Shown here: positions 1 to 64,000 of the stretch, piece by piece | Numbering within the stretch: position 1 is the stretch's first letter | Layout: each line of letters opens with the position of its first letter | Assembly: GCA_964013565.1 (NCBI GenBank) | Contig: CAXGWU010000001.1 | Coordinates: forward strand, 93,601 to 157,600 | From: an uncultured Oligoflexia bacterium | Lineage (GTDB): Bacteria; Bdellovibrionota; UBA1018; UBA6935 | Reading direction: 5' to 3' | Length of the DNA stretch: 64,000 nt | Notes under the pieces: generated by a model | The model's database searches: none | Told to the model about the DNA's origin: nothing | What the model saw: only the letters and a program-made list of their open reading frames with translations | Position numbers and translations under genes: made by a program

Positions 1-38
1 AACTCAAAAATCGAATAGAGCAGAAACGGAAGGAAAAA

Positions 39-416
39 ATGAAGCTTTTGTCTGAGGAAGAAATCTCTTCTAGATCTCATCTACAGTTTTCGGAATATCT
101 TTCCCAGCTTGGTGTTGCTCATCAAAATGAAATTTTATTAGAAAAGATATTTTTAGTTGATATTGTTTTTGATTCTTTTAAAGCGATTATTGAAGTCAAT
201 GGGATTCATCATTACTGGGAGGACCGTGATGGGGCTTTTTATTTGAAAGGACCTGATTTAGCTAAGTATAGAATGCTAAAAAAACAGGGATGGGTCATCA
301 TTGAGTTGAATCAATTTGATTATATTGAAAGGTATGGTCAACTCGGAGTCCAAGGTGGCGTTGATGTTTTTCGGATGTGGTTTGAAAACCAGTTGCGCTC
401 GCTCCCATCTCGTTAA
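39..416 (+). CDS. DUF559/restriction-endonuclease-like domain protein; possibly 5'-truncated by the window edge
   Basis: C-terminal GWxVIxxxxxxF region resembles the DUF559 (Vsr-like endonuclease fold) tail. There is no in-frame stop upstream of the first ATG back to position 3, so the gene may start outside the window. Confidence 0.4.
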   Translation: MKLLSEEEISSRSHLQFSEYLSQLGVAHQNEILLEKIFLVDIVFDSFKAIIEVNGIHHYWEDRDGAFYLKGPDLAKYRMLKKQGWVIIELNQFDYIERYGQLGVQGGVDVFRMWFENQLRSLPSR

Positions 417-495
417 AATTATAAGCTTTTTTAATCAACTCACGTAATTTGACCGAAAATATATTTTAACCTATGCCTTATGACAGAGGTGTCCG

Positions 496-1368
496 ATGAG
501 GTTTACTTTTTTTATTGGTTTATTATTGTTTTCAACGTCCCTTTTTGCAGAAACTCTGTCTCACCAAATGGATCGTTTTCGGGTTCAAATTTTGAAATCT
601 ACCGTAGAGCCTTATGAAGAATCGCTTGGTCCGATTGTCTTTATCAAAGCTCCAACAGTGTTAGAGCAGAGTGTTTGGTTTACTCAGCTTAAAAAAATGA
701 TGAATGAACTTCCTAAAGAAGTGAATGTTTCTGTCATTTTGTATGGACCTCAGACTAAACCTGAAGTGTTAGCATCTCCTCATCATTGGGTGAACACCTC
801 ACTAACCCCACCTTGGAGTATTCAAAAGAAATTTGAAGCAGTTTATCGGGAGAAGGTAGGAACCTCAGAAACTTCATTGAAGGAATTTTCTGAAGCGTTT
901 TTTAAGTTTCATTTCATGCATGGAAATTTAAATTATGTTCGAATAATCAGAAATGAAATTTCAACTCTTGTCGCAGGTTTTTATTTTTCAGAAGATCCAA
1001 AAGAAAGAAAAATTTATTTTGATCGAATGATTCAACTAGACGGTTTAGTTACAGGAAGTATTCATGAGCCTATCGTTCATTTTGTGACTGAACATATGAT
1101 TGAGGCATTGAAAACATCTATGAATAAAGCAATAGAAAGCTTCGTATTAGATTTATTGAAGAAATGGAAGCATACGTCTGCTTCAATGTATGTTGATTTA
1201 TTAGAGTCGTTTACGAAAGAACTCAAGACTCGTTTAAAAAATAAAGGTTTTGAATCTGATTTATCTTCAAAAAAAGTTCGAATGATTGTGAGTATGCATA
1301 AGGCTTTGATCATTATCCAAGCTAATCAACCTTGTCCGACTCATTTTAAAGCACTTAAAGATGATTAA
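496..1368 (+). CDS. hypothetical secreted protein
   Basis: Long ORF with an N-terminal signal-peptide-like segment (MRFTFFIGLLLFSTSLFA). No recognisable catalytic motif. Confidence 0.5.
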   Translation: MRFTFFIGLLLFSTSLFAETLSHQMDRFRVQILKSTVEPYEESLGPIVFIKAPTVLEQSVWFTQLKKMMNELPKEVNVSVILYGPQTKPEVLASPHHWVNTSLTPPWSIQKKFEAVYREKVGTSETSLKEFSEAFFKFHFMHGNLNYVRIIRNEISTLVAGFYFSEDPKERKIYFDRMIQLDGLVTGSIHEPIVHFVTEHMIEALKTSMNKAIESFVLDLLKKWKHTSASMYVDLLESFTKELKTRLKNKGFESDLSSKKVRMIVSMHKALIIIQANQPCPTHFKALKDD

Positions 1369-1723
1369 GGAATGCTCCAGTTTTAAGTCCAAGGAGTCCC
1401 AGTAAAAGTCCGCCGATGACTGAAGCTCCAATATAGAAAATTGCAGGGCCGTTGAGTCCATTTTGAAGAAGACGAAGAGTGTCGATAGAGAAGGTTGAGA
1501 AAGTAGTAAAGCTTCCAAAAAAACCAACAGTGATTCCGATCACGAATGGAGATGGGGACTGAAAAAATGAAAGTGCTAATCCTAGGCCAAAAGCTCCAAT
1601 TAAATTAATGATTAAGGTTGTGAGTGGAAACTGAGAGGCGGGGAGGATAAACGATACTCCGTATCGACAGATTGCTCCCAAAGACCCAAACGTTCCGATA
1701 AAAAAAAGAGTTTTTACAGCCAT
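1355..1723 (-). CDS. crcB: fluoride ion channel CrcB/FluC
   Basis: 122-aa, four-TM protein with the Gly-rich small hydrophobic composition typical of CrcB (…GTFGSLGAICRYG… GFFGSFTTFSTF…). Confidence 0.75.
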   Translation of the reverse strand: MAVKTLFFIGTFGSLGAICRYGVSFILPASQFPLTTLIINLIGAFGLGLALSFFQSPSPFVIGITVGFFGSFTTFSTFSIDTLRLLQNGLNGPAIFYIGASVIGGLLLGLLGLKTGAFLNHL

Positions 1724-2370
1724 TCAATTAACGTTTCGATCGATTTTTGAATTCCACTAAAAACATCTGAAAGTTTTGCATCATCATACATATATGCAGG
1801 ACTAGAAATGATTTTATGAGATTGATCGGTATGAATTTCGTTTGTAAGACAAACATGGTGTTTGTGTCCCATGGAGACGAGTGCGTCTGCAGCTTCTCCT
1901 TGGGGACCAAGTGTCATTTCAAAAGATTCGTTTTTGAAAATCATTCCAAGAAGAGCTGGGGCAATGCATAAGGCAACAATTGGTTTTTTGTTTTGATAGA
2001 AAGTTTCGATTTTAGATTTCACCAAAGGATGAACGGAGCCTTTTGGACCTTCAAAAGCAAATGTACAGAAGTTCTTTGCAACCCCAAATCCTCCAGGGAG
2101 TACAAGTGCATCATAAGATTTTGGATCACATTCTTCCAGTGACTTAATTTGACCTCGGGCAATCCTTGCGGATTCAATGAGTTGATTTCTTTGCTCAGAA
2201 ACAGCCTGCCCACTGAGGGTGTTGATAACTTCTTTCTGGTTTTCATTGAGGGCAAAAAGGTGGACATCGACTGGATGAGAGTCCAGTGCTAGTAGTGTAC
2301 AAATAGACTCTCTTATTTCGGCTCCATCTAAATAACCACACCCAGAAAGTAAGACTGCAATTTGTTTCAT
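1714..2370 (-). CDS. elbB: ElbB/DJ-1/PfpI-family glyoxalase-like protein
   Basis: MKQIAVLLSGCGYLDGAEIRE… N-terminus and a Cys-His region (LCIAPALL) typical of ElbB (isoprenoid biosynthesis glyoxalase). Start placed at the internal ATG at 2368-2370, which has GGAGG just upstream, rather than the longer ORF-track start. Confidence 0.7.
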   Translation of the reverse strand: MKQIAVLLSGCGYLDGAEIRESICTLLALDSHPVDVHLFALNENQKEVINTLSGQAVSEQRNQLIESARIARGQIKSLEECDPKSYDALVLPGGFGVAKNFCTFAFEGPKGSVHPLVKSKIETFYQNKKPIVALCIAPALLGMIFKNESFEMTLGPQGEAADALVSMGHKHHVCLTNEIHTDQSHKIISSPAYMYDDAKLSDVFSGIQKSIETLIEWL

Positions 2371-2448
2371 GAAGATCTCCCTCTTTAGAAACGATCCTGT
2401 CTCGAAAAGAGGTGCGAAGCAAGGAAAACTCTGGTAATTGTTGCGAAT

Positions 2449-3030
2449 ATGGAAAAAAATTCGCAACACGATCACGGGGGAGTGAATGATCCAGTCGGAT
2501 CTCATTCCGAATATTATCTTCACTTTCTTCAATCACAAAAGGATTCGGAAGGTCGACTGTTTTCTGATATTCAGACCGTTCTTGTTGTTCTCTCAGCGGC
2601 AGGAATGATTTTTGACCTTGAAGGCCTTCGGCAAAAAATTATCCATGCTTATCCTGGAGCGGCTGTTTTTTTTAAAAGTACCTCAGGAGATGATATGGGA
2701 ACTCCTGCTCCACAAAAGGTTGATCTTTTAATTGATTTAACTGGGCCACGACAACGTCAAGGATGGTTCTACGCAAAAAAATTAAGAAAACAGGCAAAGT
2801 ATGCTGTTGGTAGAAATGTGGGACTCTTTCGAAAAAAAATCTATGATCGCATTTACGATGAAAAGGCCCAGATCGGATTAACTAGAGATATTCTAAAAAG
2901 AGAAGAAATTGTTCAAAAAGAAGTTCTTTCCTTGGCTGGAATTTCTTTTGCTCCGGTGTCTTCTGCTACCCCTGATCGCTCAAAAGAGATTGCGAGGAAT
3001 TTACCTAAAACAGGTTACCTTCCTCGATAG
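2449..3030 (+). CDS. hypothetical protein
   Basis: 193-aa ORF divergent from elbB and immediately upstream of ccsB. No motif confidently recognised. Confidence 0.4.
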   Translation: MEKNSQHDHGGVNDPVGSHSEYYLHFLQSQKDSEGRLFSDIQTVLVVLSAAGMIFDLEGLRQKIIHAYPGAAVFFKSTSGDDMGTPAPQKVDLLIDLTGPRQRQGWFYAKKLRKQAKYAVGRNVGLFRKKIYDRIYDEKAQIGLTRDILKREEIVQKEVLSLAGISFAPVSSATPDRSKEIARNLPKTGYLPR

Positions 3031-3054
3031 TAAGCCATTATTTCTGGAGTTTCT

Positions 3055-4455
3055 ATGAACGCATTGTTTCGTTTTTTAAGTTCTTTGAAGCTCGCGGTGA
3101 TCACCATCGTTGGGATTGCTATTGCACTGACAGTCGCTACTTTTCTGGAATCTTGGTATGACACTCGGACTGCGCGATTTTGGGTGTATCGGTCCTTTTG
3201 GTTTTATGGGATTTTGGCTTTATTAGGGGTAAATATTTTTGCGGTAATGGTTGATCGTTGGCCGTGGAAAAAACGACATCTTCCTTTCTTACTCGCACAT
3301 ATTGGAATTTTAATGTTGCTCTTTGGATCTTGGATGACCTATCAATCCGGACTCGATGGCTCTTTGATGTTGGAGGAGGGGCAGTCTTCTCCAAGAGTAG
3401 AACTCGAAGAAAACGTCCTCGTGCTTATTGATTCAATGAAAACCCAAATTCTACCCATTGAATGGAAGCCTGCTCATTATCCTTTTGAACCTTATTCTTT
3501 AGGTTCTTTCGATTTGGAAATGGATCAATGGATTTCTCATGCAGAACCTAAGATTCAATTTTCTAAAGCTCAGTCAGATGAACCTCCTGCAATTGAATTA
3601 GTAATTGAGGGAGGACCAATGAATTTTGAAAAGGCAATTTGGTTATTTGCTGGTGATCAAAATTGGAGCACTCTTTCTTTGGGACCGGCACAATTTACAC
3701 TGTTTCCAGTCAGTGTTGGTGTTGATGTGAAACAGTTATTTTCAGTACCGATTCGTAAAAATCATGCCTTTTTTTGGAGAGGAAAGAAAAACGAACTGCA
3801 TTATAGAATTTACTCAAAAGATGGAACTTATATGGGTGGAAGTCTATCTGAAAAATCTCAAGAAACTGTTTTGAGTACGGGCTGGATGAAGCAGATTAAA
3901 GAACTGAAACTACGCGTTCGTCAGTGGATGCCTCATGCATTAAACGAGACTTCCTATCATCCTGCAAGGGTTCAAAAAGGACCCGATGCTCCACCTTCAG
4001 CGATTCATTTAAGAGTGAAGGGAAAGTCCTCTGTGGGGGTATGGCTTGGTTTAGGAGATCGAGCAGTTTTAGATACGGGTGAAACAGAAATCCAAATTCA
4101 GTACCGTAGAAAACAAGTGATGCTTCCTTTTAGTTTGCACTTAGAAGAGTTTAAGATTCAAAATTATCAAGGAACTTATAATCCTGCGATGTACTCTTCA
4201 TTTGTAAGAGTCATTGACGAAAATGCACCTCAAGAAAAAATTGAAATTAAAATGAATGATCCATTAAAATGGAAGGGGTTCACTTTTTTTCAATCGAGTT
4301 ATGTTCCTGCACGACCTAGACCTACGATTTCGATTTTTACAGTGAATCAGGATCCAGGTCGATTCATGAAGTACTTGGGATCTATTTTGTTAGTTTTAGG
4401 TTCTGCACTTTTATTTATTCGAAAATACGTTGGAAAAAAGGGGAAAATATCATGA
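3055..4455 (+). CDS. ccsB: cytochrome c biogenesis protein ResB/CcsB (system II)
   Basis: N-terminal TM helices, a large periplasmic domain and C-terminal TM helices. MNALFRFLSSLKLAVITIVGIAIAL matches the ResB N-terminus. Overlaps ccsA by 4 nt, suggesting translational coupling. Confidence 0.8.
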   Translation: MNALFRFLSSLKLAVITIVGIAIALTVATFLESWYDTRTARFWVYRSFWFYGILALLGVNIFAVMVDRWPWKKRHLPFLLAHIGILMLLFGSWMTYQSGLDGSLMLEEGQSSPRVELEENVLVLIDSMKTQILPIEWKPAHYPFEPYSLGSFDLEMDQWISHAEPKIQFSKAQSDEPPAIELVIEGGPMNFEKAIWLFAGDQNWSTLSLGPAQFTLFPVSVGVDVKQLFSVPIRKNHAFFWRGKKNELHYRIYSKDGTYMGGSLSEKSQETVLSTGWMKQIKELKLRVRQWMPHALNETSYHPARVQKGPDAPPSAIHLRVKGKSSVGVWLGLGDRAVLDTGETEIQIQYRRKQVMLPFSLHLEEFKIQNYQGTYNPAMYSSFVRVIDENAPQEKIEIKMNDPLKWKGFTFFQSSYVPARPRPTISIFTVNQDPGRFMKYLGSILLVLGSALLFIRKYVGKKGKIS

Positions 4456-6119
4456 AAAGGTTAATTCTACTGGGGCTTTTAGTTTCTTCCTTTGTTTGGG
4501 CACAGCCCCAGCCTCATAATTTTAGTTTTTCACAAATAAAAAGAATTCCTATTCAAAATGGTGGGCGTTTAAAGCCTTTAGATTCATTTGCCAGAGAATG
4601 GGTTTTAGGAATTACAGGGTCTAGAACTTTTAAAGGTTTTGATTCGGTTGATTTAATTCTTTCATGGATTTCTTTTCCCAATGAATGGGAAAAAGAACCT
4701 TTTATCCGAATTAATCGTAAGGATGTAAAAAAACAACTTTTGTTGTCAGAAGACCGAAAATACTTCTCGCCACAAGAACTCACCCATAATGCGGCTTTTC
4801 TGCAGTATGCAGATCAGATTGCTAGTGAGATGGGAGGACAGGGAGTAAAAAAAGCTCAGGTGACAAAAACAGGAGTAAAAGAGGATGGTCGTCAGAGGGA
4901 ACTGAAGACGGTATTAGGAAGACTCACCTCTTTTCGTCGAGTGACTTCGGGGGAGGTGTGGACTCTCGTTCCAGATCCCCAAAAGTGGAAGTCAATTGCA
5001 GACTCCTCGTCCGCACCTGAAATTGAAAAAAGCTTTAAATCTCTTATTCGGGCCTACGTCGCTTCTGAGAAAGATGCTTTTAGTCAGGCAGCTGTTTTGT
5101 TGAAAGGGGCTGTCGAAGGAAAAATGAAAACTCAAGGTGCCGATATACAGACGGTTCAGTCTCGAGCAGGACTTGAAACGCTTAGCAATGAAATTCGCTT
5201 TTTTCAAAAAGCGTGGTCTTTGTATTTACTTGCAGGACTTTGTTTTTTGATGATGTGGGTAAGTCAAAGAAAGCGTTGGAAAGTTCTTGCGTGGGGCCTT
5301 GTTAGTTTAGGGTTTGTTTTTCATGTTTTAGGTTTTGGAATTCGAGTTTTTCTTACACAAAGAGCTCCTGTGACGAATATGTATGAGTCCATTGTTTGGG
5401 TAAGTTTCGGAGTGATGGTTTTTGCTTTTATTCTTTATCGACTTCAGAAGAAAAAGATTTTAATGACTACTGCTTGTTTTCTTTCTGCTTTAGCGTTGAT
5501 CGCTGCGGATGCCAATCCTACCATGTTAAATCCAGGACTGGATCCATTGGTTCCTGTTTTGAGAAGCAACTTTTGGCTTACCATTCATGTCCTGACCATT
5601 ACATTGGGGTACGCAGCATTTGCCCTGACTTATGGATTAGCAAATATTAATCTGTTTCATTTTTTAGCTGCAGCTTTGAAAGCTAAAAAAGAAAAGGTGA
5701 AACCTAAAGTTTCTCCTAAAATGGCTGATTTAAATCAACTGACCTATCGTGCGATGCAGTTTGGTGTGGTCTTACTCGCCGCAGGAACTATTTTGGGAGG
5801 AGTCTGGGCTGACTACTCCTGGGGAAGGTTTTGGGGATGGGACCCAAAAGAAGTGTGGGCTCTTATTGCTTTACTTTGCTACCTTGCTATTCTGCATGGT
5901 CGTTATGCGGGCTGGGTGAGACCTTTTGGCTTTGCTGCTTGGTCAGTGCTTGGGTTTACTTCAGTGGTAATGGCTTGGTATGGAGTGAACTTTGTGTTGG
6001 GAGTTGGACTTCACTCCTACGGGTTTGCGTCCGGTGGAATGGAGTGGGTGGCAACAGCTGTTTTGATACAAATTATTTTGGTTCTTCTTGTCTCTTTTTT
6101 TCATAAAAGAGCTTCTTAA
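4452..6119 (+). CDS. ccsA: cytochrome c-type biogenesis protein CcsA/ResC
   Basis: Trp-rich WWD-like motif (WGRFWGWDPKEVWALIAL) plus conserved His residues and multiple TM segments. Confidence 0.85.
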   Translation: MKRLILLGLLVSSFVWAQPQPHNFSFSQIKRIPIQNGGRLKPLDSFAREWVLGITGSRTFKGFDSVDLILSWISFPNEWEKEPFIRINRKDVKKQLLLSEDRKYFSPQELTHNAAFLQYADQIASEMGGQGVKKAQVTKTGVKEDGRQRELKTVLGRLTSFRRVTSGEVWTLVPDPQKWKSIADSSSAPEIEKSFKSLIRAYVASEKDAFSQAAVLLKGAVEGKMKTQGADIQTVQSRAGLETLSNEIRFFQKAWSLYLLAGLCFLMMWVSQRKRWKVLAWGLVSLGFVFHVLGFGIRVFLTQRAPVTNMYESIVWVSFGVMVFAFILYRLQKKKILMTTACFLSALALIAADANPTMLNPGLDPLVPVLRSNFWLTIHVLTITLGYAAFALTYGLANINLFHFLAAALKAKKEKVKPKVSPKMADLNQLTYRAMQFGVVLLAAGTILGGVWADYSWGRFWGWDPKEVWALIALLCYLAILHGRYAGWVRPFGFAAWSVLGFTSVVMAWYGVNFVLGVGLHSYGFASGGMEWVATAVLIQIILVLLVSFFHKRAS

Positions 6120-8230
6120 GAGAGTTTAGATTTCATTTGTTCTAAAAAAGAAGACACCTTCTGTTCGTGTGCTTCTCGAAGAACTTGGCTTGAAAGATCA
6201 GGTGTAGATGAGACATCTTCTGTGAAAATTAAGTTTCCGGGTATTTCTGATAGGAATCGAGAAGGGTACCGAGGTACTGGTTTCCCGTATCGAATTCTAT
6301 TTTTTGCACGAGTCAGATAGAGTTTTTCTTTTGCACGAGTGATTCCAACGTAGCAAAGACGACGTTCTTCACTATAGTCTGTTGCTTCATCCATGACTCT
6401 TTGATGAGGAAGGTAACCATCCTCCATTCCCACTAAAAAGACAGTGGGGAATTCTAAGCCTTTTGAGCCATGTAAAGTCATGAGTGTCACTTCGTCTTTT
6501 TCCTTACTTTCCTCTTCTTCGCTTTCTTCTTCGGCATCAAGAGTCAATCGAGTGATGTATTCTCTTAAAAACATAAAGCTGTTTTCAGCAGGTTCTTCAA
6601 GTTTCATCTGTCCAAGGCCATGTGCGAGCTCTTGAACCATTTCCCATCGCTGAGATGCTTGTAGGGCATCATCAACGTCGTTTTCTATTCCAGTTCTCAT
6701 TCCTATCCATTCAAAAGTTTGCCTTGCCCAGTCCGCCATAGCCGTTGGTTCAGGCTCAATCTTTTCTAATGCGTTTCTCATCTTTTGGATAAGAGAAGCG
6801 AAGGTCATGACCGCTTGTTTGGGTTTAGTCTTTAAGTCTGCATCAGGAATTGACTCAAAAAAAGAACATTGGTTTTCTACTGAATGGCTATGAATGGTGT
6901 CGATGGTTTTTTTCCCGATTCCTCTTGCAGGCCAATTAATGATTCTTCGAAGTGCAGTTTCTTCATCTGGATTTAAAATCGTTTTCCAGTAACTGAGGGT
7001 ATCTTTGATTTCTTTTCGGTCTAGAAAAGAAAAAGATCCAACTAAACGATAAGGAATCCCTTTCATTCGGAGTGCTTCTTCGAAATGTCTACTTTGTGGA
7101 TTGGATCGAAATAGAATTGCAAAATCACTCCAGTTCATGAGTGTTTTGACTTCCCCTCCCTCGTGTTTTTTTGCGAGATCAAAAATTCGCTCGGCTACGG
7201 TAGTTGCTTCGTCATGATCATCTTCAGTTAAGATGAGTGTTATCGGAGGTCCATCTTCTTTTTGAGACCAAAGCGACTTAGGGTGCCTAACCGAATTATT
7301 TTGAATAACTTGATTTGCGGCATCTAAAATAGTTTGTGTGCTTCGATAATTTTGATCAAGAGTTACTGTTTTTGCTCCTGGGTAGTGTTTTCCAAAATTT
7401 AAAATGTGGGAAGGATCAGCCCCCCTCCAAGCATAAATAGATTGGTCATCGTCTCCCACCACGCAAATATTTTGTTGCTTTAGGGTAAGGAGTCGAATGA
7501 GTTCAAATTGGGCTTGATTGGTGTCTTGGTACTCATCAACAAGAATGTATTTAAATCGATCATTATAGGCGTCACAGACTTCAGGGTGTTTTTTTAATAA
7601 ATCAACAGCGTTGAATAATAAATCGTCAAAGTCCATCGCATTCATGGCCCGAAGTTGATCTTGATACTCCGGATAGGTGGTTGCCATTTCTAAAGCAATT
7701 GGAGAGGATGCCTCATTTCTAGCTGAATTCATAAAAAAAGCTTCAGATTGATGAGGGGGAATAAATCTGTTTTTTGCTTGTCCAATTCCAAACAAGATAA
7801 AAGAAGGATCGAACTTTTTATCATCCACACTATTTTTTCTTAGAATTTTTCTGATGATCTCAATTTGATCATTTTGATCTAAAATAGAAAATTGTGAAGT
7901 GTATCCTAAGCGACTCGCTTCTTGTCTTAAGATTTTAACGCAAAGACTATGAAAAGTAGAAACAGTTAGTCCTTGTGTTCTTTTTTGTGTGATTTTTCTC
8001 ACTTCTGAATAAACGCGGTCTCTGAGTTCTCCAGCAGCCTTATTTGTAAAGCTAAGTCCTAATATTTGGCGCGGAGAGACCTTCTTTTGAGTAATCAAAT
8101 GAATCATTCGATAGGTCATTGTGCTGGTCTTTCCACTCCCTGCTCCTGCTAGGACAAGAAGGGGACCTTCTTCGTGGAGAACGGCTTGGCGTTGATTTGG
8201 ATTGAGTTTTTTTAAGTACTTCGTTTGCAT
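6116..8230 (-). CDS. uvrD: ATP-dependent DNA helicase, UvrD/PcrA/Rep family
   Basis: Walker A AGAGSGKTSTMTYR, motifs DEYQDTNQAQ, QNYRST and a C-terminal VGITRAKEKLYL helicase signature. Confidence 0.85.
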   Translation of the reverse strand: MQTKYLKKLNPNQRQAVLHEEGPLLVLAGAGSGKTSTMTYRMIHLITQKKVSPRQILGLSFTNKAAGELRDRVYSEVRKITQKRTQGLTVSTFHSLCVKILRQEASRLGYTSQFSILDQNDQIEIIRKILRKNSVDDKKFDPSFILFGIGQAKNRFIPPHQSEAFFMNSARNEASSPIALEMATTYPEYQDQLRAMNAMDFDDLLFNAVDLLKKHPEVCDAYNDRFKYILVDEYQDTNQAQFELIRLLTLKQQNICVVGDDDQSIYAWRGADPSHILNFGKHYPGAKTVTLDQNYRSTQTILDAANQVIQNNSVRHPKSLWSQKEDGPPITLILTEDDHDEATTVAERIFDLAKKHEGGEVKTLMNWSDFAILFRSNPQSRHFEEALRMKGIPYRLVGSFSFLDRKEIKDTLSYWKTILNPDEETALRRIINWPARGIGKKTIDTIHSHSVENQCSFFESIPDADLKTKPKQAVMTFASLIQKMRNALEKIEPEPTAMADWARQTFEWIGMRTGIENDVDDALQASQRWEMVQELAHGLGQMKLEEPAENSFMFLREYITRLTLDAEEESEEEESKEKDEVTLMTLHGSKGLEFPTVFLVGMEDGYLPHQRVMDEATDYSEERRLCYVGITRAKEKLYLTRAKNRIRYGKPVPRYPSRFLSEIPGNLIFTEDVSSTPDLSSQVLREAHEQKVSSFLEQMKSKLS

Positions 8231-8310
8231 GGACGATCTTTACTTTAAGGATACGCGGTGCGCTAATCAATCAGAATTCCTTGATTTTATAAGAATCAAA
8301 AAGGAAAAGT

Positions 8311-9795
8311 TTATCGTTTACTGTTAAAAGACAAAAATACACGATTGCATTTTAAATTTTCCCAGCTTTTTTGGTGATCTTGATAAGATTTCACAAGGTT
8401 ATCCAGTATTCTGTTTTTGAAAGGAGCCTTTTCAGAGAAAATTCTTGTTACTTTTTTGCTTGTCATTGAAATTTTTTGAATCAATGTAAAAAGGGTTACC
8501 GAAGGCTGAACGTCTCTTAGAACAGTATTGAGAATGTTTTCAAATTCTTTAGAGGAGATTTTCTTGTTTTTTCGTGCTACGGCTGTTTGTTCAAGAACGA
8601 GAAGAGGGATCCAGCGGTTTTTATAGTTTTTTGAAATTCTATGATAGAATTCAAAAAATTTAGAAATATCTTGTTTTTTACTTTCTTTGTTGAATGGTTT
8701 GTAAAAATTAGCAATTTCAGAATTGATAGATTCAATGTTTATTTTTTCTTTTTCCATTTTTAAAAGTAAATCTTCTTCATAATTCTTTTTTGAGATTCTT
8801 TTTTTTGTCCTATTCTTGATTTTGAATTGGTAGCCTAGCGCTTGAGCTTTTTTTATGACTTCCGCTAAAAAAGAATCGCTTGTAACAAGTTCGTAAATCG
8901 CTTTTTGATATCTAAGGAGATTCATTCTTACATCCGAAGACTTGGGGCCGAGTGACTTGGCGTAGCTATGATTGTTTTTATCTGTTGTAATTTCTGCAAA
9001 GCTTTGATTCCACGCGCCTACATAATGTTCATATCCAACTTCAGCAAACTTTGTTGAGACTTGATCATAGTAGTGAAGAGGAACGATGTTTTTATGATAT
9101 TCTGTTTGATCTGCTTGTTCTAAATTTTTTAATGTAGTTTCTTGAATTTTTCTTTTTTCCTTTAGTTCATATATGGATTCTCGAAAGGTTGGGGCAACTA
9201 CGCCTATAAAATAAAGTCGAGAAATGATGTCTTTGAGGTTTCCCCCGGAGTTTTCGTAGAGTCGGTACATTGCAGCAAGACAAGCTCGTCCTTGTCGTCC
9301 ATTTCCTTTAGAAACGGTGTCTACGAGTATGAGAGGTCTACCATTCATTCCATTTTTTAAGTCAAACCCTTTGCTTTTAAAAAGGCTATAGATTTGTTCG
9401 TCTGTAGGGTTGAATTTTGGACTAAAATCAGGATCCATTCCAAAAGTTGCTTTACTCATCCCCACTCTAATTACTTTATTGGGTTCTCCGATGCTATTGA
9501 AAAACCCTTCAATAATATCTGAAAATATTAGACTATCTCGACCTAAGAAGCCAAAAACTGCGTCTGGATAGATAAAAGATAAATGAGCGATAAATCTTGG
9601 TGCCTCTTTTTCTATAAATTGAAACCAATCAGGAAAAGGATTGTTTCCAGGAATTTCTTTTAAAACAGATTCCACCTTCTTCATAGATGGTCTTACGTTT
9701 TGATTGATTAAATTATTAATATCTTGGTCTTTTTGAGTCCAAGATAACATAGGAGAAAATAAGATAAGTAAGGCAATATATATTTTTGTTTTCAT
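8311..9795 (-). CDS. secreted hypothetical protein; member of an FxGRD / hhhDxSxxG paralog family
   Basis: Signal peptide MKTKIYIALLILFSPMLSW. The N-terminal region (…FGFLGRDSLIF… LILVDTVSKGNGRQGRACLAAMYRLYE…) is alignable with 13234-15192 and 16931-18463. Last gene of the seven-gene secreted operon. Confidence 0.55.
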   Translation of the reverse strand: MKTKIYIALLILFSPMLSWTQKDQDINNLINQNVRPSMKKVESVLKEIPGNNPFPDWFQFIEKEAPRFIAHLSFIYPDAVFGFLGRDSLIFSDIIEGFFNSIGEPNKVIRVGMSKATFGMDPDFSPKFNPTDEQIYSLFKSKGFDLKNGMNGRPLILVDTVSKGNGRQGRACLAAMYRLYENSGGNLKDIISRLYFIGVVAPTFRESIYELKEKRKIQETTLKNLEQADQTEYHKNIVPLHYYDQVSTKFAEVGYEHYVGAWNQSFAEITTDKNNHSYAKSLGPKSSDVRMNLLRYQKAIYELVTSDSFLAEVIKKAQALGYQFKIKNRTKKRISKKNYEEDLLLKMEKEKINIESINSEIANFYKPFNKESKKQDISKFFEFYHRISKNYKNRWIPLLVLEQTAVARKNKKISSKEFENILNTVLRDVQPSVTLFTLIQKISMTSKKVTRIFSEKAPFKNRILDNLVKSYQDHQKSWENLKCNRVFLSFNSKR

Positions 9796-9797
9796 TT

Positions 9798-11288
9798 CTA
9801 TTTTCCTCTCATGAGTGCAATTGCATCTTCTTCTGAATCAATAAGATGAATTCTTCTTTTTAACCATTCAGGGTAATGATCAGAGATTAAGTTTTTAAGT
9901 AACGGTTTATAGAATTCGCTATTTATAAAAGCTAATTGAGAGCGCTTATTTGGATTTCCAGAAAAATCAACAAAAGTTGTTGCTAGTTCTTTCATCGTTC
10001 CATTGCCTCCAGGTCCTACAAAAATAAGGTCTTTGTCGTGCAGTAAAAAAGGAATTCGTGTTTCATAATCCATTGATTCAATGACAAATCTTTTATTGCT
10101 AAAAGAATAAGATTTCCCAATGATAATATCGATGGCAGTTCCTCCATTATCAATGCTTGCATTTGCTGCGGCTTCCATGAGGCCACCCCCCCCACCGCTT
10201 GATAAGATATATTTATTTTTTGCAGAAACTTTAGCTACGAGTTGAACTAGTTGTCTCCAGCGATAGTCAAACGAACTAGACCCAAAAAAAACCGCTTTTT
10301 TATGATCTTTCAAACTTTCAGAAATATAATCTATATCTTCAATTCCAGCTAAGTAATTAGAGATGATTAATTTAAAACTATAATCAAATTGATGACTAAA
10401 CTTTTCTTCGTTGAAAGGAATAATGCTTTTATATCTATTGGGACCCGGAGTAATAAAACTTAAGTCATTTTTAATTTTTAAGTATGAAGACTTAAATTTT
10501 CCTAATGCTTTGAAATTTAAAAAGTCTGAATCCCATTCATTTTTATAGTTAATGAGGAAATCTAGTTTATCGATTAAATGAAGAGCTAAGGCTGTAACAG
10601 AACGAGTATCACCTACTGACTTTCCTATAGAAAAAGCTTTAAGTCTTAAGTAAGGATTTTCAATTGCAATGATGTTTTCATTTAAATTTTCTTTATTTGG
10701 GTCCGCAGTAATGCCTACTCCAAGTTTCCCTAATGTTTTTTGTATATCTTTCGCTGATATTGAATCTGCATCGTAGAAAAATATTTGAGAAAAATTAGAT
10801 AGTGTTTTTTTGAGTGAATTGAGATCGACTGTGGTTGGGTAATCGGTGGTTCCAAAAAGAAGAGTGTATGGATTCATATTGGAAAACGAATCTAACCACT
10901 TAAATCTCATAAGATCTGAAAGAAATGATTTTGATTGATCTTTTCTATCTAATTTAAAAATTTCCTCTATTGATAATTCTTGAGGTTTACTACTTTTTGA
11001 TGGAAGTTTTCTATTCTTGTTTTCGTAATGACTATTGGAATAACCTTTATAAGAATATGGGCTGTCTGTATCTAGACTTGTAACTGGAGATTGATAATCA
11101 AATTGGTATGTGTTGTTAACAGCAATCTCACTTATATCAGGAACTTCATCAATTTTAGGTGGTTTGATTCCGTGAATTCCAAAAACTAAAGCGCATTGAG
11201 AAGAAAATAAATGGTCCAAATTAGAAGTAGCGTTGGATGTTAATGTATAGATGATACCTACTATAGATATCAAAAAAAGATTTTTCAT
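9798..11288 (-). CDS. secreted protein with a C-terminal LOG-family (TIGR00730-like) domain
   Basis: Signal peptide. The C-terminus carries AVFFGSSS… ILSSGGGGGLMEAAANASIDNGGTAIDII… RIPFLLHDKDLIFVGPGGNGTMKEL, which matches the LOG GGGxGLMxA and PGGxGTxxE motifs. Overlaps the upstream gene by 4 nt. Confidence 0.65.
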   Translation of the reverse strand: MKNLFLISIVGIIYTLTSNATSNLDHLFSSQCALVFGIHGIKPPKIDEVPDISEIAVNNTYQFDYQSPVTSLDTDSPYSYKGYSNSHYENKNRKLPSKSSKPQELSIEEIFKLDRKDQSKSFLSDLMRFKWLDSFSNMNPYTLLFGTTDYPTTVDLNSLKKTLSNFSQIFFYDADSISAKDIQKTLGKLGVGITADPNKENLNENIIAIENPYLRLKAFSIGKSVGDTRSVTALALHLIDKLDFLINYKNEWDSDFLNFKALGKFKSSYLKIKNDLSFITPGPNRYKSIIPFNEEKFSHQFDYSFKLIISNYLAGIEDIDYISESLKDHKKAVFFGSSSFDYRWRQLVQLVAKVSAKNKYILSSGGGGGLMEAAANASIDNGGTAIDIIIGKSYSFSNKRFVIESMDYETRIPFLLHDKDLIFVGPGGNGTMKELATTFVDFSGNPNKRSQLAFINSEFYKPLLKNLISDHYPEWLKRRIHLIDSEEDAIALMRGK

Positions 11289-13237
11289 TTTATGTCCCCA
11301 ATAAAATTTTTCTCACATTTTTCCTCAATATCTCCATTAATTACTTCTTTTATAAATGTTTTTTTTATGTGAAGAGATTGAGCCCATTTATTTCCGAGTT
11401 CATCTAAATAGAGGAGTCTAGTTTCGGTATCTGTGGTTGTCGGAATGAGATGACCGTAGTACCAAAGGCTCCACGTTCCATTGTGAAAATATAAACTATC
11501 TGGAGTTAAACCGTGAATATATAGATTTAAATGAACTAGATGATCAAAAAAATCCGCAAGTGCTGTCCATGCAATTGTTTCATGAATTGGAACCGCTGCT
11601 TTATTTGAAAGCTCTCTTAAAGAAACTCCTTGTGGTTCATCTATCGCAACAAAATAAAGACTGTTTCTTATCTTAGAAACAATAATTCTATTCTCTTGTA
11701 GGTGCAATAGCTCATAGTATGAAGGTGTTCCTGGGTCAAACCTAAAGATCACTTGTTTTAAATTTTTTTCTTTTTGAATGATTTCATATTTTTTCAATTC
11801 TCCAATGTTCACTTTTTTTGGCGAAGAATTAATAAAAGGAGGCTCTTTTTTTATGTCATTATTTTCATAATTTAATTCATTACTTTTTTTTCGTCTTTTC
11901 TTTTTGGGACCTTTTGAATGATTTTGGAAGTTTTGTTTATCTAGTAATTCTTTCCAAAATAAATCAATTTCTTTTTTTTTGCTTTTAAGTTCTTCTCTTA
12001 ACCATTTTGTTTTTAGTTTGTTTGAGTATTCATTTAGAGTTCTATGTTTGCTGAAAAAAGTTCTAATTGGTCCGCTATCAACTATTTGCCATTCTTTTCC
12101 ATCAAAAATAAGATTGTCAGGGTTTAATCCGGAGACATAAATGTATTTTTCAGAAGCTTTAATGAAAAATTTTTCTAGTGCTAATTTTTTTGGGTTATTT
12201 TTTGTGTCTAAAATTTTTTCATCGAGAATCGCTTCTCTTAATCGAGTTCCTTCAATGAAATTCATAAGTAGAGACTTTTTATCTGTACTCCATTTCACAT
12301 TAACTGAAGACAGACCGTTTTTTCTCCATTCTTCTGATAGCTCTATCTGTTTTTTGAAACTTTTTTGAATATCCGCACTATCGTTTACTGGAACTTTCCA
12401 AGCCCATAGTTCTCCATTTGAGTCCTTTAACTGATGAACTCTACCTGTTTTTCCAACGCCTACGGCTTCTTTTTCTAATGAGTAACCTTCCGGAATATCG
12501 ACCTCTTTAACTGAGTTAATGAGAGCTAATAATTTTTCCCAGTTTTTTTCTTCAATCAAATCTTTGGCATTTTGTAAGAACTTTCTCCTTTGGCTAACTT
12601 CGGTAATGGTATTGGCTTTTTTTAGAACTTGAAAATGAATTGGTTCGAGATCAATTTTTGGGAAAACATACCGACTCAATCGCCTGAGAGTTTTTGTGTT
12701 TGCTCGGCTTGTGATAATCCAAATTAATTCAAAATCATCTCTATAAGAGGATAGAGGAAGGATATGTTTTGTAAAAGATTCTAATTCATCTAATGGTATG
12801 ATCGCTGCTGTATAACGAAGAGAAGGAAGTAAATTTTTTTCATTACTTTGAGTGAATAGTTTAAAGAGTGTAGAAAAGTTATAAATTTTTTTGTCGCTTA
12901 AAATGCCAATTAGAACATTGTTATTGTTTTTTCCTTTTTCTGAATGCAAATATTGATTAATAATGATGTCTCTTAGACAGAAACTTTCTGTCGCTAGTTT
13001 AATATAAAATTTATCAGGTGGGTTGTTTTGTGATTTAATGATTTCATCAATGATAGCTATATTCATCGCTTTATATTCATTGCTTTTCGCCAAAGATAGT
13101 TTTTTTATAACCTGAGAAATCGCCTCCCACTGTTGATTTTCGATTAGTTTTTTGAGTCGATGTGGAACCACGGTTTGAGCATGTGCTGGTATGATAAAAA
13201 ACAGACAAGCTAAATATAAGAAAATTTGTTTTTTCAT
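11285..13237 (-). CDS. secreted protein with tandem protein-kinase-like domains (atypical, possibly pseudokinase)
   Basis: Signal peptide. Domain 1: Gly-rich loop VGVGKTGRV, Lys in WAWKV, loop SGLNPDNLIF, and DSG. Domain 2: HGLTPDSLYF. Both lack a canonical HRD Asp. Confidence 0.5.
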   Translation of the reverse strand: MKKQIFLYLACLFFIIPAHAQTVVPHRLKKLIENQQWEAISQVIKKLSLAKSNEYKAMNIAIIDEIIKSQNNPPDKFYIKLATESFCLRDIIINQYLHSEKGKNNNNVLIGILSDKKIYNFSTLFKLFTQSNEKNLLPSLRYTAAIIPLDELESFTKHILPLSSYRDDFELIWIITSRANTKTLRRLSRYVFPKIDLEPIHFQVLKKANTITEVSQRRKFLQNAKDLIEEKNWEKLLALINSVKEVDIPEGYSLEKEAVGVGKTGRVHQLKDSNGELWAWKVPVNDSADIQKSFKKQIELSEEWRKNGLSSVNVKWSTDKKSLLMNFIEGTRLREAILDEKILDTKNNPKKLALEKFFIKASEKYIYVSGLNPDNLIFDGKEWQIVDSGPIRTFFSKHRTLNEYSNKLKTKWLREELKSKKKEIDLFWKELLDKQNFQNHSKGPKKKRRKKSNELNYENNDIKKEPPFINSSPKKVNIGELKKYEIIQKEKNLKQVIFRFDPGTPSYYELLHLQENRIIVSKIRNSLYFVAIDEPQGVSLRELSNKAAVPIHETIAWTALADFFDHLVHLNLYIHGLTPDSLYFHNGTWSLWYYGHLIPTTTDTETRLLYLDELGNKWAQSLHIKKTFIKEVINGDIEEKCEKNFIGDIK

Positions 13238-15192
13238 TTTTTAAGGTTTCCAGGTGTTCCAAATAGGATTTGACATGTCGAAGTACTGTTAGAACTAAAG
13301 CTCTTATTTTTACGACTGTCATGATAAAAGAACTCTTTTAAAAAATTCATATCTGAAAGCATTTCAGTTTGAGTTTTGTCTGTAAAAAAATAAGTATAAA
13401 ATCCTTTATTGAGACGTGGAGTGTAGTCTACATTAACAATTTGCTCAGCGTTATCGACCTGAAAATTTGCGGCTTTGAAGTCTAACCAAATGTTTTGTTC
13501 TGCTGCAATTTTTTTTGCGATAAGCCATTGTTCCAATACCTGGTTTTTTATTTTTTTCGGTATTTCTTCAATTGGATTTTGAGAATATTTTGCTTCTAAG
13601 TTTTTTCCGTCAAAGTAAGTTTGTTCTACAATTACCCCTGTTGGATGTGCATAAAGTATTTTTGCATGCCTAAAATTTGGATAATTTTTTAGAATTCTAT
13701 CTTGTGTCCATTTTTGCAAAAGAGATTTACGTGCATTTTTTGGGTTTTTTGTAATTTTAATAACTCTATTTTTATCACTTAAAAATACTTGTACATTTCT
13801 ACCTTCTCCTAGATATCCTTTTAACTTATAGAGGACTGCATTATTAGAGGTTAGAACCATTGGGTAATTTGGATCATCGCTTTTTTTGATTTCCAGAGAT
13901 GAAAAAAAGTCATTTGCTCCCTCTAATGGTTCCAGATATTGCCAATCTTTCATAGCACTGAAGCCTTTTTGATGGACTTCAGATATTTCCTGAAATAAGA
14001 GTTCGTTTTTGTTTAAGTCTTTTTTGTTTTTTCTTATTTTTTCTTGATTTTTAGTGGTCTTCTTTTTTACTGGAATAATTGTTTCAGCAAGTCGTAGATC
14101 AGATACTAGTCCAAGGAGTGATATAACTTTTTGAGATAGTTTTATAGGTTTGTCACTATAAATATGAAGTGACGGTTTTGTTTTAAATTTTAGTCCTGTT
14201 TGTATAAACTTATGACGATGCTCTAGTAGATTGTGAACATGATCAGCATCCCAGTGATTAATTGCTCCTGGAATAGCGATTTGAAATCGTTGAATAGAAA
14301 AAAAATAATCAGTTTCGGTGAGTTTTTTAATAGTCTCTGAAGAGAGTTCTTCGTTGTTCCTGGTGTAATTGTTGATAATATCTTTAAAAGAAGAGTTTCC
14401 ATCTACTCTTTTTGATCTCAAATATCTGAAATCTACAAGTTTCAGGAATTGAGTTGCTTCAGATTTATTTAGGTTTTCACAAATGGCTCTTAAAATTGCT
14501 CTGGGAATTTTTCCAGACATACTTGAATCCATAAATACTAAGCCATTTTTTAATAATCTCTCTTTTGTTAGTCCGATGGAATTTAATAAATGGTAAATTT
14601 CAGAAGTTTGATGGTTGAAGATTAAGTCTCTTATTTTCCTTGATACATTAAGGGTGTAAAGAAAATTTTTATCTATAGATTTTTTTAAAGAGATAAAAAG
14701 ATATGGAGCCGTAAAGTCTCTTCCTATAAAAAATAAATTTTTATTATTAAAATCTCTTTTGATTTCATTTTCTATTTGAGCGATTACAGGAATGATGACT
14801 TCTGTTTCGTATTCTTGAGTGTAACGAATAAGTTGATCTGTTATTTTTTTAGAATCAATTGAATCTAAAGAAACAACACCGATTTTTTTGTCTAATTCAA
14901 GAGCACTATTTTTAAGTTTTGAGCGTTTATTTGACCAATGAAAAAAGAGTTCATTGAAAAACTGAGTTTTTTCTTGAGTCGTTAGAGTTTTAACTTCTTC
15001 TAAAATTAAATAGATGTCATTACGAATTGACTCTAAAATATCGGTTTGAATCCATTTTTTAAGAAATTCATCGTAGCTATTAGAGTTTTGGGCTTGAAGA
15101 GCTGATTCATAGTGATTTTCTATTACATCGCTGGAAAATACATTAGTCTCAGTAAAGCAAAATAATAGAATAAATAAAATTAATTTATTCAT
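13234..15192 (-). CDS. secreted protein with an N-terminal FxGRD-family domain and a C-terminal protein-kinase-like domain
   Basis: Signal peptide. N-terminus has NLFFIGRDF… VFMDSSMSGKIPRAILRAICE, paralogous to 8311 and 16931. C-terminus has LGEGRNVQVF (Gly loop), VIKITK (Lys), DFKAANFQV (catalytic-loop-like D..K..N) and VNVDY. Confidence 0.55.
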   Translation of the reverse strand: MNKLILFILLFCFTETNVFSSDVIENHYESALQAQNSNSYDEFLKKWIQTDILESIRNDIYLILEEVKTLTTQEKTQFFNELFFHWSNKRSKLKNSALELDKKIGVVSLDSIDSKKITDQLIRYTQEYETEVIIPVIAQIENEIKRDFNNKNLFFIGRDFTAPYLFISLKKSIDKNFLYTLNVSRKIRDLIFNHQTSEIYHLLNSIGLTKERLLKNGLVFMDSSMSGKIPRAILRAICENLNKSEATQFLKLVDFRYLRSKRVDGNSSFKDIINNYTRNNEELSSETIKKLTETDYFFSIQRFQIAIPGAINHWDADHVHNLLEHRHKFIQTGLKFKTKPSLHIYSDKPIKLSQKVISLLGLVSDLRLAETIIPVKKKTTKNQEKIRKNKKDLNKNELLFQEISEVHQKGFSAMKDWQYLEPLEGANDFFSSLEIKKSDDPNYPMVLTSNNAVLYKLKGYLGEGRNVQVFLSDKNRVIKITKNPKNARKSLLQKWTQDRILKNYPNFRHAKILYAHPTGVIVEQTYFDGKNLEAKYSQNPIEEIPKKIKNQVLEQWLIAKKIAAEQNIWLDFKAANFQVDNAEQIVNVDYTPRLNKGFYTYFFTDKTQTEMLSDMNFLKEFFYHDSRKNKSFSSNSTSTCQILFGTPGNLKK

Positions 15193-16880
15193 CTTTTATT
15201 CCTCTTTTTATTAAAGAAATAAATTTCTTCATCTAAAAGGCCAAAGCTGAAGAGGGTCTCTATAGTGATTTTTAATTCAAAATCGTTTTTGACAAAATGA
15301 ATTCTATCTTTAATGAATTGCGGAATTGATGAGCTGTCGATTTGATTTTTTAAGCCACTGTAATAGTCATCACCCACAAAAATGATCTCTAATTTTTCTT
15401 TTGGGTTTTCTAGAAGTTTTAGAATCGTTATCCAAAATTCTTTCATGGTTCCAGAGCCTCCTGGAACAAAAACAACAAGTTGTTTTTCGTGAAGAAGGAG
15501 AGGGATTCGGGTTTCATATCCACTACTCGAAACGGTAAGAGAATGATGTTCTTTTTCTACTTTTTTTTCTGTTTTTAGAGTGTGTTTACCCGTGATAGGG
15601 ATCCCAACTGATGGAACATGAGATGATATTGCTGCAGTATTTGAAGTTTTCATGGCACCGCCAGCTCCGCCAGTCGTGATGCTAATATCAAGAGATCCTA
15701 AGGCGAGACCAGATTTGAAAATAAGGTTCTCAAAAGGATTCTCATCCCTTCCCGTTCCAAAAACTGCAGCTCCTCTTACTCCTGTTAAATCTTCTTGTCC
15801 GATTAGAAGTTCAGTAACTTCTTTGACGATATGATCAATTTGATAATCAGAAAGGTCTGAAAGAGTTATTTTTTTTGGTTTAAATTGTTTTGTAATTATT
15901 GGGAAAATTTCTGTCTCAACGTGAGGAGAGGTACGAATAGGCTCTCCTGCAAGGTCAAATTCTTGATTAAAGTAACTTTTACTGTAGATAGGAGATGAAG
16001 GGATTTTTTTAATCGCTGTAGTAACGGTTGTAGCTTGATCAAAAATAGGTATTTCTTTAGTTCGAACTCCCATGTTTATGTTCATAAGATCTAAGTCTTG
16101 TTTCCATTGATGAAGAGAAAAGTTCCATTCTTTTTTTGGATCAAAAATAATGTCTATTTCATTATTGAATAATCCCGCAAATCCAGTTGTGGAGTCAGGA
16201 GTTGTAATTATTTTTTCCGAGGTGTTAAATAAAGCCTGTGCTCTTAAGTAGGTGTTTTTAATGTAAACTTGGCCTCTTTGTTTTGTTGGTTGATTAGAGA
16301 TACCAAAAGATGATTTTTGAGCTAGAGATTGAATTAGTTTAGCGTAAGGACTATTTGATTCGTAGAGGATAAAATATCCACGAGAAATAAATTGAGAAAC
16401 TAATTCGGTCAATTCAGTTTGCATTTGAGGATCAGGCTGTGTTCCAGAAGTCCCTGCAAGAATCGTCACTGTTTGTTTTGAATTTAGTTTTTTTAATCTT
16501 TCTAGGTTGAGGTGATCTTGAATGTACTGACCTTCAGTAGTTAATAATACCAATTCAAGTGCTTTTAGGTTTTTTTCTCTGTTTGTTTTTTTTAGACGTT
16601 GAATCTCTGAAGTTATTTGAGCTATTTGCTTTTTTACCGATTGATTTTCTTTTTTTCCAGAATTACTAAAAATTTTTTTTAGTAATCCTCTTTGTTTTTT
16701 AGAAATTTTTTTAGTATTTAAAGACGTTAATTTTTTTTCTAATTCTTTAATCCGTTCTGACTCCTGATTTAGACTAGTTAGTCGTTCTAATGTGGATAGA
16801 CGACTTAAAAAATTTTCTTCACATCCGGCTAAAGAGAAGTGATGGGCAATTAAAGTTAAAATAATAATAAGTTTTTTCAC
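15189..16880 (-). CDS. lipoprotein with a C-terminal LOG-family domain
   Basis: Lipobox LAGC after the signal peptide. C-terminus has AAVFGTGR… ISITTGGAGGAMKTSNTAA… RIPLLLHEKQLVVFVPGGSGTMKEF (LOG motifs). Paralogous over this domain to 9798-11288. Confidence 0.65.
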   Translation of the reverse strand: MKKLIIILTLIAHHFSLAGCEENFLSRLSTLERLTSLNQESERIKELEKKLTSLNTKKISKKQRGLLKKIFSNSGKKENQSVKKQIAQITSEIQRLKKTNREKNLKALELVLLTTEGQYIQDHLNLERLKKLNSKQTVTILAGTSGTQPDPQMQTELTELVSQFISRGYFILYESNSPYAKLIQSLAQKSSFGISNQPTKQRGQVYIKNTYLRAQALFNTSEKIITTPDSTTGFAGLFNNEIDIIFDPKKEWNFSLHQWKQDLDLMNINMGVRTKEIPIFDQATTVTTAIKKIPSSPIYSKSYFNQEFDLAGEPIRTSPHVETEIFPIITKQFKPKKITLSDLSDYQIDHIVKEVTELLIGQEDLTGVRGAAVFGTGRDENPFENLIFKSGLALGSLDISITTGGAGGAMKTSNTAAISSHVPSVGIPITGKHTLKTEKKVEKEHHSLTVSSSGYETRIPLLLHEKQLVVFVPGGSGTMKEFWITILKLLENPKEKLEIIFVGDDYYSGLKNQIDSSSIPQFIKDRIHFVKNDFELKITIETLFSFGLLDEEIYFFNKKRNKR

Positions 16881-16930
16881 CGTTTATTTAGTCCTTTTTT
16901 AAAAGTAAGATTTGCTTTTTTTAAAATGAT

Positions 16931-18463
16931 TTATTTTTTATCTATTTGTGTAAAAATTCGATTACATCCAGTTTTTGTAAGATAATCTGAGATGGTTTTA
17001 GTGTGTTCCGAAATTTTCCCTCCAAATTTGTCGGAGTTTTTAAATTCATCTTCTCTTTTTTCAAACATAGATCTGAATTTTTCATCGTTTTCATAAAGCT
17101 CCCGAATAGCTTTTAGTTGATCGTCAGAAAGAGAAGGAGTGTTGCCTAGGACATAACGATAAAGTCGTTTATAATCTCTTCCTTTAATTTTCTGAGAAGC
17201 TCTTGCTCTAGTGATAGCCTGCATAAATGGGACAATGATTTTGTCTTTAAAATCTGTATTTTGAAATTGCTTTAACCATTGAAGGTAGTGATTTCCGTTG
17301 TTTGAGAGTTTGTTTGTGATTTCTCCGGGTTCATTTAAAGATTGTTCTATTTCAAAAAGGTTTTTTAGATGTTCTTTAAGTTGTTCTTGTTTTTTCTCTT
17401 CTTGAAGAGCTAATTCTTTTTTTCTTTGTTTTTTTCTTTCATTGATTTGTTGTGACGTTAGTGATTGATAAAGTTTTGAATTTCCATCTAAATCAATTTT
17501 ATAGAGTTTTAGATATTCATCTAATTTGTCTTTAAATTCATTAGATTTAATGAGTTCGATAATTATATAAATTTCTTGTAAAACAGTTTTTTTTGAAATA
17601 TTCGAAAATTGCACGCCAGAAATTGGAATAAGTTTTTCGTTTATTTCTTTAAAACCTAGCCATGAATCATGCCACTCTGAAGTCCTATGATTTATCCTAA
17701 AAAAAGTTCCATAACTTGTGCTTAATCGTGGAACCGGTACGCCGTCTATATGAGATAGTGATGATACGTTTTCGAAAAAGTTTTCCTGATCAAAGTCTTC
17801 GTTGATAGTATGTTTTAGGTTGTTGTCGCTAATATTAACAAACGCAATTTTTCCAAGAAGATCTTTTGGGTCTTTTCCTAGATTTTTGTAGGTTTCATAG
17901 AGATATCTCATCGTTAGCCTGGATTGGCTTGCTTCTCCTCCTCCTCCTCCACTGGTATAAGTTGGGCTATAGCTACTAAAATCATAGAGAACCCAAGGGG
18001 CACTTTCTGTAATGGTATCGAAGTTAATGCCTAGAGACTGAGCATATCGAACAATGGTTTCTGAGGAAGAGTTTTTAAAACTTGGAGTACTTGCGTTGAA
18101 TCTTCCTGCGCGATTAGGCTCACCTCTCAGATAGTAAAACGCTTCCAGGGCTAGACTATTTTGGATGACATCTCTTCCAAGAGAAAAATATCTTCCTCCA
18201 GGAAAGGCTTTTTCAAAACTTACAATCATTCTGGCGATATTGTTTATAGCATTAGGGTAAGCATTAGCGATAAACTCTTGATTAAGCATTTTTTCATGAC
18301 TCGGCCATGGGTTGAGTACAGTGAGCATTTCTTCGATTGTGGGAACTGTTTTTTTTTGTACTAACTCATCAATTTGATTTTCTAATTGTGTTTGATCAGA
18401 AAAAGCAAAAGAAATGAAAAGAAAGTGGAGGCTAAAAAAAATAGATTTATTTATGAGTTTCAT
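16931..18463 (-). CDS. secreted hypothetical protein; FxGRD / hhhDxSxxG paralog family member
   Basis: Start chosen at the internal Met (MKLINKSIFFSLHFLFISFAFS signal peptide) so that it abuts rather than overlaps the Prs-like gene. Carries RYFSLGRDVIQ… WVLYDFSSYSPTYTSGGGGGEASQSRLTMRYLYE. Confidence 0.5.
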   Translation of the reverse strand: MKLINKSIFFSLHFLFISFAFSDQTQLENQIDELVQKKTVPTIEEMLTVLNPWPSHEKMLNQEFIANAYPNAINNIARMIVSFEKAFPGGRYFSLGRDVIQNSLALEAFYYLRGEPNRAGRFNASTPSFKNSSSETIVRYAQSLGINFDTITESAPWVLYDFSSYSPTYTSGGGGGEASQSRLTMRYLYETYKNLGKDPKDLLGKIAFVNISDNNLKHTINEDFDQENFFENVSSLSHIDGVPVPRLSTSYGTFFRINHRTSEWHDSWLGFKEINEKLIPISGVQFSNISKKTVLQEIYIIIELIKSNEFKDKLDEYLKLYKIDLDGNSKLYQSLTSQQINERKKQRKKELALQEEKKQEQLKEHLKNLFEIEQSLNEPGEITNKLSNNGNHYLQWLKQFQNTDFKDKIIVPFMQAITRARASQKIKGRDYKRLYRYVLGNTPSLSDDQLKAIRELYENDEKFRSMFEKREDEFKNSDKFGGKISEHTKTISDYLTKTGCNRIFTQIDKK

Positions 18464-18464
18464 T

Positions 18465-19850
18465 TTATTTAATCTTTCTGCGTATAAATAACGTTTTACA
18501 AAGTGGAGTCTTTTTTTCTCCTGAAAATACAGACTGTAAAGTTTCCGAAATTTCAAAACCTAAATTTAAAACTGATATATCTGGCTGAGTAATGTTAAAT
18601 GAATTCGTCACAACCATGAGATCAATGTCTGGCGAGTCAATTGCTTTTTGAGCGTTTCCTGCAAGATGGCTAACAACACCAAATATCTTATTTGCACCAT
18701 GCTTTTTAAGAAACTCTGCTGACTCGGCAAGTGTTCCTCCAGAGGCAGTTTCGTCATCAACAATCGCTACAGTATGCCCTTTTACAGAGTCTCCACTAAT
18801 CCCGAGAATACGAGTCTCTCCAGTGAGAGGATTTCTTTTCTTATTGATAATTGCGAGGGGTAGGTGAAGTTCTTCTGCATATAAAGTAGCATCTTTTTGA
18901 AAACCAGCGTCAGGAGAAACGATAATAGAAACTCCCAGTTTCTTGAGTTCTTTATTGATTGTTTCTCTTCCGTTGATTTCAAAAACAGGGATAGAAAAAA
19001 AACCTACACTCTGAGGTGCATGCGGTCTTACAATTGTTATTGTTTTTACTCCTAGTCCCTCAATGAGGTCAGCAGTGAGTCTTCCTGTTACAGTAATTCC
19101 AAATTGATCTATCTTATCTGATCGAGCATAAGGAAGGTAGGGAGAGATCAGGTGAACTTGTTGCCACTTTGATTGAGTGCTATATATTTTATGTAAAGTA
19201 TCAAAAAATGATTTGTTTATTGGAGACTCAAGAGAAGATACATAAAATATATTGTATCCAGAGAGCTTTTTATTGTTGGGGTTCCATTCAGATTCTTGAA
19301 TGACTGGGATATTGAGTTGTTTTGATAAGGTGTCTCTCAATGAAGGGTTTGTGTCTCCTACAATTGCAAACTTTTTTTTAAAATTTTTTGTTTTTGTTTG
19401 ATATTCTGGAAAGTCATAATCTTGGTTTGCAATACGGTAAGATTCCGCCCCCGAAATTTTGAAAAGTTTTAATACAAAAGTTGAAGGTAAGGATTCAGAT
19501 TCAAAATGAACGGATATTGATAAGGCACCCATTGTTTTAGCGGTGCGAACTTTAATGAGAGCTTCCATAAGAAGGTCATCATGATCTTCAATGTTGTTTG
19601 GAATATACAGAGTTAGTTTCTGATTGATAGGATTTTTTAAAAATCGAACAAAAGTATTTCCGTTGCTAAACTCCGTTGTTTTTGTCGGAAGAATTTTACT
19701 TTCAATAGTTTCAGAATACGATTGAGTCTTTGCCTCATATCCACGAATTCCAACAAGCCATGGCTTTTTAGAAGCGATACAAACATTTGAAAAGCTAAAG
19801 CTTAAAAGAAATAAAAGTCCAAATTGTATTTTTTTTTGTGCCCCACCCAT
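18465..19850 (-). CDS. secreted ribose-phosphate pyrophosphokinase (Prs/PRPP synthetase) homolog with an N-terminal extension
   Basis: Signal peptide MGGAQKKIQFGLLFLLSFSFSNVCIA. Matches Prs landmarks: FAIVGDTNPSLRDTL…, ISPYLPYARSDK (cf. PYFGYARQDRK), RPHAPQSVGFFSIPVFEING (cf. DLHAxQIQGFFDIPVDN), IVSPDAG, AIINKKR, and PRPP loop VAIVDDETASGGT. The first ~130 aa look like a degenerate extra Prs N-half. Confidence 0.7.
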   Translation of the reverse strand: MGGAQKKIQFGLLFLLSFSFSNVCIASKKPWLVGIRGYEAKTQSYSETIESKILPTKTTEFSNGNTFVRFLKNPINQKLTLYIPNNIEDHDDLLMEALIKVRTAKTMGALSISVHFESESLPSTFVLKLFKISGAESYRIANQDYDFPEYQTKTKNFKKKFAIVGDTNPSLRDTLSKQLNIPVIQESEWNPNNKKLSGYNIFYVSSLESPINKSFFDTLHKIYSTQSKWQQVHLISPYLPYARSDKIDQFGITVTGRLTADLIEGLGVKTITIVRPHAPQSVGFFSIPVFEINGRETINKELKKLGVSIIVSPDAGFQKDATLYAEELHLPLAIINKKRNPLTGETRILGISGDSVKGHTVAIVDDETASGGTLAESAEFLKKHGANKIFGVVSHLAGNAQKAIDSPDIDLMVVTNSFNITQPDISVLNLGFEISETLQSVFSGEKKTPLCKTLFIRRKIK

Positions 19851-20214
19851 TAATACTTTTGATCCTTTCTTATGTGTTTCTAGGAGTCCTTAGAATTCGA
19901 ATTGCAATGTGTCAATCTGTATGGTTAAAAAAATTATAAGAAGAATTTGCTTTTTATAATTAAAACCAACTTAGATTGTTGTTTATGAATAGATTGATTT
20001 AATGAGATTTCTTTATAGATAACCGGTTATTTGATTTTAAAATCGGTTTGTTAATGCCTATTTTGTTGTTTAGAAGAATCCAATGATAAATTAATGCATA
20101 TTGCTAATCTAAATGGATGGAAGTTCTACAGTTTAATGAATAAAGACGAAGGATCTAAAGTTTATGAATGTGTCTGCCTTGTTCTAAATGAGGATCATGC
20201 TAGAGTACCATGCG

Positions 20215-21009
20215 ATGAAAAATTATCTCGAATTGATGGAAAAGGTTTTGGTAGAGGGGACTCATAAAGAAGATCGGACAGGAACTGGAACAATAAGCTT
20301 ATTTGGCCATCAGATGCGATTTGACCTCGAAGAAGGTTTTCCTTTGGTGACGACAAAAAAAGCTCATCTTAAGTCGATCATTTATGAACTTCTTTGGTTT
20401 TTAAGAGGTGAAGGGAATATTCAATATTTAAAAGATCACAAAGTCACCATCTGGGATGAGTGGGCGGATCAAAAAGGTGATTTAGGGCCAGTCTACGGTG
20501 TTCAGTGGCGTTCCTGGCCAAAGCCGGATGGTCAGGTTGTTGATCAAATTTCTACAGTGGTTAATCAAATAAAAACAAACCCGGATTCTCGGAGATTAAT
20601 TGTCAGTGCGTGGAATGTAGGAATGCTTGATAAAATGGCTCTTCCTCCATGTCATGCTTTTTTTCAATTTTATGTCGCAGAAGGAAAGCTTTCTTGCCAG
20701 CTTTATCAAAGAAGTGCGGACTTGTTTTTGGGGGTTCCTTTTAATATTGCCAGTTACAGCTTACTCGTGTTGATGATGGCTCAGGTTTGTGGATTAAAGC
20801 CAGGGAGTTTTGTACATACTTTTGGAGATGTACATCTTTATACGAATCATTTAGAGCAAGCAAAAACTCAGCTCTCTCGAATTCCAAGAAAAAAACCTCT
20901 GATGAAACTAAATCCTGAAGTCAAAAATATTTTTGACTTTAAGTATGAGGATTTTGAATTGGTTGATTATGATCCGTATCCTGCAATCAAAGCACCGGTA
21001 GCAGTATGA
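20215..21009 (+). CDS. thyA: thymidylate synthase (ThyA)
   Basis: [26 protein letters not shown]…, an active-site Cys region ([11 protein letters not shown]), and near-colinearity with E. coli ThyA. Start taken at the MKNY Met (20215) rather than the ORF-track ATG 27 nt upstream. Confidence 0.9.
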
Positions 21010-21482
21010 TTTCATTAATTGCTGCAATGGCGGAAAACCGGGTGATCGGCAAAGATGGAACGCTTCCTTGGAATATCCCTAGTGAAATGAAGTATTTTAG
21101 GGAAACAACTTCTGGATGTCCGATCATCATGGGAAGAAAAACGTTGGAAGAGTTAGGTGGAAAGCCCCTACCTAAAAGACGTAATATTGTAATCACTAGA
21201 AATAGAGATCTAGTTGTAGACTCTCGGATTGAGGTTTTTCATTCTCTTAAGGAAGCGATTGAAAATATTTCCTCTCAGATAGAAGTTTTTGTCATTGGTG
21301 GTGCTCAAATGTATAAGGAAGCTCTTCCATACTGTGATCGAATTTATTTAACTTCTATTCATGAGACTTACGAGGGAGATACTTATTTTCCTGAATTTAA
21401 CGAAGAGAGTTATGAGATTATTCGTGAAACATTTGTTGAAGAAGATCCTTCTTATACGATTCGAGTCTACCAAAAAAAATAG
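21006..21482 (+). CDS. folA: dihydrofolate reductase
   Basis: [35 protein letters not shown]… GRKT…, the classic DHFR N-terminus. 4-nt overlap with thyA (thyA-folA operon). Confidence 0.9.
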
Positions 21483-21606
21483 TTCTCGTTTTATTCTGCA
21501 GACATTTGTAAACACATTTTTATGAATAGTCATTCATTTATGATGAATGGCTTGACGAAAAACGTATTTTTAGTTCTGATTTGGATGAATAAGTATAGAA
21601 TTAAAA

Positions 21607-22719
21607 GTGGGGGCATTGTTAATGCGATTTCTTCTTATCGTATCTTTTTTATTTTTAAGTCAAAATAGTTTTGCTCATCCGATGATGATTCGTCATGGGT
21701 ATACGACCTGTGTGACTTGTCATCGATCTCCACTGGGTGGATCTTTGTTGACTGATTACGGAAAAGGAATTGCAGCATCTCTTTCGATCTCTCCTTCAGA
21801 ATATGATCCTGAAGAAAAGAGTTCATTTGAAAAAACGCTTACACTAAATGGTCGCATTCAGCATGGGCTCCAGTTTCGTGGTGTAGTTTTAGATAAGAAT
21901 GGTGAATGGTCGGCCTTTCCGATGCAACTTGATTATTTAAATTTTATTGATTTTGGAAAAGGACATGGTTTTCAGTTCGAAGTAGGGCGAACTCCAAATC
22001 GAAGTGATGGGACTCGTTCTTTTTTAAATACGCTTTTATTGAGACGAGCGGTTTACTCTTATCGTTGGAAAAAGAAGAAAAGAGGAGATCAAATTACTAT
22101 TGGTAGAGACTACCTTCCTTATGGAATTAGAATCGATGATCATCGTGCCTATATTCGATTTAGAAATCGACAGGATGTCAGTGATGTCGTTTCCACAATT
22201 AGATATGATTTTTGGAGAGAGAATGATCAATCTACCTTTTTTTTAGGGGCACCGAGTGGACAAGAAGTATCTCAAAATGGAGAGTGGTCTTTAGGGGGAA
22301 GATATGAGTATTATTTAGATTCTCACTTTTCTCTTGGGGGAATTGGTCTTTTTGCTCACTCAGAAGTATTAAATAGAACTCTGCTGGGTTTATTTTCTCG
22401 CTATGGAAATGAACAATATGGAGTTCTTTCCGAATATGATTTTAATTTTAGAAATATTTTAAATCGATCAGATGAATCTTTTTTTCAGCATTCGTTTTAT
22501 CTCAGGCCATTTTATTATCCAGTTGAATTTTTGGAAATCGCTTTTATTGGAGAACTTCTTTATGTTCAAAGTCCTTTTTTGGAGTTTAATAAGCGACTTG
22601 GTCTGGGGTTAGATTTGAAAATTTTAAGAAATCTAACTTTTAAAACAGACTTTAGGAAGGCGTGGAATCAATCTCTTTCTGAAGATTTATTGATGGCACA
22701 ATTGTTTTTGAATTTTTAG
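21607..22719 (+). CDS. secreted protein with a single CxxCH heme-binding motif; possible outer-membrane beta-barrel
   Basis: Signal peptide. CVTCH motif near the N-terminus. Alternating aromatic/hydrophobic pattern and a C-terminal …LFLNF (terminal Phe) consistent with an OMP beta-signal. Confidence 0.45.
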   Translation: MGALLMRFLLIVSFLFLSQNSFAHPMMIRHGYTTCVTCHRSPLGGSLLTDYGKGIAASLSISPSEYDPEEKSSFEKTLTLNGRIQHGLQFRGVVLDKNGEWSAFPMQLDYLNFIDFGKGHGFQFEVGRTPNRSDGTRSFLNTLLLRRAVYSYRWKKKKRGDQITIGRDYLPYGIRIDDHRAYIRFRNRQDVSDVVSTIRYDFWRENDQSTFFLGAPSGQEVSQNGEWSLGGRYEYYLDSHFSLGGIGLFAHSEVLNRTLLGLFSRYGNEQYGVLSEYDFNFRNILNRSDESFFQHSFYLRPFYYPVEFLEIAFIGELLYVQSPFLEFNKRLGLGLDLKILRNLTFKTDFRKAWNQSLSEDLLMAQLFLNF

Positions 22720-22728
22720 GAGGAATTT

Positions 22729-23403
22729 ATGAAGAAGTTTTCTTTATTGCTTTTTTTATTCGTTGGAGCTTGTGCCAAAACGGGAACGGATGAAGCGTCT
22801 CAGTTTGGAGGACCTTCACAATCAGAATTATTGAATCGTCTGAAAGAAGTTTCCGCATATGAGAGAGTTCAAATGATTGTTCAGGAGAAATGTATTAATT
22901 GTCACACGGGATTTCATCGATCGTGGGCAAAGAATTTGCAAAAATCAATTTCAAAACGAATCAAGCCAGGAGATCCTATTCGATCCTCTCTTTATTGCAG
23001 AACAGACCCCAATTGTTCTCGGCGGTCGTTAATGCCTCTTAATTCAAGTCCTCTCAGTGATATTGAGAGGACTTATATTCGAGATTATATTTTGAGTTTA
23101 GAACAAACAGATCCAGATCCCGTTCCTCCTCCGGTTCTTAAGAAGGTGAGTTTTGTCGATTTGAAAAAAACGGTCTTAGATGTGAGTTGCGCTAAATGTC
23201 ACGGAGATCCAAGTCAAAATACAGAGGGTTTTGACCCTCCTCTTTATACTTATGATCAGGTAAAAGAGAAAATTGAGCTTGTGATCGACCGAGTTCAAAC
23301 GGCTAAAGACATGCCTCCAGAGTGGGATGATGAAGCTGTTTTCCCTTCGGAAAAACAGAGAAGTCTTTTCTTTCAATGGAAAGAGGGAGGATTTCTTCCT
23401 TAA
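22729..23403 (+). CDS. diheme c-type cytochrome lipoprotein
   Basis: Lipobox (FVGAC) and two CxxCH motifs (CINCH, CAKCH). Starts 10 nt after the upstream gene. Confidence 0.6.
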   Translation: MKKFSLLLFLFVGACAKTGTDEASQFGGPSQSELLNRLKEVSAYERVQMIVQEKCINCHTGFHRSWAKNLQKSISKRIKPGDPIRSSLYCRTDPNCSRRSLMPLNSSPLSDIERTYIRDYILSLEQTDPDPVPPPVLKKVSFVDLKKTVLDVSCAKCHGDPSQNTEGFDPPLYTYDQVKEKIELVIDRVQTAKDMPPEWDDEAVFPSEKQRSLFFQWKEGGFLP

Positions 23404-23479
23404 GTCATCTCTTTGACGTTATTGAGCTCGGCTTAATTTTCCTACTTTCTGTATGAAAAAACGTAGTTATAATTGAGGG

Positions 23480-24451
23480 ATGTCATTGCGAATTAAAATT
23501 TGGGGAGCGCGTGGCTCCCTCCCTACACCCCATCTTCCTTCTGAGTTAAATCAACGATTTACTCATTTGATGCATGACTTTTTCGAGTCCGGATACAAAA
23601 AGAAAAGTGATGTTCAAACTTTTTTAGAAGGACTTCCTCTTTATAAGTTAGGCGGCTATGGAGGAAACTCTCCTTGTATTGAAGTAAATAGTGATCGCGA
23701 TCAAATGATTATTGATGGTGGAAGTGGTATTCGGCTTTTAGGATATCAACTGATGAATGGACCCTGCGGTAAAGGAAAAGGAGAGGTTCATCTTTTCTTT
23801 ACTCACTTTCACTGGGATCATCTCATTGGCCTTCCTTTTTTTACCCCTCTTTTTATACCTGGGAATAAAATTCATGTTTATTCGGTTCAGAAAGATTTGC
23901 CTGAAGTTTTTCAAACCATTTTCAAAAAACCGTATTTTCCAGTTTCAATTGATAGTTTAGAAGCGGATATTATTTATCATCAGTTAGAGCCACGAAAACC
24001 TCTTAAGTTTGGGGATATGGTGATTACTCCTTATCAGCTAGATCACCCAGATCCATGTTGGGGGTACCGAGTTGAAAGTGGAGGAAAAGTCTATTCTCAT
24101 TGTGTTGATACTGAAGCGACTCGCATTTCAGAAAAAGAATTGGGTCTTGACCTCCCTCTTTATCAAAATGTTGATTTGATGTTGTTTGATGCTCAGTATA
24201 CGTTGATGGAGACGATCGAAAAAATCAATTGGGGTCATGCTACGGCTTCGATTGGACTTGATATTGCTATTCGAGAAAAAATCAAAAAAGTTCTTTTCAT
24301 GCATCATGATCCAGCTTCTTCAGATGAAAAAATAGCAGCTGCTGAAGCAGAAGCCAGAAGATATTATCAAATTCAGAAAAAAGCTGAAGAATCAGGTTTT
24401 TTTGAGGTGGATTGGTCTTTTGCATTTGAAGGCCAAGAGATTGAGTTGTAG
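23480..24451 (+). CDS. MBL-fold metallo-hydrolase
   Basis: HFHWDHLIGLP (HxHxDH) zinc-binding motif, plus downstream His/Asp residues. Confidence 0.7.
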   Translation: MSLRIKIWGARGSLPTPHLPSELNQRFTHLMHDFFESGYKKKSDVQTFLEGLPLYKLGGYGGNSPCIEVNSDRDQMIIDGGSGIRLLGYQLMNGPCGKGKGEVHLFFTHFHWDHLIGLPFFTPLFIPGNKIHVYSVQKDLPEVFQTIFKKPYFPVSIDSLEADIIYHQLEPRKPLKFGDMVITPYQLDHPDPCWGYRVESGGKVYSHCVDTEATRISEKELGLDLPLYQNVDLMLFDAQYTLMETIEKINWGHATASIGLDIAIREKIKKVLFMHHDPASSDEKIAAAEAEARRYYQIQKKAEESGFFEVDWSFAFEGQEIEL

Positions 24452-24462
24452 AAAGAAGGACA

Positions 24463-24771
24463 ATGAGTTCAGATGACTATTTTTTCTTAAGTCCAGAAGA
24501 CACAGATCCAGCTCGGATAAAAAAAGAACGAGAAAAAGCAAAAAAATTAAAGAAAACACAGTGGTGGCAGAATCAACTGAATCAAGGAGTTTGCCATTAT
24601 TGCGAAAAATCCTTTTCTGCTCAGCAGTTGACGATGGATCATGTCGTTCCACTCGCTCGAGGGGGGACGAGTTCAAAGGGGAATATCGTTCCTTGTTGTC
24701 GGGAGTGTAATCAAAAAAAGAAATTAGGAATTCCGGCCGAAGATTTGTTAAAAAATATACAAGATGAATAA
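24463..24771 (+). CDS. HNH endonuclease (small, stand-alone)
   Basis: CHYCEKS… MDHVVPLARGGTSSKGNIVPCCRECNQKK, an HNH motif with a Cys4 zinc finger. 8-nt overlap with mepA. Confidence 0.7.
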   Translation: MSSDDYFFLSPEDTDPARIKKEREKAKKLKKTQWWQNQLNQGVCHYCEKSFSAQQLTMDHVVPLARGGTSSKGNIVPCCRECNQKKKLGIPAEDLLKNIQDE

Positions 24772-25810
24772 GTTAATCCCTCTTTTTTTATTCTTAGGAA
24801 CGACTCTTTTATTTGCAGGGGGAGAGCAAATTGAGTTTTGTCCCGCATGTGGACCAGAGTCTGAATATATTGTTTATCCTGACGAAGGCCTTACCTTAAA
24901 CTTTTGTGCAAAATGGGATCCTGACTTTGCGTTTCGAGGAGGAAGATGTTGCGGAAAAATTCCTTGGAAATACCGAAGAAGAAGGATTCGGTGTAATCCT
25001 GCGAGGGCAAAAAGATCATTTTGTGATGAACAGACTCAAGAGCAAATGAATTACATTCGGTCTGTAAAAACAGGAAAAATTAAAGATATTTTAGCACATT
25101 TACTCATTGAGTCTGGAAAACGAGGTCCTCAGGCTTATTGTAAAGTGAATCAAGGGTTTTTGGCTTGGGGAAGGCCGATCGTCTCAACAGAAGAAAATCG
25201 ACTGATTGTTCGTAGAGAGCATCGTTGTGTACATTTTGGTACAGATCGCATGGTTGGAATGCTTGAATGGGTTGGAAGAGAAATTTCGAAAACTTACTTT
25301 TCAGTTTCAGAAAAAGGAATCAAGCTTTTAGTTGGTGATATTTCAGCGCCTCGCGGAGGCTGTCTTTTTGGCCGAGGAGGAAGGAGAGGTCATGCTTCTC
25401 ATATGACAGGGCAAGATGTGGACATCGGATTTTTACATGCAAACAAAGATCGAAAATCGCCTCTTTCCTTTTCAAGAAAATTTGATCCTGAGGCGAATTG
25501 GTGGTTAATAAAGAAATTTTTTCAAAACCCTTTTGCCTGTATTAAAGTAATTTTTATTGATCGAAGGTTGAAAAGAAGATTAAAACGAGTTGCTCAATCA
25601 GATCCGCTGTGGCCAAAAGTTTCTCGGTATTTGAGGCATGTGAGAAGTCATCGCAATCACATGCATGTGCGGATTGGGGATCGAGTGGGGGAGCCAGGGT
25701 GTGGGACTCCTGTTGATATTGAATATGAAGAAAGGTTCTTTGAGGATTTAAGAAAAGAGCTTTTAAAAGAGGGGAATGAGCTTGAAGAAGAAGAGTTTGA
25801 TCAAGACTGA
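24764..25810 (+). CDS. mepA: penicillin-insensitive murein endopeptidase (peptidase M74)
   Basis: Signal peptide. HASHMTGQDVDIGF and HRNHMHVRI metal-binding motifs characteristic of MepA. Confidence 0.8.
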   Translation: MNKLIPLFLFLGTTLLFAGGEQIEFCPACGPESEYIVYPDEGLTLNFCAKWDPDFAFRGGRCCGKIPWKYRRRRIRCNPARAKRSFCDEQTQEQMNYIRSVKTGKIKDILAHLLIESGKRGPQAYCKVNQGFLAWGRPIVSTEENRLIVRREHRCVHFGTDRMVGMLEWVGREISKTYFSVSEKGIKLLVGDISAPRGGCLFGRGGRRGHASHMTGQDVDIGFLHANKDRKSPLSFSRKFDPEANWWLIKKFFQNPFACIKVIFIDRRLKRRLKRVAQSDPLWPKVSRYLRHVRSHRNHMHVRIGDRVGEPGCGTPVDIEYEERFFEDLRKELLKEGNELEEEEFDQD

Positions 25811-26595
25811 GGAAGTTTTGGTTGAGATCGAGTTGCTCGTTGTCCTTGCATCACTGGAGCAATTGGATGAAGAGAAATAGGCTTCAATGCTTCCCGACGA
25901 TATCCTTTTGAAGTGCGAGTGATTCTTACGAGCTCCTGTGTTTTTCTCATCGGATCTTTTGCGACGGGCATAATCAGCCTTCCTCCCACTCGAAGTTGTT
26001 CTATGAGTGGACGAGGAATATGATCGGGAGCTGCGGATAAAATGATGACATCAAAAGGTGCATTACCTTTCCAACCCGCATATCCGTCTCCTGTTTTTGA
26101 TATAATATTCTGGTACCCTAGTTTTTGAAAAACTTTTTGAGCTGACTGGGCAAGTTGAGGAACAATTTCAATCGTAAAAACTTTTTGGGCTAATTTTCCA
26201 AGAACAGCAACGTGATATCCAGAACCAGTTCCCACATTGAGCACATGATCCGTTGGTTTAATTTTTGCTGAATCTGTTAAAAAAGCAACTAGATAAGGAT
26301 TTGCAACGGTTTGTCCAAAGCCAATAGGGATCGGAGTATCGTAATAAGCAAACTCCTGTCGAGCTTTTGGGACAAATTGTTCGCGGGGGACTTGTTTCAT
26401 TGCCCGAATGAGTTTTGGGTTGTGAATTCCTCGTCCGACTACTTGGGATCGAATCATGCGATTTCGAATGGTTTGCATGGGGTCAGAAGGAGCGGGGCGA
26501 GCCTCGCTGATTGATGTAAATCCCATGAATATTAAAAAAAAGAAAAGTCCCCGGTCCATTGATTTCTGGATAACTTTTTTCTTTGCATGTGGCAA
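25801..26595 (-). CDS. pcm: protein-L-isoaspartate O-methyltransferase
   Basis: SAM-binding VLNVGTGSGYHVAVL and the overall Pcm layout. The N-terminus (…MDRGLFFFLIFMGFTSISEA) looks like a signal peptide. An alternative start is at 26559. Confidence 0.85.
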   Translation of the reverse strand: MPHAKKKVIQKSMDRGLFFFLIFMGFTSISEARPAPSDPMQTIRNRMIRSQVVGRGIHNPKLIRAMKQVPREQFVPKARQEFAYYDTPIPIGFGQTVANPYLVAFLTDSAKIKPTDHVLNVGTGSGYHVAVLGKLAQKVFTIEIVPQLAQSAQKVFQKLGYQNIISKTGDGYAGWKGNAPFDVIILSAAPDHIPRPLIEQLRVGGRLIMPVAKDPMRKTQELVRITRTSKGYRREALKPISLHPIAPVMQGQRATRSQPKLPQS

Positions 26596-26703
26596 TTGTT
26601 AAAAGAAGGCTTGGTTTTTATTTGATTTTAAAAATATCTGATGAAATTTGTTTTTTTTAAAAATTAACTTCATTGTTTAAAAAAGACTCATTGTGTTACC
26701 TTT

Positions 26704-27030
26704 GTGCTCATGAATTCAAAAAAGAAGATTTTCATTTTTCTCTTATTTTTTCTGGCTGCTTGTGAAGATCAAAAAACCGATGAAACCACTAAGAAACTAT
26801 GTGAAAAAAAGGTGGGACCGGAATTAAAAACGTCACTCATTGAGAGTTGTTTGCAGGGATTTGCTTTCAAAAAAGAGCTCGTTTCGGCAGAAAAAGCGAA
26901 AGAAGAGTGTAGAAAACGATATCGAGATGTTGCTTTTCAGCAAACGGTTGATGGAGAGAAGGATTTGACTTTGAGTGTATTAACGAGTGGAGAGCTTTAC
27001 CGAGCCTGTCTGAATGGGACAGATCTTTAA
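26704..27030 (+). CDS. small lipoprotein, hypothetical
   Basis: Lipobox LAAC after a hydrophobic N-terminus. 108 aa with several Cys. Confidence 0.45.
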   Translation: MLMNSKKKIFIFLLFFLAACEDQKTDETTKKLCEKKVGPELKTSLIESCLQGFAFKKELVSAEKAKEECRKRYRDVAFQQTVDGEKDLTLSVLTSGELYRACLNGTDL

Positions 27031-27090
27031 GATGGCTTTTCTGTGTACTTCGGAAACATGACAATTCTGTAATCTTTTAAAAAAGATTTT

Positions 27091-27121
27091 TTCACAAAAG
27101 CGGGTAGAGTTTTTGTACAAT
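27091..27121 (+). promoter_or_regulatory. putative sigma70-like promoter upstream of the act operon (TTCACA-N19-TACAAT)
   Basis: Hexamers read directly from the sequence ~110 nt upstream of the actA start. The spacer is long (19 nt), so this is weak. Confidence 0.25.
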
Positions 27122-27230
27122 GCAAGTTAATAAAATAGCAGGAATCATCAACCATTTATGAGGCTCGTTGTATTTCTTCTTTAATTTCAGAGAAGTTGCG
27201 ATGAGTTTCGGAAACTAGACGATTAACTTC

Positions 27231-27854
27231 GTGGAGATTGGTGCATCTATGTTGAGCATCCTTGGTAAGCTAACAAAATCCCAAATTCGTTTGGGTCTGT
27301 TTTTTGGTACATTGGTAGGACTTGCGATTGTGGTCGGAATTGTCTCGTTATTTCCGTCTGCGTCTGATCAGGGCTATTACCCTGAGCAACCTATTCCCTT
27401 TAGTCATAAGTTACATGCAGGAACAAATAAGATTGACTGTAAGTACTGTCACGTGGGTGTGACTCGTTCTCATCATGCAAGTATTCCTCCGATGAATGTT
27501 TGTATGAACTGTCATCGAGTTGTGAAGACGGATAGTCCTCATATTCAGAAACTTGCGCGGGCTTATCGAGATGGGAAACCAATTGAGTGGGTTCGAATCC
27601 ATCGTCTGCCCGATCATGTTTTTTTCAATCATAGACCTCATATCTCTGCTGGAGTTTCCTGTGAAACTTGTCATGGAGATATTAAGGAAATGGACCGAAT
27701 CTATCAATCAAAACCATTGACGATGGGGTGGTGTTTGAATTGTCACAGGGGTGAAACAACTCCTGAACAGGTCCTTGAAAATCTGGGTAAAAAGCGTGGA
27801 AAAGATGGTCGAGCGGATGTAGCTCCTGTGAACTGTTCCACTTGTCATTATTAA
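27231..27854 (+). CDS. actA: alternative complex III subunit ActA (pentaheme cytochrome c)
   Basis: Five CxxCH motifs (CKYCH, CMNCH, CETCH, CLNCH, CSTCH) after an N-terminal TM anchor. First gene of the act cluster. Confidence 0.75.
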   Translation: MEIGASMLSILGKLTKSQIRLGLFFGTLVGLAIVVGIVSLFPSASDQGYYPEQPIPFSHKLHAGTNKIDCKYCHVGVTRSHHASIPPMNVCMNCHRVVKTDSPHIQKLARAYRDGKPIEWVRIHRLPDHVFFNHRPHISAGVSCETCHGDIKEMDRIYQSKPLTMGWCLNCHRGETTPEQVLENLGKKRGKDGRADVAPVNCSTCHY

Positions 27855-27887
27855 AAACAACAAAGACGCGATTAGAGAGGCAAATTC

Positions 27888-30800
27888 ATGGCTCATCAGA
27901 AAAATTCAGATCAAAAAAAGTTTGAAAAACCACGTCACTGGGTAGCTCTAGAGGAACTTTCAGAGAGTTATTGGGGTGATGGAGGGTCACAGGAAAAGAG
28001 AGGGCAAGAGTTTCTTTTTAAACCTGTGGAAACGATAGCAAATATAGACAAAATTGATTCCAAAGGAATGGCCAGACGGGATTTTTTAACTGTGATGGGC
28101 GCTTCGATGGCCATGGCTTCTTTGTCTTGCGCAAGAAGACCGGTTTCAAAAATCATTCCCTACGTTAATAAACCAGAAGAAGTAACTCCTGGGGTACCTA
28201 ATTTTTATGCTTCAACTTTTGTTGATGGAACAGCTTCAACTGGAATTTTAGTGAAGACTAGAGAAGGTCGGCCCATTAAACTCGAAGGAAATCCTGATCA
28301 CCCTACAAGTTTAGGGGCGTTAAGCGCGAAGGCTCAAGGTTCGCTTCTTGGATTGTATGACCCAGATCGATTGAGAGCACCGCAGAAGGTTCAGTCTTTT
28401 CGAACCGCTCCGATGACGTGGTCTGAAATTGATCAGACCGTTGTTTCTCGATTAAAAAGTCTTGCTGTTGGAGATGGAGGGGTCCGTTTTTTAACTGCTC
28501 CACTGGTGTCGCCGAGTGCATCTCGACTGACTCAGGATTTTTTACAGGCGTTTAAAAATGCAAAACATGTGGAGTGGGATGTCGAGTGTTTCGATGATTT
28601 AAGGCTTTCACAAAAAGACAATTATGGAACCGACTCTATTCCAAACTATCACTTTGATCGAGCAGATGTGATTGTCTCTTTTGGTGCCAACTTTATTGAT
28701 GGATGGCTTTCTCCAACTGAGTATGCAAAAGCATGGTCAAAAAATAGAAAAGTAAAAAGTGAAGATTCGGCTCAGGCAAAAATGTCAGAGACTTATGTGT
28801 TTGAGTCAACCATGACTCCAACAGGAAGTAATGCAGATCATCGTTATGCGATTGCTCCGGGGGATGAGCTGAGTGTGGCTGCTGCAGTTGCATATGAAAT
28901 TGCTCGTAAAGCTGGAGTGAGCACTTCTGCTTTTTCAGAATATAGCCCTGAAGCGGTTGCTGCAGCGGTGGATGGTTTTTTAACGGCCAAGGATATTAAA
29001 AAAGTAGCGAAAACGTTGTGGGCTGCGAGAGGACGTTCTTTGGTTGTTGGTGGATCTTTGAATGCTTCAACTAAAAACGCTCATGCACTTCAGGCGACTA
29101 TTAATTTTCTGAATTCGACGTTGGAAAATGAAGGAAAGACAGTCGATGGAACAGGTGATGTTTTTACTGTCGGTGGAAGTTCTGAAGATTATTTAAAATT
29201 AAAGAAAGAGATGGCTTCAGGGAAAGTTGATCTTTTAGTTATTTCTGGACTGAATCCGGGGTACATGGATCCGACATGGGAAGCTGCTGTTGCAAAAGTT
29301 CCTATGGTTTTGGTAGTTACTGACCGCGTTGATGAAACAGCAAAGTTAGGTCATTATGTTCTTGCTTCTCACCATGCTCTTGAGGCTTGGGGAGATGTTC
29401 AAGTTCGAAAATCAATCATGAGTTTGGTACAACCAACCATTGCTCCTTTAGGTGACACTCGTTCCTATGAAGATCTTCTTTTAAATTGGGCTTCGAAAGC
29501 AGGTTTAAGAGTAGGAACATTAACTCAATCTTATCTTTCTCAAGAAAAAGAACCGACTACTCACACTTACTTAAAGTACTTTTGGAAAAAAGAAGTTTAC
29601 CCTGAGTGGGGACATTCTGAAGGATTCGAAATTTTTTGGGAGAACACTCTTCGGAAAGGTGTTGCGAATCGAACAACAAAACAAGGAGTTCGTAAGTTTA
29701 GTTGGGGTCGAACAAAAATTCCTTCATTGAAAAAAAATTCTGCAATGAAGCTTGCCCTTTATGAAATGGCACATTATGGGGATGGGGCTCATGCAAATAA
29801 TGCTTGGCTTCAAGAACTTCCGGATCCGGTGAGTTCTATTACTTGGGATAATTTTGCAAACATTGCTCCGTCTACGGCAAAAAAGATGGGAATTCGTCAA
29901 GATGATGTCATTGAAGTGACTTCAGGTTCGCTTCGAATGGAGCTTCCGGTGAATGTCCAACCGGGGATGCATCCTCGAACGATTTCAGTGGCGACTGGTT
30001 ATGGTCGATTTGCGGCTGGACGAGTTGGAAATGGAACAGGAGTGAATGTTTATCCATTTGCTTCTTGGGATGAGGAAGTTACTTTTTCTGGACGGGAGAT
30101 TGATATTCGTAAAACAGGACGTCGGTATCAATTGGCTGCGGTTCAAGGCCACCACCGTACAGAAGGAAGACCGATCATTAATGATATTACTTTAGAAGAA
30201 TTTCAAAATAATCCAAAAGCGGAAAATCATACAGACCCTCATTTGAGGTTAAAAACAGTCCCTACCATGTGGACTCAGCACAAATATCCTGGGTATCGAT
30301 GGGGAATGGCAATTGACTTAAATTCGTGTACGGGGTGTGGAGCATGTGTTGTTGCATGTCAGGCCGAAAATAATATTCCAGTTGTTGGGAGAGATCGGGT
30401 TCGGGTAGGACGAGAGATGCATTGGATTCGTGTGGATCGATACTACGCGGGATCTGAAGATCAACCTGATGTCGTTTATCAACCCTTGATGTGTCAGCAT
30501 TGTGAGAATGCTTCTTGCGAAACGGTGTGTCCGGTACTTGCCACTGTTCATGGCAGTGAAGGTTTGAATGAGCAAGCCTATAATCGATGTGTTGGAACTC
30601 GATACTGTTCGAATAACTGTCCTTATAAAGCACGTCGGTTTAACTTCTTTGATCATTGGAAGGATTATAAAGATTCAATGAATCTTGTGTGGAATCCCGA
30701 TGTGACGGTACGTTCTCGAGGAATTATGGAAAAGTGTACTTTCTGTGTACAAAGAATTAATTCTGCTAAAGATATTGCGAAAAAAGATGGGAGACGAAAG

Positions 30801-31016
30801 TTGCGAGACGGAGAATTAAAAACCGCTTGTCAACAGACTTGCCCGACAGACGCAATTACTTTTGGAAATACCAATGATGCAAACTCAATGGTTTCTCAAC
30901 AGAAAAAAGAGAAGCATGTTTTTCATTCTCTTGAAATTTTAAATAACTTACCGCAAGTGTCTTACCTTACTAAAGTAAGAAACAAAGAAGAAGGGGCTCA
31001 TCATGGAAAGCACTGA
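27888..31016 (+). CDS. actB: alternative complex III subunit ActB (fused molybdopterin-oxidoreductase-like and Fe-S domains)
   Basis: Tat motif [17 protein letters not shown], a complex-iron-sulfur-molybdoenzyme-like large domain, and C-terminal ferredoxin motifs [39 protein letters not shown]. Confidence 0.85.
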
Positions 31017-32376
31017 GAGATTTCATCAGGACGTTCTTGTCACCGGTGGAAAACAGTACTCGGATTTAAATGACGATGTTGCAAAACCGTTGGAGAGTTT
31101 TCCTACGAAAAAATGGTGGGTCTGTTTTATTACAGCGGTACTTGTTTTTGCTTTTGGGGCGATGCTTGCAGCAAATATGTTTATGCAAGGACTAGGTGTT
31201 CTTGGATTAAACCAGCCTACCGGCTGGGGAACATTTATCGTAAACTTTGTTTTTTGGGTCGGTATTGGACATGCAGGAACATTGATTTCAGCAATTCTTT
31301 TTCTTTTTAGACAAAAGTGGAGAACGGCAATTAATCGTTCGGCTGAGGCAATGACAATCTTTGCGGTGATGACTGCATTGTTATTCCCTTTGATTCATAC
31401 GGGGCGACCGTGGTACGCGGCGTTTTGGTTATTGCCCTATCCCAATCAAAGAGAGTTGTGGGTGAATTTTAGGTCACCACTTTTATGGGACGTTTTTGCG
31501 GTATCCACCTATTTTACTATTTCAGCTATTTTTTGGTATGTGGGTTTGATTCCAGACTTGGCTTCCATTCGAGATCGAGCAAAGCATCCAATTCGAAAAT
31601 TAATTTATACTCTTTTGTCGATGGGATGGACGGGCTCCAATAAAAATTGGAGGCATTATGAAGTGGCTTATTTGTTATTTGCTGGACTTTCTACACCGTT
31701 GGTTCTTTCTGTGCATTCAGTCGTTTCGTTTGACTTTGCGGTTTCAAATCTTCCTGGTTGGCATACGACGATTTTTCCTCCCTACTTCGTAGCCGGAGCT
31801 ATTTTTTCTGGCTTTGCGATGGTGGTGACTTTGTTGACAATTGTTCGAGAAGTCTTTGAATTGAAAAACTATATTACTATTGACCATCTGGAGAAGATGA
31901 ACAAAATCATCATGGCGACAGGGATGTTGGTCGGTTACGCATATGCCTGTGAATTTTTCATTGCCTGGTACAGTGGTGCGGAATTTGAAAGATTTGCGTT
32001 TATTAATAGAGCTTTTGGCCCTTACTGGTGGGCTTATTGGACGATGGCGATTTGTAACGTGATTATTCCTCAGATTTTTTGGTGGAGACCTGCACGAAGA
32101 AATATTGCAATTATGTTTGTGATCTCCTTGTTTGTGAATATTGGGATGTGGTTTGAACGGTACGTCATTACCGTCACTTCACTTCATCGTGATTTTATTC
32201 CTGGAAATTGGAATATGTATATTCCAACTTGGTATGACTGGGGAATCACCCTTGGAAGTTTTGGTTGGTTCTTTATTTTCTTCTTACTTTTTTGTCGATT
32301 ATTACCAGCGTTGGCAATGTCTGAAATTAAAGGCGTGATGCCAAGTCCAAAGGGAGGAGCCGCTCATGTCGAGTAA
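31003..32376 (+). CDS. actC: alternative complex III subunit ActC (NrfD/PsrC-like membrane quinol-interacting subunit)
   Basis: Polytopic NrfD-like membrane protein immediately after actB (14-nt overlap). Confidence 0.8.
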
Positions 32377-32929
32377 TGCTCAAATATTAGAGGGAGTTGT
32401 TGGATTTTTTGATGATCCTGAAACAACTCTAGAGGCGATGAAAAAAGTGACGGAGGCAAATTATGAATCTTATGATTCTTATACTCCGTATCCAATTCAT
32501 GGAATGGACGATGCGATGGGACTGAAAAGGTCTCCTCTTCCTTGGATTACTTTAGCGGCGGGTATTGCTGGAGTGTCCTTGGCTTTTGCGCTTCAGTATT
32601 GGACTTCTGTCGTTGATTGGCCTGTGAATGTAGGAGGAAAGCCTTTTAATTCTTGGCCGGCATTTGTTCCAGTGATGTTTGAGTTAACGATTTTGTTTTC
32701 TGGGATTTTTACGTTACTTGGACTTTTAGGGCTGTGTCGACTTCCAAATACTGGAAGGAAAGTCATTGATCCTTCGATTACTCGAGATCGATTTGCAATT
32801 ATGATCGATTTACCTAAAAAAGTAAGAAATTCTTCTTGTAAGCCATTTGAGGAGAGTGAAGTCACTCAATTCTTACAGTCTTTGGGAGCCAAGGATGTCC
32901 GAAAAGTTTATGAAGAAGGGTGGTTCTAA
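32366..32929 (+). CDS. actD: alternative complex III subunit ActD
   Basis: 187-aa protein with a central TM pair, in the conserved position between actC and actE. Confidence 0.6.
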
Positions 32930-33499
32930 GTGAAGGTTTTTTTCAAGAAATCACTTTTAGTGGCAGTCATGTTAGGAGGGTTGACCTCTTGTCGGCACGA
33001 TAAACCGAATATGACCTACATGCCAGATATGCATTACAGTCCTGCAGTCAAAGCTCAAGAGCAGACTCGGTGGAATTCAAAAACCCGGGTTCCTGTAGAA
33101 GGAACAATACCGAGAGGATATCATCCTTATCGGTACTCTGGTCAGCCAGAAAAAGCAGGTCAAATGTTAAAGAACCCACTTCGAAGGACAAAGACGGTCC
33201 TCAATCATGGGCGGGATTTATTTAATACCTACTGTATTGTCTGTCATGGGAAGTTTGGAGAGGGAGATGGTTACATTATTCCTAAGTATCCACGTCCACC
33301 AAGTTTACAGTCAGATAAAATTAGAAACTACCCTGATGGGAGAATTTATCACATCATTACAGAGGGTCAGAATTTAATGCCAAGTTATGCTTCTCAAATT
33401 TTACAAGAAGATCGATGGGCAATTATTCATTATATCCGAGTGCTACAACGAGCAAAAAAGCCAACCGCTTCGGATTTAAAGAAATTGGAGAATTGGTAA
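32930..33499 (+). CDS. actE: alternative complex III subunit ActE (monoheme cytochrome c lipoprotein)
   Basis: Lipobox-like LTSC. Single CIVCHG heme motif. Confidence 0.7.
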   Translation: MKVFFKKSLLVAVMLGGLTSCRHDKPNMTYMPDMHYSPAVKAQEQTRWNSKTRVPVEGTIPRGYHPYRYSGQPEKAGQMLKNPLRRTKTVLNHGRDLFNTYCIVCHGKFGEGDGYIIPKYPRPPSLQSDKIRNYPDGRIYHIITEGQNLMPSYASQILQEDRWAIIHYIRVLQRAKKPTASDLKKLENW

Positions 33500-33500
33500 G

Positions 33501-34709
33501 ATGAGTGCACATTCACACGTTGAAAAAGAGTTAGTGAATCCTGGAAGTTTTCATGCATCGGGACGGCTCAAAGGAGTTTTATTTTTGTGTGCCTTAGTTG
33601 GCTTAGCGGCAACTGCGGGAGCTTTTTTTACAGATACACACAGAGCCTGGCCAAGTTTTTTAATAAATCACTTTTATTTTCTTTGTTTAGGTTTAGGTGG
33701 GCTCTTCTTTGCAGCGATCCAGTGGTTGACAGGAGCGATGTGGAGTGCACCAGTGCGTAGAGTCAGTGAGTCTTTTACAGCTTATCTGCCTGTAGCCGTC
33801 TTAACGACAGTTGTTATTTTTATTGGAATGCACGACCTGTTTCATTGGACGCATCCTGAGGTGGTAAAAGGAGATATTGTTTTAGAAGGGAAAGCTCCTT
33901 ATCTCAATGAAGCTTTTTTTATCGTAAGAAACTGTGTCTTTCTTTTGGCCTGGTTGTTTTTTTCTCATAAAATGATTGGGAATAGTTTAGCTCAAGATCA
34001 AGATCCCGGGAATTATCGATTTAATTTAAAAAATAGAGTGTTAGCGCCTATTTTTCTTGTGGTATTTGGTTTTGGTTTCACTTTTACTTCGTTTGATCAG
34101 CTCATGTCTCTTGACCCTCATTGGTTTAGTACAATGTTTGGAGTTTATGCTTTTGCGGGGCTTTTTTATTCAAATCTTGCGATCACTTGTCTTTTAACTA
34201 TTTATTTGAGAAGAAAAGGACATCTTAAAGAATTTGTAAATGAAAACCATTTACATGACCTAGGGAAATTTATGTTCGCTTTTACAGTATTTTGGGCTTA
34301 CATCGGATTTTCTCAGTTTATGTTGATATGGTACGCAAACCTTCCTGAAGAAACAGGATACTTTTTAAGAAGAATGGATGATGCGTGGATGGGGTTCTCC
34401 CTGGTTTTGTTCTTCGGAAAATTTATTCTTCCATTCTTTTGGTTGCTTCCACGAGCAGCGAAGCGATCAGAATCAAGATTGATGATCGCTGGAATTTTTA
34501 TGTTGATTGCTCAGTGGGTTGATTTGGCTTGGCTTGTTCAGCCTGAGTTTTTTAAAGATGGCCCTCATATTGGATGGATTGAGATTGGTATGTTTGTTGG
34601 ATTCGCAGGTGTTTTTGGGCTGACTGTTTTACGGTTCTTGTCTAAAAATAACGTGGTAGCGATTGGTGATCCACGGTTACAGGAATCCGTTTTTCATCAT
34701 CATCAATAA
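33501..34709 (+). CDS. actF: alternative complex III subunit ActF (NrfD-like membrane subunit)
   Basis: Polytopic membrane protein paralogous in topology to ActC. Last gene of the cluster. Confidence 0.7.
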   Translation: MSAHSHVEKELVNPGSFHASGRLKGVLFLCALVGLAATAGAFFTDTHRAWPSFLINHFYFLCLGLGGLFFAAIQWLTGAMWSAPVRRVSESFTAYLPVAVLTTVVIFIGMHDLFHWTHPEVVKGDIVLEGKAPYLNEAFFIVRNCVFLLAWLFFSHKMIGNSLAQDQDPGNYRFNLKNRVLAPIFLVVFGFGFTFTSFDQLMSLDPHWFSTMFGVYAFAGLFYSNLAITCLLTIYLRRKGHLKEFVNENHLHDLGKFMFAFTVFWAYIGFSQFMLIWYANLPEETGYFLRRMDDAWMGFSLVLFFGKFILPFFWLLPRAAKRSESRLMIAGIFMLIAQWVDLAWLVQPEFFKDGPHIGWIEIGMFVGFAGVFGLTVLRFLSKNNVVAIGDPRLQESVFHHHQ

Positions 34710-34736
34710 GATAAAAGGGTAAAAGAATTAAAAAAA

Positions 34737-34768
34737 GCGAAGAAGATTTTCATCTCTTCGCTTTTTTT
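34737..34768. terminator. bidirectional intrinsic terminator between convergent actF and the 34767-35621 gene
   Basis: GCGAAGA / TCTTCGC 7-bp stem (34737-34743 / 34755-34761) with an 11-nt loop, preceded by an A-run and followed by TTTTTTT. Confidence 0.6.
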
Positions 34769-35621
34769 ATAGAGTCCTGTTTCTTTTTTCTACTAATTTA
34801 AAATGCAAACTGTAGTTTTGAAGTGAGAGACCGTAAGATCCTGAATTTGCAATATATCCTTCTTTGTAGCGAATGCCACCTAAGTTTTTATGGACTTCTG
34901 GATTGAGTTTGTGTCTTAAAACACTGTGCCATTCTCCATTTTGATCTACAATTGCACCGGTCTGACTTTCTTCATTATAATAAGTTCCTTCAATTTTAGG
35001 CCCTCGATAAAAGAGAATGCTTGCTCGAGCACCAATACCGACGCGAGAATGAATTTCAATCAAGGGTCTAGCGTTAAAAGTTTCTTTCATTTTTTTGTAT
35101 TGTTCTTGAATTTGTTGAGAGAAGTTTTCGACGGCGGGTTGATTGGCGAGTACCTCACTAAGATTTTTTTCTAGTGCTTCATCGTATCCACTTGAGTAAA
35201 AAAAATGTTCTAAGAGAAGTTGAATTCTTGTAGAAGAAGTCTCAAAGGAGTGTTTGATCACTTCAAAAAGAACTGGTTTTTGAATGTCTTTTGGCCATTT
35301 TAATAGTTTGGATACAAAATCAGAGGTTGTAGTTCTGTTCTGAAACTCATAGAGATCAACAGAACGAATAACAAATGGAATTAATTCTTCACTTGGTAAG
35401 CTGAGTGAAGCTTCTCCAATTTTTTCTAAATAGTTTGAAAAATAAGAAAGATCATTAATTGAAGCGTCATGAGCTCTTGCTAAGTTCAGTCTTATGTCAC
35501 CGAGAAGTTTTTGTTTGATTCCTTTTAGGCCTGAGAATTGATAACGGCAAGTAATGGGTTTCGGTGGCTGAGCGTATGAATATAAAGAGAAAAGAGAAAT
35601 AAATAGAAGAAGCAGTTTCAT
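34767..35621 (-). CDS. hypothetical secreted protein
   Basis: Signal peptide MKLLLLFISLFSLYSYA. No recognisable motif. 4-nt overlap with the upstream gene. Confidence 0.5.
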   Translation of the reverse strand: MKLLLLFISLFSLYSYAQPPKPITCRYQFSGLKGIKQKLLGDIRLNLARAHDASINDLSYFSNYLEKIGEASLSLPSEELIPFVIRSVDLYEFQNRTTTSDFVSKLLKWPKDIQKPVLFEVIKHSFETSSTRIQLLLEHFFYSSGYDEALEKNLSEVLANQPAVENFSQQIQEQYKKMKETFNARPLIEIHSRVGIGARASILFYRGPKIEGTYYNEESQTGAIVDQNGEWHSVLRHKLNPEVHKNLGGIRYKEGYIANSGSYGLSLQNYSLHFKLVEKRNRTL

Positions 35622-36532
35622 CGTTTTTTACCCTTTTTGTCGTAAAATTCAGACTCACAGTGACCTAAAAGTCCACGGTGGAGTCGTTGAAATCCATTGA
35701 GTGAAGCACGGGTTGTTTTTCTAGGGAAAAAGAGGCGAACTCCTGTTTGATCAAGAGATGAAAAAATGGAAAGAACTTTGTTTTCTGTAGATGGTGAGAG
35801 ACTTGCTTGAAAAAGAACGCGTTCTCGTTGATTGATATAAATTTCAATAAGGTTTTCAGCAATGAATTGCTTTTTTTTCATTTGTTCTGAAGCTTTTTGT
35901 TCTGTCCTTATTTTTTCTAAAATAGAGACTTGTCTTCGAAGGATTTCAGCAATTTTCAAATGAAAATCTTCGACAGGACGGAGTTTGAATTCTGAAGTCA
36001 ACTCATATCCATGTTGAAGGAGTATAAGGGTATCATTAAAATAGCGAATAAAGCGACGACCATCATCTTTCAGAGCTTCTCGCTCAAGATGATTTAAGTA
36101 GGAGGGATCGCTAATGGGGAGGCGATTTCGTAAAGTGAGTCGACGGAGATAGTTTTTTCTTTGGATGACCTCTTCTTGAAGCGTTTCTTTTACCATTGAA
36201 GAAAAAGAGGGGGAGTAATCATGAATCGCATTAAGCGCAGTGATTGCTTGATTTTGTTTTCTGTGTTCAAATGCATTCATTATTTCATTTCCCATTTGAT
36301 AGAGAAGAAGAACTAATTTGTCTTTTCTTGTTTCACGGCGAATTTTTGGATCTAAAAAAAGCTCTGTAAATTCTTTAGATTTTAAGGACAATGCAATCGG
36401 ATGATTTGTGAGGACAGCGTAGACTTTTTCTTGCCATTGAATTTCGTATTCGATTTCAGGATGGGTTGAGTGTGCATGTAAGGGGAGGAGAGAGACGATG
36501 ATACCGGTAAAAAAGAGTGTTATCGTTTTCAT
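35618..36532 (-). CDS. hypothetical secreted protein
   Basis: Signal peptide MKTITLFFTGIIVSLLPLHA. No recognisable motif. Confidence 0.5.
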   Translation of the reverse strand: MKTITLFFTGIIVSLLPLHAHSTHPEIEYEIQWQEKVYAVLTNHPIALSLKSKEFTELFLDPKIRRETRKDKLVLLLYQMGNEIMNAFEHRKQNQAITALNAIHDYSPSFSSMVKETLQEEVIQRKNYLRRLTLRNRLPISDPSYLNHLEREALKDDGRRFIRYFNDTLILLQHGYELTSEFKLRPVEDFHLKIAEILRRQVSILEKIRTEQKASEQMKKKQFIAENLIEIYINQRERVLFQASLSPSTENKVLSIFSSLDQTGVRLFFPRKTTRASLNGFQRLHRGLLGHCESEFYDKKGKKR

Positions 36533-36710
36533 ACCCTAGTGGATAACACGTCTACTTCATTGATTCGAAGCAAAAAATGCTTAGCGTTATATTTTTCAGG
36601 TATTTTTGAATTCTGCAAGTAACTTATTGATTTTTAAGATTATTTGCAAAATATAACTCAATGAGTTAAAGAAAGGGCTGGGAATTTTAGGTGTGAATTG
36701 AGGAGTTTTT

Positions 36711-38612
36711 GTGAGATTTTACGCTTCGTTTTTGACCCTTCTTTTTCTGAACCTGAATTTAGCAAATGCTGCAAATTCTCAATCTTTCGATCTTTCTTGT
36801 GACGATTCAAATAAAGTTTTAGCTTATTCTTATGCAAAACATGTGAGAGATCGAGACGATCTTTGGGTTCTTCCAAGAGATTTAAAGAGAGCAGGGCTTC
36901 ATATCATTCAACGTGCTGATCCTCACCGAATTATTTGGTCACAAGCTGATGTTGATCACTTAATGAAAAGTCTTTCTTTTCAGGAATTTGAAAGTGAAGA
37001 GCATTGTCAATATAGGAATAAGTGGCTCTTCAACGTTCTTGAGATAAGGAAACTATGGGTAGTTACTCCGGAGTGGCTTGAAAATCATAAAGCAATTCTG
37101 ACATCAAATACGCCTTTTGAATTTATGGTCGATGAGGTTGAGGTTTCAAAAGAGCGTCCTTATGTTGCTTCAACTGACCTTTTAGAGAAGAGAAGACTTT
37201 GGATCCTGAGAAAAACTTATCGGGAACGATTAGCGAGCAAAAAGAATCCAAAAAAAGCGTGGGAGTCTCTGGTTCAATTAATTACTAATTATGCGGATCT
37301 GGATTTAGGAGATCCTGAGAAAGTCTGGTTAGATGCATTGCTCGCAGAGCTTGGTCCTCATACGAACTATTTTCCACCAGCTCAACAGAAAGCGTTTTCT
37401 GAGAGTACTTCAGCAACGATTGGAGGTGTTGGTGCCTTATTAACGCTGGATCACGGAAAAGTAAAAGTAAAAGAAACAACGGAAGGTTCATCATCAGCTG
37501 CTGAGGGAGGCTTGGTTTCCGGGGATCAAATTCTGGCTGTTGATCAAGTGAAAGTACAAAAGAAGTCATTAGTTGAAGTAGTCGCTATGATTAAAGGAGA
37601 GGTGGGAACGACCGTTGCTTTAAGTATTTTACGGCGTAGCAAAAAACTTGAAGTGAATTTGGTTCGTCAGAAAGTAGATACCTCCTCTTCAGAATACAGT
37701 GTTCGTTTTATTCAAGAGGAAGGGAAAAATTTAGCATGGATTTCTATTCATTCTTTTTTTGGAAATAGAATGAGAGGAGTGTCTAAATTGGTTCGAGAAG
37801 AGTTACAAAAAATTCAGGAGTCTCATAAGATTGATGGTGTGGTTTTTGATTTAAGGGGAAACCCTGGAGGCCTCTTACTTGAGGCAGATTTGTTGCTTGA
37901 TCAGTTTATTTCTACTGGAGTATTGACCGTTTTAAAGTCACGAAGTGTTGATCCTATTACTTTGAAAAAAAGTTGGCGATACGAACCTTATATCTCTGGA
38001 GATCAGGGTGCGATTTTATTTGATTTTCCAGTGGTAGTTTTGGTGAATCGATTAAGTGCAAGTGCTTCAGAAATTTTAGCCGGTGGACTTCAGGCGTATC
38101 GAAGAGCAATTGTAGTGAGTACTGATTCTCAAACTTTTGGAAAAGGAAGTGCCCAGGTCATTGAAAATGTGGGGAATGTTCCAGGTTCATTAAAGTTTAC
38201 TTCGTCGTATTATTATCTTCCAAATGGAATGAGCCCTCAAAATGTTGGAGTGGTTCCTGATGTTTTATTGGAAACTGATTCAGAAGTTCAAAAACGGAAA
38301 GAAAACTATGATGAGATGTTTTCTAAAAGAATATATAAAAAACTAAAAAGCCCAGAACGCATAAATGTATTTGTAAATGAAAACAACGAATATATGAATG
38401 GAGAGGATTGGGGGCTTTTAAAAAATCAATTGAAGCAACGAATGAGTCAACGACTCCAATTAGATGAATCTCAGTCTCATGACCATGGATTGAAGTTTTC
38501 TTCAGTGCCTGGAGTAGCTGAAGCAAGAGCGTTAGAGGTTTTATTAGACTGGGTTTCTGTTGATTCTCAAAAGAATGTCACTCGTGAATTAAAATCAGTT
38601 TGGTCTCCGTAA
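36711..38612 (+). CDS. S41 family C-terminal processing peptidase (Ctp/Prc-like) with a PDZ domain
   Basis: Signal peptide. PDZ-like GDQILAVDQVKV. GVVFDLRGNPGGLL. Catalytic region NRLSASASEILAG and TFGKGSAQV (Ser/Lys dyad motifs). Confidence 0.8.
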   Translation: MRFYASFLTLLFLNLNLANAANSQSFDLSCDDSNKVLAYSYAKHVRDRDDLWVLPRDLKRAGLHIIQRADPHRIIWSQADVDHLMKSLSFQEFESEEHCQYRNKWLFNVLEIRKLWVVTPEWLENHKAILTSNTPFEFMVDEVEVSKERPYVASTDLLEKRRLWILRKTYRERLASKKNPKKAWESLVQLITNYADLDLGDPEKVWLDALLAELGPHTNYFPPAQQKAFSESTSATIGGVGALLTLDHGKVKVKETTEGSSSAAEGGLVSGDQILAVDQVKVQKKSLVEVVAMIKGEVGTTVALSILRRSKKLEVNLVRQKVDTSSSEYSVRFIQEEGKNLAWISIHSFFGNRMRGVSKLVREELQKIQESHKIDGVVFDLRGNPGGLLLEADLLLDQFISTGVLTVLKSRSVDPITLKKSWRYEPYISGDQGAILFDFPVVVLVNRLSASASEILAGGLQAYRRAIVVSTDSQTFGKGSAQVIENVGNVPGSLKFTSSYYYLPNGMSPQNVGVVPDVLLETDSEVQKRKENYDEMFSKRIYKKLKSPERINVFVNENNEYMNGEDWGLLKNQLKQRMSQRLQLDESQSHDHGLKFSSVPGVAEARALEVLLDWVSVDSQKNVTRELKSVWSP

Positions 38613-38682
38613 GTTTATCATTCAACCGGGATCTATTTTGTTGTGAGAAAGAATATTCTCATAAAAAGCCGGAGTTTTTTAT

Positions 38683-39600
38683 TCACTGTGTGAGAGGGAT
38701 CCAAAGATAAATTCCCCAGTAATCGATTAGTGCTGCGGCAAGAATGAGAATAAGGCTGAAATTGACCCAGAGGAAAAATCTAAGCCATGACTTTTCTAGA
38801 TCTTTGGTTGAAAATCGTTTGAGTTCAAAAAGAATTTTTACTCCAATGAGAACGGAGGCTCCCATATAAAAAGCACCGACGTGTAAAAAAAGAGGACCAA
38901 TTAATAAGAGTGCAATATAGCCAAGGGACCATACGGCGATTTCTTGCACGGTGGTTTCCTCTCCTTGAGAAACAGGAAGAGTGGGAATGTTTCCGAGTTG
39001 ATAGTCTTTTTTAAATCGAATTGCTAGTGACCAAAAGTGAGGCATTTGCCAAAAAAATAAAATAAAGAAGAGGTACCAACCTGCAGGATCAAAAGGATGT
39101 CCTGAAGAAGAGAGGTGTCCCATCAGAATCGGAAGGGCTCCTGGAATAGCTCCTGGAATAGCGGCGTGAGCCCATCTGGGTTTCCACCAAAGGGTATAAA
39201 GAAAGTTGTAGGAGAGTACTGCAAATAGTCCAAAAATAAAAAGGGATCGGCTGAGAAAGAAAAGACATGATGCTCCAATGATTAAAAGTGTGGTGGCTAA
39301 GAGTTTCGCTTGCGTGGGAGTGATCCGTCCAGAGGGTAAGGGACGGTTCTGAGTTCGTGGCATTTTGGCGTCAATGATTGCTTCACTGATTTGGTTCCAT
39401 CCAGAAGATCCGGAAGCTAAAAAAAAGATCCCGATGAACGTTATTGAAAAACGAAACCAGTCAAGTTTTTTTTCAAGAGGATGACCTAGAAAATAGCCAC
39501 TAAGAACACTAATGAGAACAAGGGAGACGATTCCTCCTTTTGTAAATTCTCGAAAAGTTTTCAGTAGGTTTTGTTGAGGAATTGCTGTTTTCGTGGTCAT
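38683..39600 (-). CDS. ctaB: protoheme IX farnesyltransferase (heme O synthase), UbiA family
   Basis: Polytopic UbiA-type prenyltransferase with NxxxD-like Asp-rich segments. Start placed at the internal MTTKT Met (39598-39600). The ORF track extends 27 codons further. Confidence 0.8.
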   Translation of the reverse strand: MTTKTAIPQQNLLKTFREFTKGGIVSLVLISVLSGYFLGHPLEKKLDWFRFSITFIGIFFLASGSSGWNQISEAIIDAKMPRTQNRPLPSGRITPTQAKLLATTLLIIGASCLFFLSRSLFIFGLFAVLSYNFLYTLWWKPRWAHAAIPGAIPGALPILMGHLSSSGHPFDPAGWYLFFILFFWQMPHFWSLAIRFKKDYQLGNIPTLPVSQGEETTVQEIAVWSLGYIALLLIGPLFLHVGAFYMGASVLIGVKILFELKRFSTKDLEKSWLRFFLWVNFSLILILAAALIDYWGIYLWIPLTQ

Positions 39601-39809
39601 TGGAAGGCGACTATATAACAGTTGACCACAATGAAAAGAGAATTTCTCATGCGCTTTTAAAGAATACAAAAAAGTCATCATTAAAAAAAACGACGTAAAA
39701 CGTTGACTTAGAGAGGTTTAAAAAATAGAAAATGAGTTCAACCTAAAAAAACTAAAGAAAGTTTTAGAAGATGGACGTCTTGCAGACAATAGAGCGCGGA
39801 GTAAAAGTG

Positions 39810-40646
39810 ATGGGGATACGAGCGCTCGTCGTCTTTTTCTTATTTAGCAGTTTATCTTCTTTTGCAGCTTCAGAAATTCCAGGTGAATTAAAGGGAGTTG
39901 GAATTGAGGAGAAATTAGGAAATCAAGTTCCAATTACCGAGTTAGAATTCAAAAACGAGGATTCTCAACCAGTTCGTTTAAGTCAATATTTTAAAAGTGG
40001 TAAACCAGTTGTTCTTGCTCTTGTTTATTATAACTGCCCTAATCTCTGTAATTTTCTTCTCAATGGCTTTTTGGATACGCTGAAAAAGTTTCAATGGTTA
40101 CCTGGACGCGAGTTTGAAATTGTAACGGTAAGTATTAATCCCAGAGAAGGTTCTTCTTTAGCTAAAGAAAAGAAGAAGCGATATATAGAGGCTCTTGGAA
40201 GAGATCCAGAGGTGGTTGCTCAGGGTTGGCATTTTTTGACCGGACAGGAAGATCAGATTAAGAAGCTGGCTGATTCTGTAGGGTTTGGTTTTCGGTTTGA
40301 TGAAAAAAGTGGCGAATTTGCTCATAGTTCGGCTCTTTTTGTATTAACTCCTTCTGGAAAGCTTTCTAGAAATCTTTATGGGATTGAATTTCCTCAAAAA
40401 GACTTTAAGCTCGCTTTATTAGAGGCATCTGACGGAAAAATTGGTACTATAGTAGACCGAGTCCTTTTATTTTGTTTCCATTATGATCCAGATTCACGGG
40501 GATATTCCCTCTATGTCTGGAGATTAATGCGTCTTGGCAGTGCGGGAACCCTCTTTGCTGTAGGTGGTTATCTCGCTGTTTTTTGGAGACGTCAGAGAAG
40601 GAAAGAAGAAGAGGACGAAGAGACTGTGAATGAAGGAGATGTGTAA
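39810..40646 (+). CDS. SCO1/SenC copper chaperone
   Basis: Thioredoxin-like fold with the CPNLC (CxxxC) copper-binding motif and a conserved His. Start taken at MGIRALVVFF… (signal/TM anchor). Confidence 0.8.
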   Translation: MGIRALVVFFLFSSLSSFAASEIPGELKGVGIEEKLGNQVPITELEFKNEDSQPVRLSQYFKSGKPVVLALVYYNCPNLCNFLLNGFLDTLKKFQWLPGREFEIVTVSINPREGSSLAKEKKKRYIEALGRDPEVVAQGWHFLTGQEDQIKKLADSVGFGFRFDEKSGEFAHSSALFVLTPSGKLSRNLYGIEFPQKDFKLALLEASDGKIGTIVDRVLLFCFHYDPDSRGYSLYVWRLMRLGSAGTLFAVGGYLAVFWRRQRRKEEEDEETVNEGDV

Positions 40647-41669
40647 ATGATATCCATTGCGAATGCCGCAGATAAATTTGCTGGAACCCTACCGATCCAA
40701 GGGACAAATGTCGCTACAGGTTGGGACATGCTATATTGGTTCTTAATTGGCGTAAGTGTCTTTTTCTTTGTGGGAACCATGGCTGCAATGGTTTTTTTCG
40801 CTTGGAAATATCGAGCAAGTTCGGGCGCAAAACCAGTTGATTTTCGAGGAAATCACCTTATTGAGATTATTTGGACGGTTATTCCAACTGCACTGGTTCT
40901 TTTGATTTTTGCATGGGGATGGGTTGTTTACAAACAAATGGTACATGTTCCTGGTGACGCGATGGAAATTCGAGTCATTGGAAAACAGTGGCTTTGGCAG
41001 TTTATTTATGACGATGGTCGTAAGACAGTCGGTGAAGTTTATGTTCCTGTGAATCGTCCTGTTAAACTGATTCTGACTTCAGATGACGTGATTCACGGAT
41101 TTTTTATTCCAAACTTTCGAGTGAAAAAGGATGTTGTTCCTGGGATGTATACTTCTGTTTGGTTTCAGGCAAAGGTACCGGGGCGGCATCAGGTTTTTTG
41201 TACTGAATACTGTGGAGGCGCTCACTCAGGGATGTTAGCTAAAATTTATGCACTTCCAGAAGCGGATTTTCAGGCATGGAAGCGTGGCAAAAAAGTGGAA
41301 GTCAAAGGATTTGATGCCGAGCTTGCAAATAAAGAAATTTCTGGTGGGGCTTCTTCGGGAGGTCAATTAAAGAAAGTTTCTCTTGCCGACCAAGGAAAGA
41401 AACTCACTGAGACTAAAGGATGTATTGCTTGTCATAGCTCAGATGGTTCAAAATTAATTGGTCCTTCTTATAAAGGGCTTTTTGGTAGTAAAAGAGTCTT
41501 TACTGATGGGAGCTCTGTTGTCGCCGATGAGAATTATATTCGTGAGTCCATTGAGAATCCCGGTAAAAAGGTGGTTCAGGGATTTGCTCCGTCGATGCCA
41601 ACCTTTAAAGGTTTAGTTAACGAAGAAGAGTTAAATGCGATTATCTCTTATATTAAGAGTTTGAAATAA
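40647..41669 (+). CDS. coxB: cytochrome c oxidase subunit II with a C-terminal cytochrome c domain (caa3-type)
   Basis: CuA site HGFFIPNF… CTEYCGGAHSGM and a C-terminal CIACHS heme c motif. Confidence 0.85.
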   Translation: MISIANAADKFAGTLPIQGTNVATGWDMLYWFLIGVSVFFFVGTMAAMVFFAWKYRASSGAKPVDFRGNHLIEIIWTVIPTALVLLIFAWGWVVYKQMVHVPGDAMEIRVIGKQWLWQFIYDDGRKTVGEVYVPVNRPVKLILTSDDVIHGFFIPNFRVKKDVVPGMYTSVWFQAKVPGRHQVFCTEYCGGAHSGMLAKIYALPEADFQAWKRGKKVEVKGFDAELANKEISGGASSGGQLKKVSLADQGKKLTETKGCIACHSSDGSKLIGPSYKGLFGSKRVFTDGSSVVADENYIRESIENPGKKVVQGFAPSMPTFKGLVNEEELNAIISYIKSLK

Positions 41670-41680
41670 AGGAGACAGAT

Positions 41681-43282
41681 GTGAGTAGTGAACACCACGG
41701 AGATGTCAATTACCTGAATCATGAAAAAGGATTAAAATCCTGGTTGACGACTGTTGACCATAAACGGATTGGAATGATGTATCTTTTCACCGTTTTGTTC
41801 ATGTTTTTAATTGGGGGGATTTTTGCCCTTTTGGTTCGATTGGAGCTATTTTCAACAGGCCCAACGATTATTGATATGAATACTTATAATCAGTATTTCA
41901 CTTATCATGGGACGATTATGGTATTCATGGTGGTCATTCCATTGATCCCTGCCGCGATTGGGAACTTTGTTTTACCAATTATGTTGGGGGCAAAAGATGT
42001 TGCCTTTCCAAGATTGAATCTAGCTACTTATTATATCTATCTTGTAGGTGTTTTGGTTGCTTGTACAACGTTGTTTTTAAATGGAGTAGATACGGGCTGG
42101 ACTTTTTATACTCCTTATTCGATCCGAACGAGTACTTCTACAACATTGGTTATTTTAGGCGCCTTTATTCTTGGGTTTTCTGGAATTTTTACGGCACTTA
42201 ATTTTATTGTTAGTATTCACAAGTTAAGAGCACCCGGACTGACATGGGATCGACTCCCTCTTTTTGTTTGGGCATCTTATGCCACAAGTATTGTGCAGAT
42301 GTTGGCAACTCCGGTTCTTGCTATTACTCTTTTCTTATTAATTTTTGAGAGACTAACTGGGATTGGGATTTTTGATCCAAAGCTGGGTGGAGACCCTGTA
42401 ATGTTTCAACATTTCTTTTGGTTTTATTCTCATCCTGCGGTGTATATTATGGCACTTCCTGCCATGGGAATTGTTTCAGAGGTCATTCCCGTTCATTCTC
42501 AAAAGCCGATTTTTGGCTATAAAGCGATTGCGATGGCAACTTTTGGGATTGCTCTTGTTGCCTTCATTGTTTGGGGACATCATATGTTTGTTTCTGGACA
42601 GTCTGAGTTAGCAAACTTTGTATTCTCTTTGCTAACGATGTTTGTGGCGGTTCCTACAGGAGTGAAAGTTTTTAGTTGGATAGGGACAATGTATAAAGGT
42701 TCGATCCGATTTAATGCCCCCATGCTTTACGCAATGGCATTTTTGTTTATTTTTACGATCGGTGGTTTGACTGGAATCTTTTTAGCGACCGTTGCAACCA
42801 ATGTTCATTTAACGGATACGTACTTTGTTGTGGCTCACTTTCACTATGTAATGGTGGGTGGAACGTTGATGGGCTTTATGGCTGGATTCCATCATTGGTT
42901 TCCTAAAATGTTTGGAAGAATGTACAACGAGTCTGCCGCATTAGTTTCGGGTTTTTTAGTATTTGTTGGCTTTAATGTAACTTTCTTTCCTCAGTTTATT
43001 TTGGGGGCACAGGGAATGCCGAGAAGGTACTATGATTACCTTCCTGAGTTTGAAGCTCTTAACCGGGTTTCTACCGTTGGTTCAATGATGATTGGGTTAG
43101 GTTTTGTTTTTTCAGCAATTTACTTATTTAAAGCAATGAAATCAGGACCAAAAGCTTCGGCGAATCCGTGGAATGGAAAATCGTTGGAATGGGAAACGAC
43201 TTCCCCTCCACATCCTCATAACTTTCATGATCAGCCTGTTGTGACTCATGGACCTTACGACTTTATTGAGCAGGGAGAATAA
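41681..43282 (+). CDS. coxA: cytochrome c oxidase subunit I
   Basis: Canonical HCO subunit I (…WFFGHPEVY-like WFYSHPAVYI, HHMF, many TM helices). GTG start. Confidence 0.9.
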   Translation: MSSEHHGDVNYLNHEKGLKSWLTTVDHKRIGMMYLFTVLFMFLIGGIFALLVRLELFSTGPTIIDMNTYNQYFTYHGTIMVFMVVIPLIPAAIGNFVLPIMLGAKDVAFPRLNLATYYIYLVGVLVACTTLFLNGVDTGWTFYTPYSIRTSTSTTLVILGAFILGFSGIFTALNFIVSIHKLRAPGLTWDRLPLFVWASYATSIVQMLATPVLAITLFLLIFERLTGIGIFDPKLGGDPVMFQHFFWFYSHPAVYIMALPAMGIVSEVIPVHSQKPIFGYKAIAMATFGIALVAFIVWGHHMFVSGQSELANFVFSLLTMFVAVPTGVKVFSWIGTMYKGSIRFNAPMLYAMAFLFIFTIGGLTGIFLATVATNVHLTDTYFVVAHFHYVMVGGTLMGFMAGFHHWFPKMFGRMYNESAALVSGFLVFVGFNVTFFPQFILGAQGMPRRYYDYLPEFEALNRVSTVGSMMIGLGFVFSAIYLFKAMKSGPKASANPWNGKSLEWETTSPPHPHNFHDQPVVTHGPYDFIEQGE

Positions 43283-43285
43283 TCA

Positions 43286-43930
43286 ATGGCAATAGTTGCA
43301 AGTGAAAGAAAACATTCAGAACACTTTAATAGTGCGGAACATGAATTTGTTTCGAGTAAGCAGGGAATGTGGTTATTTCTGCTTCAAGAGGTCTTGTTTT
43401 TTGCGGGTCTTTTTGTTGCTTATGGAATTTTTAGGGCTCTAAACCCGGAAATGTTTCATGCAGCATCACAAATGCTCGATGTAAAAATGGGTGCTTTGAA
43501 TACTGTGGTTTTGATTTGTAGTAGTTTGACGATGGCTTTTGCCGTTCGTTCTGCTCAAACAAATCAGACTAAAAAGACAACGATGTATTTGATTGTCACT
43601 TTTCTACTCGCATCCGTTTTCTTGGTGGTGAAGTATTTTGAATATAGCCACAAATTTCATGTCGGACTTCTTCCTGGTCAATATTTTACGAACACAGAAT
43701 TGACGGATCCAAAGTCAGGACTCTTTTTCTCATTGTACTTTATGATGACGGGGGTTCATGGATTGCACATTATTTTAGGAATGCTTGTGATTCTTTGGTT
43801 GGTTAGAAGATCATCCAGAAATGAGTTTGGCTCGAATTATTATACACCTGTTGAACTATTTGGTTTGTATTGGCACTTTGTCGATTTAATTTGGATTTAT
43901 TTATTCCCATTATTGTATCTTATTGATTAA
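43286..43930 (+). CDS. coxC: cytochrome c oxidase subunit III
   Basis: Subunit III-like polytopic protein following coxA. Conserved His-rich C-terminal helices. Confidence 0.8.
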   Translation: MAIVASERKHSEHFNSAEHEFVSSKQGMWLFLLQEVLFFAGLFVAYGIFRALNPEMFHAASQMLDVKMGALNTVVLICSSLTMAFAVRSAQTNQTKKTTMYLIVTFLLASVFLVVKYFEYSHKFHVGLLPGQYFTNTELTDPKSGLFFSLYFMMTGVHGLHIILGMLVILWLVRRSSRNEFGSNYYTPVELFGLYWHFVDLIWIYLFPLLYLID

Positions 43931-43943
43931 GGCGAGGAAAAGC

Positions 43944-44741
43944 ATGAGTAATCAACACGAACATCATGAACATTTTATTTTACCAGTGAAACTAGGAATT
44001 TTTGTTTGGTTCGCTTTGATCATTGGTACGATTATTACGGTATTAGTCGCTCAGGTTCACTTAGGTGAGTGGAATTTTGCTGTGGCAATGGCCATTGCAA
44101 CTGTAAAGGCGGCGCTTGTCGTTACTTACTTTATGGGAATGAAGTATGAAACAAACGATAATAGAGTAATTGCAGTCAGTGCGATTATTTTTAGTGTCAT
44201 CTTTTTCGTTCTTACAGCAACAGATCTGTTTTTTAGGAAAGATGGGGTCTATGTTCAAAAGGGTGATCTAGAAGCATGGGCCGCTTTGGGAGCAGACTCT
44301 CAAACTCTTAAATTTAAAAAACCTTGGGTATCTAGCGATGAGCTCGTTGCTCATGGGAAAAAGTTATTTGATATGCAATGTGCCACTTGCCACGGTTCTG
44401 CTGGGAAAGGTGATGGTCCTGCTTCAGGTGCACTTAATCCGAAACCAAGGAATTTCACACAGGCATCTGGATGGAAAAATGGACGAAAACCCGCACAGAT
44501 TTACGGAACTCTTCAAAAAGGGTTAGGAACAATGCCTTCGTTCGGATCTCTTCCTAAGGATGACCTTTGGGCATTGGCTCATTATGTCTCGCATTTTGGA
44601 CCAGATGTCTTAAAAGATAGCAATGCAGACTTGAAAAAAGTTGGAATTGACCCATCAAAAGAAGATGGTGGTCTTGGGGGAGCAGGGTCTAAGGTTCTTC
44701 CAATTGACTTCGCAATTGAATTGATGTCAGAAGATTCATAA
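43944..44741 (+). CDS. caa3-type oxidase subunit IV-like membrane domain fused to a C-terminal cytochrome c domain
   Basis: N-terminal two-helix COX4_pro-like segment (MSNQHEHHEHFILPVKLGIFVWFALIIG…), then a soluble domain with CATCHG. ATG at 43944 with GAGGAAAA upstream. The ORF-track TTG at 43923 overlaps the coxC stop. Confidence 0.55.
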   Translation: MSNQHEHHEHFILPVKLGIFVWFALIIGTIITVLVAQVHLGEWNFAVAMAIATVKAALVVTYFMGMKYETNDNRVIAVSAIIFSVIFFVLTATDLFFRKDGVYVQKGDLEAWAALGADSQTLKFKKPWVSSDELVAHGKKLFDMQCATCHGSAGKGDGPASGALNPKPRNFTQASGWKNGRKPAQIYGTLQKGLGTMPSFGSLPKDDLWALAHYVSHFGPDVLKDSNADLKKVGIDPSKEDGGLGGAGSKVLPIDFAIELMSEDS

Positions 44742-44757
44742 AAACTAGAAAAAATTA

Positions 44758-44859
44758 AAGAGGAGATTGATTACTTTTCATCTTCGGGTGAACAGTGTTC
44801 TTCAAAGCTTTTCATCATGATTTGTTCGGATGGGGATGAAGAGTAATCAATCTCCTCTT
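44758..44859. repeat. 17-bp perfect inverted repeat (AAGAGGAGATTGATTAC … GTAATCAATCTCCTCTT) spaced by 68 nt, followed by a T-run
   Basis: Read directly from the sequence. It lies in the 127-nt gap between convergent genes, so it may be a long-stem bidirectional terminator. Confidence 0.55.
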
Positions 44860-44868
44860 CTTTTTTCT

Positions 44869-45750
44869 TTAGAATAATTTTTTTATTTTTAACCATTCTC
44901 TAATCGCTTGATCTTTAGATCCTCGATTAAACATTTCTACTTGATGATCTTCCCCTCCATAACGAAAAGTGAGAACGTCTAAAGATGGATCGTTCTTTAA
45001 CGCTTTTGCTACTCCATCGCAGTGATGTCTATGGTCATCTATAAAGAGGATAGATTTAAGCTTTTTTTTCGCATGATTTAAAAAAAGCTTAAGCATTGCT
45101 CCTTTATGTTGTCCTTCTGAAAAAAAAATACCTTCTCGATAAAGAACTTTTCGTGGAGAGGTAAGTAGATGAAAATTTTTAATTTCTTTTAAAGAAAATC
45201 CTTCTTTTTGAAGAGTTGAATATTGATACGGTAAAAAAGTATTTTTTGGAAAAGATGAAGGTATTGCGTTTTGACTTAAGTCCACTTGAATTGAAGTCAG
45301 ATGCCTCATGGTGTACGGGTAAAAACGAGGCCCCCGACTGGTTAAAATGAGAATAGGGTATCCTTGATTTTGAAGGGAGCGGATGAGAGTCGATGTGTTT
45401 TTCTGAGTAGGTCGAGCTGCGGCGAGCGCATGCAGTTTCCCTTGTACTTCTAATAGCCCCATAAAAGACTGAGCGACAGCAAAAGGAAAGTGAGGCTGAT
45501 TTAGATGTTCATATTGCCAACGAAACCATTGATCACTTCCAATCGATTGTTGATAAGCAAGTAGAGTATTGTCGAGATCAAAAACGACAAGAGTTTGAAA
45601 AATACTGTGAGTGTTTGACTGTATTTTGGAATATTTGACGACTTCTTCGAGATGGTTGATTTCATAGTGATGAGATGAAGCATATGAGAGTTGAAAAATA
45701 ATCTGAAAAAATAAGATCAAGACAAATTCTCTTTCATTTGTGGCTCCCAT
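44869..45750 (-). CDS. HAD-superfamily hydrolase-like protein
   Basis: DxDxT motif I (VVFDLDNTLL) and a late DD motif (ILFIDDHRHH). Hydrophobic N-terminus. Confidence 0.5.
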   Translation of the reverse strand: MGATNEREFVLILFFQIIFQLSYASSHHYEINHLEEVVKYSKIQSNTHSIFQTLVVFDLDNTLLAYQQSIGSDQWFRWQYEHLNQPHFPFAVAQSFMGLLEVQGKLHALAAARPTQKNTSTLIRSLQNQGYPILILTSRGPRFYPYTMRHLTSIQVDLSQNAIPSSFPKNTFLPYQYSTLQKEGFSLKEIKNFHLLTSPRKVLYREGIFFSEGQHKGAMLKLFLNHAKKKLKSILFIDDHRHHCDGVAKALKNDPSLDVLTFRYGGEDHQVEMFNRGSKDQAIREWLKIKKLF

Positions 45751-46895
45751 TTTTTTTGTACTACTTTAGCTAATACGAATGCCAAAAGGAGAACCCCAGA
45801 AGCTGCTATAAAGGGAGTTCCTGCACCTAGATGATCAAAAAGGTATCCACTCATGGGAGGTCCTACAATTCTGGCTAGGCTTGACGATGAATGAAAAATT
45901 CCCATAGTGACCCCTCTTCTGGAAGGGGCTGCGCCTTGAGAGCAAAGACTTGAGAGGGTTGGGTGTAAAATTCCATGTCCGAATGCCATAAGAATCATTG
46001 CATAAATAAGGTGAGTATAATCAAATGTTTGACCAAACCAACTCATTCCGGCTGACATTAAAACAGTACCGATTAAGACTAATCGAATATCTCCAAATAA
46101 TTTTGAGAGTTTTCCAATCAGTCCTCCTTGAATAAAAGCCATGATCAGTCCCATGGTACCGAGCAGGTATCCTGCTTGTAGAGCTGTTTTAGAAAAACGA
46201 GTCTTTAAGTAAAGAGCAAATGACACTTCCATTTGAACAACCGCTAAGGTGAGAAGAAAAAATAAGAAAGTTGTACTTCCAGTGAGAGGATGGCTTAAAA
46301 CTTCTTTTAAGGTTGTTCGGTTGAATTTACGATCCCGATTTGCTTTTCTTTGCTCGTGAGTGAGGGGAGGCTCTTTTAAAATAAATATTGCTAAGATCAA
46401 GTTTAAAGCAGAGAGTCCAGCCGCAAAGAATAAAGGAGTGGAGTATCCATGTTGGGACAGAATCCCTCCAATGGCGGGTCCAAAGATAAATCCCAATCCA
46501 AACCCGGCACCAATCAGTCCCATTCCTTTTGAGCGGTTCTCTTGAGTAGTTACATCTGCTACGTAAGCATAGGCTGTGGAAATATTTGCCGTCATGATTC
46601 CTGCACAGAATCGAGCAATAAATAGCCAAACGAGAGAAGATGCAAATCCTAGACCGGTAAGACTAAGGACCGTTCCAAAAATACTGATTAAGAGAACTTT
46701 TCTTCTTCCGATTCTGTCGGAGAGTTGCCCCCAAAGGGGAGCAAAAAGAAATTGCATAAGTGAGTAAATAGTCATTAACCAACCGAGGTCCCAGGCGGTA
46801 GCTCCAAAGCTCTCCGCATAATAAGGGAGAATTGGGATGACGATTCCAAAACCGAGAAGGTCAATAAATAGGACCAAAAAAAGAGTAAGTAACAT
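45717..46895 (-). CDS. MFS transporter
   Basis: 12-TM pattern with the MFS signature GRRKVLLISIFG between TM2 and TM3. Confidence 0.8.
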   Translation of the reverse strand: MLLTLFLVLFIDLLGFGIVIPILPYYAESFGATAWDLGWLMTIYSLMQFLFAPLWGQLSDRIGRRKVLLISIFGTVLSLTGLGFASSLVWLFIARFCAGIMTANISTAYAYVADVTTQENRSKGMGLIGAGFGLGFIFGPAIGGILSQHGYSTPLFFAAGLSALNLILAIFILKEPPLTHEQRKANRDRKFNRTTLKEVLSHPLTGSTTFLFFLLTLAVVQMEVSFALYLKTRFSKTALQAGYLLGTMGLIMAFIQGGLIGKLSKLFGDIRLVLIGTVLMSAGMSWFGQTFDYTHLIYAMILMAFGHGILHPTLSSLCSQGAAPSRRGVTMGIFHSSSSLARIVGPPMSGYLFDHLGAGTPFIAASGVLLLAFVLAKVVQKKWEPQMKENLS

Positions 46896-46906
46896 GGGAA
46901 TAAGGT

Positions 46907-47614
46907 TTATCTTGATTCAGGGGGGCCATGCAAGAACGCAATGAGTGATGCGAAAAAGAATCCAAAAAAACCGCCAAAAACTACATCAGTCGGATAATGT
47001 CGCCCCGCCCAGACTCGAAGAACTCCTGTTGAAATGGTGAGAAAGAGGCTGAGAAAGAAGATCATTTTTTGCGCTCTTGAGTTTAGATTCCGCCTTACAC
47101 CAAAATAAATGAGGGAAACACAGGAAGCCGCAGCAAAACTCGTATGTCCTGAGAAAAAGGAACTATAATCGTGAACGTTATTTGCTTGATGCCACGGTTT
47201 AAGAAATAAGTAAGGGCGAGGACGGTTGGTTACGATTTTTGTGATCTCTGTAAACATTCCTGTGATGAGAACAGATTGAGCAAAAATAGTGAAATCAAAT
47301 AAAAAGTCTTTTGAGGTACTCTTTTCAAAAGGAGGAAGTTTTTGGATTTTTCGGTAGAGGTGAATACTTAAAGGAATAAATACAGCACAAAGACCAGCAA
47401 GATCTTGAGTCCAAAATGATGCAATATCAGCGAGATCATGAATGGGATGAATTGCAAGTTGATCAATGAAATTAATTTCTGAAGCTGAGCATGCTCCTTC
47501 TTTTGCGCAGGGAGTGTTCATCCATTGATCTCTATTTTTGACTAGAAAAATCCAGAGCAAACCTGGAATCAGAATAAGCCATGCATCTACTTTAAAAAAT
47601 AAGCTTCGTTTCAT
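46907..47614 (-). CDS. PAP2-family phosphatase
   Basis: KIVTNRPRPY (KxxxxxxRP), SFFSGHTS (PSGH) and RVWAGRHYPTDVVFG (SRxxxxxHxxxD) motifs. Confidence 0.8.
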   Translation of the reverse strand: MKRSLFFKVDAWLILIPGLLWIFLVKNRDQWMNTPCAKEGACSASEINFIDQLAIHPIHDLADIASFWTQDLAGLCAVFIPLSIHLYRKIQKLPPFEKSTSKDFLFDFTIFAQSVLITGMFTEITKIVTNRPRPYLFLKPWHQANNVHDYSSFFSGHTSFAAASCVSLIYFGVRRNLNSRAQKMIFFLSLFLTISTGVLRVWAGRHYPTDVVFGGFFGFFFASLIAFLHGPPESR

Positions 47615-47659
47615 TTTAAGTCACTTTAACATAATTCGTTTTTGACTGGTAAATTTCAT

Positions 47660-48553
47660 TTATTCAAGCGCCCAATCAAAAATTCCATGGATTCTTAATC
47701 TTCTGACTTCTTCTTTGAGTCGATCTACTTCAATTTGAAGGTCTTCGATTCTGTTGATGAACGTTGAAGCCGTAAAAAACAGGGTTTCAACGTCAATGCT
47801 TATTTGAAGAAGTGCTTTTGAGTGATTTTGCAATAACACTCGATAGTAAATTCGGGCATTTTTGAGTTCATCAATACGGTAGTTATCAATACTTAAGGCG
47901 AGATCAAAAAGTTCTTTTTCAGTAGATTCAATAATGTCGAGTTGAGTGCTTTCTAAGAGTTCAAATGGGTTGAGATAGTTTCTTCTTAAATGTTCAATGA
48001 TGAATGCGTCAATTCCCCCAATGATTCCACCTGTAAGATAGACTTGAGTTCTACCAATGAGGGTTTTTGGAAGCTCATGAGAGACAACCTTCAGTCGTCG
48101 AGAGAATTGCTCTAGGTTTGTCTTTCCTGCAGAAACCCAAGCAGATTTTTTAAATAAACCACGAGTCCATTTAAATCCATAAAACAAAGTCCAGTATACA
48201 GCAATATCTTTAAAGATAATCATGACGGGATGACGTTTCTCTTGTTCATCCAGTTCTCTTTGAATCATTGATTGTATTTGAGAGAGAAGTAAAACGGTAT
48301 TTGCTCGGTCAATCGGATTCCAGCGATAATGACTTATTAAATTAAGAAGCGTTTCATTAAAATCTTCTTTTGAAAGAGATTTAATTCTTCTGGAGAGAGC
48401 ACGGGCATGTCTGAGTTGTAGATCTTCACTCGAGGGAGAGTCGTTTTCATTTGATGAATAAGTATTAAAATAATCTTGAATCATTTGATCTGACCAAGGA
48501 GCTGCATAAGAAAATCCATGAAATAAAAAAATTCCTAATAAAAATTGAATCAT
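47660..48553 (-). CDS. hypothetical secreted protein
   Basis: Signal peptide MIQFLLGIFLFHGFSYA (start at the internal Met). No known motif. First of three co-directional AT-rich genes. Confidence 0.45.
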   Translation of the reverse strand: MIQFLLGIFLFHGFSYAAPWSDQMIQDYFNTYSSNENDSPSSEDLQLRHARALSRRIKSLSKEDFNETLLNLISHYRWNPIDRANTVLLLSQIQSMIQRELDEQEKRHPVMIIFKDIAVYWTLFYGFKWTRGLFKKSAWVSAGKTNLEQFSRRLKVVSHELPKTLIGRTQVYLTGGIIGGIDAFIIEHLRRNYLNPFELLESTQLDIIESTEKELFDLALSIDNYRIDELKNARIYYRVLLQNHSKALLQISIDVETLFFTASTFINRIEDLQIEVDRLKEEVRRLRIHGIFDWALE

Positions 48554-50019
48554 GGGGTCTCTTCTTTCCATTCATAAGTCATTTGAAGAAATTGATTAAG
48601 CATTTGATTGATTGAATGCATGTCTTGAGTCAAACGAGTAATGAGAGTTTGTTTACCTGGGAATGTATATTGGTGAAGATTTGCTATAGCATGAAGAAAA
48701 ACCGAGTTGGGATGGGAGAAGCTAGTTTGAGGTAATAAGCTATTTAAATAGCGTAGATTCATTTTTTCTACCCACTTCGAATAAAGATCTTCTTTTAGAG
48801 AAAGAAGCATGGATGATTGAATTTGTTCTTCTTGATGGGGTTTTATTTTTTGAAGGTAAAAATCTCTATAGAACCATGCAAGTTCCTTTAGGTGAGGTTC
48901 AAATGCGGCTAAAGAATACCAGTCTTTGTGAATGATGCGTTCTCGAGTTAAAAATCCAGAGTAGCCAAAATGTGAGAGCATTTTATGTTTATTAAATACA
49001 TGAAGGAGTTCTAGGAAAAGCTCATTTGATTCCTTTTTTGAAAGTTCAGTGGGGTTTTCAAATGCCTCACTGGTGAGCTCTATGGTTTCTTCATAAACAG
49101 GTTGAAATAAAAAATAAGCAAGTTTTTGAGCGTCTTTGGCGATTCTGTGTCCATAAATGGCTCTTTGATGTGGGGTAGTTGCTAATTTAAATTCATCAAT
49201 TGAACTAAGGTAATCTTTAGTGTGATTTGATTTTTTATGTTTTTGATAACGGGCATATGCTTGTTCTTCTACGAGTACGCCTGCAACAATGCTTCCAGCA
49301 AAAACAAGTGGATGAGCTTTTGCTGGTGTTGCAGCTCGATTGACTCCTCCGAACAGAAGAGCACCTCGTTGAATCATTTTTCCTATGAGTGCTTCTGCTA
49401 AGAAGCTACCGCTAACAAAACTTCCTAGTTTAAAAAATAAGTCTGTCGTTACAGGGCCATTAAGAAGAGGAAAGGGATCAGAGGGAAGAGCTTCTAATTG
49501 AATGAGATGAGAAGGGGGGGCTTTCTCTGTTGCAGATCGAGAAAGAAATTCTCCAGTAGATTTTCCAGCAACAAAGCCAACAACTGGGAGTGTGCCTCTT
49601 AAAAATTTAAAATAAGAACTTATTTTTTCTGGGTGTTTTTTTAGAATGAAGTAAAAAGCAAGGGCAAGTCCTATTCCACTTACAGTTCCAATTCCCGCTC
49701 CCGCATCGATTGTTAAATTTCGAATTCTTTGAGAGCCTTTGGCACAATGACTTTCCCAGTGTGTTTGTAGATCGATAGCAATGGATGGAAGTTTATTGGG
49801 ATCTATTTTTTCACTTAAAATGAGTAACGCATTTGAGTAGTTTTCATTGTCTAGTGAGAATACTTTTTGAATAAGTAAATCAGAAGAAATTAAGTTTTCT
49901 GTGGTTGTTTGAGCTGAGTTTACTCTAGTTATGATTTCTTCAAGTGAGTTATTAAGTGCTTTAGTTTTACAAATTCCGAAAGCGAGTTGTGGAATAAAAA
50001 AAAGAAAAAATAATTTCAT
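48550..50019 (-). CDS. hypothetical secreted protein
   Basis: Signal peptide MKLFFLFFIPQLAFG (internal Met). No known motif. Abuts the upstream gene. Confidence 0.45.
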   Translation of the reverse strand: MKLFFLFFIPQLAFGICKTKALNNSLEEIITRVNSAQTTTENLISSDLLIQKVFSLDNENYSNALLILSEKIDPNKLPSIAIDLQTHWESHCAKGSQRIRNLTIDAGAGIGTVSGIGLALAFYFILKKHPEKISSYFKFLRGTLPVVGFVAGKSTGEFLSRSATEKAPPSHLIQLEALPSDPFPLLNGPVTTDLFFKLGSFVSGSFLAEALIGKMIQRGALLFGGVNRAATPAKAHPLVFAGSIVAGVLVEEQAYARYQKHKKSNHTKDYLSSIDEFKLATTPHQRAIYGHRIAKDAQKLAYFLFQPVYEETIELTSEAFENPTELSKKESNELFLELLHVFNKHKMLSHFGYSGFLTRERIIHKDWYSLAAFEPHLKELAWFYRDFYLQKIKPHQEEQIQSSMLLSLKEDLYSKWVEKMNLRYLNSLLPQTSFSHPNSVFLHAIANLHQYTFPGKQTLITRLTQDMHSINQMLNQFLQMTYEWKEETP

Positions 50020-52649
50020 AAACTGGCCTCCAGAGTTTTTAGAGTGCCCGGTTGTTTTAAGATCCATCTTTCATTTAAAAGAGTTTTTTCACTGAGTCTA
50101 AAATAGGCCTTTTCAATAGATTTAAGTTCTTCTTGAGTTAGGTTCTGAGGTTTTTTTCTGAGGTGATCAAGTTGTTTTTTTAATTGTTCTAAATTCCAGC
50201 TTTTAGAATTTCCTGGTTTTATTTTTAAAGTTTTAAAAGCTTCAATATCTTTAATGATTTCTTTGAATCTTAACGCCGATCCAGATTCAAATTCAATAAA
50301 ATGAGCAATGGGTTTGTATCGAGATACTTTGATCCACTGTAAAAGTCTGCTAGCCCAAGATAAGCCAAAAAGTAATCCAATATCTACGATTAAAAATTTT
50401 ATTTTTTGGCTTTGGTATATTTTCTTTGCTGAATCGAGATTAATAAAGCTTATAAAGGCATCTTTTTTAACTTGAGAACGATATATTTTTTTGATCTTAT
50501 TTTTCTTTATTCGTGTGTCATAAAAAGTGTTTTTTGCTTGATAAGCGATTTCTCCAATGAGCATCCAAGCAATTACTTTTTTTAAACGTTCTGTAAATGG
50601 CATTTTTAAAATCAGTTTAGAGAAAGGACCTAGTTTTTTTGAAAAGAAACTCACACTTTCAAGGATGATGAGTCCTGTTGCTAAGTTGATCATTTCATCG
50701 GAAAGAGTTTCTCCTGCAATTTGATCTAAAAGGGTTTGTTCTTGAAGTCTTTTTTTCTCGTTTTGAATGATCTTGTTATAGTTTGGGTAATTTTCAATAA
50801 ATGATTCTGTGATTTGGGATTCTAAAAAAATGATTTTTAAATCATCTATTTTTTTTGCAGATTGAACTCGATTGATGAGTTGAAATAGGTTTTTTTTAGC
50901 GATTTCAATCGATGCTTCAATCGGAGCCCAAGGGGTATAGGCTGCGAGGTTTTCAGATAAATATTTTCCTTCAGAAGTGTTTGTGTTTAGAAGTGGATGT
51001 CTGAGTCGAGTATTTTCTCTTTTTTCTTCATAGTCTTCTGTAGAGAGGTTTTTAAAAAAATCGAGAGAAGGGCTTTGTTCTGGATGAAACGGTCTAAGAA
51101 ATCCCATCCATTTTCCGAAATGGTAAAGACTATAAAGGTCTCTTCTTATTTCTGATTTAATTTCATGAATCATTCGATGTGTTTTTAAAGACTCTTTTTG
51201 GGACTTTATTTTAGCAGGAAGTGAAATTTTTCCGTTCTCTAAAAAATGAATAAATCTGACTTTGTCAATTTTCCCTTCGTAAAAACACCATGGAGGAAGA
51301 AATAGTTCTAGAGATGACTGGTAGTTGTTGAAGGACTCAGAATAAGAGTTTGATTGAACGATTTTCTGAAAAATTTGTTTTGCAAATAGTGATGGGTTGT
51401 CTTTTAGAAAAAAAGGAAGATAGTGTTTTCCCAGAAGAAGGGGTTGGATAAAGGTTTGTCTTGCAAATGATTTTTTTATTTGGATTAATTCAGATTTAAA
51501 TTCTTCTCTTTTTATTTGTGTGTTGTCACTTTTTAAAGTTTTATTTGATTCATTAATCCAATTTTCAATTTGATCAGAAGGAATTTTTTTTAAAAAATTG
51601 TTACTGATTTCATGTATTTTTTCAGTAAGAGATTCTTCGATAGATTGATCTAAATCAAACGCGATGTGGGTAAATGATAGTCTTAAGGTTTCTTCTAATG
51701 CGAGGGCAATCCACCTTTTTAGTAATGGGATCCACGTTTCTTGCGGGCTTTTAGAAAATAAAAACGATGTATTGAAGATTTGAGTTTTTGTAGCTTTTAT
51801 TGCCACATCTTGGATGTATTTTATTTTTTCTTTTTTAAAGAGATTATTTACTCTTTTGTCTTGTGCAATGCGAATAAGGTCTGCTCTGTCTTCTTCATCT
51901 AAAAAAAGAGGTAAATTAAGTGTGTCAATGCTCTTTGACAGTGCATTACGTGTTTCGTTTTCTTTATTTGATTCGTTTATTTGTGTAAAATAAGCTAATC
52001 CATTTTGTTGTGGTGAAACGTTTATAGATTTTAAAGTGTCTTGAATGTCTCTTTTGTTTTTTTCAGAAACAATTTCATTCATAACAAATAGTTGCTCTAT
52101 TGCCTGTTCTATAACTTTTTGTTTAAAAATTTTGAAGAAGTTTTTTTTATTTGGATTTTGTTTGAGTTTATAATTTTTTGCTTCTTGAGAAAAGTCACTA
52201 AGGAGTTTAAGTCGATATTTGTTGTCTTCTTTTTGAATTTTTATTGGAAAGGGCCGGTCTTGGTTTGCTTGAAATTTTAACCAGGCAAACAAGCGTTCTT
52301 CAGAAAGAGGGATGCTCCAATCAATACTGGAAGGGGAGGAGTGGAGCTGAGAGGTGATCAAGAAGATTTCAATGATTTCTAGATATTTTTGTAACGGATC
52401 AGATTCATCGCTCAGTGGATCTTTAATGATTTGAGTTTTCCATTGGAGCAATTCCGATTCAATTTCTACAAGGGAATGAGAGGGAGTCATTGAAGTCCAG
52501 CGATCAGGGTGAATTACTTGCTTCATTTGAAGCACAATTTGTCGATGAAGCTCATTTGGAACTAATGCTGCCATTGAATTCAAAGGAAAAACAAAGAGTT
52601 TTGCCAGAATCACAATTGTGAAGCGTGTACCCCAAGGAAGTCTTTTCAT
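50016..52649 (-). CDS. large hypothetical secreted/membrane-anchored protein
   Basis: Start taken at MKRLPWGTRFTIVILAKLFVFPLNSMAA (ATG 52647-52649). ~878 aa, Lys/Glu-rich. No known motif. Confidence 0.4.
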   Translation of the reverse strand: MKRLPWGTRFTIVILAKLFVFPLNSMAALVPNELHRQIVLQMKQVIHPDRWTSMTPSHSLVEIESELLQWKTQIIKDPLSDESDPLQKYLEIIEIFLITSQLHSSPSSIDWSIPLSEERLFAWLKFQANQDRPFPIKIQKEDNKYRLKLLSDFSQEAKNYKLKQNPNKKNFFKIFKQKVIEQAIEQLFVMNEIVSEKNKRDIQDTLKSINVSPQQNGLAYFTQINESNKENETRNALSKSIDTLNLPLFLDEEDRADLIRIAQDKRVNNLFKKEKIKYIQDVAIKATKTQIFNTSFLFSKSPQETWIPLLKRWIALALEETLRLSFTHIAFDLDQSIEESLTEKIHEISNNFLKKIPSDQIENWINESNKTLKSDNTQIKREEFKSELIQIKKSFARQTFIQPLLLGKHYLPFFLKDNPSLFAKQIFQKIVQSNSYSESFNNYQSSLELFLPPWCFYEGKIDKVRFIHFLENGKISLPAKIKSQKESLKTHRMIHEIKSEIRRDLYSLYHFGKWMGFLRPFHPEQSPSLDFFKNLSTEDYEEKRENTRLRHPLLNTNTSEGKYLSENLAAYTPWAPIEASIEIAKKNLFQLINRVQSAKKIDDLKIIFLESQITESFIENYPNYNKIIQNEKKRLQEQTLLDQIAGETLSDEMINLATGLIILESVSFFSKKLGPFSKLILKMPFTERLKKVIAWMLIGEIAYQAKNTFYDTRIKKNKIKKIYRSQVKKDAFISFINLDSAKKIYQSQKIKFLIVDIGLLFGLSWASRLLQWIKVSRYKPIAHFIEFESGSALRFKEIIKDIEAFKTLKIKPGNSKSWNLEQLKKQLDHLRKKPQNLTQEELKSIEKAYFRLSEKTLLNERWILKQPGTLKTLEASL

Positions 52650-52861
52650 GGAGTTTTTATAACGCAATAAGTCATTGTTTTCAATGAAGAAGGTTCGTAG
52701 GGCCTTTGATTCAAATTTCAGGTTCGACCCATGCATTTATTTGAAATTACTATTAAAATTGTAACGATTTAGTCTGGAACTTCGAATAAGTTCTATTACA
52801 GGCGAAAAATAGTACTTCTAAAAAGGAAAGTTTGTTTCGATTGACTCGATTATCAATCTTT

Positions 52862-54757
52862 TTAGACTTTCCCTTCTTTAAGCTCTTCCACAATCTGAGG
52901 GTCCAAGAGGGTACTGGTGTCACCGAGGTTTTCAGTTTCTCCAGAAGCAATTTTTCTTAAAATTCTTCTCATAATTTTTCCAGACCGTGTTTTTGGAAGT
53001 CCAGAGACGATTTGAATTTTGTCTGGTTTTGCTATGGGACCGATTTGTTGAGTGACCGTTTTTAAAATACTCTTTTTTATTTCTTCTTGATCTAAAAGAG
53101 TTTGATCACAAATTAAAAAAGCATAAATTCCTTGTCCTTTGATGTCGTGAGGATATCCTACCACCGCACTTTCAATGACGTGAGGGTTAAGGTCAATCGC
53201 ATCTTCAACTTCAGCGGTTCCAATTCGGTGACCAGAAACATTAATGACGTCATCCACTCTCCCTGTAATTCGATAGAGTCCATTTTCATCTTTTTTGCAT
53301 CCATCCCCTGTAAAGTAATAACCTTCGTAGGTGGAAAAATAAGTTTGTTTAAAGCGGTCGTGATCTCTAAAAACGGTTCGAGCAATTCCTGGCCAGGATC
53401 GTTTGATACATAAATTTCCTTCAATATTATTTCCAGTTAGGTCTGTGCCCTTGTCATTTTTAAGAACGATTTCGACTCCGGGAAGTGGAAGGGTTGCGTA
53501 ACTGGGTTTCATTGGCGTGACTCCCGCAAGATTAGAAATCATGATTCCACCGGTTTCTGTTTGCCACCACGTATCGACAACAGGGCACTTTTTTCTTCCT
53601 ACAATATCGTGGTACCAAATCCACGCTTCTTCGTTGATAGGTTCGCCTACAGTACCTAATACTTTTAAAGAACTGAGTTCGGCTCTTTCAACCCAGTGGT
53701 CTCCCTGTCCCATAAGGGCTCGAATTGCTGTTGGAGCAGTGTAGAAATGTGAGACTTTATGCTTTTCAATCACATTCCAAAACCTCCCTGGATGCGGATA
53801 GTTTGGAACTCCTTCAAACATGACTGTTGTGATTCCATTAATTAAAGGAGCATATGTAAGATAGGTATGACCAGTAACCCATCCGATATCTGCGCTACAC
53901 CAGTAAATGCTTTTGTCATTGATTTGAAAAACATTTCTAAAAGTATACGCACCCCAAACCATATATCCTGCGGTAGTGTGAACGACGCCCTTGGGTTTTC
54001 CTGTGGAACCAGAAGTATAAAGAATAAAAAGAGGGTCTTCGCTTTGCATGGGTTCAGCAGGACATTCGGAAGCAGCGGAGCTTTGAAGATCATGCCACCA
54101 AAAGTCCCTTCCATTTTGAAGTGAAATATCAGAATAGGTTCTTCGATGGATGATCACTTTAGAAATAGATGGGCAAGTTTTTAACGCCTCGTCAGCAATT
54201 TCCTTAAGAGGAATAGTCTTTTCACCTCGAAACCCACCATCATTAGTGATCAGTAGACTACATTCGCAGTCATTGATTCGATCACTGAGGGCTTTTGCTG
54301 AAAAACCACCAAAAACAACAGTATGGACTGCTCCAATACGAGCACATGCAAGGAGGCTGATTAATAGTTCAGGGACCATCGACATATAGAGACAGACGCG
54401 GTCTCCTTTTTTTACACCACTGCTTTTTAGCATATTTGCGGTCTTACAAACCTCAGTATAAAGCTCTTGAAAGGTATATTTTTTTGTTTCAGAGTTTTCT
54501 TCATTTGGTTCAAAAATAAGAGCAGTGTGATTTCCGCGTTTTTCTAAATGACGATCGAGTGCATTTTCTGTGATATTTAGAATTCCACCTTCAAACCATT
54601 TTACATCCACTTTTTTGAAGTCTCCACTTTGAACGGAATCAAATTCCTTTTTCCATTGAAAACTTTTGGCAATTTCTCCCCAAAATTCTTCCGGTTCGGA
54701 AAGACTTTTTTTGTAAGCGTTTTGATATTCTTCGTAGGATTTGATTTGCCAGAACAT
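52862..54757 (-). CDS. acs: acetyl-coenzyme A synthetase (acetate--CoA ligase)
   Basis: Colinear with Acs: AMP-binding motifs YTSGSTGKPKG and GDGCKKDENGLYRITGRVDD, and the C-terminal SGKIMRRILRKIA lysine-acetylation motif. Confidence 0.9.
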   Translation of the reverse strand: MFWQIKSYEEYQNAYKKSLSEPEEFWGEIAKSFQWKKEFDSVQSGDFKKVDVKWFEGGILNITENALDRHLEKRGNHTALIFEPNEENSETKKYTFQELYTEVCKTANMLKSSGVKKGDRVCLYMSMVPELLISLLACARIGAVHTVVFGGFSAKALSDRINDCECSLLITNDGGFRGEKTIPLKEIADEALKTCPSISKVIIHRRTYSDISLQNGRDFWWHDLQSSAASECPAEPMQSEDPLFILYTSGSTGKPKGVVHTTAGYMVWGAYTFRNVFQINDKSIYWCSADIGWVTGHTYLTYAPLINGITTVMFEGVPNYPHPGRFWNVIEKHKVSHFYTAPTAIRALMGQGDHWVERAELSSLKVLGTVGEPINEEAWIWYHDIVGRKKCPVVDTWWQTETGGIMISNLAGVTPMKPSYATLPLPGVEIVLKNDKGTDLTGNNIEGNLCIKRSWPGIARTVFRDHDRFKQTYFSTYEGYYFTGDGCKKDENGLYRITGRVDDVINVSGHRIGTAEVEDAIDLNPHVIESAVVGYPHDIKGQGIYAFLICDQTLLDQEEIKKSILKTVTQQIGPIAKPDKIQIVSGLPKTRSGKIMRRILRKIASGETENLGDTSTLLDPQIVEELKEGKV

Positions 54758-54893
54758 AAACGAGCCCCTTTAGCGTTTTGTTTGTGATTTCAATAGTTAA
54801 CCTATCAAAGCTTTAAGAAAAGCAAAAGGAGTGGGGGTGTTTTGAGGTATTTATTATAAAAAACAATAAGTTATATGAATACTGTTGAAAAAT

Positions 54894-54957
54894 AACCTTA
54901 AAAGTCAGATATTAAGGTTAAGGATCACTTCTATTACTCCGATAGGAAGTTAAGGTT
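54894..54957. promoter_or_regulatory. AACCTTAA-N10-TTAAGGTT palindrome plus a third TTAAGGTT copy just upstream of the large secreted-protein gene
   Basis: Copies at 54894-54901, 54912-54919 and 54950-54957, read directly from the sequence. Confidence 0.3.
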
Positions 54958-54959
54958 TT

Positions 54960-57900
54960 ATGGGCTTTTTGGTGTCCATGAATCTAAAAGTAAAAAAAAG
55001 GTTTAAGATCATGAAAATACAACATTTCATTTTACCGCTCTCAGTGGTCTTTTTTGGGTTGATGGGAATAAGTCAGGCTTCTGGTGGACCTGCAACCCAA
55101 GAGGAAAAAGAAGCTCTTGTTTTTTTCAAGAACAATGGCCTGGAGTTAACTCTAAAAGAACTACGAGAAAATGAAAAAGATGCACAAAAAATAGCAGATA
55201 TGTGCACGAGCATTAAGGAAGACTATCAGCAGATTCCAGAAAGAGTAAAACAACGCTGTATTCATAGTGGGTCTGCAGGAACTTATATGCGGAATAAGTA
55301 CATTGTTAAATACACTCAAAGATTATTTAAAAAAGCAAACTGTGAAGGTGCAGATACCAAAGAATCGGTGATCGACTGTTATCAAAACATCCAAAATAAA
55401 TTGATTGATAAAAAAAATAAGTCAAAAAAGTCAGGGATTACCGGATATGGAAGACATTTCTCTAAGGTAAGACCGACTTTTAAAGAAGTTGCAGTGGATA
55501 AGTACTGCCATTCGATTGCACGAAAAAGAAGTGAAAACGGGGCTGCATTGCCTCCAACGTTTGTTACGGATTGTGTCGCTCTTGAGTATGGGCATTTAGC
55601 GGTCCTCGTAGAGGGACTTGATGTTAGAGATGATGAAAGTCTTTCTGGGACAAATATGATGCAAAAAAATGTTTCTCGTTTTGTGAGTCATTTACAAAAT
55701 CCAAAAGCATTTGAAGAAATCTTTAAAAAAGCCAGAGAGAAAGCAATTCGCCTTTCTAAAACTCCAGGGCAAAGTTTTCAAAAAGCTAATCTTGAATATC
55801 GAAGATTGGCTCGAATAGGTGCAGTCTTAAAGGAACTTGATGCCGTATGTAAAGGACTCAAAGGACAAAAGGCAAGAGCATGCGTACGTGAACAGCTGGG
55901 AGATATGAAGTATGAGCTCAGTCGTGGAGTGATGGAAAATGGTCTTGGTAATGAATTAGATTACGCAACCGCATGGGATTGGGCGAGAAGAGATTGTGTC
56001 GCTGCTTTGATTCAGCTCGATGGAAGTGAAGTTTCAGATACTAAAATAAGACAAAAAGAACTGAGAGATCAGTGTACTTCTCCTAAAGTGATTCAAGACA
56101 GGCTTTGGGAAGTTCCGAGCTTAGCTTTTGTTCCTCTAAAAAAAGGAGGAGGAGCAGGAGGTTCTGATGAGGACGGTGAGGGCTCAGGAGGAAGTGGCTC
56201 AGATGGGGAAAAGGGCGGAAGTTTTGGTGGCGTTGCTGGCGGTGGAAATGCAGACGCAGCTTCTTCCTCTGGTAATGTCGTTTTAGCTGATGATAAAGAT
56301 CATTGGAGTATTACCAATGATATTGCTTCTTTAAGAAATTTAATCAGTGAAAAAGTTTTTGACTCTAGTTCAGTTTGCCAAAGAGTCGCTTCAAAAGATG
56401 CAAACTTAAAGTATAAGAAAGAAGCAGCGTCCAGTCTTGGTGTTCCTGATGATGGCGTTTGTGTCGAATGTAAAAAAAGTGGAACGGGATTTTTAGGTAC
56501 CACTGTAGGTGACTTAGCTGAACACCTTGCTCATGAAAAAGCCGATGTGACTGTGGGTGAATATGACCGAATGCTTCGAAGGAAGTTTTTAAAAGTACTT
56601 TCCGATTCCTATAAAGAAGATTTTTTAGAAGATCTTCCTATTGAGAAAGAGGGAGCTTTTCCTGCTTCGAGGAAGAAAACATTTGGATCCTTGGGGCTTG
56701 ATGGATCGATGTGTGAAATTAATCCAAGTCTTTTAGATGCGATGGGTTTTGAGAAAGACGAAAAAGGGAACATTCAACCTGTGGTTCCTTTCCGAAAAAA
56801 CCAACTTGAAAAAGAGGATAGAATCGATCCTAAAAGAATTCGTTCATGCGCAAAAAGAATTTCTGATGCAAGAAATGCAGTGAGGACACGACTGTTTGGA
56901 AAAGACCCAGACGCTCTTCTTGACATGGTTTCTCAAGAAGATAAAGAGTTTGTGATTCAAAAAACAAAGCTTTATGAAGAAGTTGCGCAAGAGTGTCCAG
57001 AAGTCAAATGGGGTGCTCCTGGTGCTTCTCAGTTTCTTGGAAACCCTGGAAGCGAAGAAAAAGCGATGAAGTGGTATGACATCGAATTTAAAGGTTGGGG
57101 ATTTACTAAAGATAAAATTTCAAGAGATGGTCTTCCTTTTGTTACTCAATTTGGAGATTCATCTCTGAGTGATGCAGAGATTTCTTCTCGATTAACAAAA
57201 ATTAGAAAAGAAAGAAAAGATGCATATTTGAAACTGATCCATTCCACATGTGATCCTGATTTAAAACAAGCTGGGAAAATCACTTCTTATTTAAATAATA
57301 TGGCAGCTTTAGTTTCCGTGGATGATCCTGGTCATTTAAAAGATGAAAGAAGAGTGGGTGCGGACGGAAAAATTACCGCTTATGGAAAAATGAGAGATGC
57401 TCACGAGTGTGTCAATTTGACCAATAATGCAGATTTTAAACATGACGCATTTCAGACGTTTACGATGGTGGCGTGTACACTTGGAGAAGTGGCAGTGGGA
57501 GCATCAGGTGTGGGATTACCGATCACTGTTGGAATAGGTGCTGCGTGTTTTGGTGGAGAAGCATTAGAGCTTCTTGATCATATGAACCACAAATCTCAGA
57601 AAGCATCCTTTTTGTCGGCATGTGAACTCCTAAATGCGGGAAGAAAAGGAGTATGTGACTATGATTCTGCTCAAAAGGCAGCCCAAGAAGTTGAAGCGAT
57701 TTACGATGAATTAGTTCTAAGTGCTGCAATGAATGGAGTTGGGGTTTTGGGTGGAGACGTCCTAGGAAAAGGGTATGCGAAGGCAAAGCAGCTGAAGGGG
57801 GCTGCTCGTCGAATTAAGGATTGGAATACCTTATCTAAAGTGACTGGAGAGCTTGCTACCGCAAAGGGGCTTCAAAAGAAAATGAGCCGCTTGAAAAGGA

Positions 57901-58487
57901 TTGAAGATCAAATCGTGTCTCATCGAGGGCGGATCAGTCGACGAAAAATGAAAGCTCTTGAAAATGAAGCAGCTCGATTGAATAAGGAAATTTCAAGAGA
58001 TCTTGATGATGTGACCAATGCGATGATTGCTCAGATTAAGGTTAACGATCCAGCTCTTTATAAAGAAATGATTGCGGATGCGGCAGTTAAAAATAAAACG
58101 AATAAAATTGAACTTTTTGAAGATCTTTCTAGAAGAATGGATCAGAATGAAGCTTTTGCTAATAAAATGAGAGCTCAAGCAAAAGAGGCTCGAGAACGCT
58201 TGGCGGATACTCATCCAAATGTGCGGATGTACGACCCGGATCGGCAGCCTGCTGAGATTTTAGCGATTCAATCTAGAGTTGATGAAATCAAAAGTGGTTT
58301 AAAAGCAGATGAGAATCGACATTATTTTGAATTAGTCGAAGCTCATAAAAAGAAGCATGGAAGGAAACCAAGATTGCTTCAGCGAAGAAAGTATAAAAAA
58401 CAGGCTCGAGAACGCGCTGAGCTTGATATGAAACGAAAAGACGTTGACTTGGACAAACGTATCGTGAGTTGTCACGGAAAACGCTAA
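54960..58487 (+). CDS. very large secreted protein, Cys-rich N-terminal region, Gly/Ser/Asp-rich linker, Lys/Arg/Glu-rich C-terminus
   Basis: Signal peptide (MKIQHFILPLSVVFFGLMGISQA; an alternative start is at 55011). Low-complexity linker KKGGGAGGSDEDGEGSGGSGSDGEKGGSFGGVAGGGNADAASSSGN (~56141-56280). C-terminal charged heptad-like region. Confidence 0.55.
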   Translation: MGFLVSMNLKVKKRFKIMKIQHFILPLSVVFFGLMGISQASGGPATQEEKEALVFFKNNGLELTLKELRENEKDAQKIADMCTSIKEDYQQIPERVKQRCIHSGSAGTYMRNKYIVKYTQRLFKKANCEGADTKESVIDCYQNIQNKLIDKKNKSKKSGITGYGRHFSKVRPTFKEVAVDKYCHSIARKRSENGAALPPTFVTDCVALEYGHLAVLVEGLDVRDDESLSGTNMMQKNVSRFVSHLQNPKAFEEIFKKAREKAIRLSKTPGQSFQKANLEYRRLARIGAVLKELDAVCKGLKGQKARACVREQLGDMKYELSRGVMENGLGNELDYATAWDWARRDCVAALIQLDGSEVSDTKIRQKELRDQCTSPKVIQDRLWEVPSLAFVPLKKGGGAGGSDEDGEGSGGSGSDGEKGGSFGGVAGGGNADAASSSGNVVLADDKDHWSITNDIASLRNLISEKVFDSSSVCQRVASKDANLKYKKEAASSLGVPDDGVCVECKKSGTGFLGTTVGDLAEHLAHEKADVTVGEYDRMLRRKFLKVLSDSYKEDFLEDLPIEKEGAFPASRKKTFGSLGLDGSMCEINPSLLDAMGFEKDEKGNIQPVVPFRKNQLEKEDRIDPKRIRSCAKRISDARNAVRTRLFGKDPDALLDMVSQEDKEFVIQKTKLYEEVAQECPEVKWGAPGASQFLGNPGSEEKAMKWYDIEFKGWGFTKDKISRDGLPFVTQFGDSSLSDAEISSRLTKIRKERKDAYLKLIHSTCDPDLKQAGKITSYLNNMAALVSVDDPGHLKDERRVGADGKITAYGKMRDAHECVNLTNNADFKHDAFQTFTMVACTLGEVAVGASGVGLPITVGIGAACFGGEALELLDHMNHKSQKASFLSACELLNAGRKGVCDYDSAQKAAQEVEAIYDELVLSAAMNGVGVLGGDVLGKGYAKAKQLKGAARRIKDWNTLSKVTGELATAKGLQKKMSRLKRIEDQIVSHRGRISRRKMKALENEAARLNKEISRDLDDVTNAMIAQIKVNDPALYKEMIADAAVKNKTNKIELFEDLSRRMDQNEAFANKMRAQAKEARERLADTHPNVRMYDPDRQPAEILAIQSRVDEIKSGLKADENRHYFELVEAHKKKHGRKPRLLQRRKYKKQARERAELDMKRKDVDLDKRIVSCHGKR

Positions 58488-59083
58488 AAAAGATCAATGA
58501 GAACAATCTGTTCGTTTTGTTTGAGATACTTTAAAACAATCTGAGTGAGCATTTCAGCATAATCTTTAGGAGAGATTTCCTGGGGGTCTGGGGGATTGTT
58601 TAAATTAAATTCTGACTCTATAGAATGAAAGTAGTGATCAAAAGATTGAGGGTGAATCCCCAGGTCGTTGTCTTTAATGCCAAGAAGTTTTCCTGTGAAA
58701 TAGTATGTAATTTCCATACTGAAAATATCATATTGAAACTCTGTAAGATGAAGCTTTGGGATCTCTCCATGAAGAAATTTTTTAATTTCATCTAAAGTCA
58801 GTTCTATTTTTTCTTCCTCTGCAAGGAGGAGGTCATTGTTTTGATGTTCAAAAATGACAGCAGAAAAATCAAAAGTCGACCCTGAGACTTTTGTAAATGC
58901 TTCTTGAATGAATCTAAGGTCCGCCTTTTTTCTTTCTTGATCAATCATTGATTGAGGTTTTTGATTGGCTGGAACTAATCTGCTGTTTGGATCTTCAATT
59001 TCAAAAAGCTCGTTACAGAAAAAATCATCAGCAAAAGAGGTTCCTGATAGCAGAAAAAAGACCGTAAGTATCGAAAACTTCAT
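58484..59083 (-). CDS. hypothetical secreted protein
   Basis: Signal peptide MKFSILTVFFLLSGTSFA (internal Met start). No motif. Confidence 0.45.
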   Translation of the reverse strand: MKFSILTVFFLLSGTSFADDFFCNELFEIEDPNSRLVPANQKPQSMIDQERKKADLRFIQEAFTKVSGSTFDFSAVIFEHQNNDLLLAEEEKIELTLDEIKKFLHGEIPKLHLTEFQYDIFSMEITYYFTGKLLGIKDNDLGIHPQSFDHYFHSIESEFNLNNPPDPQEISPKDYAEMLTQIVLKYLKQNEQIVLIDLF

Positions 59084-59220
59084 GAGTTGCATATATCACA
59101 TCAGTTTTGTTTGAAAAGGACGTCTTTGAATAATGGCTCTTTTTGAAAGAATAAGTGGAGAAAGGATCATCTTTAAAATTCTTTTATCCTCCTCATCCAT
59201 TTAAAACAGGTGAACTCGTG

Positions 59221-59255
59221 TCAGAAGACCAGTCCCGTATGGGGACTGGTCTTCT
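59221..59255. repeat. perfect 15-bp stem / 5-nt loop hairpin (CAGAAGACCAGTCCC-gtatg-GGGACTGGTCTTCTG)
   Basis: Read directly from the sequence. Located in a ~490-nt ORF-poor, locally GC-richer gap between divergent genes. No flanking T-run on either strand. Confidence 0.6.
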
Positions 59256-59579
59256 GGGGAGGAGCGTACAACTTCTAGCTGTACATGCCTGGTCTAGGCA
59301 ACTCTTTGAAACTTTTCTTAAGGACATAGAAGGAGGAGCTGATCCTGGCAAGTGATCCTCAGGGATGAGGCGTAGATTCTTGATTACGGAATTTTATTTA
59401 TTAACTATTTATTTTTATTGATAAAATATTAGTCACTTAAGTTGATTTTTTTGGTTTATTATTGCGCGGCAGGTCTTTATTGCTGAGAAGAGAGAAAATT
59501 ACCAGAAGGATAGAAGAGAATGATTGAAGCCAGAGCAGCTTTGTTCTATATAAGGGGTTTGTTTTTATAAGGAGTTTTT

Positions 59580-59768
59580 ATGTCTGAAGCGGCAACTGTT
59601 GATAAAAGTAAATTTTCTAGAAAAACTTTAAAGAAGCTTTTCAGAAAAGCACTTTCAAAAAAAATTCACGAAGATCGTGATTTTGCAAAAACCTTTTTCG
59701 AAGAAAAGTCAAAGCGTTCTACTGAAAGAAAAGTGGCTTATCGAAGAAGACACGTAGCTAAGAAGTAA
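59580..59768 (+). CDS. small highly basic hypothetical protein (62 aa)
   Basis: Lys/Arg-rich ORF with a plausible RBS. No homology recognised. Confidence 0.3.
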   Translation: MSEAATVDKSKFSRKTLKKLFRKALSKKIHEDRDFAKTFFEEKSKRSTERKVAYRRRHVAKK

Positions 59769-59799
59769 TTCTAAGCTTTTATTTATACGTTCGGGGGGA

Positions 59800-60336
59800 A
59801 TGATGGGTCTTTCTAAAGGCGGGCGTTCGTCTATTCAATCAAAAGTACAGAAGCTGTTATCTCCGCTTCCTGAGAACCTTAGGAATACGCTCTATTTAAG
59901 AGTGTTTTCTTTGATGCAAATCCCTGTTCTTTTTTTTATTAGGCCTAAGGTTCTCCGAGTTGATGAAAAAGGCTGTACGGTAGTTATTCCTTTAAATCGA
60001 CGAACGAAAAACCATTTAGGATGTATGTATTTTGGGGTTCTTGCCTGTGGTGCAGATATCGCAGGAGGACTCGTGGCTATGAAAGCCATTGATGAAAGCG
60101 GAGAAAAGATTTCTCTGATCTTTAAAGATTTTCAAGCTCAGTTTTTAAAAAGAGTCGAAGGAGATTGTCATTTTGTGAGTGATGATGCCGATCGAGTCAA
60201 AGCATTAGTCCAAGAAGCAATACAGACCGGAGATCGAGTGGAAACTTCTGTATCTGTAGTTGCTCATGTTCCAGGTGTTTTAGACGAACCTGCCGCAACT
60301 TTCCAATTGACTCTGTCCCTGAAAAAGAAAAGCTAA
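59800..60336 (+). CDS. hypothetical protein, possibly hotdog-fold thioesterase-like
   Basis: 178-aa ORF. Weak resemblance of …CMYFGVLACGADIAGGLVAM… to a hotdog-fold central helix region. Not confidently assigned. Confidence 0.35.
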   Translation: MMGLSKGGRSSIQSKVQKLLSPLPENLRNTLYLRVFSLMQIPVLFFIRPKVLRVDEKGCTVVIPLNRRTKNHLGCMYFGVLACGADIAGGLVAMKAIDESGEKISLIFKDFQAQFLKRVEGDCHFVSDDADRVKALVQEAIQTGDRVETSVSVVAHVPGVLDEPAATFQLTLSLKKKS

Positions 60337-61004
60337 GATTGAATGAGTTGATTTGCTCTGTGAAAAACTTCATCGAACATGGGTTCAGTCAGTCTCTTTG
60401 TAAAGGTGTTTTGTTGGCTTGGATGATAAGACATTAAAATCACCCTTCCATCTGGAAGGCGGTGTTCTCCGAGGTGTTTGAATTTTGGTTTTTTTTGATT
60501 TGGACTAAGTGTCTTCCAAAGTGAATTTAAAGCAATTTGTCCTAGAACTAAATAAACTTTTATTGGAATCCATTTGATTTCATTTTCTAAATAAGGAAGA
60601 CAGTTTTTAATTTCCTCTGGAGTAGGTTTGTTTTGGGGAGGAGCACAATGGGCTGTTGCAGTGATGTATGCATTTTTTAATTTTAAAGAATCTGTAGAAT
60701 GAACCGATTCCATCTGATTTGAAAACCCCGCTTTGTAAAGGGCTCGGTAAAGCCATTCTCCTGAGCGATCTCCTGTAAACATACGTCCGGTACGGTTTGC
60801 CCCATGGGCTGCAGGAGCTAATCCTAGAATAAAGAGTTTTGCTTTTGGATCGCCAAAGCTAGGGACTGGTTTGCCCCAATACTTTTCATTGATGAATGCT
60901 TTTCTTTTTTTTTCTGAAATATTTTTACAGTGTTCGATGAGCCTTGGGCAAAGAGTACATTGTGGAATTTTAATGTTTTGGTTTTTTATTTTTTGTAAAT
61001 TCAT
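60333..61004 (-). CDS. uracil-DNA glycosylase superfamily protein (family 4/5-type, Fe-S)
   Basis: N-terminal Cys cluster (CTLCPRLIEHC) and the motif LFILGLAPAAHGANRTGRMFTGDRSG typical of family 4/5 UDGs. Confidence 0.7.
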   Translation of the reverse strand: MNLQKIKNQNIKIPQCTLCPRLIEHCKNISEKKRKAFINEKYWGKPVPSFGDPKAKLFILGLAPAAHGANRTGRMFTGDRSGEWLYRALYKAGFSNQMESVHSTDSLKLKNAYITATAHCAPPQNKPTPEEIKNCLPYLENEIKWIPIKVYLVLGQIALNSLWKTLSPNQKKPKFKHLGEHRLPDGRVILMSYHPSQQNTFTKRLTEPMFDEVFHRANQLIQS

Positions 61005-61723
61005 GACTTCTTTTTTGGAATCATTTGATCCAGATCGGTAACTTCTTTTTCTGAAAGAATTCTAAATTCTCCAGAAGCGAGGTGAGAAAGTTCTAGAGGT
61101 CCTTGTTCTATTCTTTTGAGTTTTAAAACCTCATATCCTTGATTTTGAAACATCCTTCGAACAAAGCGATTTCTTCCTTCGCTGACTTCTACCTCATAGA
61201 CTTTTTTTGAGAGTGTATGAAGTCCTTCAAAGTGTCCTGGACCATCTTCGAGAAGAATTTGAGAAAGAAGGTGGTGTCGATCGACTTCATCGAGTTCTTT
61301 GTCTAAATGAACTTCGTAAGTTTTTCTTACACCAAAGCTTGGATGCATGAGTCTATTTCCTAGGTCGCCATCGTTAGTGAGTAAAAGAAGTCCTTCAGAT
61401 TCATAATCAAGTCTTCCCACGGGATTGAGATGATGATATTTTTTTGGAATCCAATCATAAATAGTCTTTCTGCCGTGAGGATCGTGTTTAGTGGTTAAGC
61501 ATTGAATCGGTTTATGAAAAAGTAGAAATTCCTTTTTTTTATCAAGAATCACTTTTTGATGGTCAAGTTCAATCAAATCGGTTGTTGGATCTGCTTTGAC
61601 TCCTAATTCAGTAATCACGTTTCCATTTATTTTTACTCTGCCGGATTCAATTGCTTTTTCAGCCGCTCTTCGACTAAGAAGCCCTGCTTGGGATAGGATT
61701 TTTTGAATTCGCAATTTACTCAT
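61001..61723 (-). CDS. rRNA pseudouridine synthase, RsuA/RluB family
   Basis: N-terminal S4 domain (RIQKILSQAGLLSRRAAEKAIESGRVKING) and catalytic NPVGRLDYESEGLLLLTNDG. Confidence 0.8.
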   Translation of the reverse strand: MSKLRIQKILSQAGLLSRRAAEKAIESGRVKINGNVITELGVKADPTTDLIELDHQKVILDKKKEFLLFHKPIQCLTTKHDPHGRKTIYDWIPKKYHHLNPVGRLDYESEGLLLLTNDGDLGNRLMHPSFGVRKTYEVHLDKELDEVDRHHLLSQILLEDGPGHFEGLHTLSKKVYEVEVSEGRNRFVRRMFQNQGYEVLKLKRIEQGPLELSHLASGEFRILSEKEVTDLDQMIPKKKS

Positions 61724-62493
61724 TTTTTTGTGATTTCACTTTCGTAGAAGGTAAATTGATCTTTAAAACCAATTTGATGATAAAGGTCGATTGCTTTTTT
61801 ATTTTTACTTAGAACATTGAGTCCAATCCATTGACACTCGTTCATGAGTTCTAAACAAAGAGCTGTAATTACCTCGTATCCATACCCTTGGTTTCGGTGG
61901 AGAGGATGAGTAGCAATGTTTCCTAGCGCTGCTGTTTTATAATCAGGAGAGTAAGTGTGAATTCCAGCAACAGAAAGAATTTGATCATCTTTGATGATTG
62001 CTTTGAATTTTCCGGTCTCAATCATAAATGAATCATACCAATGATCTGGATAGGAGAGGGTATAAAAATCAAGGAGTTGTTGAGAATGAGAATGATTTAA
62101 GCTTTGGATTAAAAGGGAAGGGTTTCTTCTTTTTAAAGAAGGATTTTGAAGTAACATGCGCTGATGAGGGTGAGAGAATCCAATCGTAAAATTTCTATCG
62201 GCTTTGGGGCGGGCTGGAGAGTCGAGGTAAAACCGTTCAGGTAGAACAAAAGAAAGTTCAGAAAGGATTTCTGATAGCGTGCTGGAATCTTGAATTTTTG
62301 GTGTAATTAGAATGGAGTGTTTTTCTGCTTGATAGAGTAAGAAAACACTTGGAAGTCCTTTAATGGTAAACCAACGGGTTTTCGGAAAATAAAAAGGATC
62401 AAGATCCCCGATAAGGTATAGGTACGCGCATGGATCCTTTTTCATGAGCTCCCAGAGTTTATTTTTTTCTTTGATTTCTCGTACTAAAGACAC
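61720..62493 (-). CDS. GNAT-family N-acetyltransferase
   Basis: C-terminal acetyl-CoA-binding motif (LGNIATHPLHRNQGYGYEVITAL). Confidence 0.6.
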   Translation of the reverse strand: MSLVREIKEKNKLWELMKKDPCAYLYLIGDLDPFYFPKTRWFTIKGLPSVFLLYQAEKHSILITPKIQDSSTLSEILSELSFVLPERFYLDSPARPKADRNFTIGFSHPHQRMLLQNPSLKRRNPSLLIQSLNHSHSQQLLDFYTLSYPDHWYDSFMIETGKFKAIIKDDQILSVAGIHTYSPDYKTAALGNIATHPLHRNQGYGYEVITALCLELMNECQWIGLNVLSKNKKAIDLYHQIGFKDQFTFYESEITKK

Positions 62494-62513
62494 TCCGTGT
62501 CTTTAGCATGACT

Positions 62514-63002
62514 TTATTTTTTTGCAAAGAAGTGATCAATGTGTTTTAGCGCCTTTTGGTAGGAAAGGGAGTAGGGGCATAGGCTTTGCTGTTGATTTGT
62601 ACAATCTGTTTGAATTTGTGCTGCCATCTTTTTAAAGACGGGAACATATTTCTTGAGTTGTACCTTTGCTTCTGTTGAACCTTGATGGACCTTTTCTATA
62701 AGAGCTTTGGTCGTGTTATAGAGGAGAATGCTGATGTCAGCTTTGTTTTTAAGGGGACTTCTTAGGTATGAACTTGTGACCACACGATTGCATTGGACGT
62801 ACTCTTCTATGTCTAGCTCCATGAGGTCTGCTTGCAAAAAAGCTCCTTGAGAAATAAGGTCGTTGACCACTTTTTGATCACAAGAAGCTCCTTTTTTTCC
62901 TTCAATACTTAGAGCATGAGAAAGTTCTTTGAGATCTTTGGCAAATGCAAAAGTTTTGAAATGAATAAGAATCAGAAAACTATAAAAAAAGAATCGCATC
63001 AA
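62514..63002 (-). CDS. hypothetical secreted protein
   Basis: Signal peptide MMRFFFYSFLILIHFKTFAFA. No motif. Confidence 0.4.
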   Translation of the reverse strand: MMRFFFYSFLILIHFKTFAFAKDLKELSHALSIEGKKGASCDQKVVNDLISQGAFLQADLMELDIEEYVQCNRVVTSSYLRSPLKNKADISILLYNTTKALIEKVHQGSTEAKVQLKKYVPVFKKMAAQIQTDCTNQQQSLCPYSLSYQKALKHIDHFFAKK

Positions 63003-63420
63003 GAGAATATCTCCCTGGTCCTATTACAAAAAAGACCATTAATATCACAGCAAGATTAATAGTATATTCGGCTCCTGGAGGATTATTGGTAATTAAGTAC
63101 CCTCCTCCTTTATGTCCAATCAGTCCAGCAACCACCATTGTAAAAAAAAGAACAATTGCGGCAGGTCTCATCAAAAGCCCAAGGGCAAGTGCAGCTCCTC
63201 CGACAAGCTCACTCAGCATCGCTAAATAAGCTTGCAGTTTTGGCATGGGAACTCCCAGGCTTTTTAGCCAGCCTGCAAATCCTTTCATGCTTCCTCCTGG
63301 ACCAACCCAGCCGAGCTTTCCAAACGCATGAATCATAAAACAGACACCGATAAAGATTCGTCCTATGAGTATTGCAATATGAATCCATTCACCATGACTT
63401 TTAAGGAGATAAATTGACAT
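62980..63420 (-). CDS. DoxX-family membrane protein
   Basis: ~145-aa four-TM protein with the Gly-rich DoxX-like helices (…LIGHKGGGYLITNNPPG…). Confidence 0.65.
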   Translation of the reverse strand: MSIYLLKSHGEWIHIAILIGRIFIGVCFMIHAFGKLGWVGPGGSMKGFAGWLKSLGVPMPKLQAYLAMLSELVGGAALALGLLMRPAAIVLFFTMVVAGLIGHKGGGYLITNNPPGAEYTINLAVILMVFFVIGPGRYSLDAILFL

Positions 63421-63434
63421 TCTTCAAAAGTAAC

Positions 63435-63749
63435 TTAGTTCTGAAGGGCTGGCAAAAGGTATTTTTCACGGTCTTTTAAGTAACTTTCAATATTCTGGAT
63501 AACTACTCTTCTTTGCTTTGACTCTATATCGTTTTCTAGGCGCTCAGAGAGTTCTCCTTGAATACTTACGTATTCAAGCGTGAGAATATGAAAAAGAGAT
63601 TCAAGCAAGGGGTCAATTTCAAAGGAAATTTCTCTTTTCTTCTCTTTAAAAGAACGAGTATTGTCAAAGAGGAGTTCAAGTTCTCTTCGTTTTGAGGAAT
63701 AGAGAGATTCAATTACCCAAATCGCATTTCTGACAGACCAGGTATACAT
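63435..63749 (-). CDS. hypothetical protein (possibly the C-terminal part of a frameshifted gene)
   Basis: ORF overlaps a second minus-strand ORF (63713-63964) in another frame. No motif. Confidence 0.25.
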   Translation of the reverse strand: MYTWSVRNAIWVIESLYSSKRRELELLFDNTRSFKEKKREISFEIDPLLESLFHILTLEYVSIQGELSERLENDIESKQRRVVIQNIESYLKDREKYLLPALQN

Positions 63750-64000
63750 TTGAAGACCGGAGTTCGAAGCTTCTTGGGCTTTGTTTTGTAAAAGGTATAA
63801 AATCTCCCACTGGCGTTGAATATAAGATCTGAGCTCTTTTGAGTCGTAAGGGTCTTTTTGTTGAAATAAAGTTGAATTTTTTTGAATTCGATCCAGTACT
63901 GTTTTTCCATTTTTTTTCTTTTTTTGATAAAAACGAGCAAGTTTTTCAACTCTCTCAAATCCATAAGGCTTTTTTAGATCTTTATTTTTAGATTGAAGAT

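Follow-up and report, generated by a model that had tools for sequence, protein, structure and literature searches.

A divergent LOG-family protein with a predicted export signal and an additional LOG-like domain, encoded among PRPP-related genes of an Oligoflexia bacterium

Introduction

Known LOG enzymes are small cytoplasmic homo-oligomers that act in cytokinin activation or in the regulation of nucleotide pools. In a 64,000-nucleotide stretch of DNA from an uncultured Oligoflexia bacterium (GCA_964013565.1, CAXGWU010000001.1:93601-157600; hereafter the window), an initial annotation assigned two genes of one operon to this family and predicted one product, here named g3, to be a lipoprotein. 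What would a LOG protein do outside the cytoplasm, and in what company? We favor the reading, to which we give an even chance, that g3 is an exported phosphoribohydrolase releasing ribose-5-phosphate within an extracytoplasmic, PRPP-centred set of enzymes; its enzymology is what we infer from the analyses described here.

Identification of a divergent LOG-family gene and its paralogue

The g3 gene (15189..16880, minus strand) starts with GTG and encodes 563 aa. The open reading frame is real, as its translation is identical to NCBI record MBN20593.1 (exact match in public records), and the LOG motifs reported by the initial annotation are present as quoted (ITTGGAGGAMK, aa 401-411, and FVPGGSGTMKEF, aa 471-482). 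In Pfam, g3 scored above the gathering thresholds of PF03641 (33.1 bits, threshold 27) and PF18306 (29.4 bits, threshold 26.3), while its TIGR00730 score of 28.8 bits was below the cutoff of 96.35. Judged by its sequence, g3 is a divergent branch of the LOG superfamily, and together with the AF2 model these data describe a predicted exported protein with two LOG-type domains.

The second gene, g6 (9798..11288, minus strand, 496 aa), was recognized by BLASTP, by the family profiles of the N- and C-domains and by PF18306 (32.5 bits); against PF03641 it reached 25.3 bits, under the gathering threshold of 27. The pairwise comparison that had been proposed as a check on the paralogy of the two LOG domains bore it out: g3 and g6 align by BLASTP over 441 columns (aa 98-530 with aa 98-483; E 8e-24, 24% identity). 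The different N-terminal region also ascribed to g3 is limited to the first ~100 residues; from about residue 98 onward it is homologous to g6, and the N-domain family profile matches both g3 (E 1e-55) and g6 (E 1e-38). Both proteins share one layout: behind the signal peptide and the cysteine tag comes a stalk of helices, then a degenerate LOG-like N-domain that a linker joins to the catalytic LOG domain.

Catalytic motifs and base-contacting residues

The sequence GGAGGAM (aa 404-410; 15651..15671, minus strand) corresponds, by conservation and verified translation, to the LOG nucleotide-binding motif GGxxGxM, and its residues G404, G405, G408 and M410 are invariant in 43 diverse family members, as are G375 and R458. 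On the same grounds, PGGSGTMKE (aa 473-481; 15438..15464, minus strand) corresponds to PGGxGTxxE, with P473, G474, G477, T478 and the putative catalytic E481 invariant in the 43 homologues. The role of this motif has been described for LOGs, and Arg99 and Glu122 have been proposed as the catalytic residues of CgLOG, whose pocket is formed by dimerization (PMC4979012). R458 of g3 (15507..15509, minus strand) aligns with the Arg of solved LOGs and is the equivalent of Arg99; the spacing from R458 to E481 is 23 residues, as between Arg99 and Glu122 (PMC4979012).

SLOG domains (PF18306 LDcluster4, ThsA SLOG, DprA, Moco carrier protein) serve for the most part to bind ligands or DNA in cytoplasmic systems. 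The LOG domain of g3 could likewise be a non-catalytic nucleotide sensor or scaffold that regulates or organizes other exported enzymes, given that g3 has similar scores for PF18306 (SLOG cluster 4) and PF03641 and that the N-domain is clearly non-catalytic. We regard this as very unlikely: g3 differs from the SLOG superfamily in retaining the full LOG catalytic set, and the Arg, the Glu and the entire PGGxGTxxE motif are invariant in a family that is otherwise ~25% identical.

The residues around the base are different from those of cytokinin LOGs. CgLOG contacts the base through M96, H97, K100 and E121, which are replaced by Y455, E456, I459 and K480 in g3, and the family consensus in this region is GYExRIP ... 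GTxKE. The substrate is therefore probably not a cytokinin nucleotide. This bears on the names carried by the database matches, as the PDB matches are labelled cytokinin riboside 5'-monophosphate phosphoribohydrolase and PF03641 is called "Possible lysine decarboxylase". We give hardly any credence to g3 being either a LOG of the canonical, cytokinin-activating kind or a lysine decarboxylase, because the prenyl- and adenine-contacting residues are not kept, the TIGR00730 score is far below its cutoff, and g3 is a predicted exported two-domain protein from Bdellovibrionota without evident plant association; lysine decarboxylase is moreover a known misannotation of the LOG family (PMC4979012).

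Domain organization and predicted structure

The AF2 model of g3 has a pLDDT of 86.8 and a pTM of 0.82. All g3 features lie on the minus strand. A predicted signal peptide (aa 1-19, V/MKKLIIILTLIAHHFSLAG; 16824..16880), read from the sequence and conforming to PROSITE PS51257, has two candidate cleavage sites, LAG|C for SPase II and SLA|G for SPase I. It is followed by the sequence CEENF (aa 20-24; 16809..16823), an instance of a C-x-x-[ILV]-[LFY] motif identified with a motif profile, and by a long, K/E-rich alpha-helical stalk of ~110 residues (aa ~21-130; 16491..16820), for which DSSP on the model gave helices at 2-56, 61-70, 74-112 and 117-130. Next come a Rossmann-like N-domain (aa 135-292; 16005..16478), delimited by family conservation, the model and hhalign, a low-confidence, probably disordered linker (aa 294-330; 15891..16001; pLDDT <50 at aa 294-309 and 314-330), and the LOG domain that holds the motifs (aa 365-545; 15246..15788), with which g3 has a Rossmann-type LOG fold.

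The N-domain looks like a degenerate LOG domain. It lacks GGxxGxM and PGGxGTxxE and retains N209, R213, S230 and G233, and in the model its secondary-structure elements follow the same order as those of the C-domain. The homology is weak: hhalign to canonical LOGs gave 153 co-linear columns at E 8.5e-4 with a probability of only 24%, in an alignment that matches R213 to the catalytic Arg and DSxxG to PGGxGT, and the match to the C-domain of its own family had an E-value of 0.03. Tandem canonical LOG-LOG proteins also occur among the homologue matches (P0135, P0145 and P0149). The pTM of the model points to a defined arrangement of both domains, in which the N-domain would pack on the C-domain and stand in for the subunit whose presence makes the active-site pocket whole in a LOG dimer, forming an intramolecular pseudo-dimer. 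As predicted from its sequence, g3 is a previously undescribed, exported two-domain LOG architecture.

Comparison with characterized LOG enzymes

The type-II LOGs of C. glutamicum (Cg1261, 5WQ3), T. thermophilus (TT1465, 1WEK) and N. meningitidis (YgdH, 9US2) have GGxxGxM, the catalytic Arg, PGGxGTxxE and the Arg-Glu spacing in common with g3, at just ~20% identity. Each of them is a cytoplasmic protein with one domain and about 200-260 aa that assembles into homo-dimers or hexamers, whereas g3 combines a predicted export signal and a cysteine tag with a long stalk of helices, a further, degenerate LOG-like domain and other base-binding residues. PpnN/YgdH of E. coli (relative 3BQ9), which is cytoplasmic and regulated by (p)ppGpp, converts ordinary NMPs to base and ribose-5-phosphate, the activity proposed here for g3. 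Assignment of g3 to PpnN itself was rejected (NF038390, 15.8 bits, cutoff 450), and Pfam found no further domains in it, PpnN flanking domains included. A parallel in location is BP1253 of Bordetella pertussis, a putatively exported LOG that prefers the non-cytokinin substrate GMP (PMC6864091). It resembles g3 in its catalytic Arg and Glu and in its predicted extracytoplasmic location, but it is a dimer of one-domain chains with 48% identity to TT1465, and has no cysteine tag, degenerate second domain or PRPP-related operon.

Family distribution and gene neighborhood

A cutoff of E<=1e-3 gave 220 representatives and one of E<=1e-10 gave 130, so that the family is put at about 130 cluster representatives, and the two-domain N-C architecture was found in 114 of the best 150 representatives. 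All genome loci with a taxonomic label (14/14) come from Bdellovibrionota/Oligoflexia MAGs. Of 21 loci, made up of the window and 20 that were fetched, 14 have the LOG gene next to a gene of a family designated A, and eight have it next to a homologue of the PRPP-synthetase-like gene g1; several loci (e.g., L007, L010, L012 and L018) have the LOG-A linkage without the PRS-like gene. The initial annotation overlooked this restriction to Bdellovibrionota, as well as the degenerate N-domain, the seven export signals, the terminal cysteine tag and the PRPP theme of the operon.

Two LOG copies are present in five of the 14 genome loci, in addition to the window. In a neighbor-joining tree, star-like and built without bootstrap, g3 and g6 each grouped with a separate copy from L009, which suggests that the g3/g6 split is an old duplication. 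Single-chain fusions of two LOG modules occur naturally (P0046 and P0060) and lend some "Rosetta-stone" support to a functional g3/g6 pair. Furthermore, g6 lacks an eight-residue segment bearing the near-invariant E438 and T449, a loss compatible with differing specificity. The proposal that the two paralogues have different specificities or form a heteromeric pair thus gained from the recurrent paired copies, the fusions and the segment loss, but lost part of its original basis in that the N-terminal regions are mostly homologous.

Operon partners and candidate PRPP chemistry

Seven genes (g1 to g7) form one tightly packed operon on the minus strand, with an ATGA overlap between g3 and g4 and a gap of 1 nt between g1 and g2, in agreement with the shared operon claimed for the two LOG genes. 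All seven proteins have predicted export signals and a terminal cysteine tag. The first gene, g1 (18465..19850), encodes a PRPP-synthetase-like protein with a score of 180.4 bits against TIGR01251 (cutoff 113). Its PYLPYARSDK, HAPQ..GFF, SPDAG, NKKR and VDDETASGGT motifs align to the PRS structures 7pn0 and 5t3o, and with this score and the catalytic and R5P-loop motifs it falls within class I ribose-phosphate diphosphokinases, for which its signal peptide and N-terminal extension of ~150 aa are unusual. The A family is represented by the paralogues g2 (16931..18463; 510 aa from the ATG at 18463, as in the public gene call; predicted signal peptide; invariant GRD in the family alignment) and g7 (8311..9795; 494 aa), which match each other at E 1.7e-15. 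The 652-aa g4 (13234..15192), with orthologues in L008/L014 and L009, combines an A-like core in its N-half (hhalign to the A family, E 7e-5, probability 63%) with kinase-like motifs in its C-half. The 650-aa g5 (11285..13237) is protein-kinase-like, as judged from its homologue in L014, which has a weak Pkinase match (24.4 bits, E 2e-5, below the gathering score), and from P0097, in which a LOG module is fused with a g5-like segment. At present all these proteins are annotated as "hypothetical".

The models of g2 and g7 resemble PRPP-dependent ribofuranosyltransferases. They may contain a PRTase-like alpha/beta core between helical bundles, as do Bcs3 CriT and the polysaccharide ribofuranosyltransferase of T. 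composti, and G85-R86-D87 and D159 of the A family parallel S678-R679-D680 and E818 of the CriT PRPP pocket, with an Arg-Asp after the first strand and a second acidic residue. No sequence similarity was detectable between the A family and CriT-type ribofuranosyltransferases, and Foldseek was negative. CriT, a cytoplasmic protein, shares its chain with a HAD phosphatase and a ribitol-phosphate transferase, whereas g2 and g7 are predicted to be exported and no phosphatase was recognized among the operon proteins.

As exported phosphoribohydrolases, the LOG enzymes may supply this set. In the periplasm or in prey, g3 would cut the bond between C1' of ribose-5-phosphate and a base or other leaving group; g1 would convert the freed ribose-5-phosphate to PRPP, and g2, g7 and the N-half of g4 would pass the phosphoribosyl group to an acceptor. 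AMP released in the g1 reaction could itself become a substrate of the LOG enzymes. PRPP synthetases and kinases need ATP, and the periplasm has none, so that the pathway is sensible only if the proteins reach the prey cytoplasm or another ATP-containing space. We assume that they do, from the typically predatory lifestyle of the phylum. The literature searched yielded no description of such PRPP chemistry outside the cytoplasm.

Alternatively, g3 and g6 could act downstream of the A-family transferases: instead of providing ribose-5-phosphate, they would hydrolyse the phosphoribosyl adduct that these enzymes form from PRPP, and so serve in its erasure or maturation. LOG and A genes are indeed the tightest recurring pair, also in loci without PRS, and the replaced base contacts (Y455, E456, I459 and K480) would fit an unusual leaving group. 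This is distinctly improbable in our view: one operon would then encode both the maker and the breaker of a single bond, a futile combination of transferase and hydrolase, and the links made by CriT-type enzymes are O-glycosidic (PMC10299916), whereas the bonds cut by known LOGs are N-glycosidic (PMC4979012).

A terminal cysteine tag and the putative lipobox

The lipobox noted in the initial annotation is there: LAGC with Cys20 agrees with PS51257 (lipobox pattern, Cys at 15-35, K/R among the first seven residues). Its generality did not hold, as only 2/109 full-length homologues comply with this rule, while a Cys at residues 15-60 is kept in 83/109, which indicates that the Cys is conserved for a reason other than lipidation. 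The signal peptides of the homologues are mostly of the AxA Sec type, with the conserved Cys usually a few residues past an AxA-type signal-peptidase-I site, and in P0037, one of the two lipobox-positive homologues, the lipobox Cys and the tag Cys are different residues. Lipidation of Cys20 in g3 alone is possible.

One C-x-x-[ILV]-[LFY] profile describes both N-terminal and C-terminal versions of the tag. The LOG proteins carry it N-terminally (in g6 as CALVF, 11181-11195), and in the five other proteins of the operon it lies near the C-terminus, at a distance of 5-15 residues, as CKTLF in g1 (18486-18500), CNRIF in g2 (16952-16966), CQILF in g4 (13261-13275), CEKNF in g5 (11303-11317) and CNRVF in g7 (8335-8349), all on the minus strand. 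A single Cys in the last 25 residues was found in 29/34 non-LOG cluster proteins, 16/92 background ORFs and 0/19 LOG proteins.

These data bear on whether g3 is a stand-alone lipoprotein nucleosidase of the periplasm or outer membrane, acylated at Cys20 and performing PpnN-like salvage of imported or prey nucleotides to base and ribose-5-phosphate, uncoupled from its neighbors. The exact match to PS51257 and the intact catalytic residues agree with this, LOG hydrolysis does not require ATP and would hence be feasible in the periplasm, and BP1253 offers a precedent (PMC6864091). We nevertheless consider it unlikely, since 107/109 homologues have no lipobox though the Cys is retained, the neighbors bear the same motif at the C-terminus, where a lipobox is impossible, distant MAGs, too, have LOG genes linked to A-family and PRS-like genes, and P0097 is a fusion with a g5-like domain.

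Within the favored, PRPP-centred set, the cysteine tags may join the operon proteins by disulfides, either directly or through a partner that all of them bind, in an oxidizing extracytoplasmic space. With two N-tags and five C-tags in the window, the numbers are not 1:1, and simple disulfide pairs of a LOG protein with a partner would not take up all the tags. More tentatively, and with rather low confidence, we propose that predatory Bdellovibrionota export a full PRPP set (LOG hydrolases, PRPP synthetase, phosphoribosyl transferases and small-molecule/protein kinases), stapled together, or freed on reduction inside prey, by this undescribed either-end tag. The set would act outside the producer's cytoplasm, phosphoribosylating a prey or surface target or burning prey ATP and nucleotide pools through a LOG/PRS/transferase cycle.

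If true, this would be biochemistry of a new class, played out between predator and prey or at the cell surface. It would rest on a new LOG branch, predicted to be exported, apparently fused to a dead copy of itself, found just in MAGs of a largely predatory phylum and tied genetically to a PRPP-synthetase-like protein with a predicted export signal and to candidate PRPP-dependent transferases. The terminal cysteine tag provides a simple sequence signal for finding further members of the system and for studying the assembly or targeting of exported enzymes; within the 64-kb window, its C-terminal version is restricted to the five non-LOG proteins of the operon.

An operon encoding a predicted exported LOG protein

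Our analysis showed that g3 (15189-16880, minus strand) encodes a predicted exported protein of the LOG phosphoribohydrolase superfamily, in which the catalytic residues are intact and the two-domain architecture is new. Seven minus-strand genes between 19850 and 8311 make up its operon, in which g3 comes third; thyA-folA lie to one side of the operon and uvrD to the other. The other members, all on the minus strand, are a PRPP-synthetase-like gene (g1, 18465-19850), two genes of a family that we call A (g2, 16931-18463, and g7, 8311-9795), a gene combining an A-like core with kinase-like motifs (g4, 13234-15192), a protein-kinase-like gene (g5, 11285-13237) and a second LOG paralogue (g6, 9798-11288). 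Only g3 is set off from the gene before it, by a 50-nt gap; all other successive genes overlap at stop and start or lie 1-2 nt apart. A Sec-type signal peptide was predicted at the start of all seven products. The mechanically called g2 ORF (16931-18556, minus strand) begins at a TTG at 18556 and shares 92 nt with g1; the true start is likely the ATG at 18463 (MKLINKSIFF...), which gives a 510-aa product with a signal peptide and matches the call in public records. An 81-aa ORF in another frame across the g4/g5 junction (13077-13322, minus strand) is probably spurious.

The window sequence is also present in a 271-kb TARA Oceans scaffold and in the NCBI MAG contig DKAD01000053.1 (GCA_002450715.1), and public records label the operon proteins [quoted passage not shown]. 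GC content is lower in the operon (8311-19850; 0.321) than in the remainder of the window (0.384). A foreign origin could explain this, as could the richness of the operon proteins in K, N and E. A scan for promoters and terminators was uninformative, as sites were rarer than in shuffled controls. Elsewhere in the window, three large ORFs had no Pfam match: 48550-50067 (minus strand, 505 aa), 54960-58487 (plus strand, 1175 aa) and 50016-52736 (minus strand, 906 aa), the last within another stretch of low GC (0.308 at 50-52 kb). Ordinary respiratory genes surround the operon, encoding a molybdopterin/4Fe-4S protein with NrfD (alternative-complex-III-like), cytochrome oxidase subunit I and ResB/CcsA cytochrome c assembly proteins (27888-32376, 41681-43282 and 3055-6119, all plus strand).

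The C-terminal domain of g3 retains the LOG catalytic residues

The LOG motifs quoted in the initial annotation were located in g3 at aa 404-410 (GGAGGAM) and aa 473-481 (PGGSGTMKE), and the assignment to LOG profiles was borne out by Pfam scores above threshold, 33.1 bits for PF03641 and 29.4 bits for PF18306; g6 passed the threshold for PF18306 only. A phmmer search of PDB sequences with g3 retrieved type-II LOGs (9us2, 2e-8; 5wq3, 5e-7; 1wek, 6e-7), with the GGxxGxM, Arg and PGGxGTxxE positions aligned. Pairwise BLASTP aligned g3 and g6 over 441 columns (aa 98-530 versus 98-483; E 8e-24, 24% identity). The paralogy of the two proteins is therefore real and reaches far upstream of the LOG domain, so that the distinct N-terminal region also claimed for g3 holds only for its first ~100 residues.

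Across 43 family sequences, which are ~25% identical, G375, G404, G405, G408, M410, R458, P473, G474, G477, T478 and E481 are invariant. In the LOG of C. glutamicum, the proposed catalytic pair is Arg99 and Glu122, the latter ending the PGGXGTXXE motif that holds the 5'-phosphate, and the active-site pocket is made by dimerisation (PMC4979012). The corresponding residues of g3, R458 and E481, have the same 23-residue spacing, whereas the adenine/prenyl contacts M96, H97, K100 and E121 are replaced by Y455, E456, I459 and K480. With the catalytic spacing kept and these contacts replaced, LOG chemistry is probably conserved in g3 and its preferred leaving group probably differs from that of the C. 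glutamicum enzyme. The first of these points bears on the possibility that g3 is a non-catalytic SLOG sensor, a reading that would leave the invariant catalytic residues without an enzymatic role. The second bears on the possibility of a canonical cytokinin LOG, with which g3 shares motifs and fold; that reading was rejected because the pocket residues differ. An orthologue of PpnN was likewise rejected, since g3 scored far under the PpnN cutoff of NCBIfam (15.8 versus 450 bits), and a lysine decarboxylase was dismissed as a known misannotation of the LOG family. Scores against the NCBIfam models were all well short of cutoff, with 28.8 versus 96 bits for TIGR00730. The protein has the motif and fold of the superfamily, but it scores under the curated equivalog cutoffs, lacks the residues of the cytokinin pocket and does not fit the criteria for PpnN. 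Judged from its sequence, g3 is a putative phosphoribohydrolase working like LOG or PpnN-type enzymes. BP1253 of B. pertussis, another putatively exported LOG, is a plain enzyme of one domain (PMC6864091).

The N-terminal domain resembles a degenerate LOG copy

An AlphaFold model of g3 built from the 43-sequence alignment (pLDDT 86.8, pTM 0.82) comprises long helices (aa 2-130), a Rossmann-like N-domain (aa 137-292), a low-confidence linker (aa 294-330) and the LOG domain (aa 365-545). The N-domain is kept throughout the family, with the motifs VxLLxGN, GYxVxYDADS, GxGI, IxNxYLRMxA and DSxxGxGL. In the model, strands and helices follow one another in an identical order in the N-domain and the LOG domain, and the near-invariant R213 occupies the helix place in the N-domain that R458 occupies in the LOG domain. 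Profile comparison of the family's N-domain with its own C-domain by hhalign was not significant (E 0.03, probability 1.7%), nor did hmmsearch with the N-domain profile match LOG sequences significantly. An initial hhalign match to “short LOGs” at 96.9% probability was an artefact, the target set having included P0137, a homologue that is itself an N-domain fragment. Against ten canonical short LOGs free of this fragment, hhalign gave E 8.5e-4 and 24% probability over 153 co-linear columns, and paired R213 with the catalytic Arg and DSxxG with PGGxGT. We are moderately confident that the N-domain is a degenerate copy of a LOG domain, and conclude that g3 is a putative intramolecular pseudo-dimer.

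Distribution and genomic context of the g3 family

An exhaustive HMMER search gathered 220 cluster representatives at E<=1e-3, 130 of them at <=1e-10; most are 500-800 aa long and match g3 over residues ~30-540. K-mer-indexed protein searches with g3, with g3 and g6 together or with the A-family alignment yielded essentially nothing beyond the clusters of the query itself. Among the best 150 HMMER matches, 114 carry the N-domain followed by the catalytic domain, 28 the catalytic domain only, three the N-domain only and two a duplicated N-domain ahead of the catalytic domain. Three more (P0135, P0145 and P0149) have two canonical LOG domains in tandem and are possible evolutionary intermediates. 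In the fusion proteins P0046 and P0060, two LOG modules are present per chain, in the order N-domain, degenerate catalytic domain, N-domain and catalytic domain, while P0097 continues past its LOG module into a g5-like segment; these fusions tie parts of the system together.

When 185,579 species genomes were scanned for a pattern based on a 13-sequence alignment, 14 loci emerged, all in MAGs labelled Bdellovibrio, Bdellovibrionales, Bdellovibrionia, Oligoflexia, Oligoflexales or “delta proteobacterium”. A metagenome scan added just six loci, mostly short and unlabelled. Among labelled loci, the family is confined to Bdellovibrionota MAGs. We then annotated the ORFs of these 20 fetched loci and of the window with the operon proteins. 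LOG genes adjoin A-family genes in 14 of the 21 loci and PRS-like genes in eight. Homologues of g4 and g5 were found in L008/L014 and L009, and paired LOG paralogues in L007, L009, L011, L013 and L014. In a star-like neighbour-joining tree without support values, the L009 copy that adjoins the PRS-like gene grouped with g3, and the second L009 copy with g6. The family is thus linked, in a conserved manner, to PRS-like, A-family and kinase-like proteins whose export is predicted.

A shared cysteine tag in the operon proteins

The initial annotation regarded g3 as a lipoprotein. Its Cys20 fits the PROSITE lipobox pattern PS51257 exactly, but only two of 109 full-length homologues do so. A Cys within residues 15-60 is far more common (83/109), mostly a few residues past an AxA-type cleavage site and in a conserved context such as SCRGVY, SCKNVY, TCLELF, VCAKLF or ACEDGF. 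In the two LOG proteins of the operon this tag lies at the predicted mature N-terminus (g3, 16809-16823; g6, 11181-11195; minus strand). The five non-LOG proteins carry the same pattern 5-15 residues from the C-terminus: CKTLF in g1 (18486-18500), CNRIF in g2 (16952-16966), CQILF in g4 (13261-13275), CEKNF in g5 (11303-11317) and CNRVF in g7 (8335-8349), all on the minus strand. All seven proteins therefore have one conserved Cys in C-x-x-[ILV]-[LFY], as do homologous clusters of other Bdellovibrionota MAGs. N-terminal (n=83) and C-terminal (n=38) tags share this profile, position +4 being F, Y, L, W, I or M in 86% and 97% of them, respectively.

Exactly one Cys is present in the last 25 residues of 29 of 34 non-LOG cluster proteins, compared with 16 of 92 background ORFs of the same loci and none of 19 LOG proteins. 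Of the ORFs in the 64-kb window that are 200 aa or longer, none but those of the five non-LOG operon proteins has the C-terminal tag, and mature operon-cluster proteins are cysteine-poor apart from it. A lipobox cannot lie at a C-terminus, so lipidation is not what the Cys is conserved for; this tells against g3 being a stand-alone lipoprotein nucleosidase, a reading that the PS51257 fit would favour, although g3 may be acylated at its Cys in addition or instead. A CaaX-type prenylation box and a MYXO-CTERM-like sorting signal were rejected because the tag stops short of the very C-terminal end, is not followed by a transmembrane segment and also occurs at mature N-termini, and the tag fits no known sorting or lipidation signal. 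For exported proteins, disulfide tethering is the most economical idea.

The literature searched contained no description of the g3 family, the operon or the Cys tag, nor of a pseudo-LOG plus LOG architecture, the helical stalk or an exported PRPP-related operon. The operon and its tag may be more novel than g3 itself.

Operon partners and a possible phosphoribosyl pathway

The g1 product scored 180 bits against TIGR01251 (cutoff 113) and retains the PRS motifs PYLPYARSDK, HAPQ..GFF, SPDAG, the KKR flexible loop and VDDETASGGT, in addition to its Sec signal peptide and a ~150-aa N-terminal extension. Predicted export of an ATP-dependent PRPP synthetase is unexpected.

The A-family proteins g2 and g7 share 22% identity. 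The family has no relatives in Pfam or NCBIfam, nor among PDB sequences, which were searched with both the full and the core profile. Its invariant residues are G85-R86-D87, S114, D159 and Q168, and a mediocre five-sequence AlphaFold model (pLDDT 64 overall, 70-89 in the core) had no significant Foldseek match in the PDB. Two rare PRPP-transferase-type structures nevertheless topped the list, which, beside a PRPP synthetase gene, is unlikely to be coincidence. One such enzyme, the PRPP-dependent transferase Bcs3-CriT, combines a PRTase-like core with helical bundles, and its PRPP pocket contains S678-R679-D680 and E818 (PMC10299916); the GRD and D159 pattern of the A family resembles this pocket. 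Together, these likenesses are suggestive of PRPP transferases.

The ~650-aa proteins g4 and g5 are orphans, with no PDB sequence match and no mutual BLASTP similarity. The A-family HMM does not match g4, and only hhalign joins the N-terminal half of g4 to the A-family core (E 7e-5, probability 63%). By eye, g5 and the C-terminal half of g4 show motifs like the G-loop, catalytic loop and DxG of protein kinases, and one g5 homologue gave a sub-threshold Pkinase match.

We propose that g3 and g6 would split 5-phosphoribosyl-base compounds outside the cytoplasm, releasing ribose-5-phosphate that g1 would turn into PRPP. The A-family proteins would then pass the phosphoribosyl group from PRPP to an acceptor, AMP from g1 could be fed back via the LOG enzymes, and the Cys tags might keep the enzyme set together. 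The adjacency of LOG and A-family genes would also suit a different, less likely role, in which g3 erases the A-family product; the PRS-like neighbours fit the proposed supply of PRPP. The weak point of our scheme is that the periplasm contains no ATP, so that it needs action in the prey cytoplasm or the bdelloplast, which is plausible given the phylum.

Further signal-peptide proteins with a C-terminal Cys tag lie beside the clusters in L009 (3510-4265 and 1687-3513, minus strand) and L004 (12596-13549, minus strand), so the tagged set exceeds the seven families of the window; one of the tagged L009 neighbours is cytidylyltransferase-like (PF01467, 34 bits).

Follow-up and report, generated by a model that had tools for sequence, protein, structure and literature searches.

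An exported relative of PRPP synthase, PrsL, is predicted from the window (the whole stretch of 64,000 nucleotides of DNA that was analysed), where its gene is the first of a tightly packed seven-gene operon. As judged by heuristics, the other six products of this operon are also exported. PrsL may be the producer of an extracytoplasmic PRPP module that runs on prey ATP and supplies co-exported consumers in a marine Bdellovibrionaceae predator, a reading that we regard as evenly poised between right and wrong. PRPP is the activated ribose from which nucleotides are built, and to our knowledge its synthase is viewed as a housekeeping enzyme confined strictly to the cytoplasm. The open reading frame of PrsL occupies positions 18465..19850 of the minus strand, stop codon included, and encodes 461 amino acids; it begins with ATG, and the sequence AAGGA is found ~12 nt upstream.

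Comparison of PrsL with known families demonstrated that its homology to Prs, which the initial annotation had placed at residues ~150–461, holds for residues ~150–445 according to TIGR01251, Pfam, the PDB and Foldseek. The protein scored 180 bits against TIGR01251 (cutoff 113), contained the Pfam domains Pribosyltran_N, Pribosyl_synth and Pribosyltran, and matched Prs chains of the PDB with E~7e-29. Foldseek aligned it with Prs structures over ~305–315 columns (E~1e-21; target-normalised TM 0.80–0.84). It is clear from TIGR01251, Pfam (PF13793 and PF14572 for Prs) and Foldseek that the two-domain Prs fold, consisting of an N-domain and a PRT-type C-domain, is present, and the AF2 model of PrsL had a pLDDT of 93 and a pTM of 0.91. 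PrsL scored below all NCBIfam Prs equivalog cutoffs (139 versus 438 bits for NF002844), i.e. it does not reach the level of a housekeeping equivalog. The C-domain (residues 269–445; 18516..19046, minus strand) carries the motifs HAPQ (H277/Q280), SPDAG (D314), NKKR (K337/R339) and VDDETASGGT (D365/D366). It is followed by a C-terminal tail (residues 446–461; 18468..18515, minus strand) of low pLDDT in the AF2 model, containing a Cys-tail motif, C451-K-T-L-F, that recurs in the partners with GRD and kinase-like domains described below.

Residues and motifs were mapped from HMMER and PDB alignments at the level of motifs. The arginine and aspartate of the RF loop, the His-x-x-Gln motif, the aspartate of the PP loop, the lysine and arginine of the catalytic loop and the DD...GGT of the R5P loop are all kept in PrsL. 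Each of the Prs motifs quoted in the initial annotation was indeed found, and each is invariant or near-invariant in a set of 107 homologues that are 32–43% identical to the query. Residues R243, D245, H277, Q280, D314, G316, R339, D365, D366 and G371 are invariant in this set, and K337 and N336 are conserved in at least 90% of its members. The possibility of a non-catalytic protein, raised together with those motifs, is contradicted by the conservation of the catalytic and PRPP-loop residues throughout the 107 homologues, and PrsL is presumably a catalytically competent PRPP synthase that converts ATP and ribose-5-phosphate to PRPP and AMP.

A protein that has lost PRPP synthesis and serves solely to bind nucleotides or to scaffold other exported proteins would agree with scores lying far below every Prs equivalog cutoff, as well as with the details of two loops: the catalytic loop of the family reads NK(K/Q)R versus DKRR, with asparagine replacing the acidic residue, and the R5P loop reads DDETASGGT. 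We give this explanation hardly any credence, as it is opposed both by the invariance of the known catalytic residues at such low sequence identity and by the association of PrsL with a PRPP-consuming adenine phosphoribosyltransferase (APRT) in a sister clade. There, one protein (P0092) is a fusion of PrsL with NTPase_I-T and PRTase domains, and in two loci (L004 and L014) PrsL is directly preceded by a gene for an exported NTPase-APRT, the APRT scoring 186.5 and 193.1 bits against the adenine PRTase equivalog NF002636 (cutoff 125). The fusion and the adjacency argue for real PRPP production by PrsL.

The most unusual feature of PrsL is the duplication of the Prs N-domain. Module 1 (residues 29–148; 19407..19766, minus strand) is an extra copy that keeps the flag hairpin and is devoid of the RF/catalytic loop, while module 2 (residues 149–268; 19047..19406, minus strand) contains PYLPYARSDK (the RF loop, with R243 and D245) and a truncated flag hairpin. 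By hhalign, residues 28–148 matched canonical Prs with 99.0% probability (E 3.6e-18) and module 2 matched it with 99.9% probability (E 2.7e-32), the two modules of PrsL matching each other with 95% probability (E 3.6e-8). The initial annotation had described an extra N-terminal Prs half-domain; an extra Prs-like segment is thus confirmed by hhalign, but it represents a whole copy of the N-domain minus the PYxxYARxDK loop. Nor is this segment merely degenerate, as had been supposed, since the flag hairpin is selectively kept. The hairpin, TEFSNGNTFVRF (residues 59–70; 19641..19676, minus strand), corresponds to F35-S-N-Q-E39-T of hPRPS1, and its residues F61, N63, N65 and V68 are each conserved in at least 90% of the family, whereas the region of module 1 expected to hold the RF loop is not conserved. 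The flag glutamate (E39 of hPRPS1) is replaced by asparagine (N65) in PrsL, and asparagine is likewise found in the nearest canonical Prs and in the Thermus enzyme. A pair of cysteines is present in module 1 of about half of the family.

The division is family-wide, with the hairpin in module 1 only and the RF loop in module 2 only, so that the flag hairpin and RF loop do not occur within one N-domain, as is characteristic of Prs. The linker of module 2 is shorter in the PrsL family (median 18 aa) than in the 55 canonical Prs, where it is always 26 aa long. In ordinary Prs, an ATP site is made complete by the flag hairpin that the opposing subunit contributes (10.64898/2026.06.01.728777; PMC5395218). 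The selective keeping of the hairpin in module 1 suggests a role in the binding of ATP: the first copy of the N-domain may take the place of the adjacent subunit in the Prs 'bent dimer' and supply the hairpin of the adenine pocket. With such a pseudo-dimer geometry, PrsL would replace the Prs dimer by one chain, which could form a complete ATP site that does not need the usual hexamer. A site of this kind would be well matched to export in the unfolded state and subsequent dilution.

The N-terminus of PrsL has the features of a Sec-type signal peptide (residues 1–26; 19773..19850, minus strand), where the h-segment FGLLFLLSFSFS directly follows MGGAQKK and precedes NVCIA with its C-I-A/S cleavage-type site, cleavage being predicted after A26 or S27. 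A helix covers residues 2–23 in the AF2 model. Signal peptides were called by our own heuristics together with conservation, and by these heuristics a signal-peptide-like N-terminus is present in 106/107 members of the PrsL family versus 10/55 canonical Prs. In the family, the median h-segment is 13 aa long, and the mean net charge falls from +2.5 in front of it to 0 behind it. The preceding side is the more positive one in 96/107 members; cleavage-type sites at positions −3/−1 are found in 99/107. The hydrophobic, signal-peptide-like start noted at first sight is therefore borne out by its conservation, the length of the h-segment and the charge bias, and PrsL departs from the cytoplasmic location, with no signal peptide, that is typical of Prs, as far as these heuristics go. 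A mis-called start is excluded: no in-frame ATG, GTG or TTG occurs between codon 2 and Met95, which itself falls within the conserved module 1, and the keeping of the signal peptide in 106/107 members rules out an artefact of start calling. The n-region contains KK and no twin-arginine motif, which eliminates Tat export, and the absence of a lipobox eliminates a lipoprotein. PrsL is probably exported by the Sec pathway.

If the N-terminal segments were instead membrane anchors, the catalytic domains would remain in the cytoplasm, and the operon would represent an envelope-glycan (ribofuranose) unit with its own supply of PRPP, comparable to the CriT/gPRT enzymes of capsule and O-antigen synthesis. 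The known CriT/gPRT enzymes do work at the cytoplasmic side on cytoplasmic PRPP (PMC10299916), and the problem of the ATP source would disappear. Such an arrangement is very unlikely, because h-segments with a median of 13 aa fall short of the length of a transmembrane helix, the flanking charges are biased in the N-in/C-out sense, the −3/−1 sites are those of cleavage, one of the partner proteins (o563) has a lipobox, and no glycosyltransferase, flippase or ABC-exporter genes were seen in the PrsL clusters examined.

A point against an exported PrsL is that ATP and ribose-5-phosphate are normally unavailable outside the cytoplasm, and the model therefore requires access to prey contents. Approximately 116 homologues of 455–490 aa covering 85–97% of the query were found, beyond which the matches fell abruptly to canonical Prs of ~313 aa. 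The genome matches to the long form were all metagenome-assembled genomes (16/16 MAGs), with no cultured Bdellovibrio-like organism among them; 13/16 are labelled Bdellovibrionota and cover all three classes, and the other three have generic or incomplete labels. The PrsL family, with more than 100 proteins, was found only in Bdellovibrionota, to the extent that 13/16 genome matches are so labelled. Delivery into another cell had been one of the initial readings of an exported Prs, and a host from this predatory phylum supports it; PrsL may be delivered into the prey and act there. All six downstream genes encode proteins predicted to be exported, several of them ATP-requiring, which favours action at a place where the ATP of another cell is reachable.

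The genes of the operon, all on the minus strand, are separated by 1, 50, −4, −4, −4 and 2 nt, in this order. The partners of PrsL, all predicted to be exported, are two LOG-type proteins and four GRD-domain proteins, two of the latter being kinase-like fusions. Directly downstream, starting 1 nt past the stop codon of PrsL, lies o541 (16931..18463), encoding an exported 510-aa GRD-domain protein that is a putative CriT-like PRPP-dependent transferase. It is followed by o563 (15189..16880), whose exported, lipoprotein-type product (LAGC lipobox) has a C-terminal LOG/SLOG domain with the motif VPGGSGTMKE, and by o652 (13234..15192) and o650 (11285..13237), both coding for exported proteins that combine a GRD domain with a protein-kinase-like C-terminal domain. 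The product of o496 (9798..11288) is a paralogue of o563, exported and with a C-terminal LOG/SLOG domain (motif GPGGNGTMKE), and the last gene, o494 (8311..9795), encodes an exported GRD-domain protein paralogous to o541. In o563 and o496 the motifs PGGxGTxxE and GGxGxM are present, and the matches to PF03641 and PF18306 lie above or close to the cutoffs, whereas against the PpnN equivalog the LOG domains remain far below the cutoff. The window contained neither tRNA genes nor Rfam matches, and a promoter/terminator scan returned fewer sites than in shuffled sequence. A defence system was considered and rejected, PADLOC giving only weak matches, at the level of the PRT loop, to ShosT and PsyrT.

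In the GRD domain, which is new, three motifs, G-R-D, S-R-x-x-R and D-S-S-x-S-G, follow strands 1–3. GRD profiles had no meaningful match among PDB sequences, and the GRD proteins and their multi-domain relatives gave nothing but one weak Pkinase match in Pfam and NCBIfam. A homologue search with GRD profile A2 recovered nothing but the query itself, and one with o652 recovered only 3 proteins. The PRPP-binding loops of CriT/gPRT consist of S-R-D (loop 1), S-R..R (loop 2) and a glutamate with a phosphate loop (loop 3) (PMC10299916). The GRD motifs are analogous to these loops with no match at the sequence level, and both the fold and the motifs of GRD appear to resemble those of the PRPP-dependent ribofuranosyltransferase CriT. 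The GRD proteins may use PRPP and transfer to acceptors of their own. The GRD module occurs in 247 representative clusters, and signal peptides were seen in 142/149 of the representatives examined, which suggests a large uncharacterised family of exported proteins; PRPP is a candidate substrate for it.

The association seen in the operon recurs elsewhere. Genes for LOG, GRD and kinase-like proteins adjoin PrsL in the window and in nine further loci (L002, L003, L005, L006, L008, L009, L010, L011 and L012), PrsL and LOG being side by side in 8 non-redundant loci. The most constant partners of PrsL in the clade of the window are 2–5 GRD paralogues and the kinase-like fusions, and the cluster of L003 also encodes a signal-peptide-bearing protein with a RelA_SpoT domain. 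The LOG and APRT partners catalyse opposing reactions and belong to different clades.

The last observation bears on a rival explanation, according to which the exported enzymes only remodel soluble nucleotides of the prey in the bdelloplast or periplasm for import, no acceptor is phosphoribosylated, and the role of GRD is unrelated to PRPP. PrsL and APRT would, for example, convert adenine, ribose-5-phosphate and ATP to two AMP, and ribose-5-phosphate and bases would come from the action of LOG. The APRT partner of the sister clade and the PrsL-APRT fusion do represent classical salvage chemistry, the LOG motifs of o563 and o496 are intact, and nucleoside monophosphates are reportedly imported intact by Bdellovibrio (Ruby et al. 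1985; Rittenberg & Langley 1975, both as cited in PMC7529429). This leaves unexplained the constancy of the GRD paralogues and kinase-like fusions and the apparent likeness of GRD, in fold and motifs, to a PRPP-dependent transferase, and it fits poorly with opposing reactions of LOG and APRT distributed over different clades; we consider it unlikely.

The adjacency of PrsL and LOG in 8 loci would also suit a metabolic toxin, in which the two enzymes form a self-priming cycle that destroys ATP. PrsL would convert ATP and ribose-5-phosphate to AMP and PRPP, and LOG would split AMP into adenine and ribose-5-phosphate, the net conversion being that of ATP to adenine and PRPP, so that the adenylate pool of the prey would collapse and the prey be killed quickly. 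We derive this stoichiometry from what Prs and LOG/PpnN-type enzymes are known to catalyse, and the same clusters encode other ATP-consuming exported proteins, i.e. those with kinase-like domains and the RelA_SpoT-domain protein of L003. Still, pairing of PrsL with an AMP-rebuilding APRT in the sister clade is a non-toxic combination, the GRD proteins are left with no role, and the scores of the LOG domains are far below the PpnN equivalog cutoff. A toxin of this type is quite improbable.

The prey-ATP-driven PRPP module that we favour would operate outside the predator cytoplasm, where the ATP and nucleotides of the prey are reachable, i.e. in the prey cytoplasm or the bdelloplast. The LOG-type phosphoribohydrolases would free ribose-5-phosphate from nucleoside monophosphates, PrsL would convert it with ATP to PRPP, and the PRPP would be consumed on the spot by co-exported phosphoribosyltransferases. 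The consumers may be the four CriT-like GRD proteins, two of them with kinase-like domains, in the clade of the window and adenine phosphoribosyltransferase in the sister clade. A more elaborate version, offered tentatively as one that we doubt rather than expect, is a complete exported PRPP economy in which the pseudo-dimeric PrsL feeds secreted CriT-like transferases, some of them kinase-coupled, that phosphoribosylate molecules of the prey or bdelloplast, with producer and consumers co-sorted or linked via the shared Cys-tail.

An exported PRPP economy, if true, would be predation biochemistry not known before, and predators might drive ATP-dependent biosynthesis on prey contents, going beyond hydrolysis. 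We found no earlier description of the PrsL system in the literature, neither a PRPP synthase of predators that is secreted or periplasmic nor a secreted precedent for an ATP-dependent biosynthetic enzyme like PrsL; a pan-domain survey of PRPS from 2026 (10.64898/2026.06.01.728777) does not mention Bdellovibrio, signal peptides, secretion or fusions. PrsL may also be seen as a natural experiment in Prs architecture, with one chain in place of an inter-subunit ATP site, which could be useful for understanding and engineering the assembly and regulation of PRPS, and its operon offers concrete candidates for new antibacterial effector activities.

Among known proteins, the nearest structures are those of class I Prs: PRPP synthetase II from Thermus thermophilus (7pn0, 5t3o), PrsA from M. 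smegmatis (5mp7) and the enzymes from E. coli (6asv) and B. subtilis (1dkr). PrsL shares with them the core fold and the motifs YAR(S/Q)D, HxxQ, SPDxG, (D/N)K.R and DD...GGT, and with the Thermus-type Prs the flag motif 'FxNxN'. It differs from class I Prs by the predicted cleavable signal peptide, the third domain formed by the extra N-domain copy, the Cys-tail, the location of hairpin and RF loop on separate N-domain copies, the operon of exported proteins and equivalog scores below the cutoffs. Similarly to PrsL, PAP39/41 (2c4k, 2ji4) are divergent Prs paralogues with insertions and detectable homology. These PRPS pseudoenzymes, however, have lost catalytic features and are cytoplasmic regulators (10.64898/2026.06.01.728777), whereas PrsL is predicted to be exported and has all the catalytic residues, the loss of catalytic or substrate-binding residues that defines PRPS pseudoenzymes not being seen in it or its 107 homologues.

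As for the partners, the closest known relatives of the GRD domain are presumably the CriT/gPRT ribofuranosyltransferases Bcs3 (8a0c) and that from T. composti (7shg), with no detectable sequence similarity; in contrast to these, the GRD proteins have signal peptides and in some cases kinase-like fusions, and lack the HAD phosphatase, GT-B and SH3b partner domains. For o563 and o496, the nearest known proteins are the LOG/PpnN nucleotide 5'-monophosphate phosphoribohydrolases (PF03641, TIGR00730), with which they share the PGGxGTxxE and GGxGxM motifs and significant Pfam and NCBIfam domain matches; they are distinguished by predicted export, extra N-terminal regions of 330–370 aa and scores far below the curated cutoffs. 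With regard to function, PrsL may be compared with secreted prey-degrading enzymes such as the nucleases Bd0934 and Bd3507 of Bdellovibrio bacteriovorus, which reportedly are likewise Sec-signal enzymes of a predator directed at nucleic-acid material of the prey (PMC7925074). Bd0934 and Bd3507 are hydrolases that need no ATP, whereas PrsL would be an ATP-dependent biosynthetic enzyme.

The open reading frame at 18465-19850 (-) (461 aa; ATG start, AAGGA ~12 nt upstream) encodes the Prs-like protein PrsL and lies exactly where the initial annotation placed it. The Prs homology proposed for the C-terminal part was borne out as well: residues ~150-445 score 180 bits against TIGR01251 (cutoff 113), the Pfam domains found are Pribosyltran_N, Pribosyl_synth and Pribosyltran, and in the PDB, Prs chains rank first (E~7e-29). 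PrsL scores far below every Prs equivalog cutoff, and this region is judged from sequence to be a genuine, divergent Prs. The AlphaFold2 model, computed from an alignment of 107 homologues, has very high confidence (pLDDT 93.2, pTM 0.91) and predicts a helix (residues 2-23) followed by three α/β modules. Foldseek matched it to Prs structures (E~1e-21, target-normalised TM 0.80-0.84) over ~305-315 columns, ~120 PrsL residues lying beyond the aligned columns.

Profile-profile comparison matched module 1 (residues 28-148) to canonical Prs at 99.0% (E 3.6e-18), module 2 (residues 149-268) to canonical Prs at 99.9% (E 2.7e-32) and the two modules to each other at 95% (E 3.6e-8); no match was found between module 1 and the PrsL C-domain. 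By these profiles the additional N-terminal segment is a second, duplicated copy of the Prs N-domain. The earlier description of a degenerate Prs N-half holds as to its Prs character; the degeneration, however, is selective, and the two copies have degenerated in a complementary manner. Module 1 keeps the flag hairpin, with F61, N63, N65 and V68 present in at least 90% of members, and at its PYxxYARxDK/RF loop site the family alignment contains no conserved residues. Module 2 keeps PYLPYARSDK, with R243 and D245 invariant, and its hairpin linker has a median of 18 aa, compared with 30 aa in module 1 and 26 aa in canonical Prs (55/55). Class I Prs enzymes build the ATP pocket across a subunit interface, a flag hairpin from the opposing subunit completing it, and the adenine is contacted at N6 by flag E39 and at N1 by RF-loop R96 (bioRxiv 10.64898/2026.06.01.728777; PMC5395218). 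From the complementary retention of hairpin and RF loop, together with this cross-subunit role of the flag, we infer that module 1 may stand in for the neighbouring Prs subunit within one chain. The flag glutamate position is occupied by asparagine (N65) in PrsL, as it also is in the nearest canonical Prs and in the Thermus enzyme.

Conservation was evaluated in 107 PrsL-family sequences only 32-43% identical to the query, with residues assigned to loops by alignment with the Prs enzymes of B. subtilis and E. coli. R243, D245, H277, Q280, D314, G316, K319, R339, D365, D366, E367 and G371 are invariant, and N336 and K337 are conserved in at least 90% of the set; these positions fall in the RF, PP, catalytic and R5P loops and in the His-x-x-Gln motif. 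The initial annotation had considered a possibly non-catalytic role and suggested looking for loss of catalytic residues against the two reference enzymes; these and the PRPP-loop residues are retained. The pseudoenzyme reading is therefore disfavoured, and PrsL is predicted to be catalytically competent.

About 116 homologues of 455-490 aa span 85-97% of the query, and the score falls sharply from 178 to 120 bits between this long family and canonical Prs of ~313 aa. Signal-peptide features were scored by heuristics, under which an uncharged hydrophobic N-terminal stretch was present in 106/107 members versus 10/55 canonical Prs, and a -3/-1 cleavage-type site in 99 of the 107. Median h-segment length is 13 aa (IQR 11-16), and the mean net charge is +2.5 ahead of this segment and 0.0 over the 15 aa that follow, the more positive side being ahead in 96/107 members. 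Segment length and charge distribution point to classical N-in/C-out Sec topology, with no reverse membrane anchor, which speaks against the cluster being a cytoplasmic, membrane-anchored glycan-ribosylation unit. By these heuristic criteria the signal peptide suspected earlier appears genuine and conserved across the family. A mis-called start is ruled out, since the next in-frame start, Met95, falls inside conserved module 1. Furthermore, a cysteine pair in module 1 (45-48% of members) is consistent with an oxidising compartment.

The window belongs to a 271-kb TARA Oceans scaffold, and NCBI assigns a protein neighbouring PrsL to a 'Bdellovibrionaceae bacterium' MAG. Among 185,579 species, one genome each, long-form PrsL was found in 16 genomes, all MAGs and none a cultured type strain; lower-ranked matches were all ordinary Prs. 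Thirteen of the 16 are labelled Bdellovibrio, Pseudobdellovibrionaceae, Bdellovibrionales, Bdellovibrionia, Bacteriovoracaceae or Oligoflexia/Oligoflexales, the others being two with older labels (Deltaproteobacteria, Proteobacteria) and L010, whose label is truncated; the named lineages span all three Bdellovibrionota classes. Ordinary respiratory genes at 27888-34709 (+) and 39771-44741 (+) (alternative-complex-III-like Fe-S/molybdopterin protein, NrfD, cytochrome oxidase subunit I) and ResB/CcsA-type cytochrome c maturation genes at 3055-6119 show the window to be ordinary chromosome and no mobile element. Large ORFs at 54960-58487 (+), 50016-52736 (-) and 48550-50067 (-) (1175, 906 and 505 aa) have no Pfam match and carry hydrophobic signal-peptide-like segments near their N-termini.

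PrsL opens a seven-gene, same-strand cluster running from 19850 down to 8311, with gaps of 1, 50, -4, -4, -4 and 2 nt, and all seven products have a signal-peptide-like start. The GC content is 30-35%, compared with 39.5% for uvrD, the next gene, and 37-42% for the flanking chromosome; horizontal acquisition, or a bias in the composition of exported proteins, could account for this. Divergent thyA-folA lie upstream, and directly downstream of these, 21607-22719 (+), without a Pfam match, and 22729-23403 (+) encode two exported proteins, probably c-type cytochromes, that bear CxxCH haem-binding motifs (CVTCH, CINCH). A 541-aa TTG-start ORF at 16931-18556 (-), which shares 92 nt with PrsL, is spurious, a product of choosing the first possible start; o541 truly starts at ATG 18463, 1 nt past the PrsL stop, in agreement with the source-scaffold gene call, and its 510-aa product has a signal peptide of its own. 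Both o563, which has a LAGC lipobox, and o496 end in LOG/SLOG domains whose PGGxGTxxE and GGxGxM motifs are intact. A ~290-aa module, GRD, is common to o541, o494, o652 and o650, with invariant motifs G-R-D and D-(S/T)-(S/G)-x-x-G. It defines a fairly large, uncharacterised family (247 representative clusters), with signal-peptide-like N-termini in 142/149 representatives examined and no Pfam or NCBIfam assignment for P0128-P0276; the module stands alone (~320 aa) or inside proteins of up to ~1100 aa. Additional protein-kinase-like C-terminal domains occur in o650, whose profile reaches E values as low as 4e-6 against Ser/Thr kinases, and o652, whose predicted structure resembles kinases and aminoglycoside phosphotransferases. 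LOG, GRD and kinase-like families also flank PrsL at the homologous loci L002, L003, L005 (= L013), L006, L008, L009, L010, L011 and L012. Within the L003 cluster, 18330-19337 (-) encodes a signal-peptide-bearing RelA_SpoT-domain protein of 335 aa, which appears to be another exported ATP-dependent pyrophosphokinase.

A C-terminal motif, C-x-x-hydrophobic-hydrophobic with the cysteine 6-16 residues from the end, is common to window-clade PrsL, GRD and kinase-like proteins (window; L002-L012), non-homologous proteins with predicted export. It occurs in 22/27 GRD and kinase-like proteins versus 5/206 background ORFs (p 1.5e-21) and in 44/107 PrsL members versus 0/55 canonical Prs (p 3e-10), and is absent from LOG proteins, NTPase-APRT proteins and the APRT-linked PrsL clade. 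Within the window only four genes carry it, all in the operon: PrsL (18468-18515), o541 (16931-16990), o652 (13234-13290) and o494 (8311-8370). The tail may tag the proteins for sorting or form an inter-subunit disulfide that joins PRPP producer to consumers.

In a second PrsL clade the partner is a protein, predicted to be exported, with ITPase/XTPase-like and adenine phosphoribosyltransferase (APRT) domains (186-193 bits against NF002636, cutoff 125); its gene directly precedes PrsL in L004 and L014, and in P0092 the two are fused in one protein. APRT consumes PRPP, and this adjacency and fusion favour PRPP being made and used on the spot. Other forms include a PrsL fused to a Ppx/GppA phosphatase domain (P0109), a 678-aa form whose C-terminal extension has no Pfam match (P0083), and the 1002-aa proteins of L016 and L018 8306-11314 (+), with an uncharacterised ~550-aa N-terminal region ahead of PrsL.

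The proposed pathway would begin with LOG enzymes converting nucleoside monophosphates to ribose-5-phosphate, from which PrsL would form PRPP with ATP, to be consumed by co-exported transferases (GRD here, APRT in the sister clade). Since export signals are found on all the predicted ATP-requiring proteins (PrsL, the kinase-like domains, the L003 RelA_SpoT-domain protein), these most plausibly act in a compartment with another cell's ATP, the prey cytoplasm or bdelloplast. Their export, catalytic activity, acceptors and place of action are all inferred, and two rivals read the same genes otherwise, as soluble nucleotide salvage alone or as an ATP-destroying toxin formed by a PrsL and LOG cycle.

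For GRD as the PRPP consumer, the ribofuranosyltransferase CriT offers a comparison. Its PRPP pocket is built from three loops following successive strands: S678-R679-D680, S707-R708..R712, and E818 with backbone 821-825 (PMC10299916). In GRD families, G-R-D follows strand 1 and D-S-S-x-S-G-K follows strand 3, and in o652 N-V-S-R-x-x-R follows strand 2. No similarity between GRD and CriT is detectable at sequence level, and kinship with CriT-type transferases is a supported lead, short of membership. A HAD-module match is disfavoured, as strand 1 is not followed by a flap hairpin and generic HAD phosphatases are absent from the matches. Literature searches returned no PRPP synthase described as secreted or periplasmic and no account of the PrsL operon, and a 2026 survey of >35,000 PRPS sequences makes no mention of Bdellovibrio, signal peptides, secretion or fusions (bioRxiv 10.64898/2026.06.01.728777). 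PrsL is an undescribed form of the known Prs enzyme family and, if the model is true, part of a system without a described counterpart.
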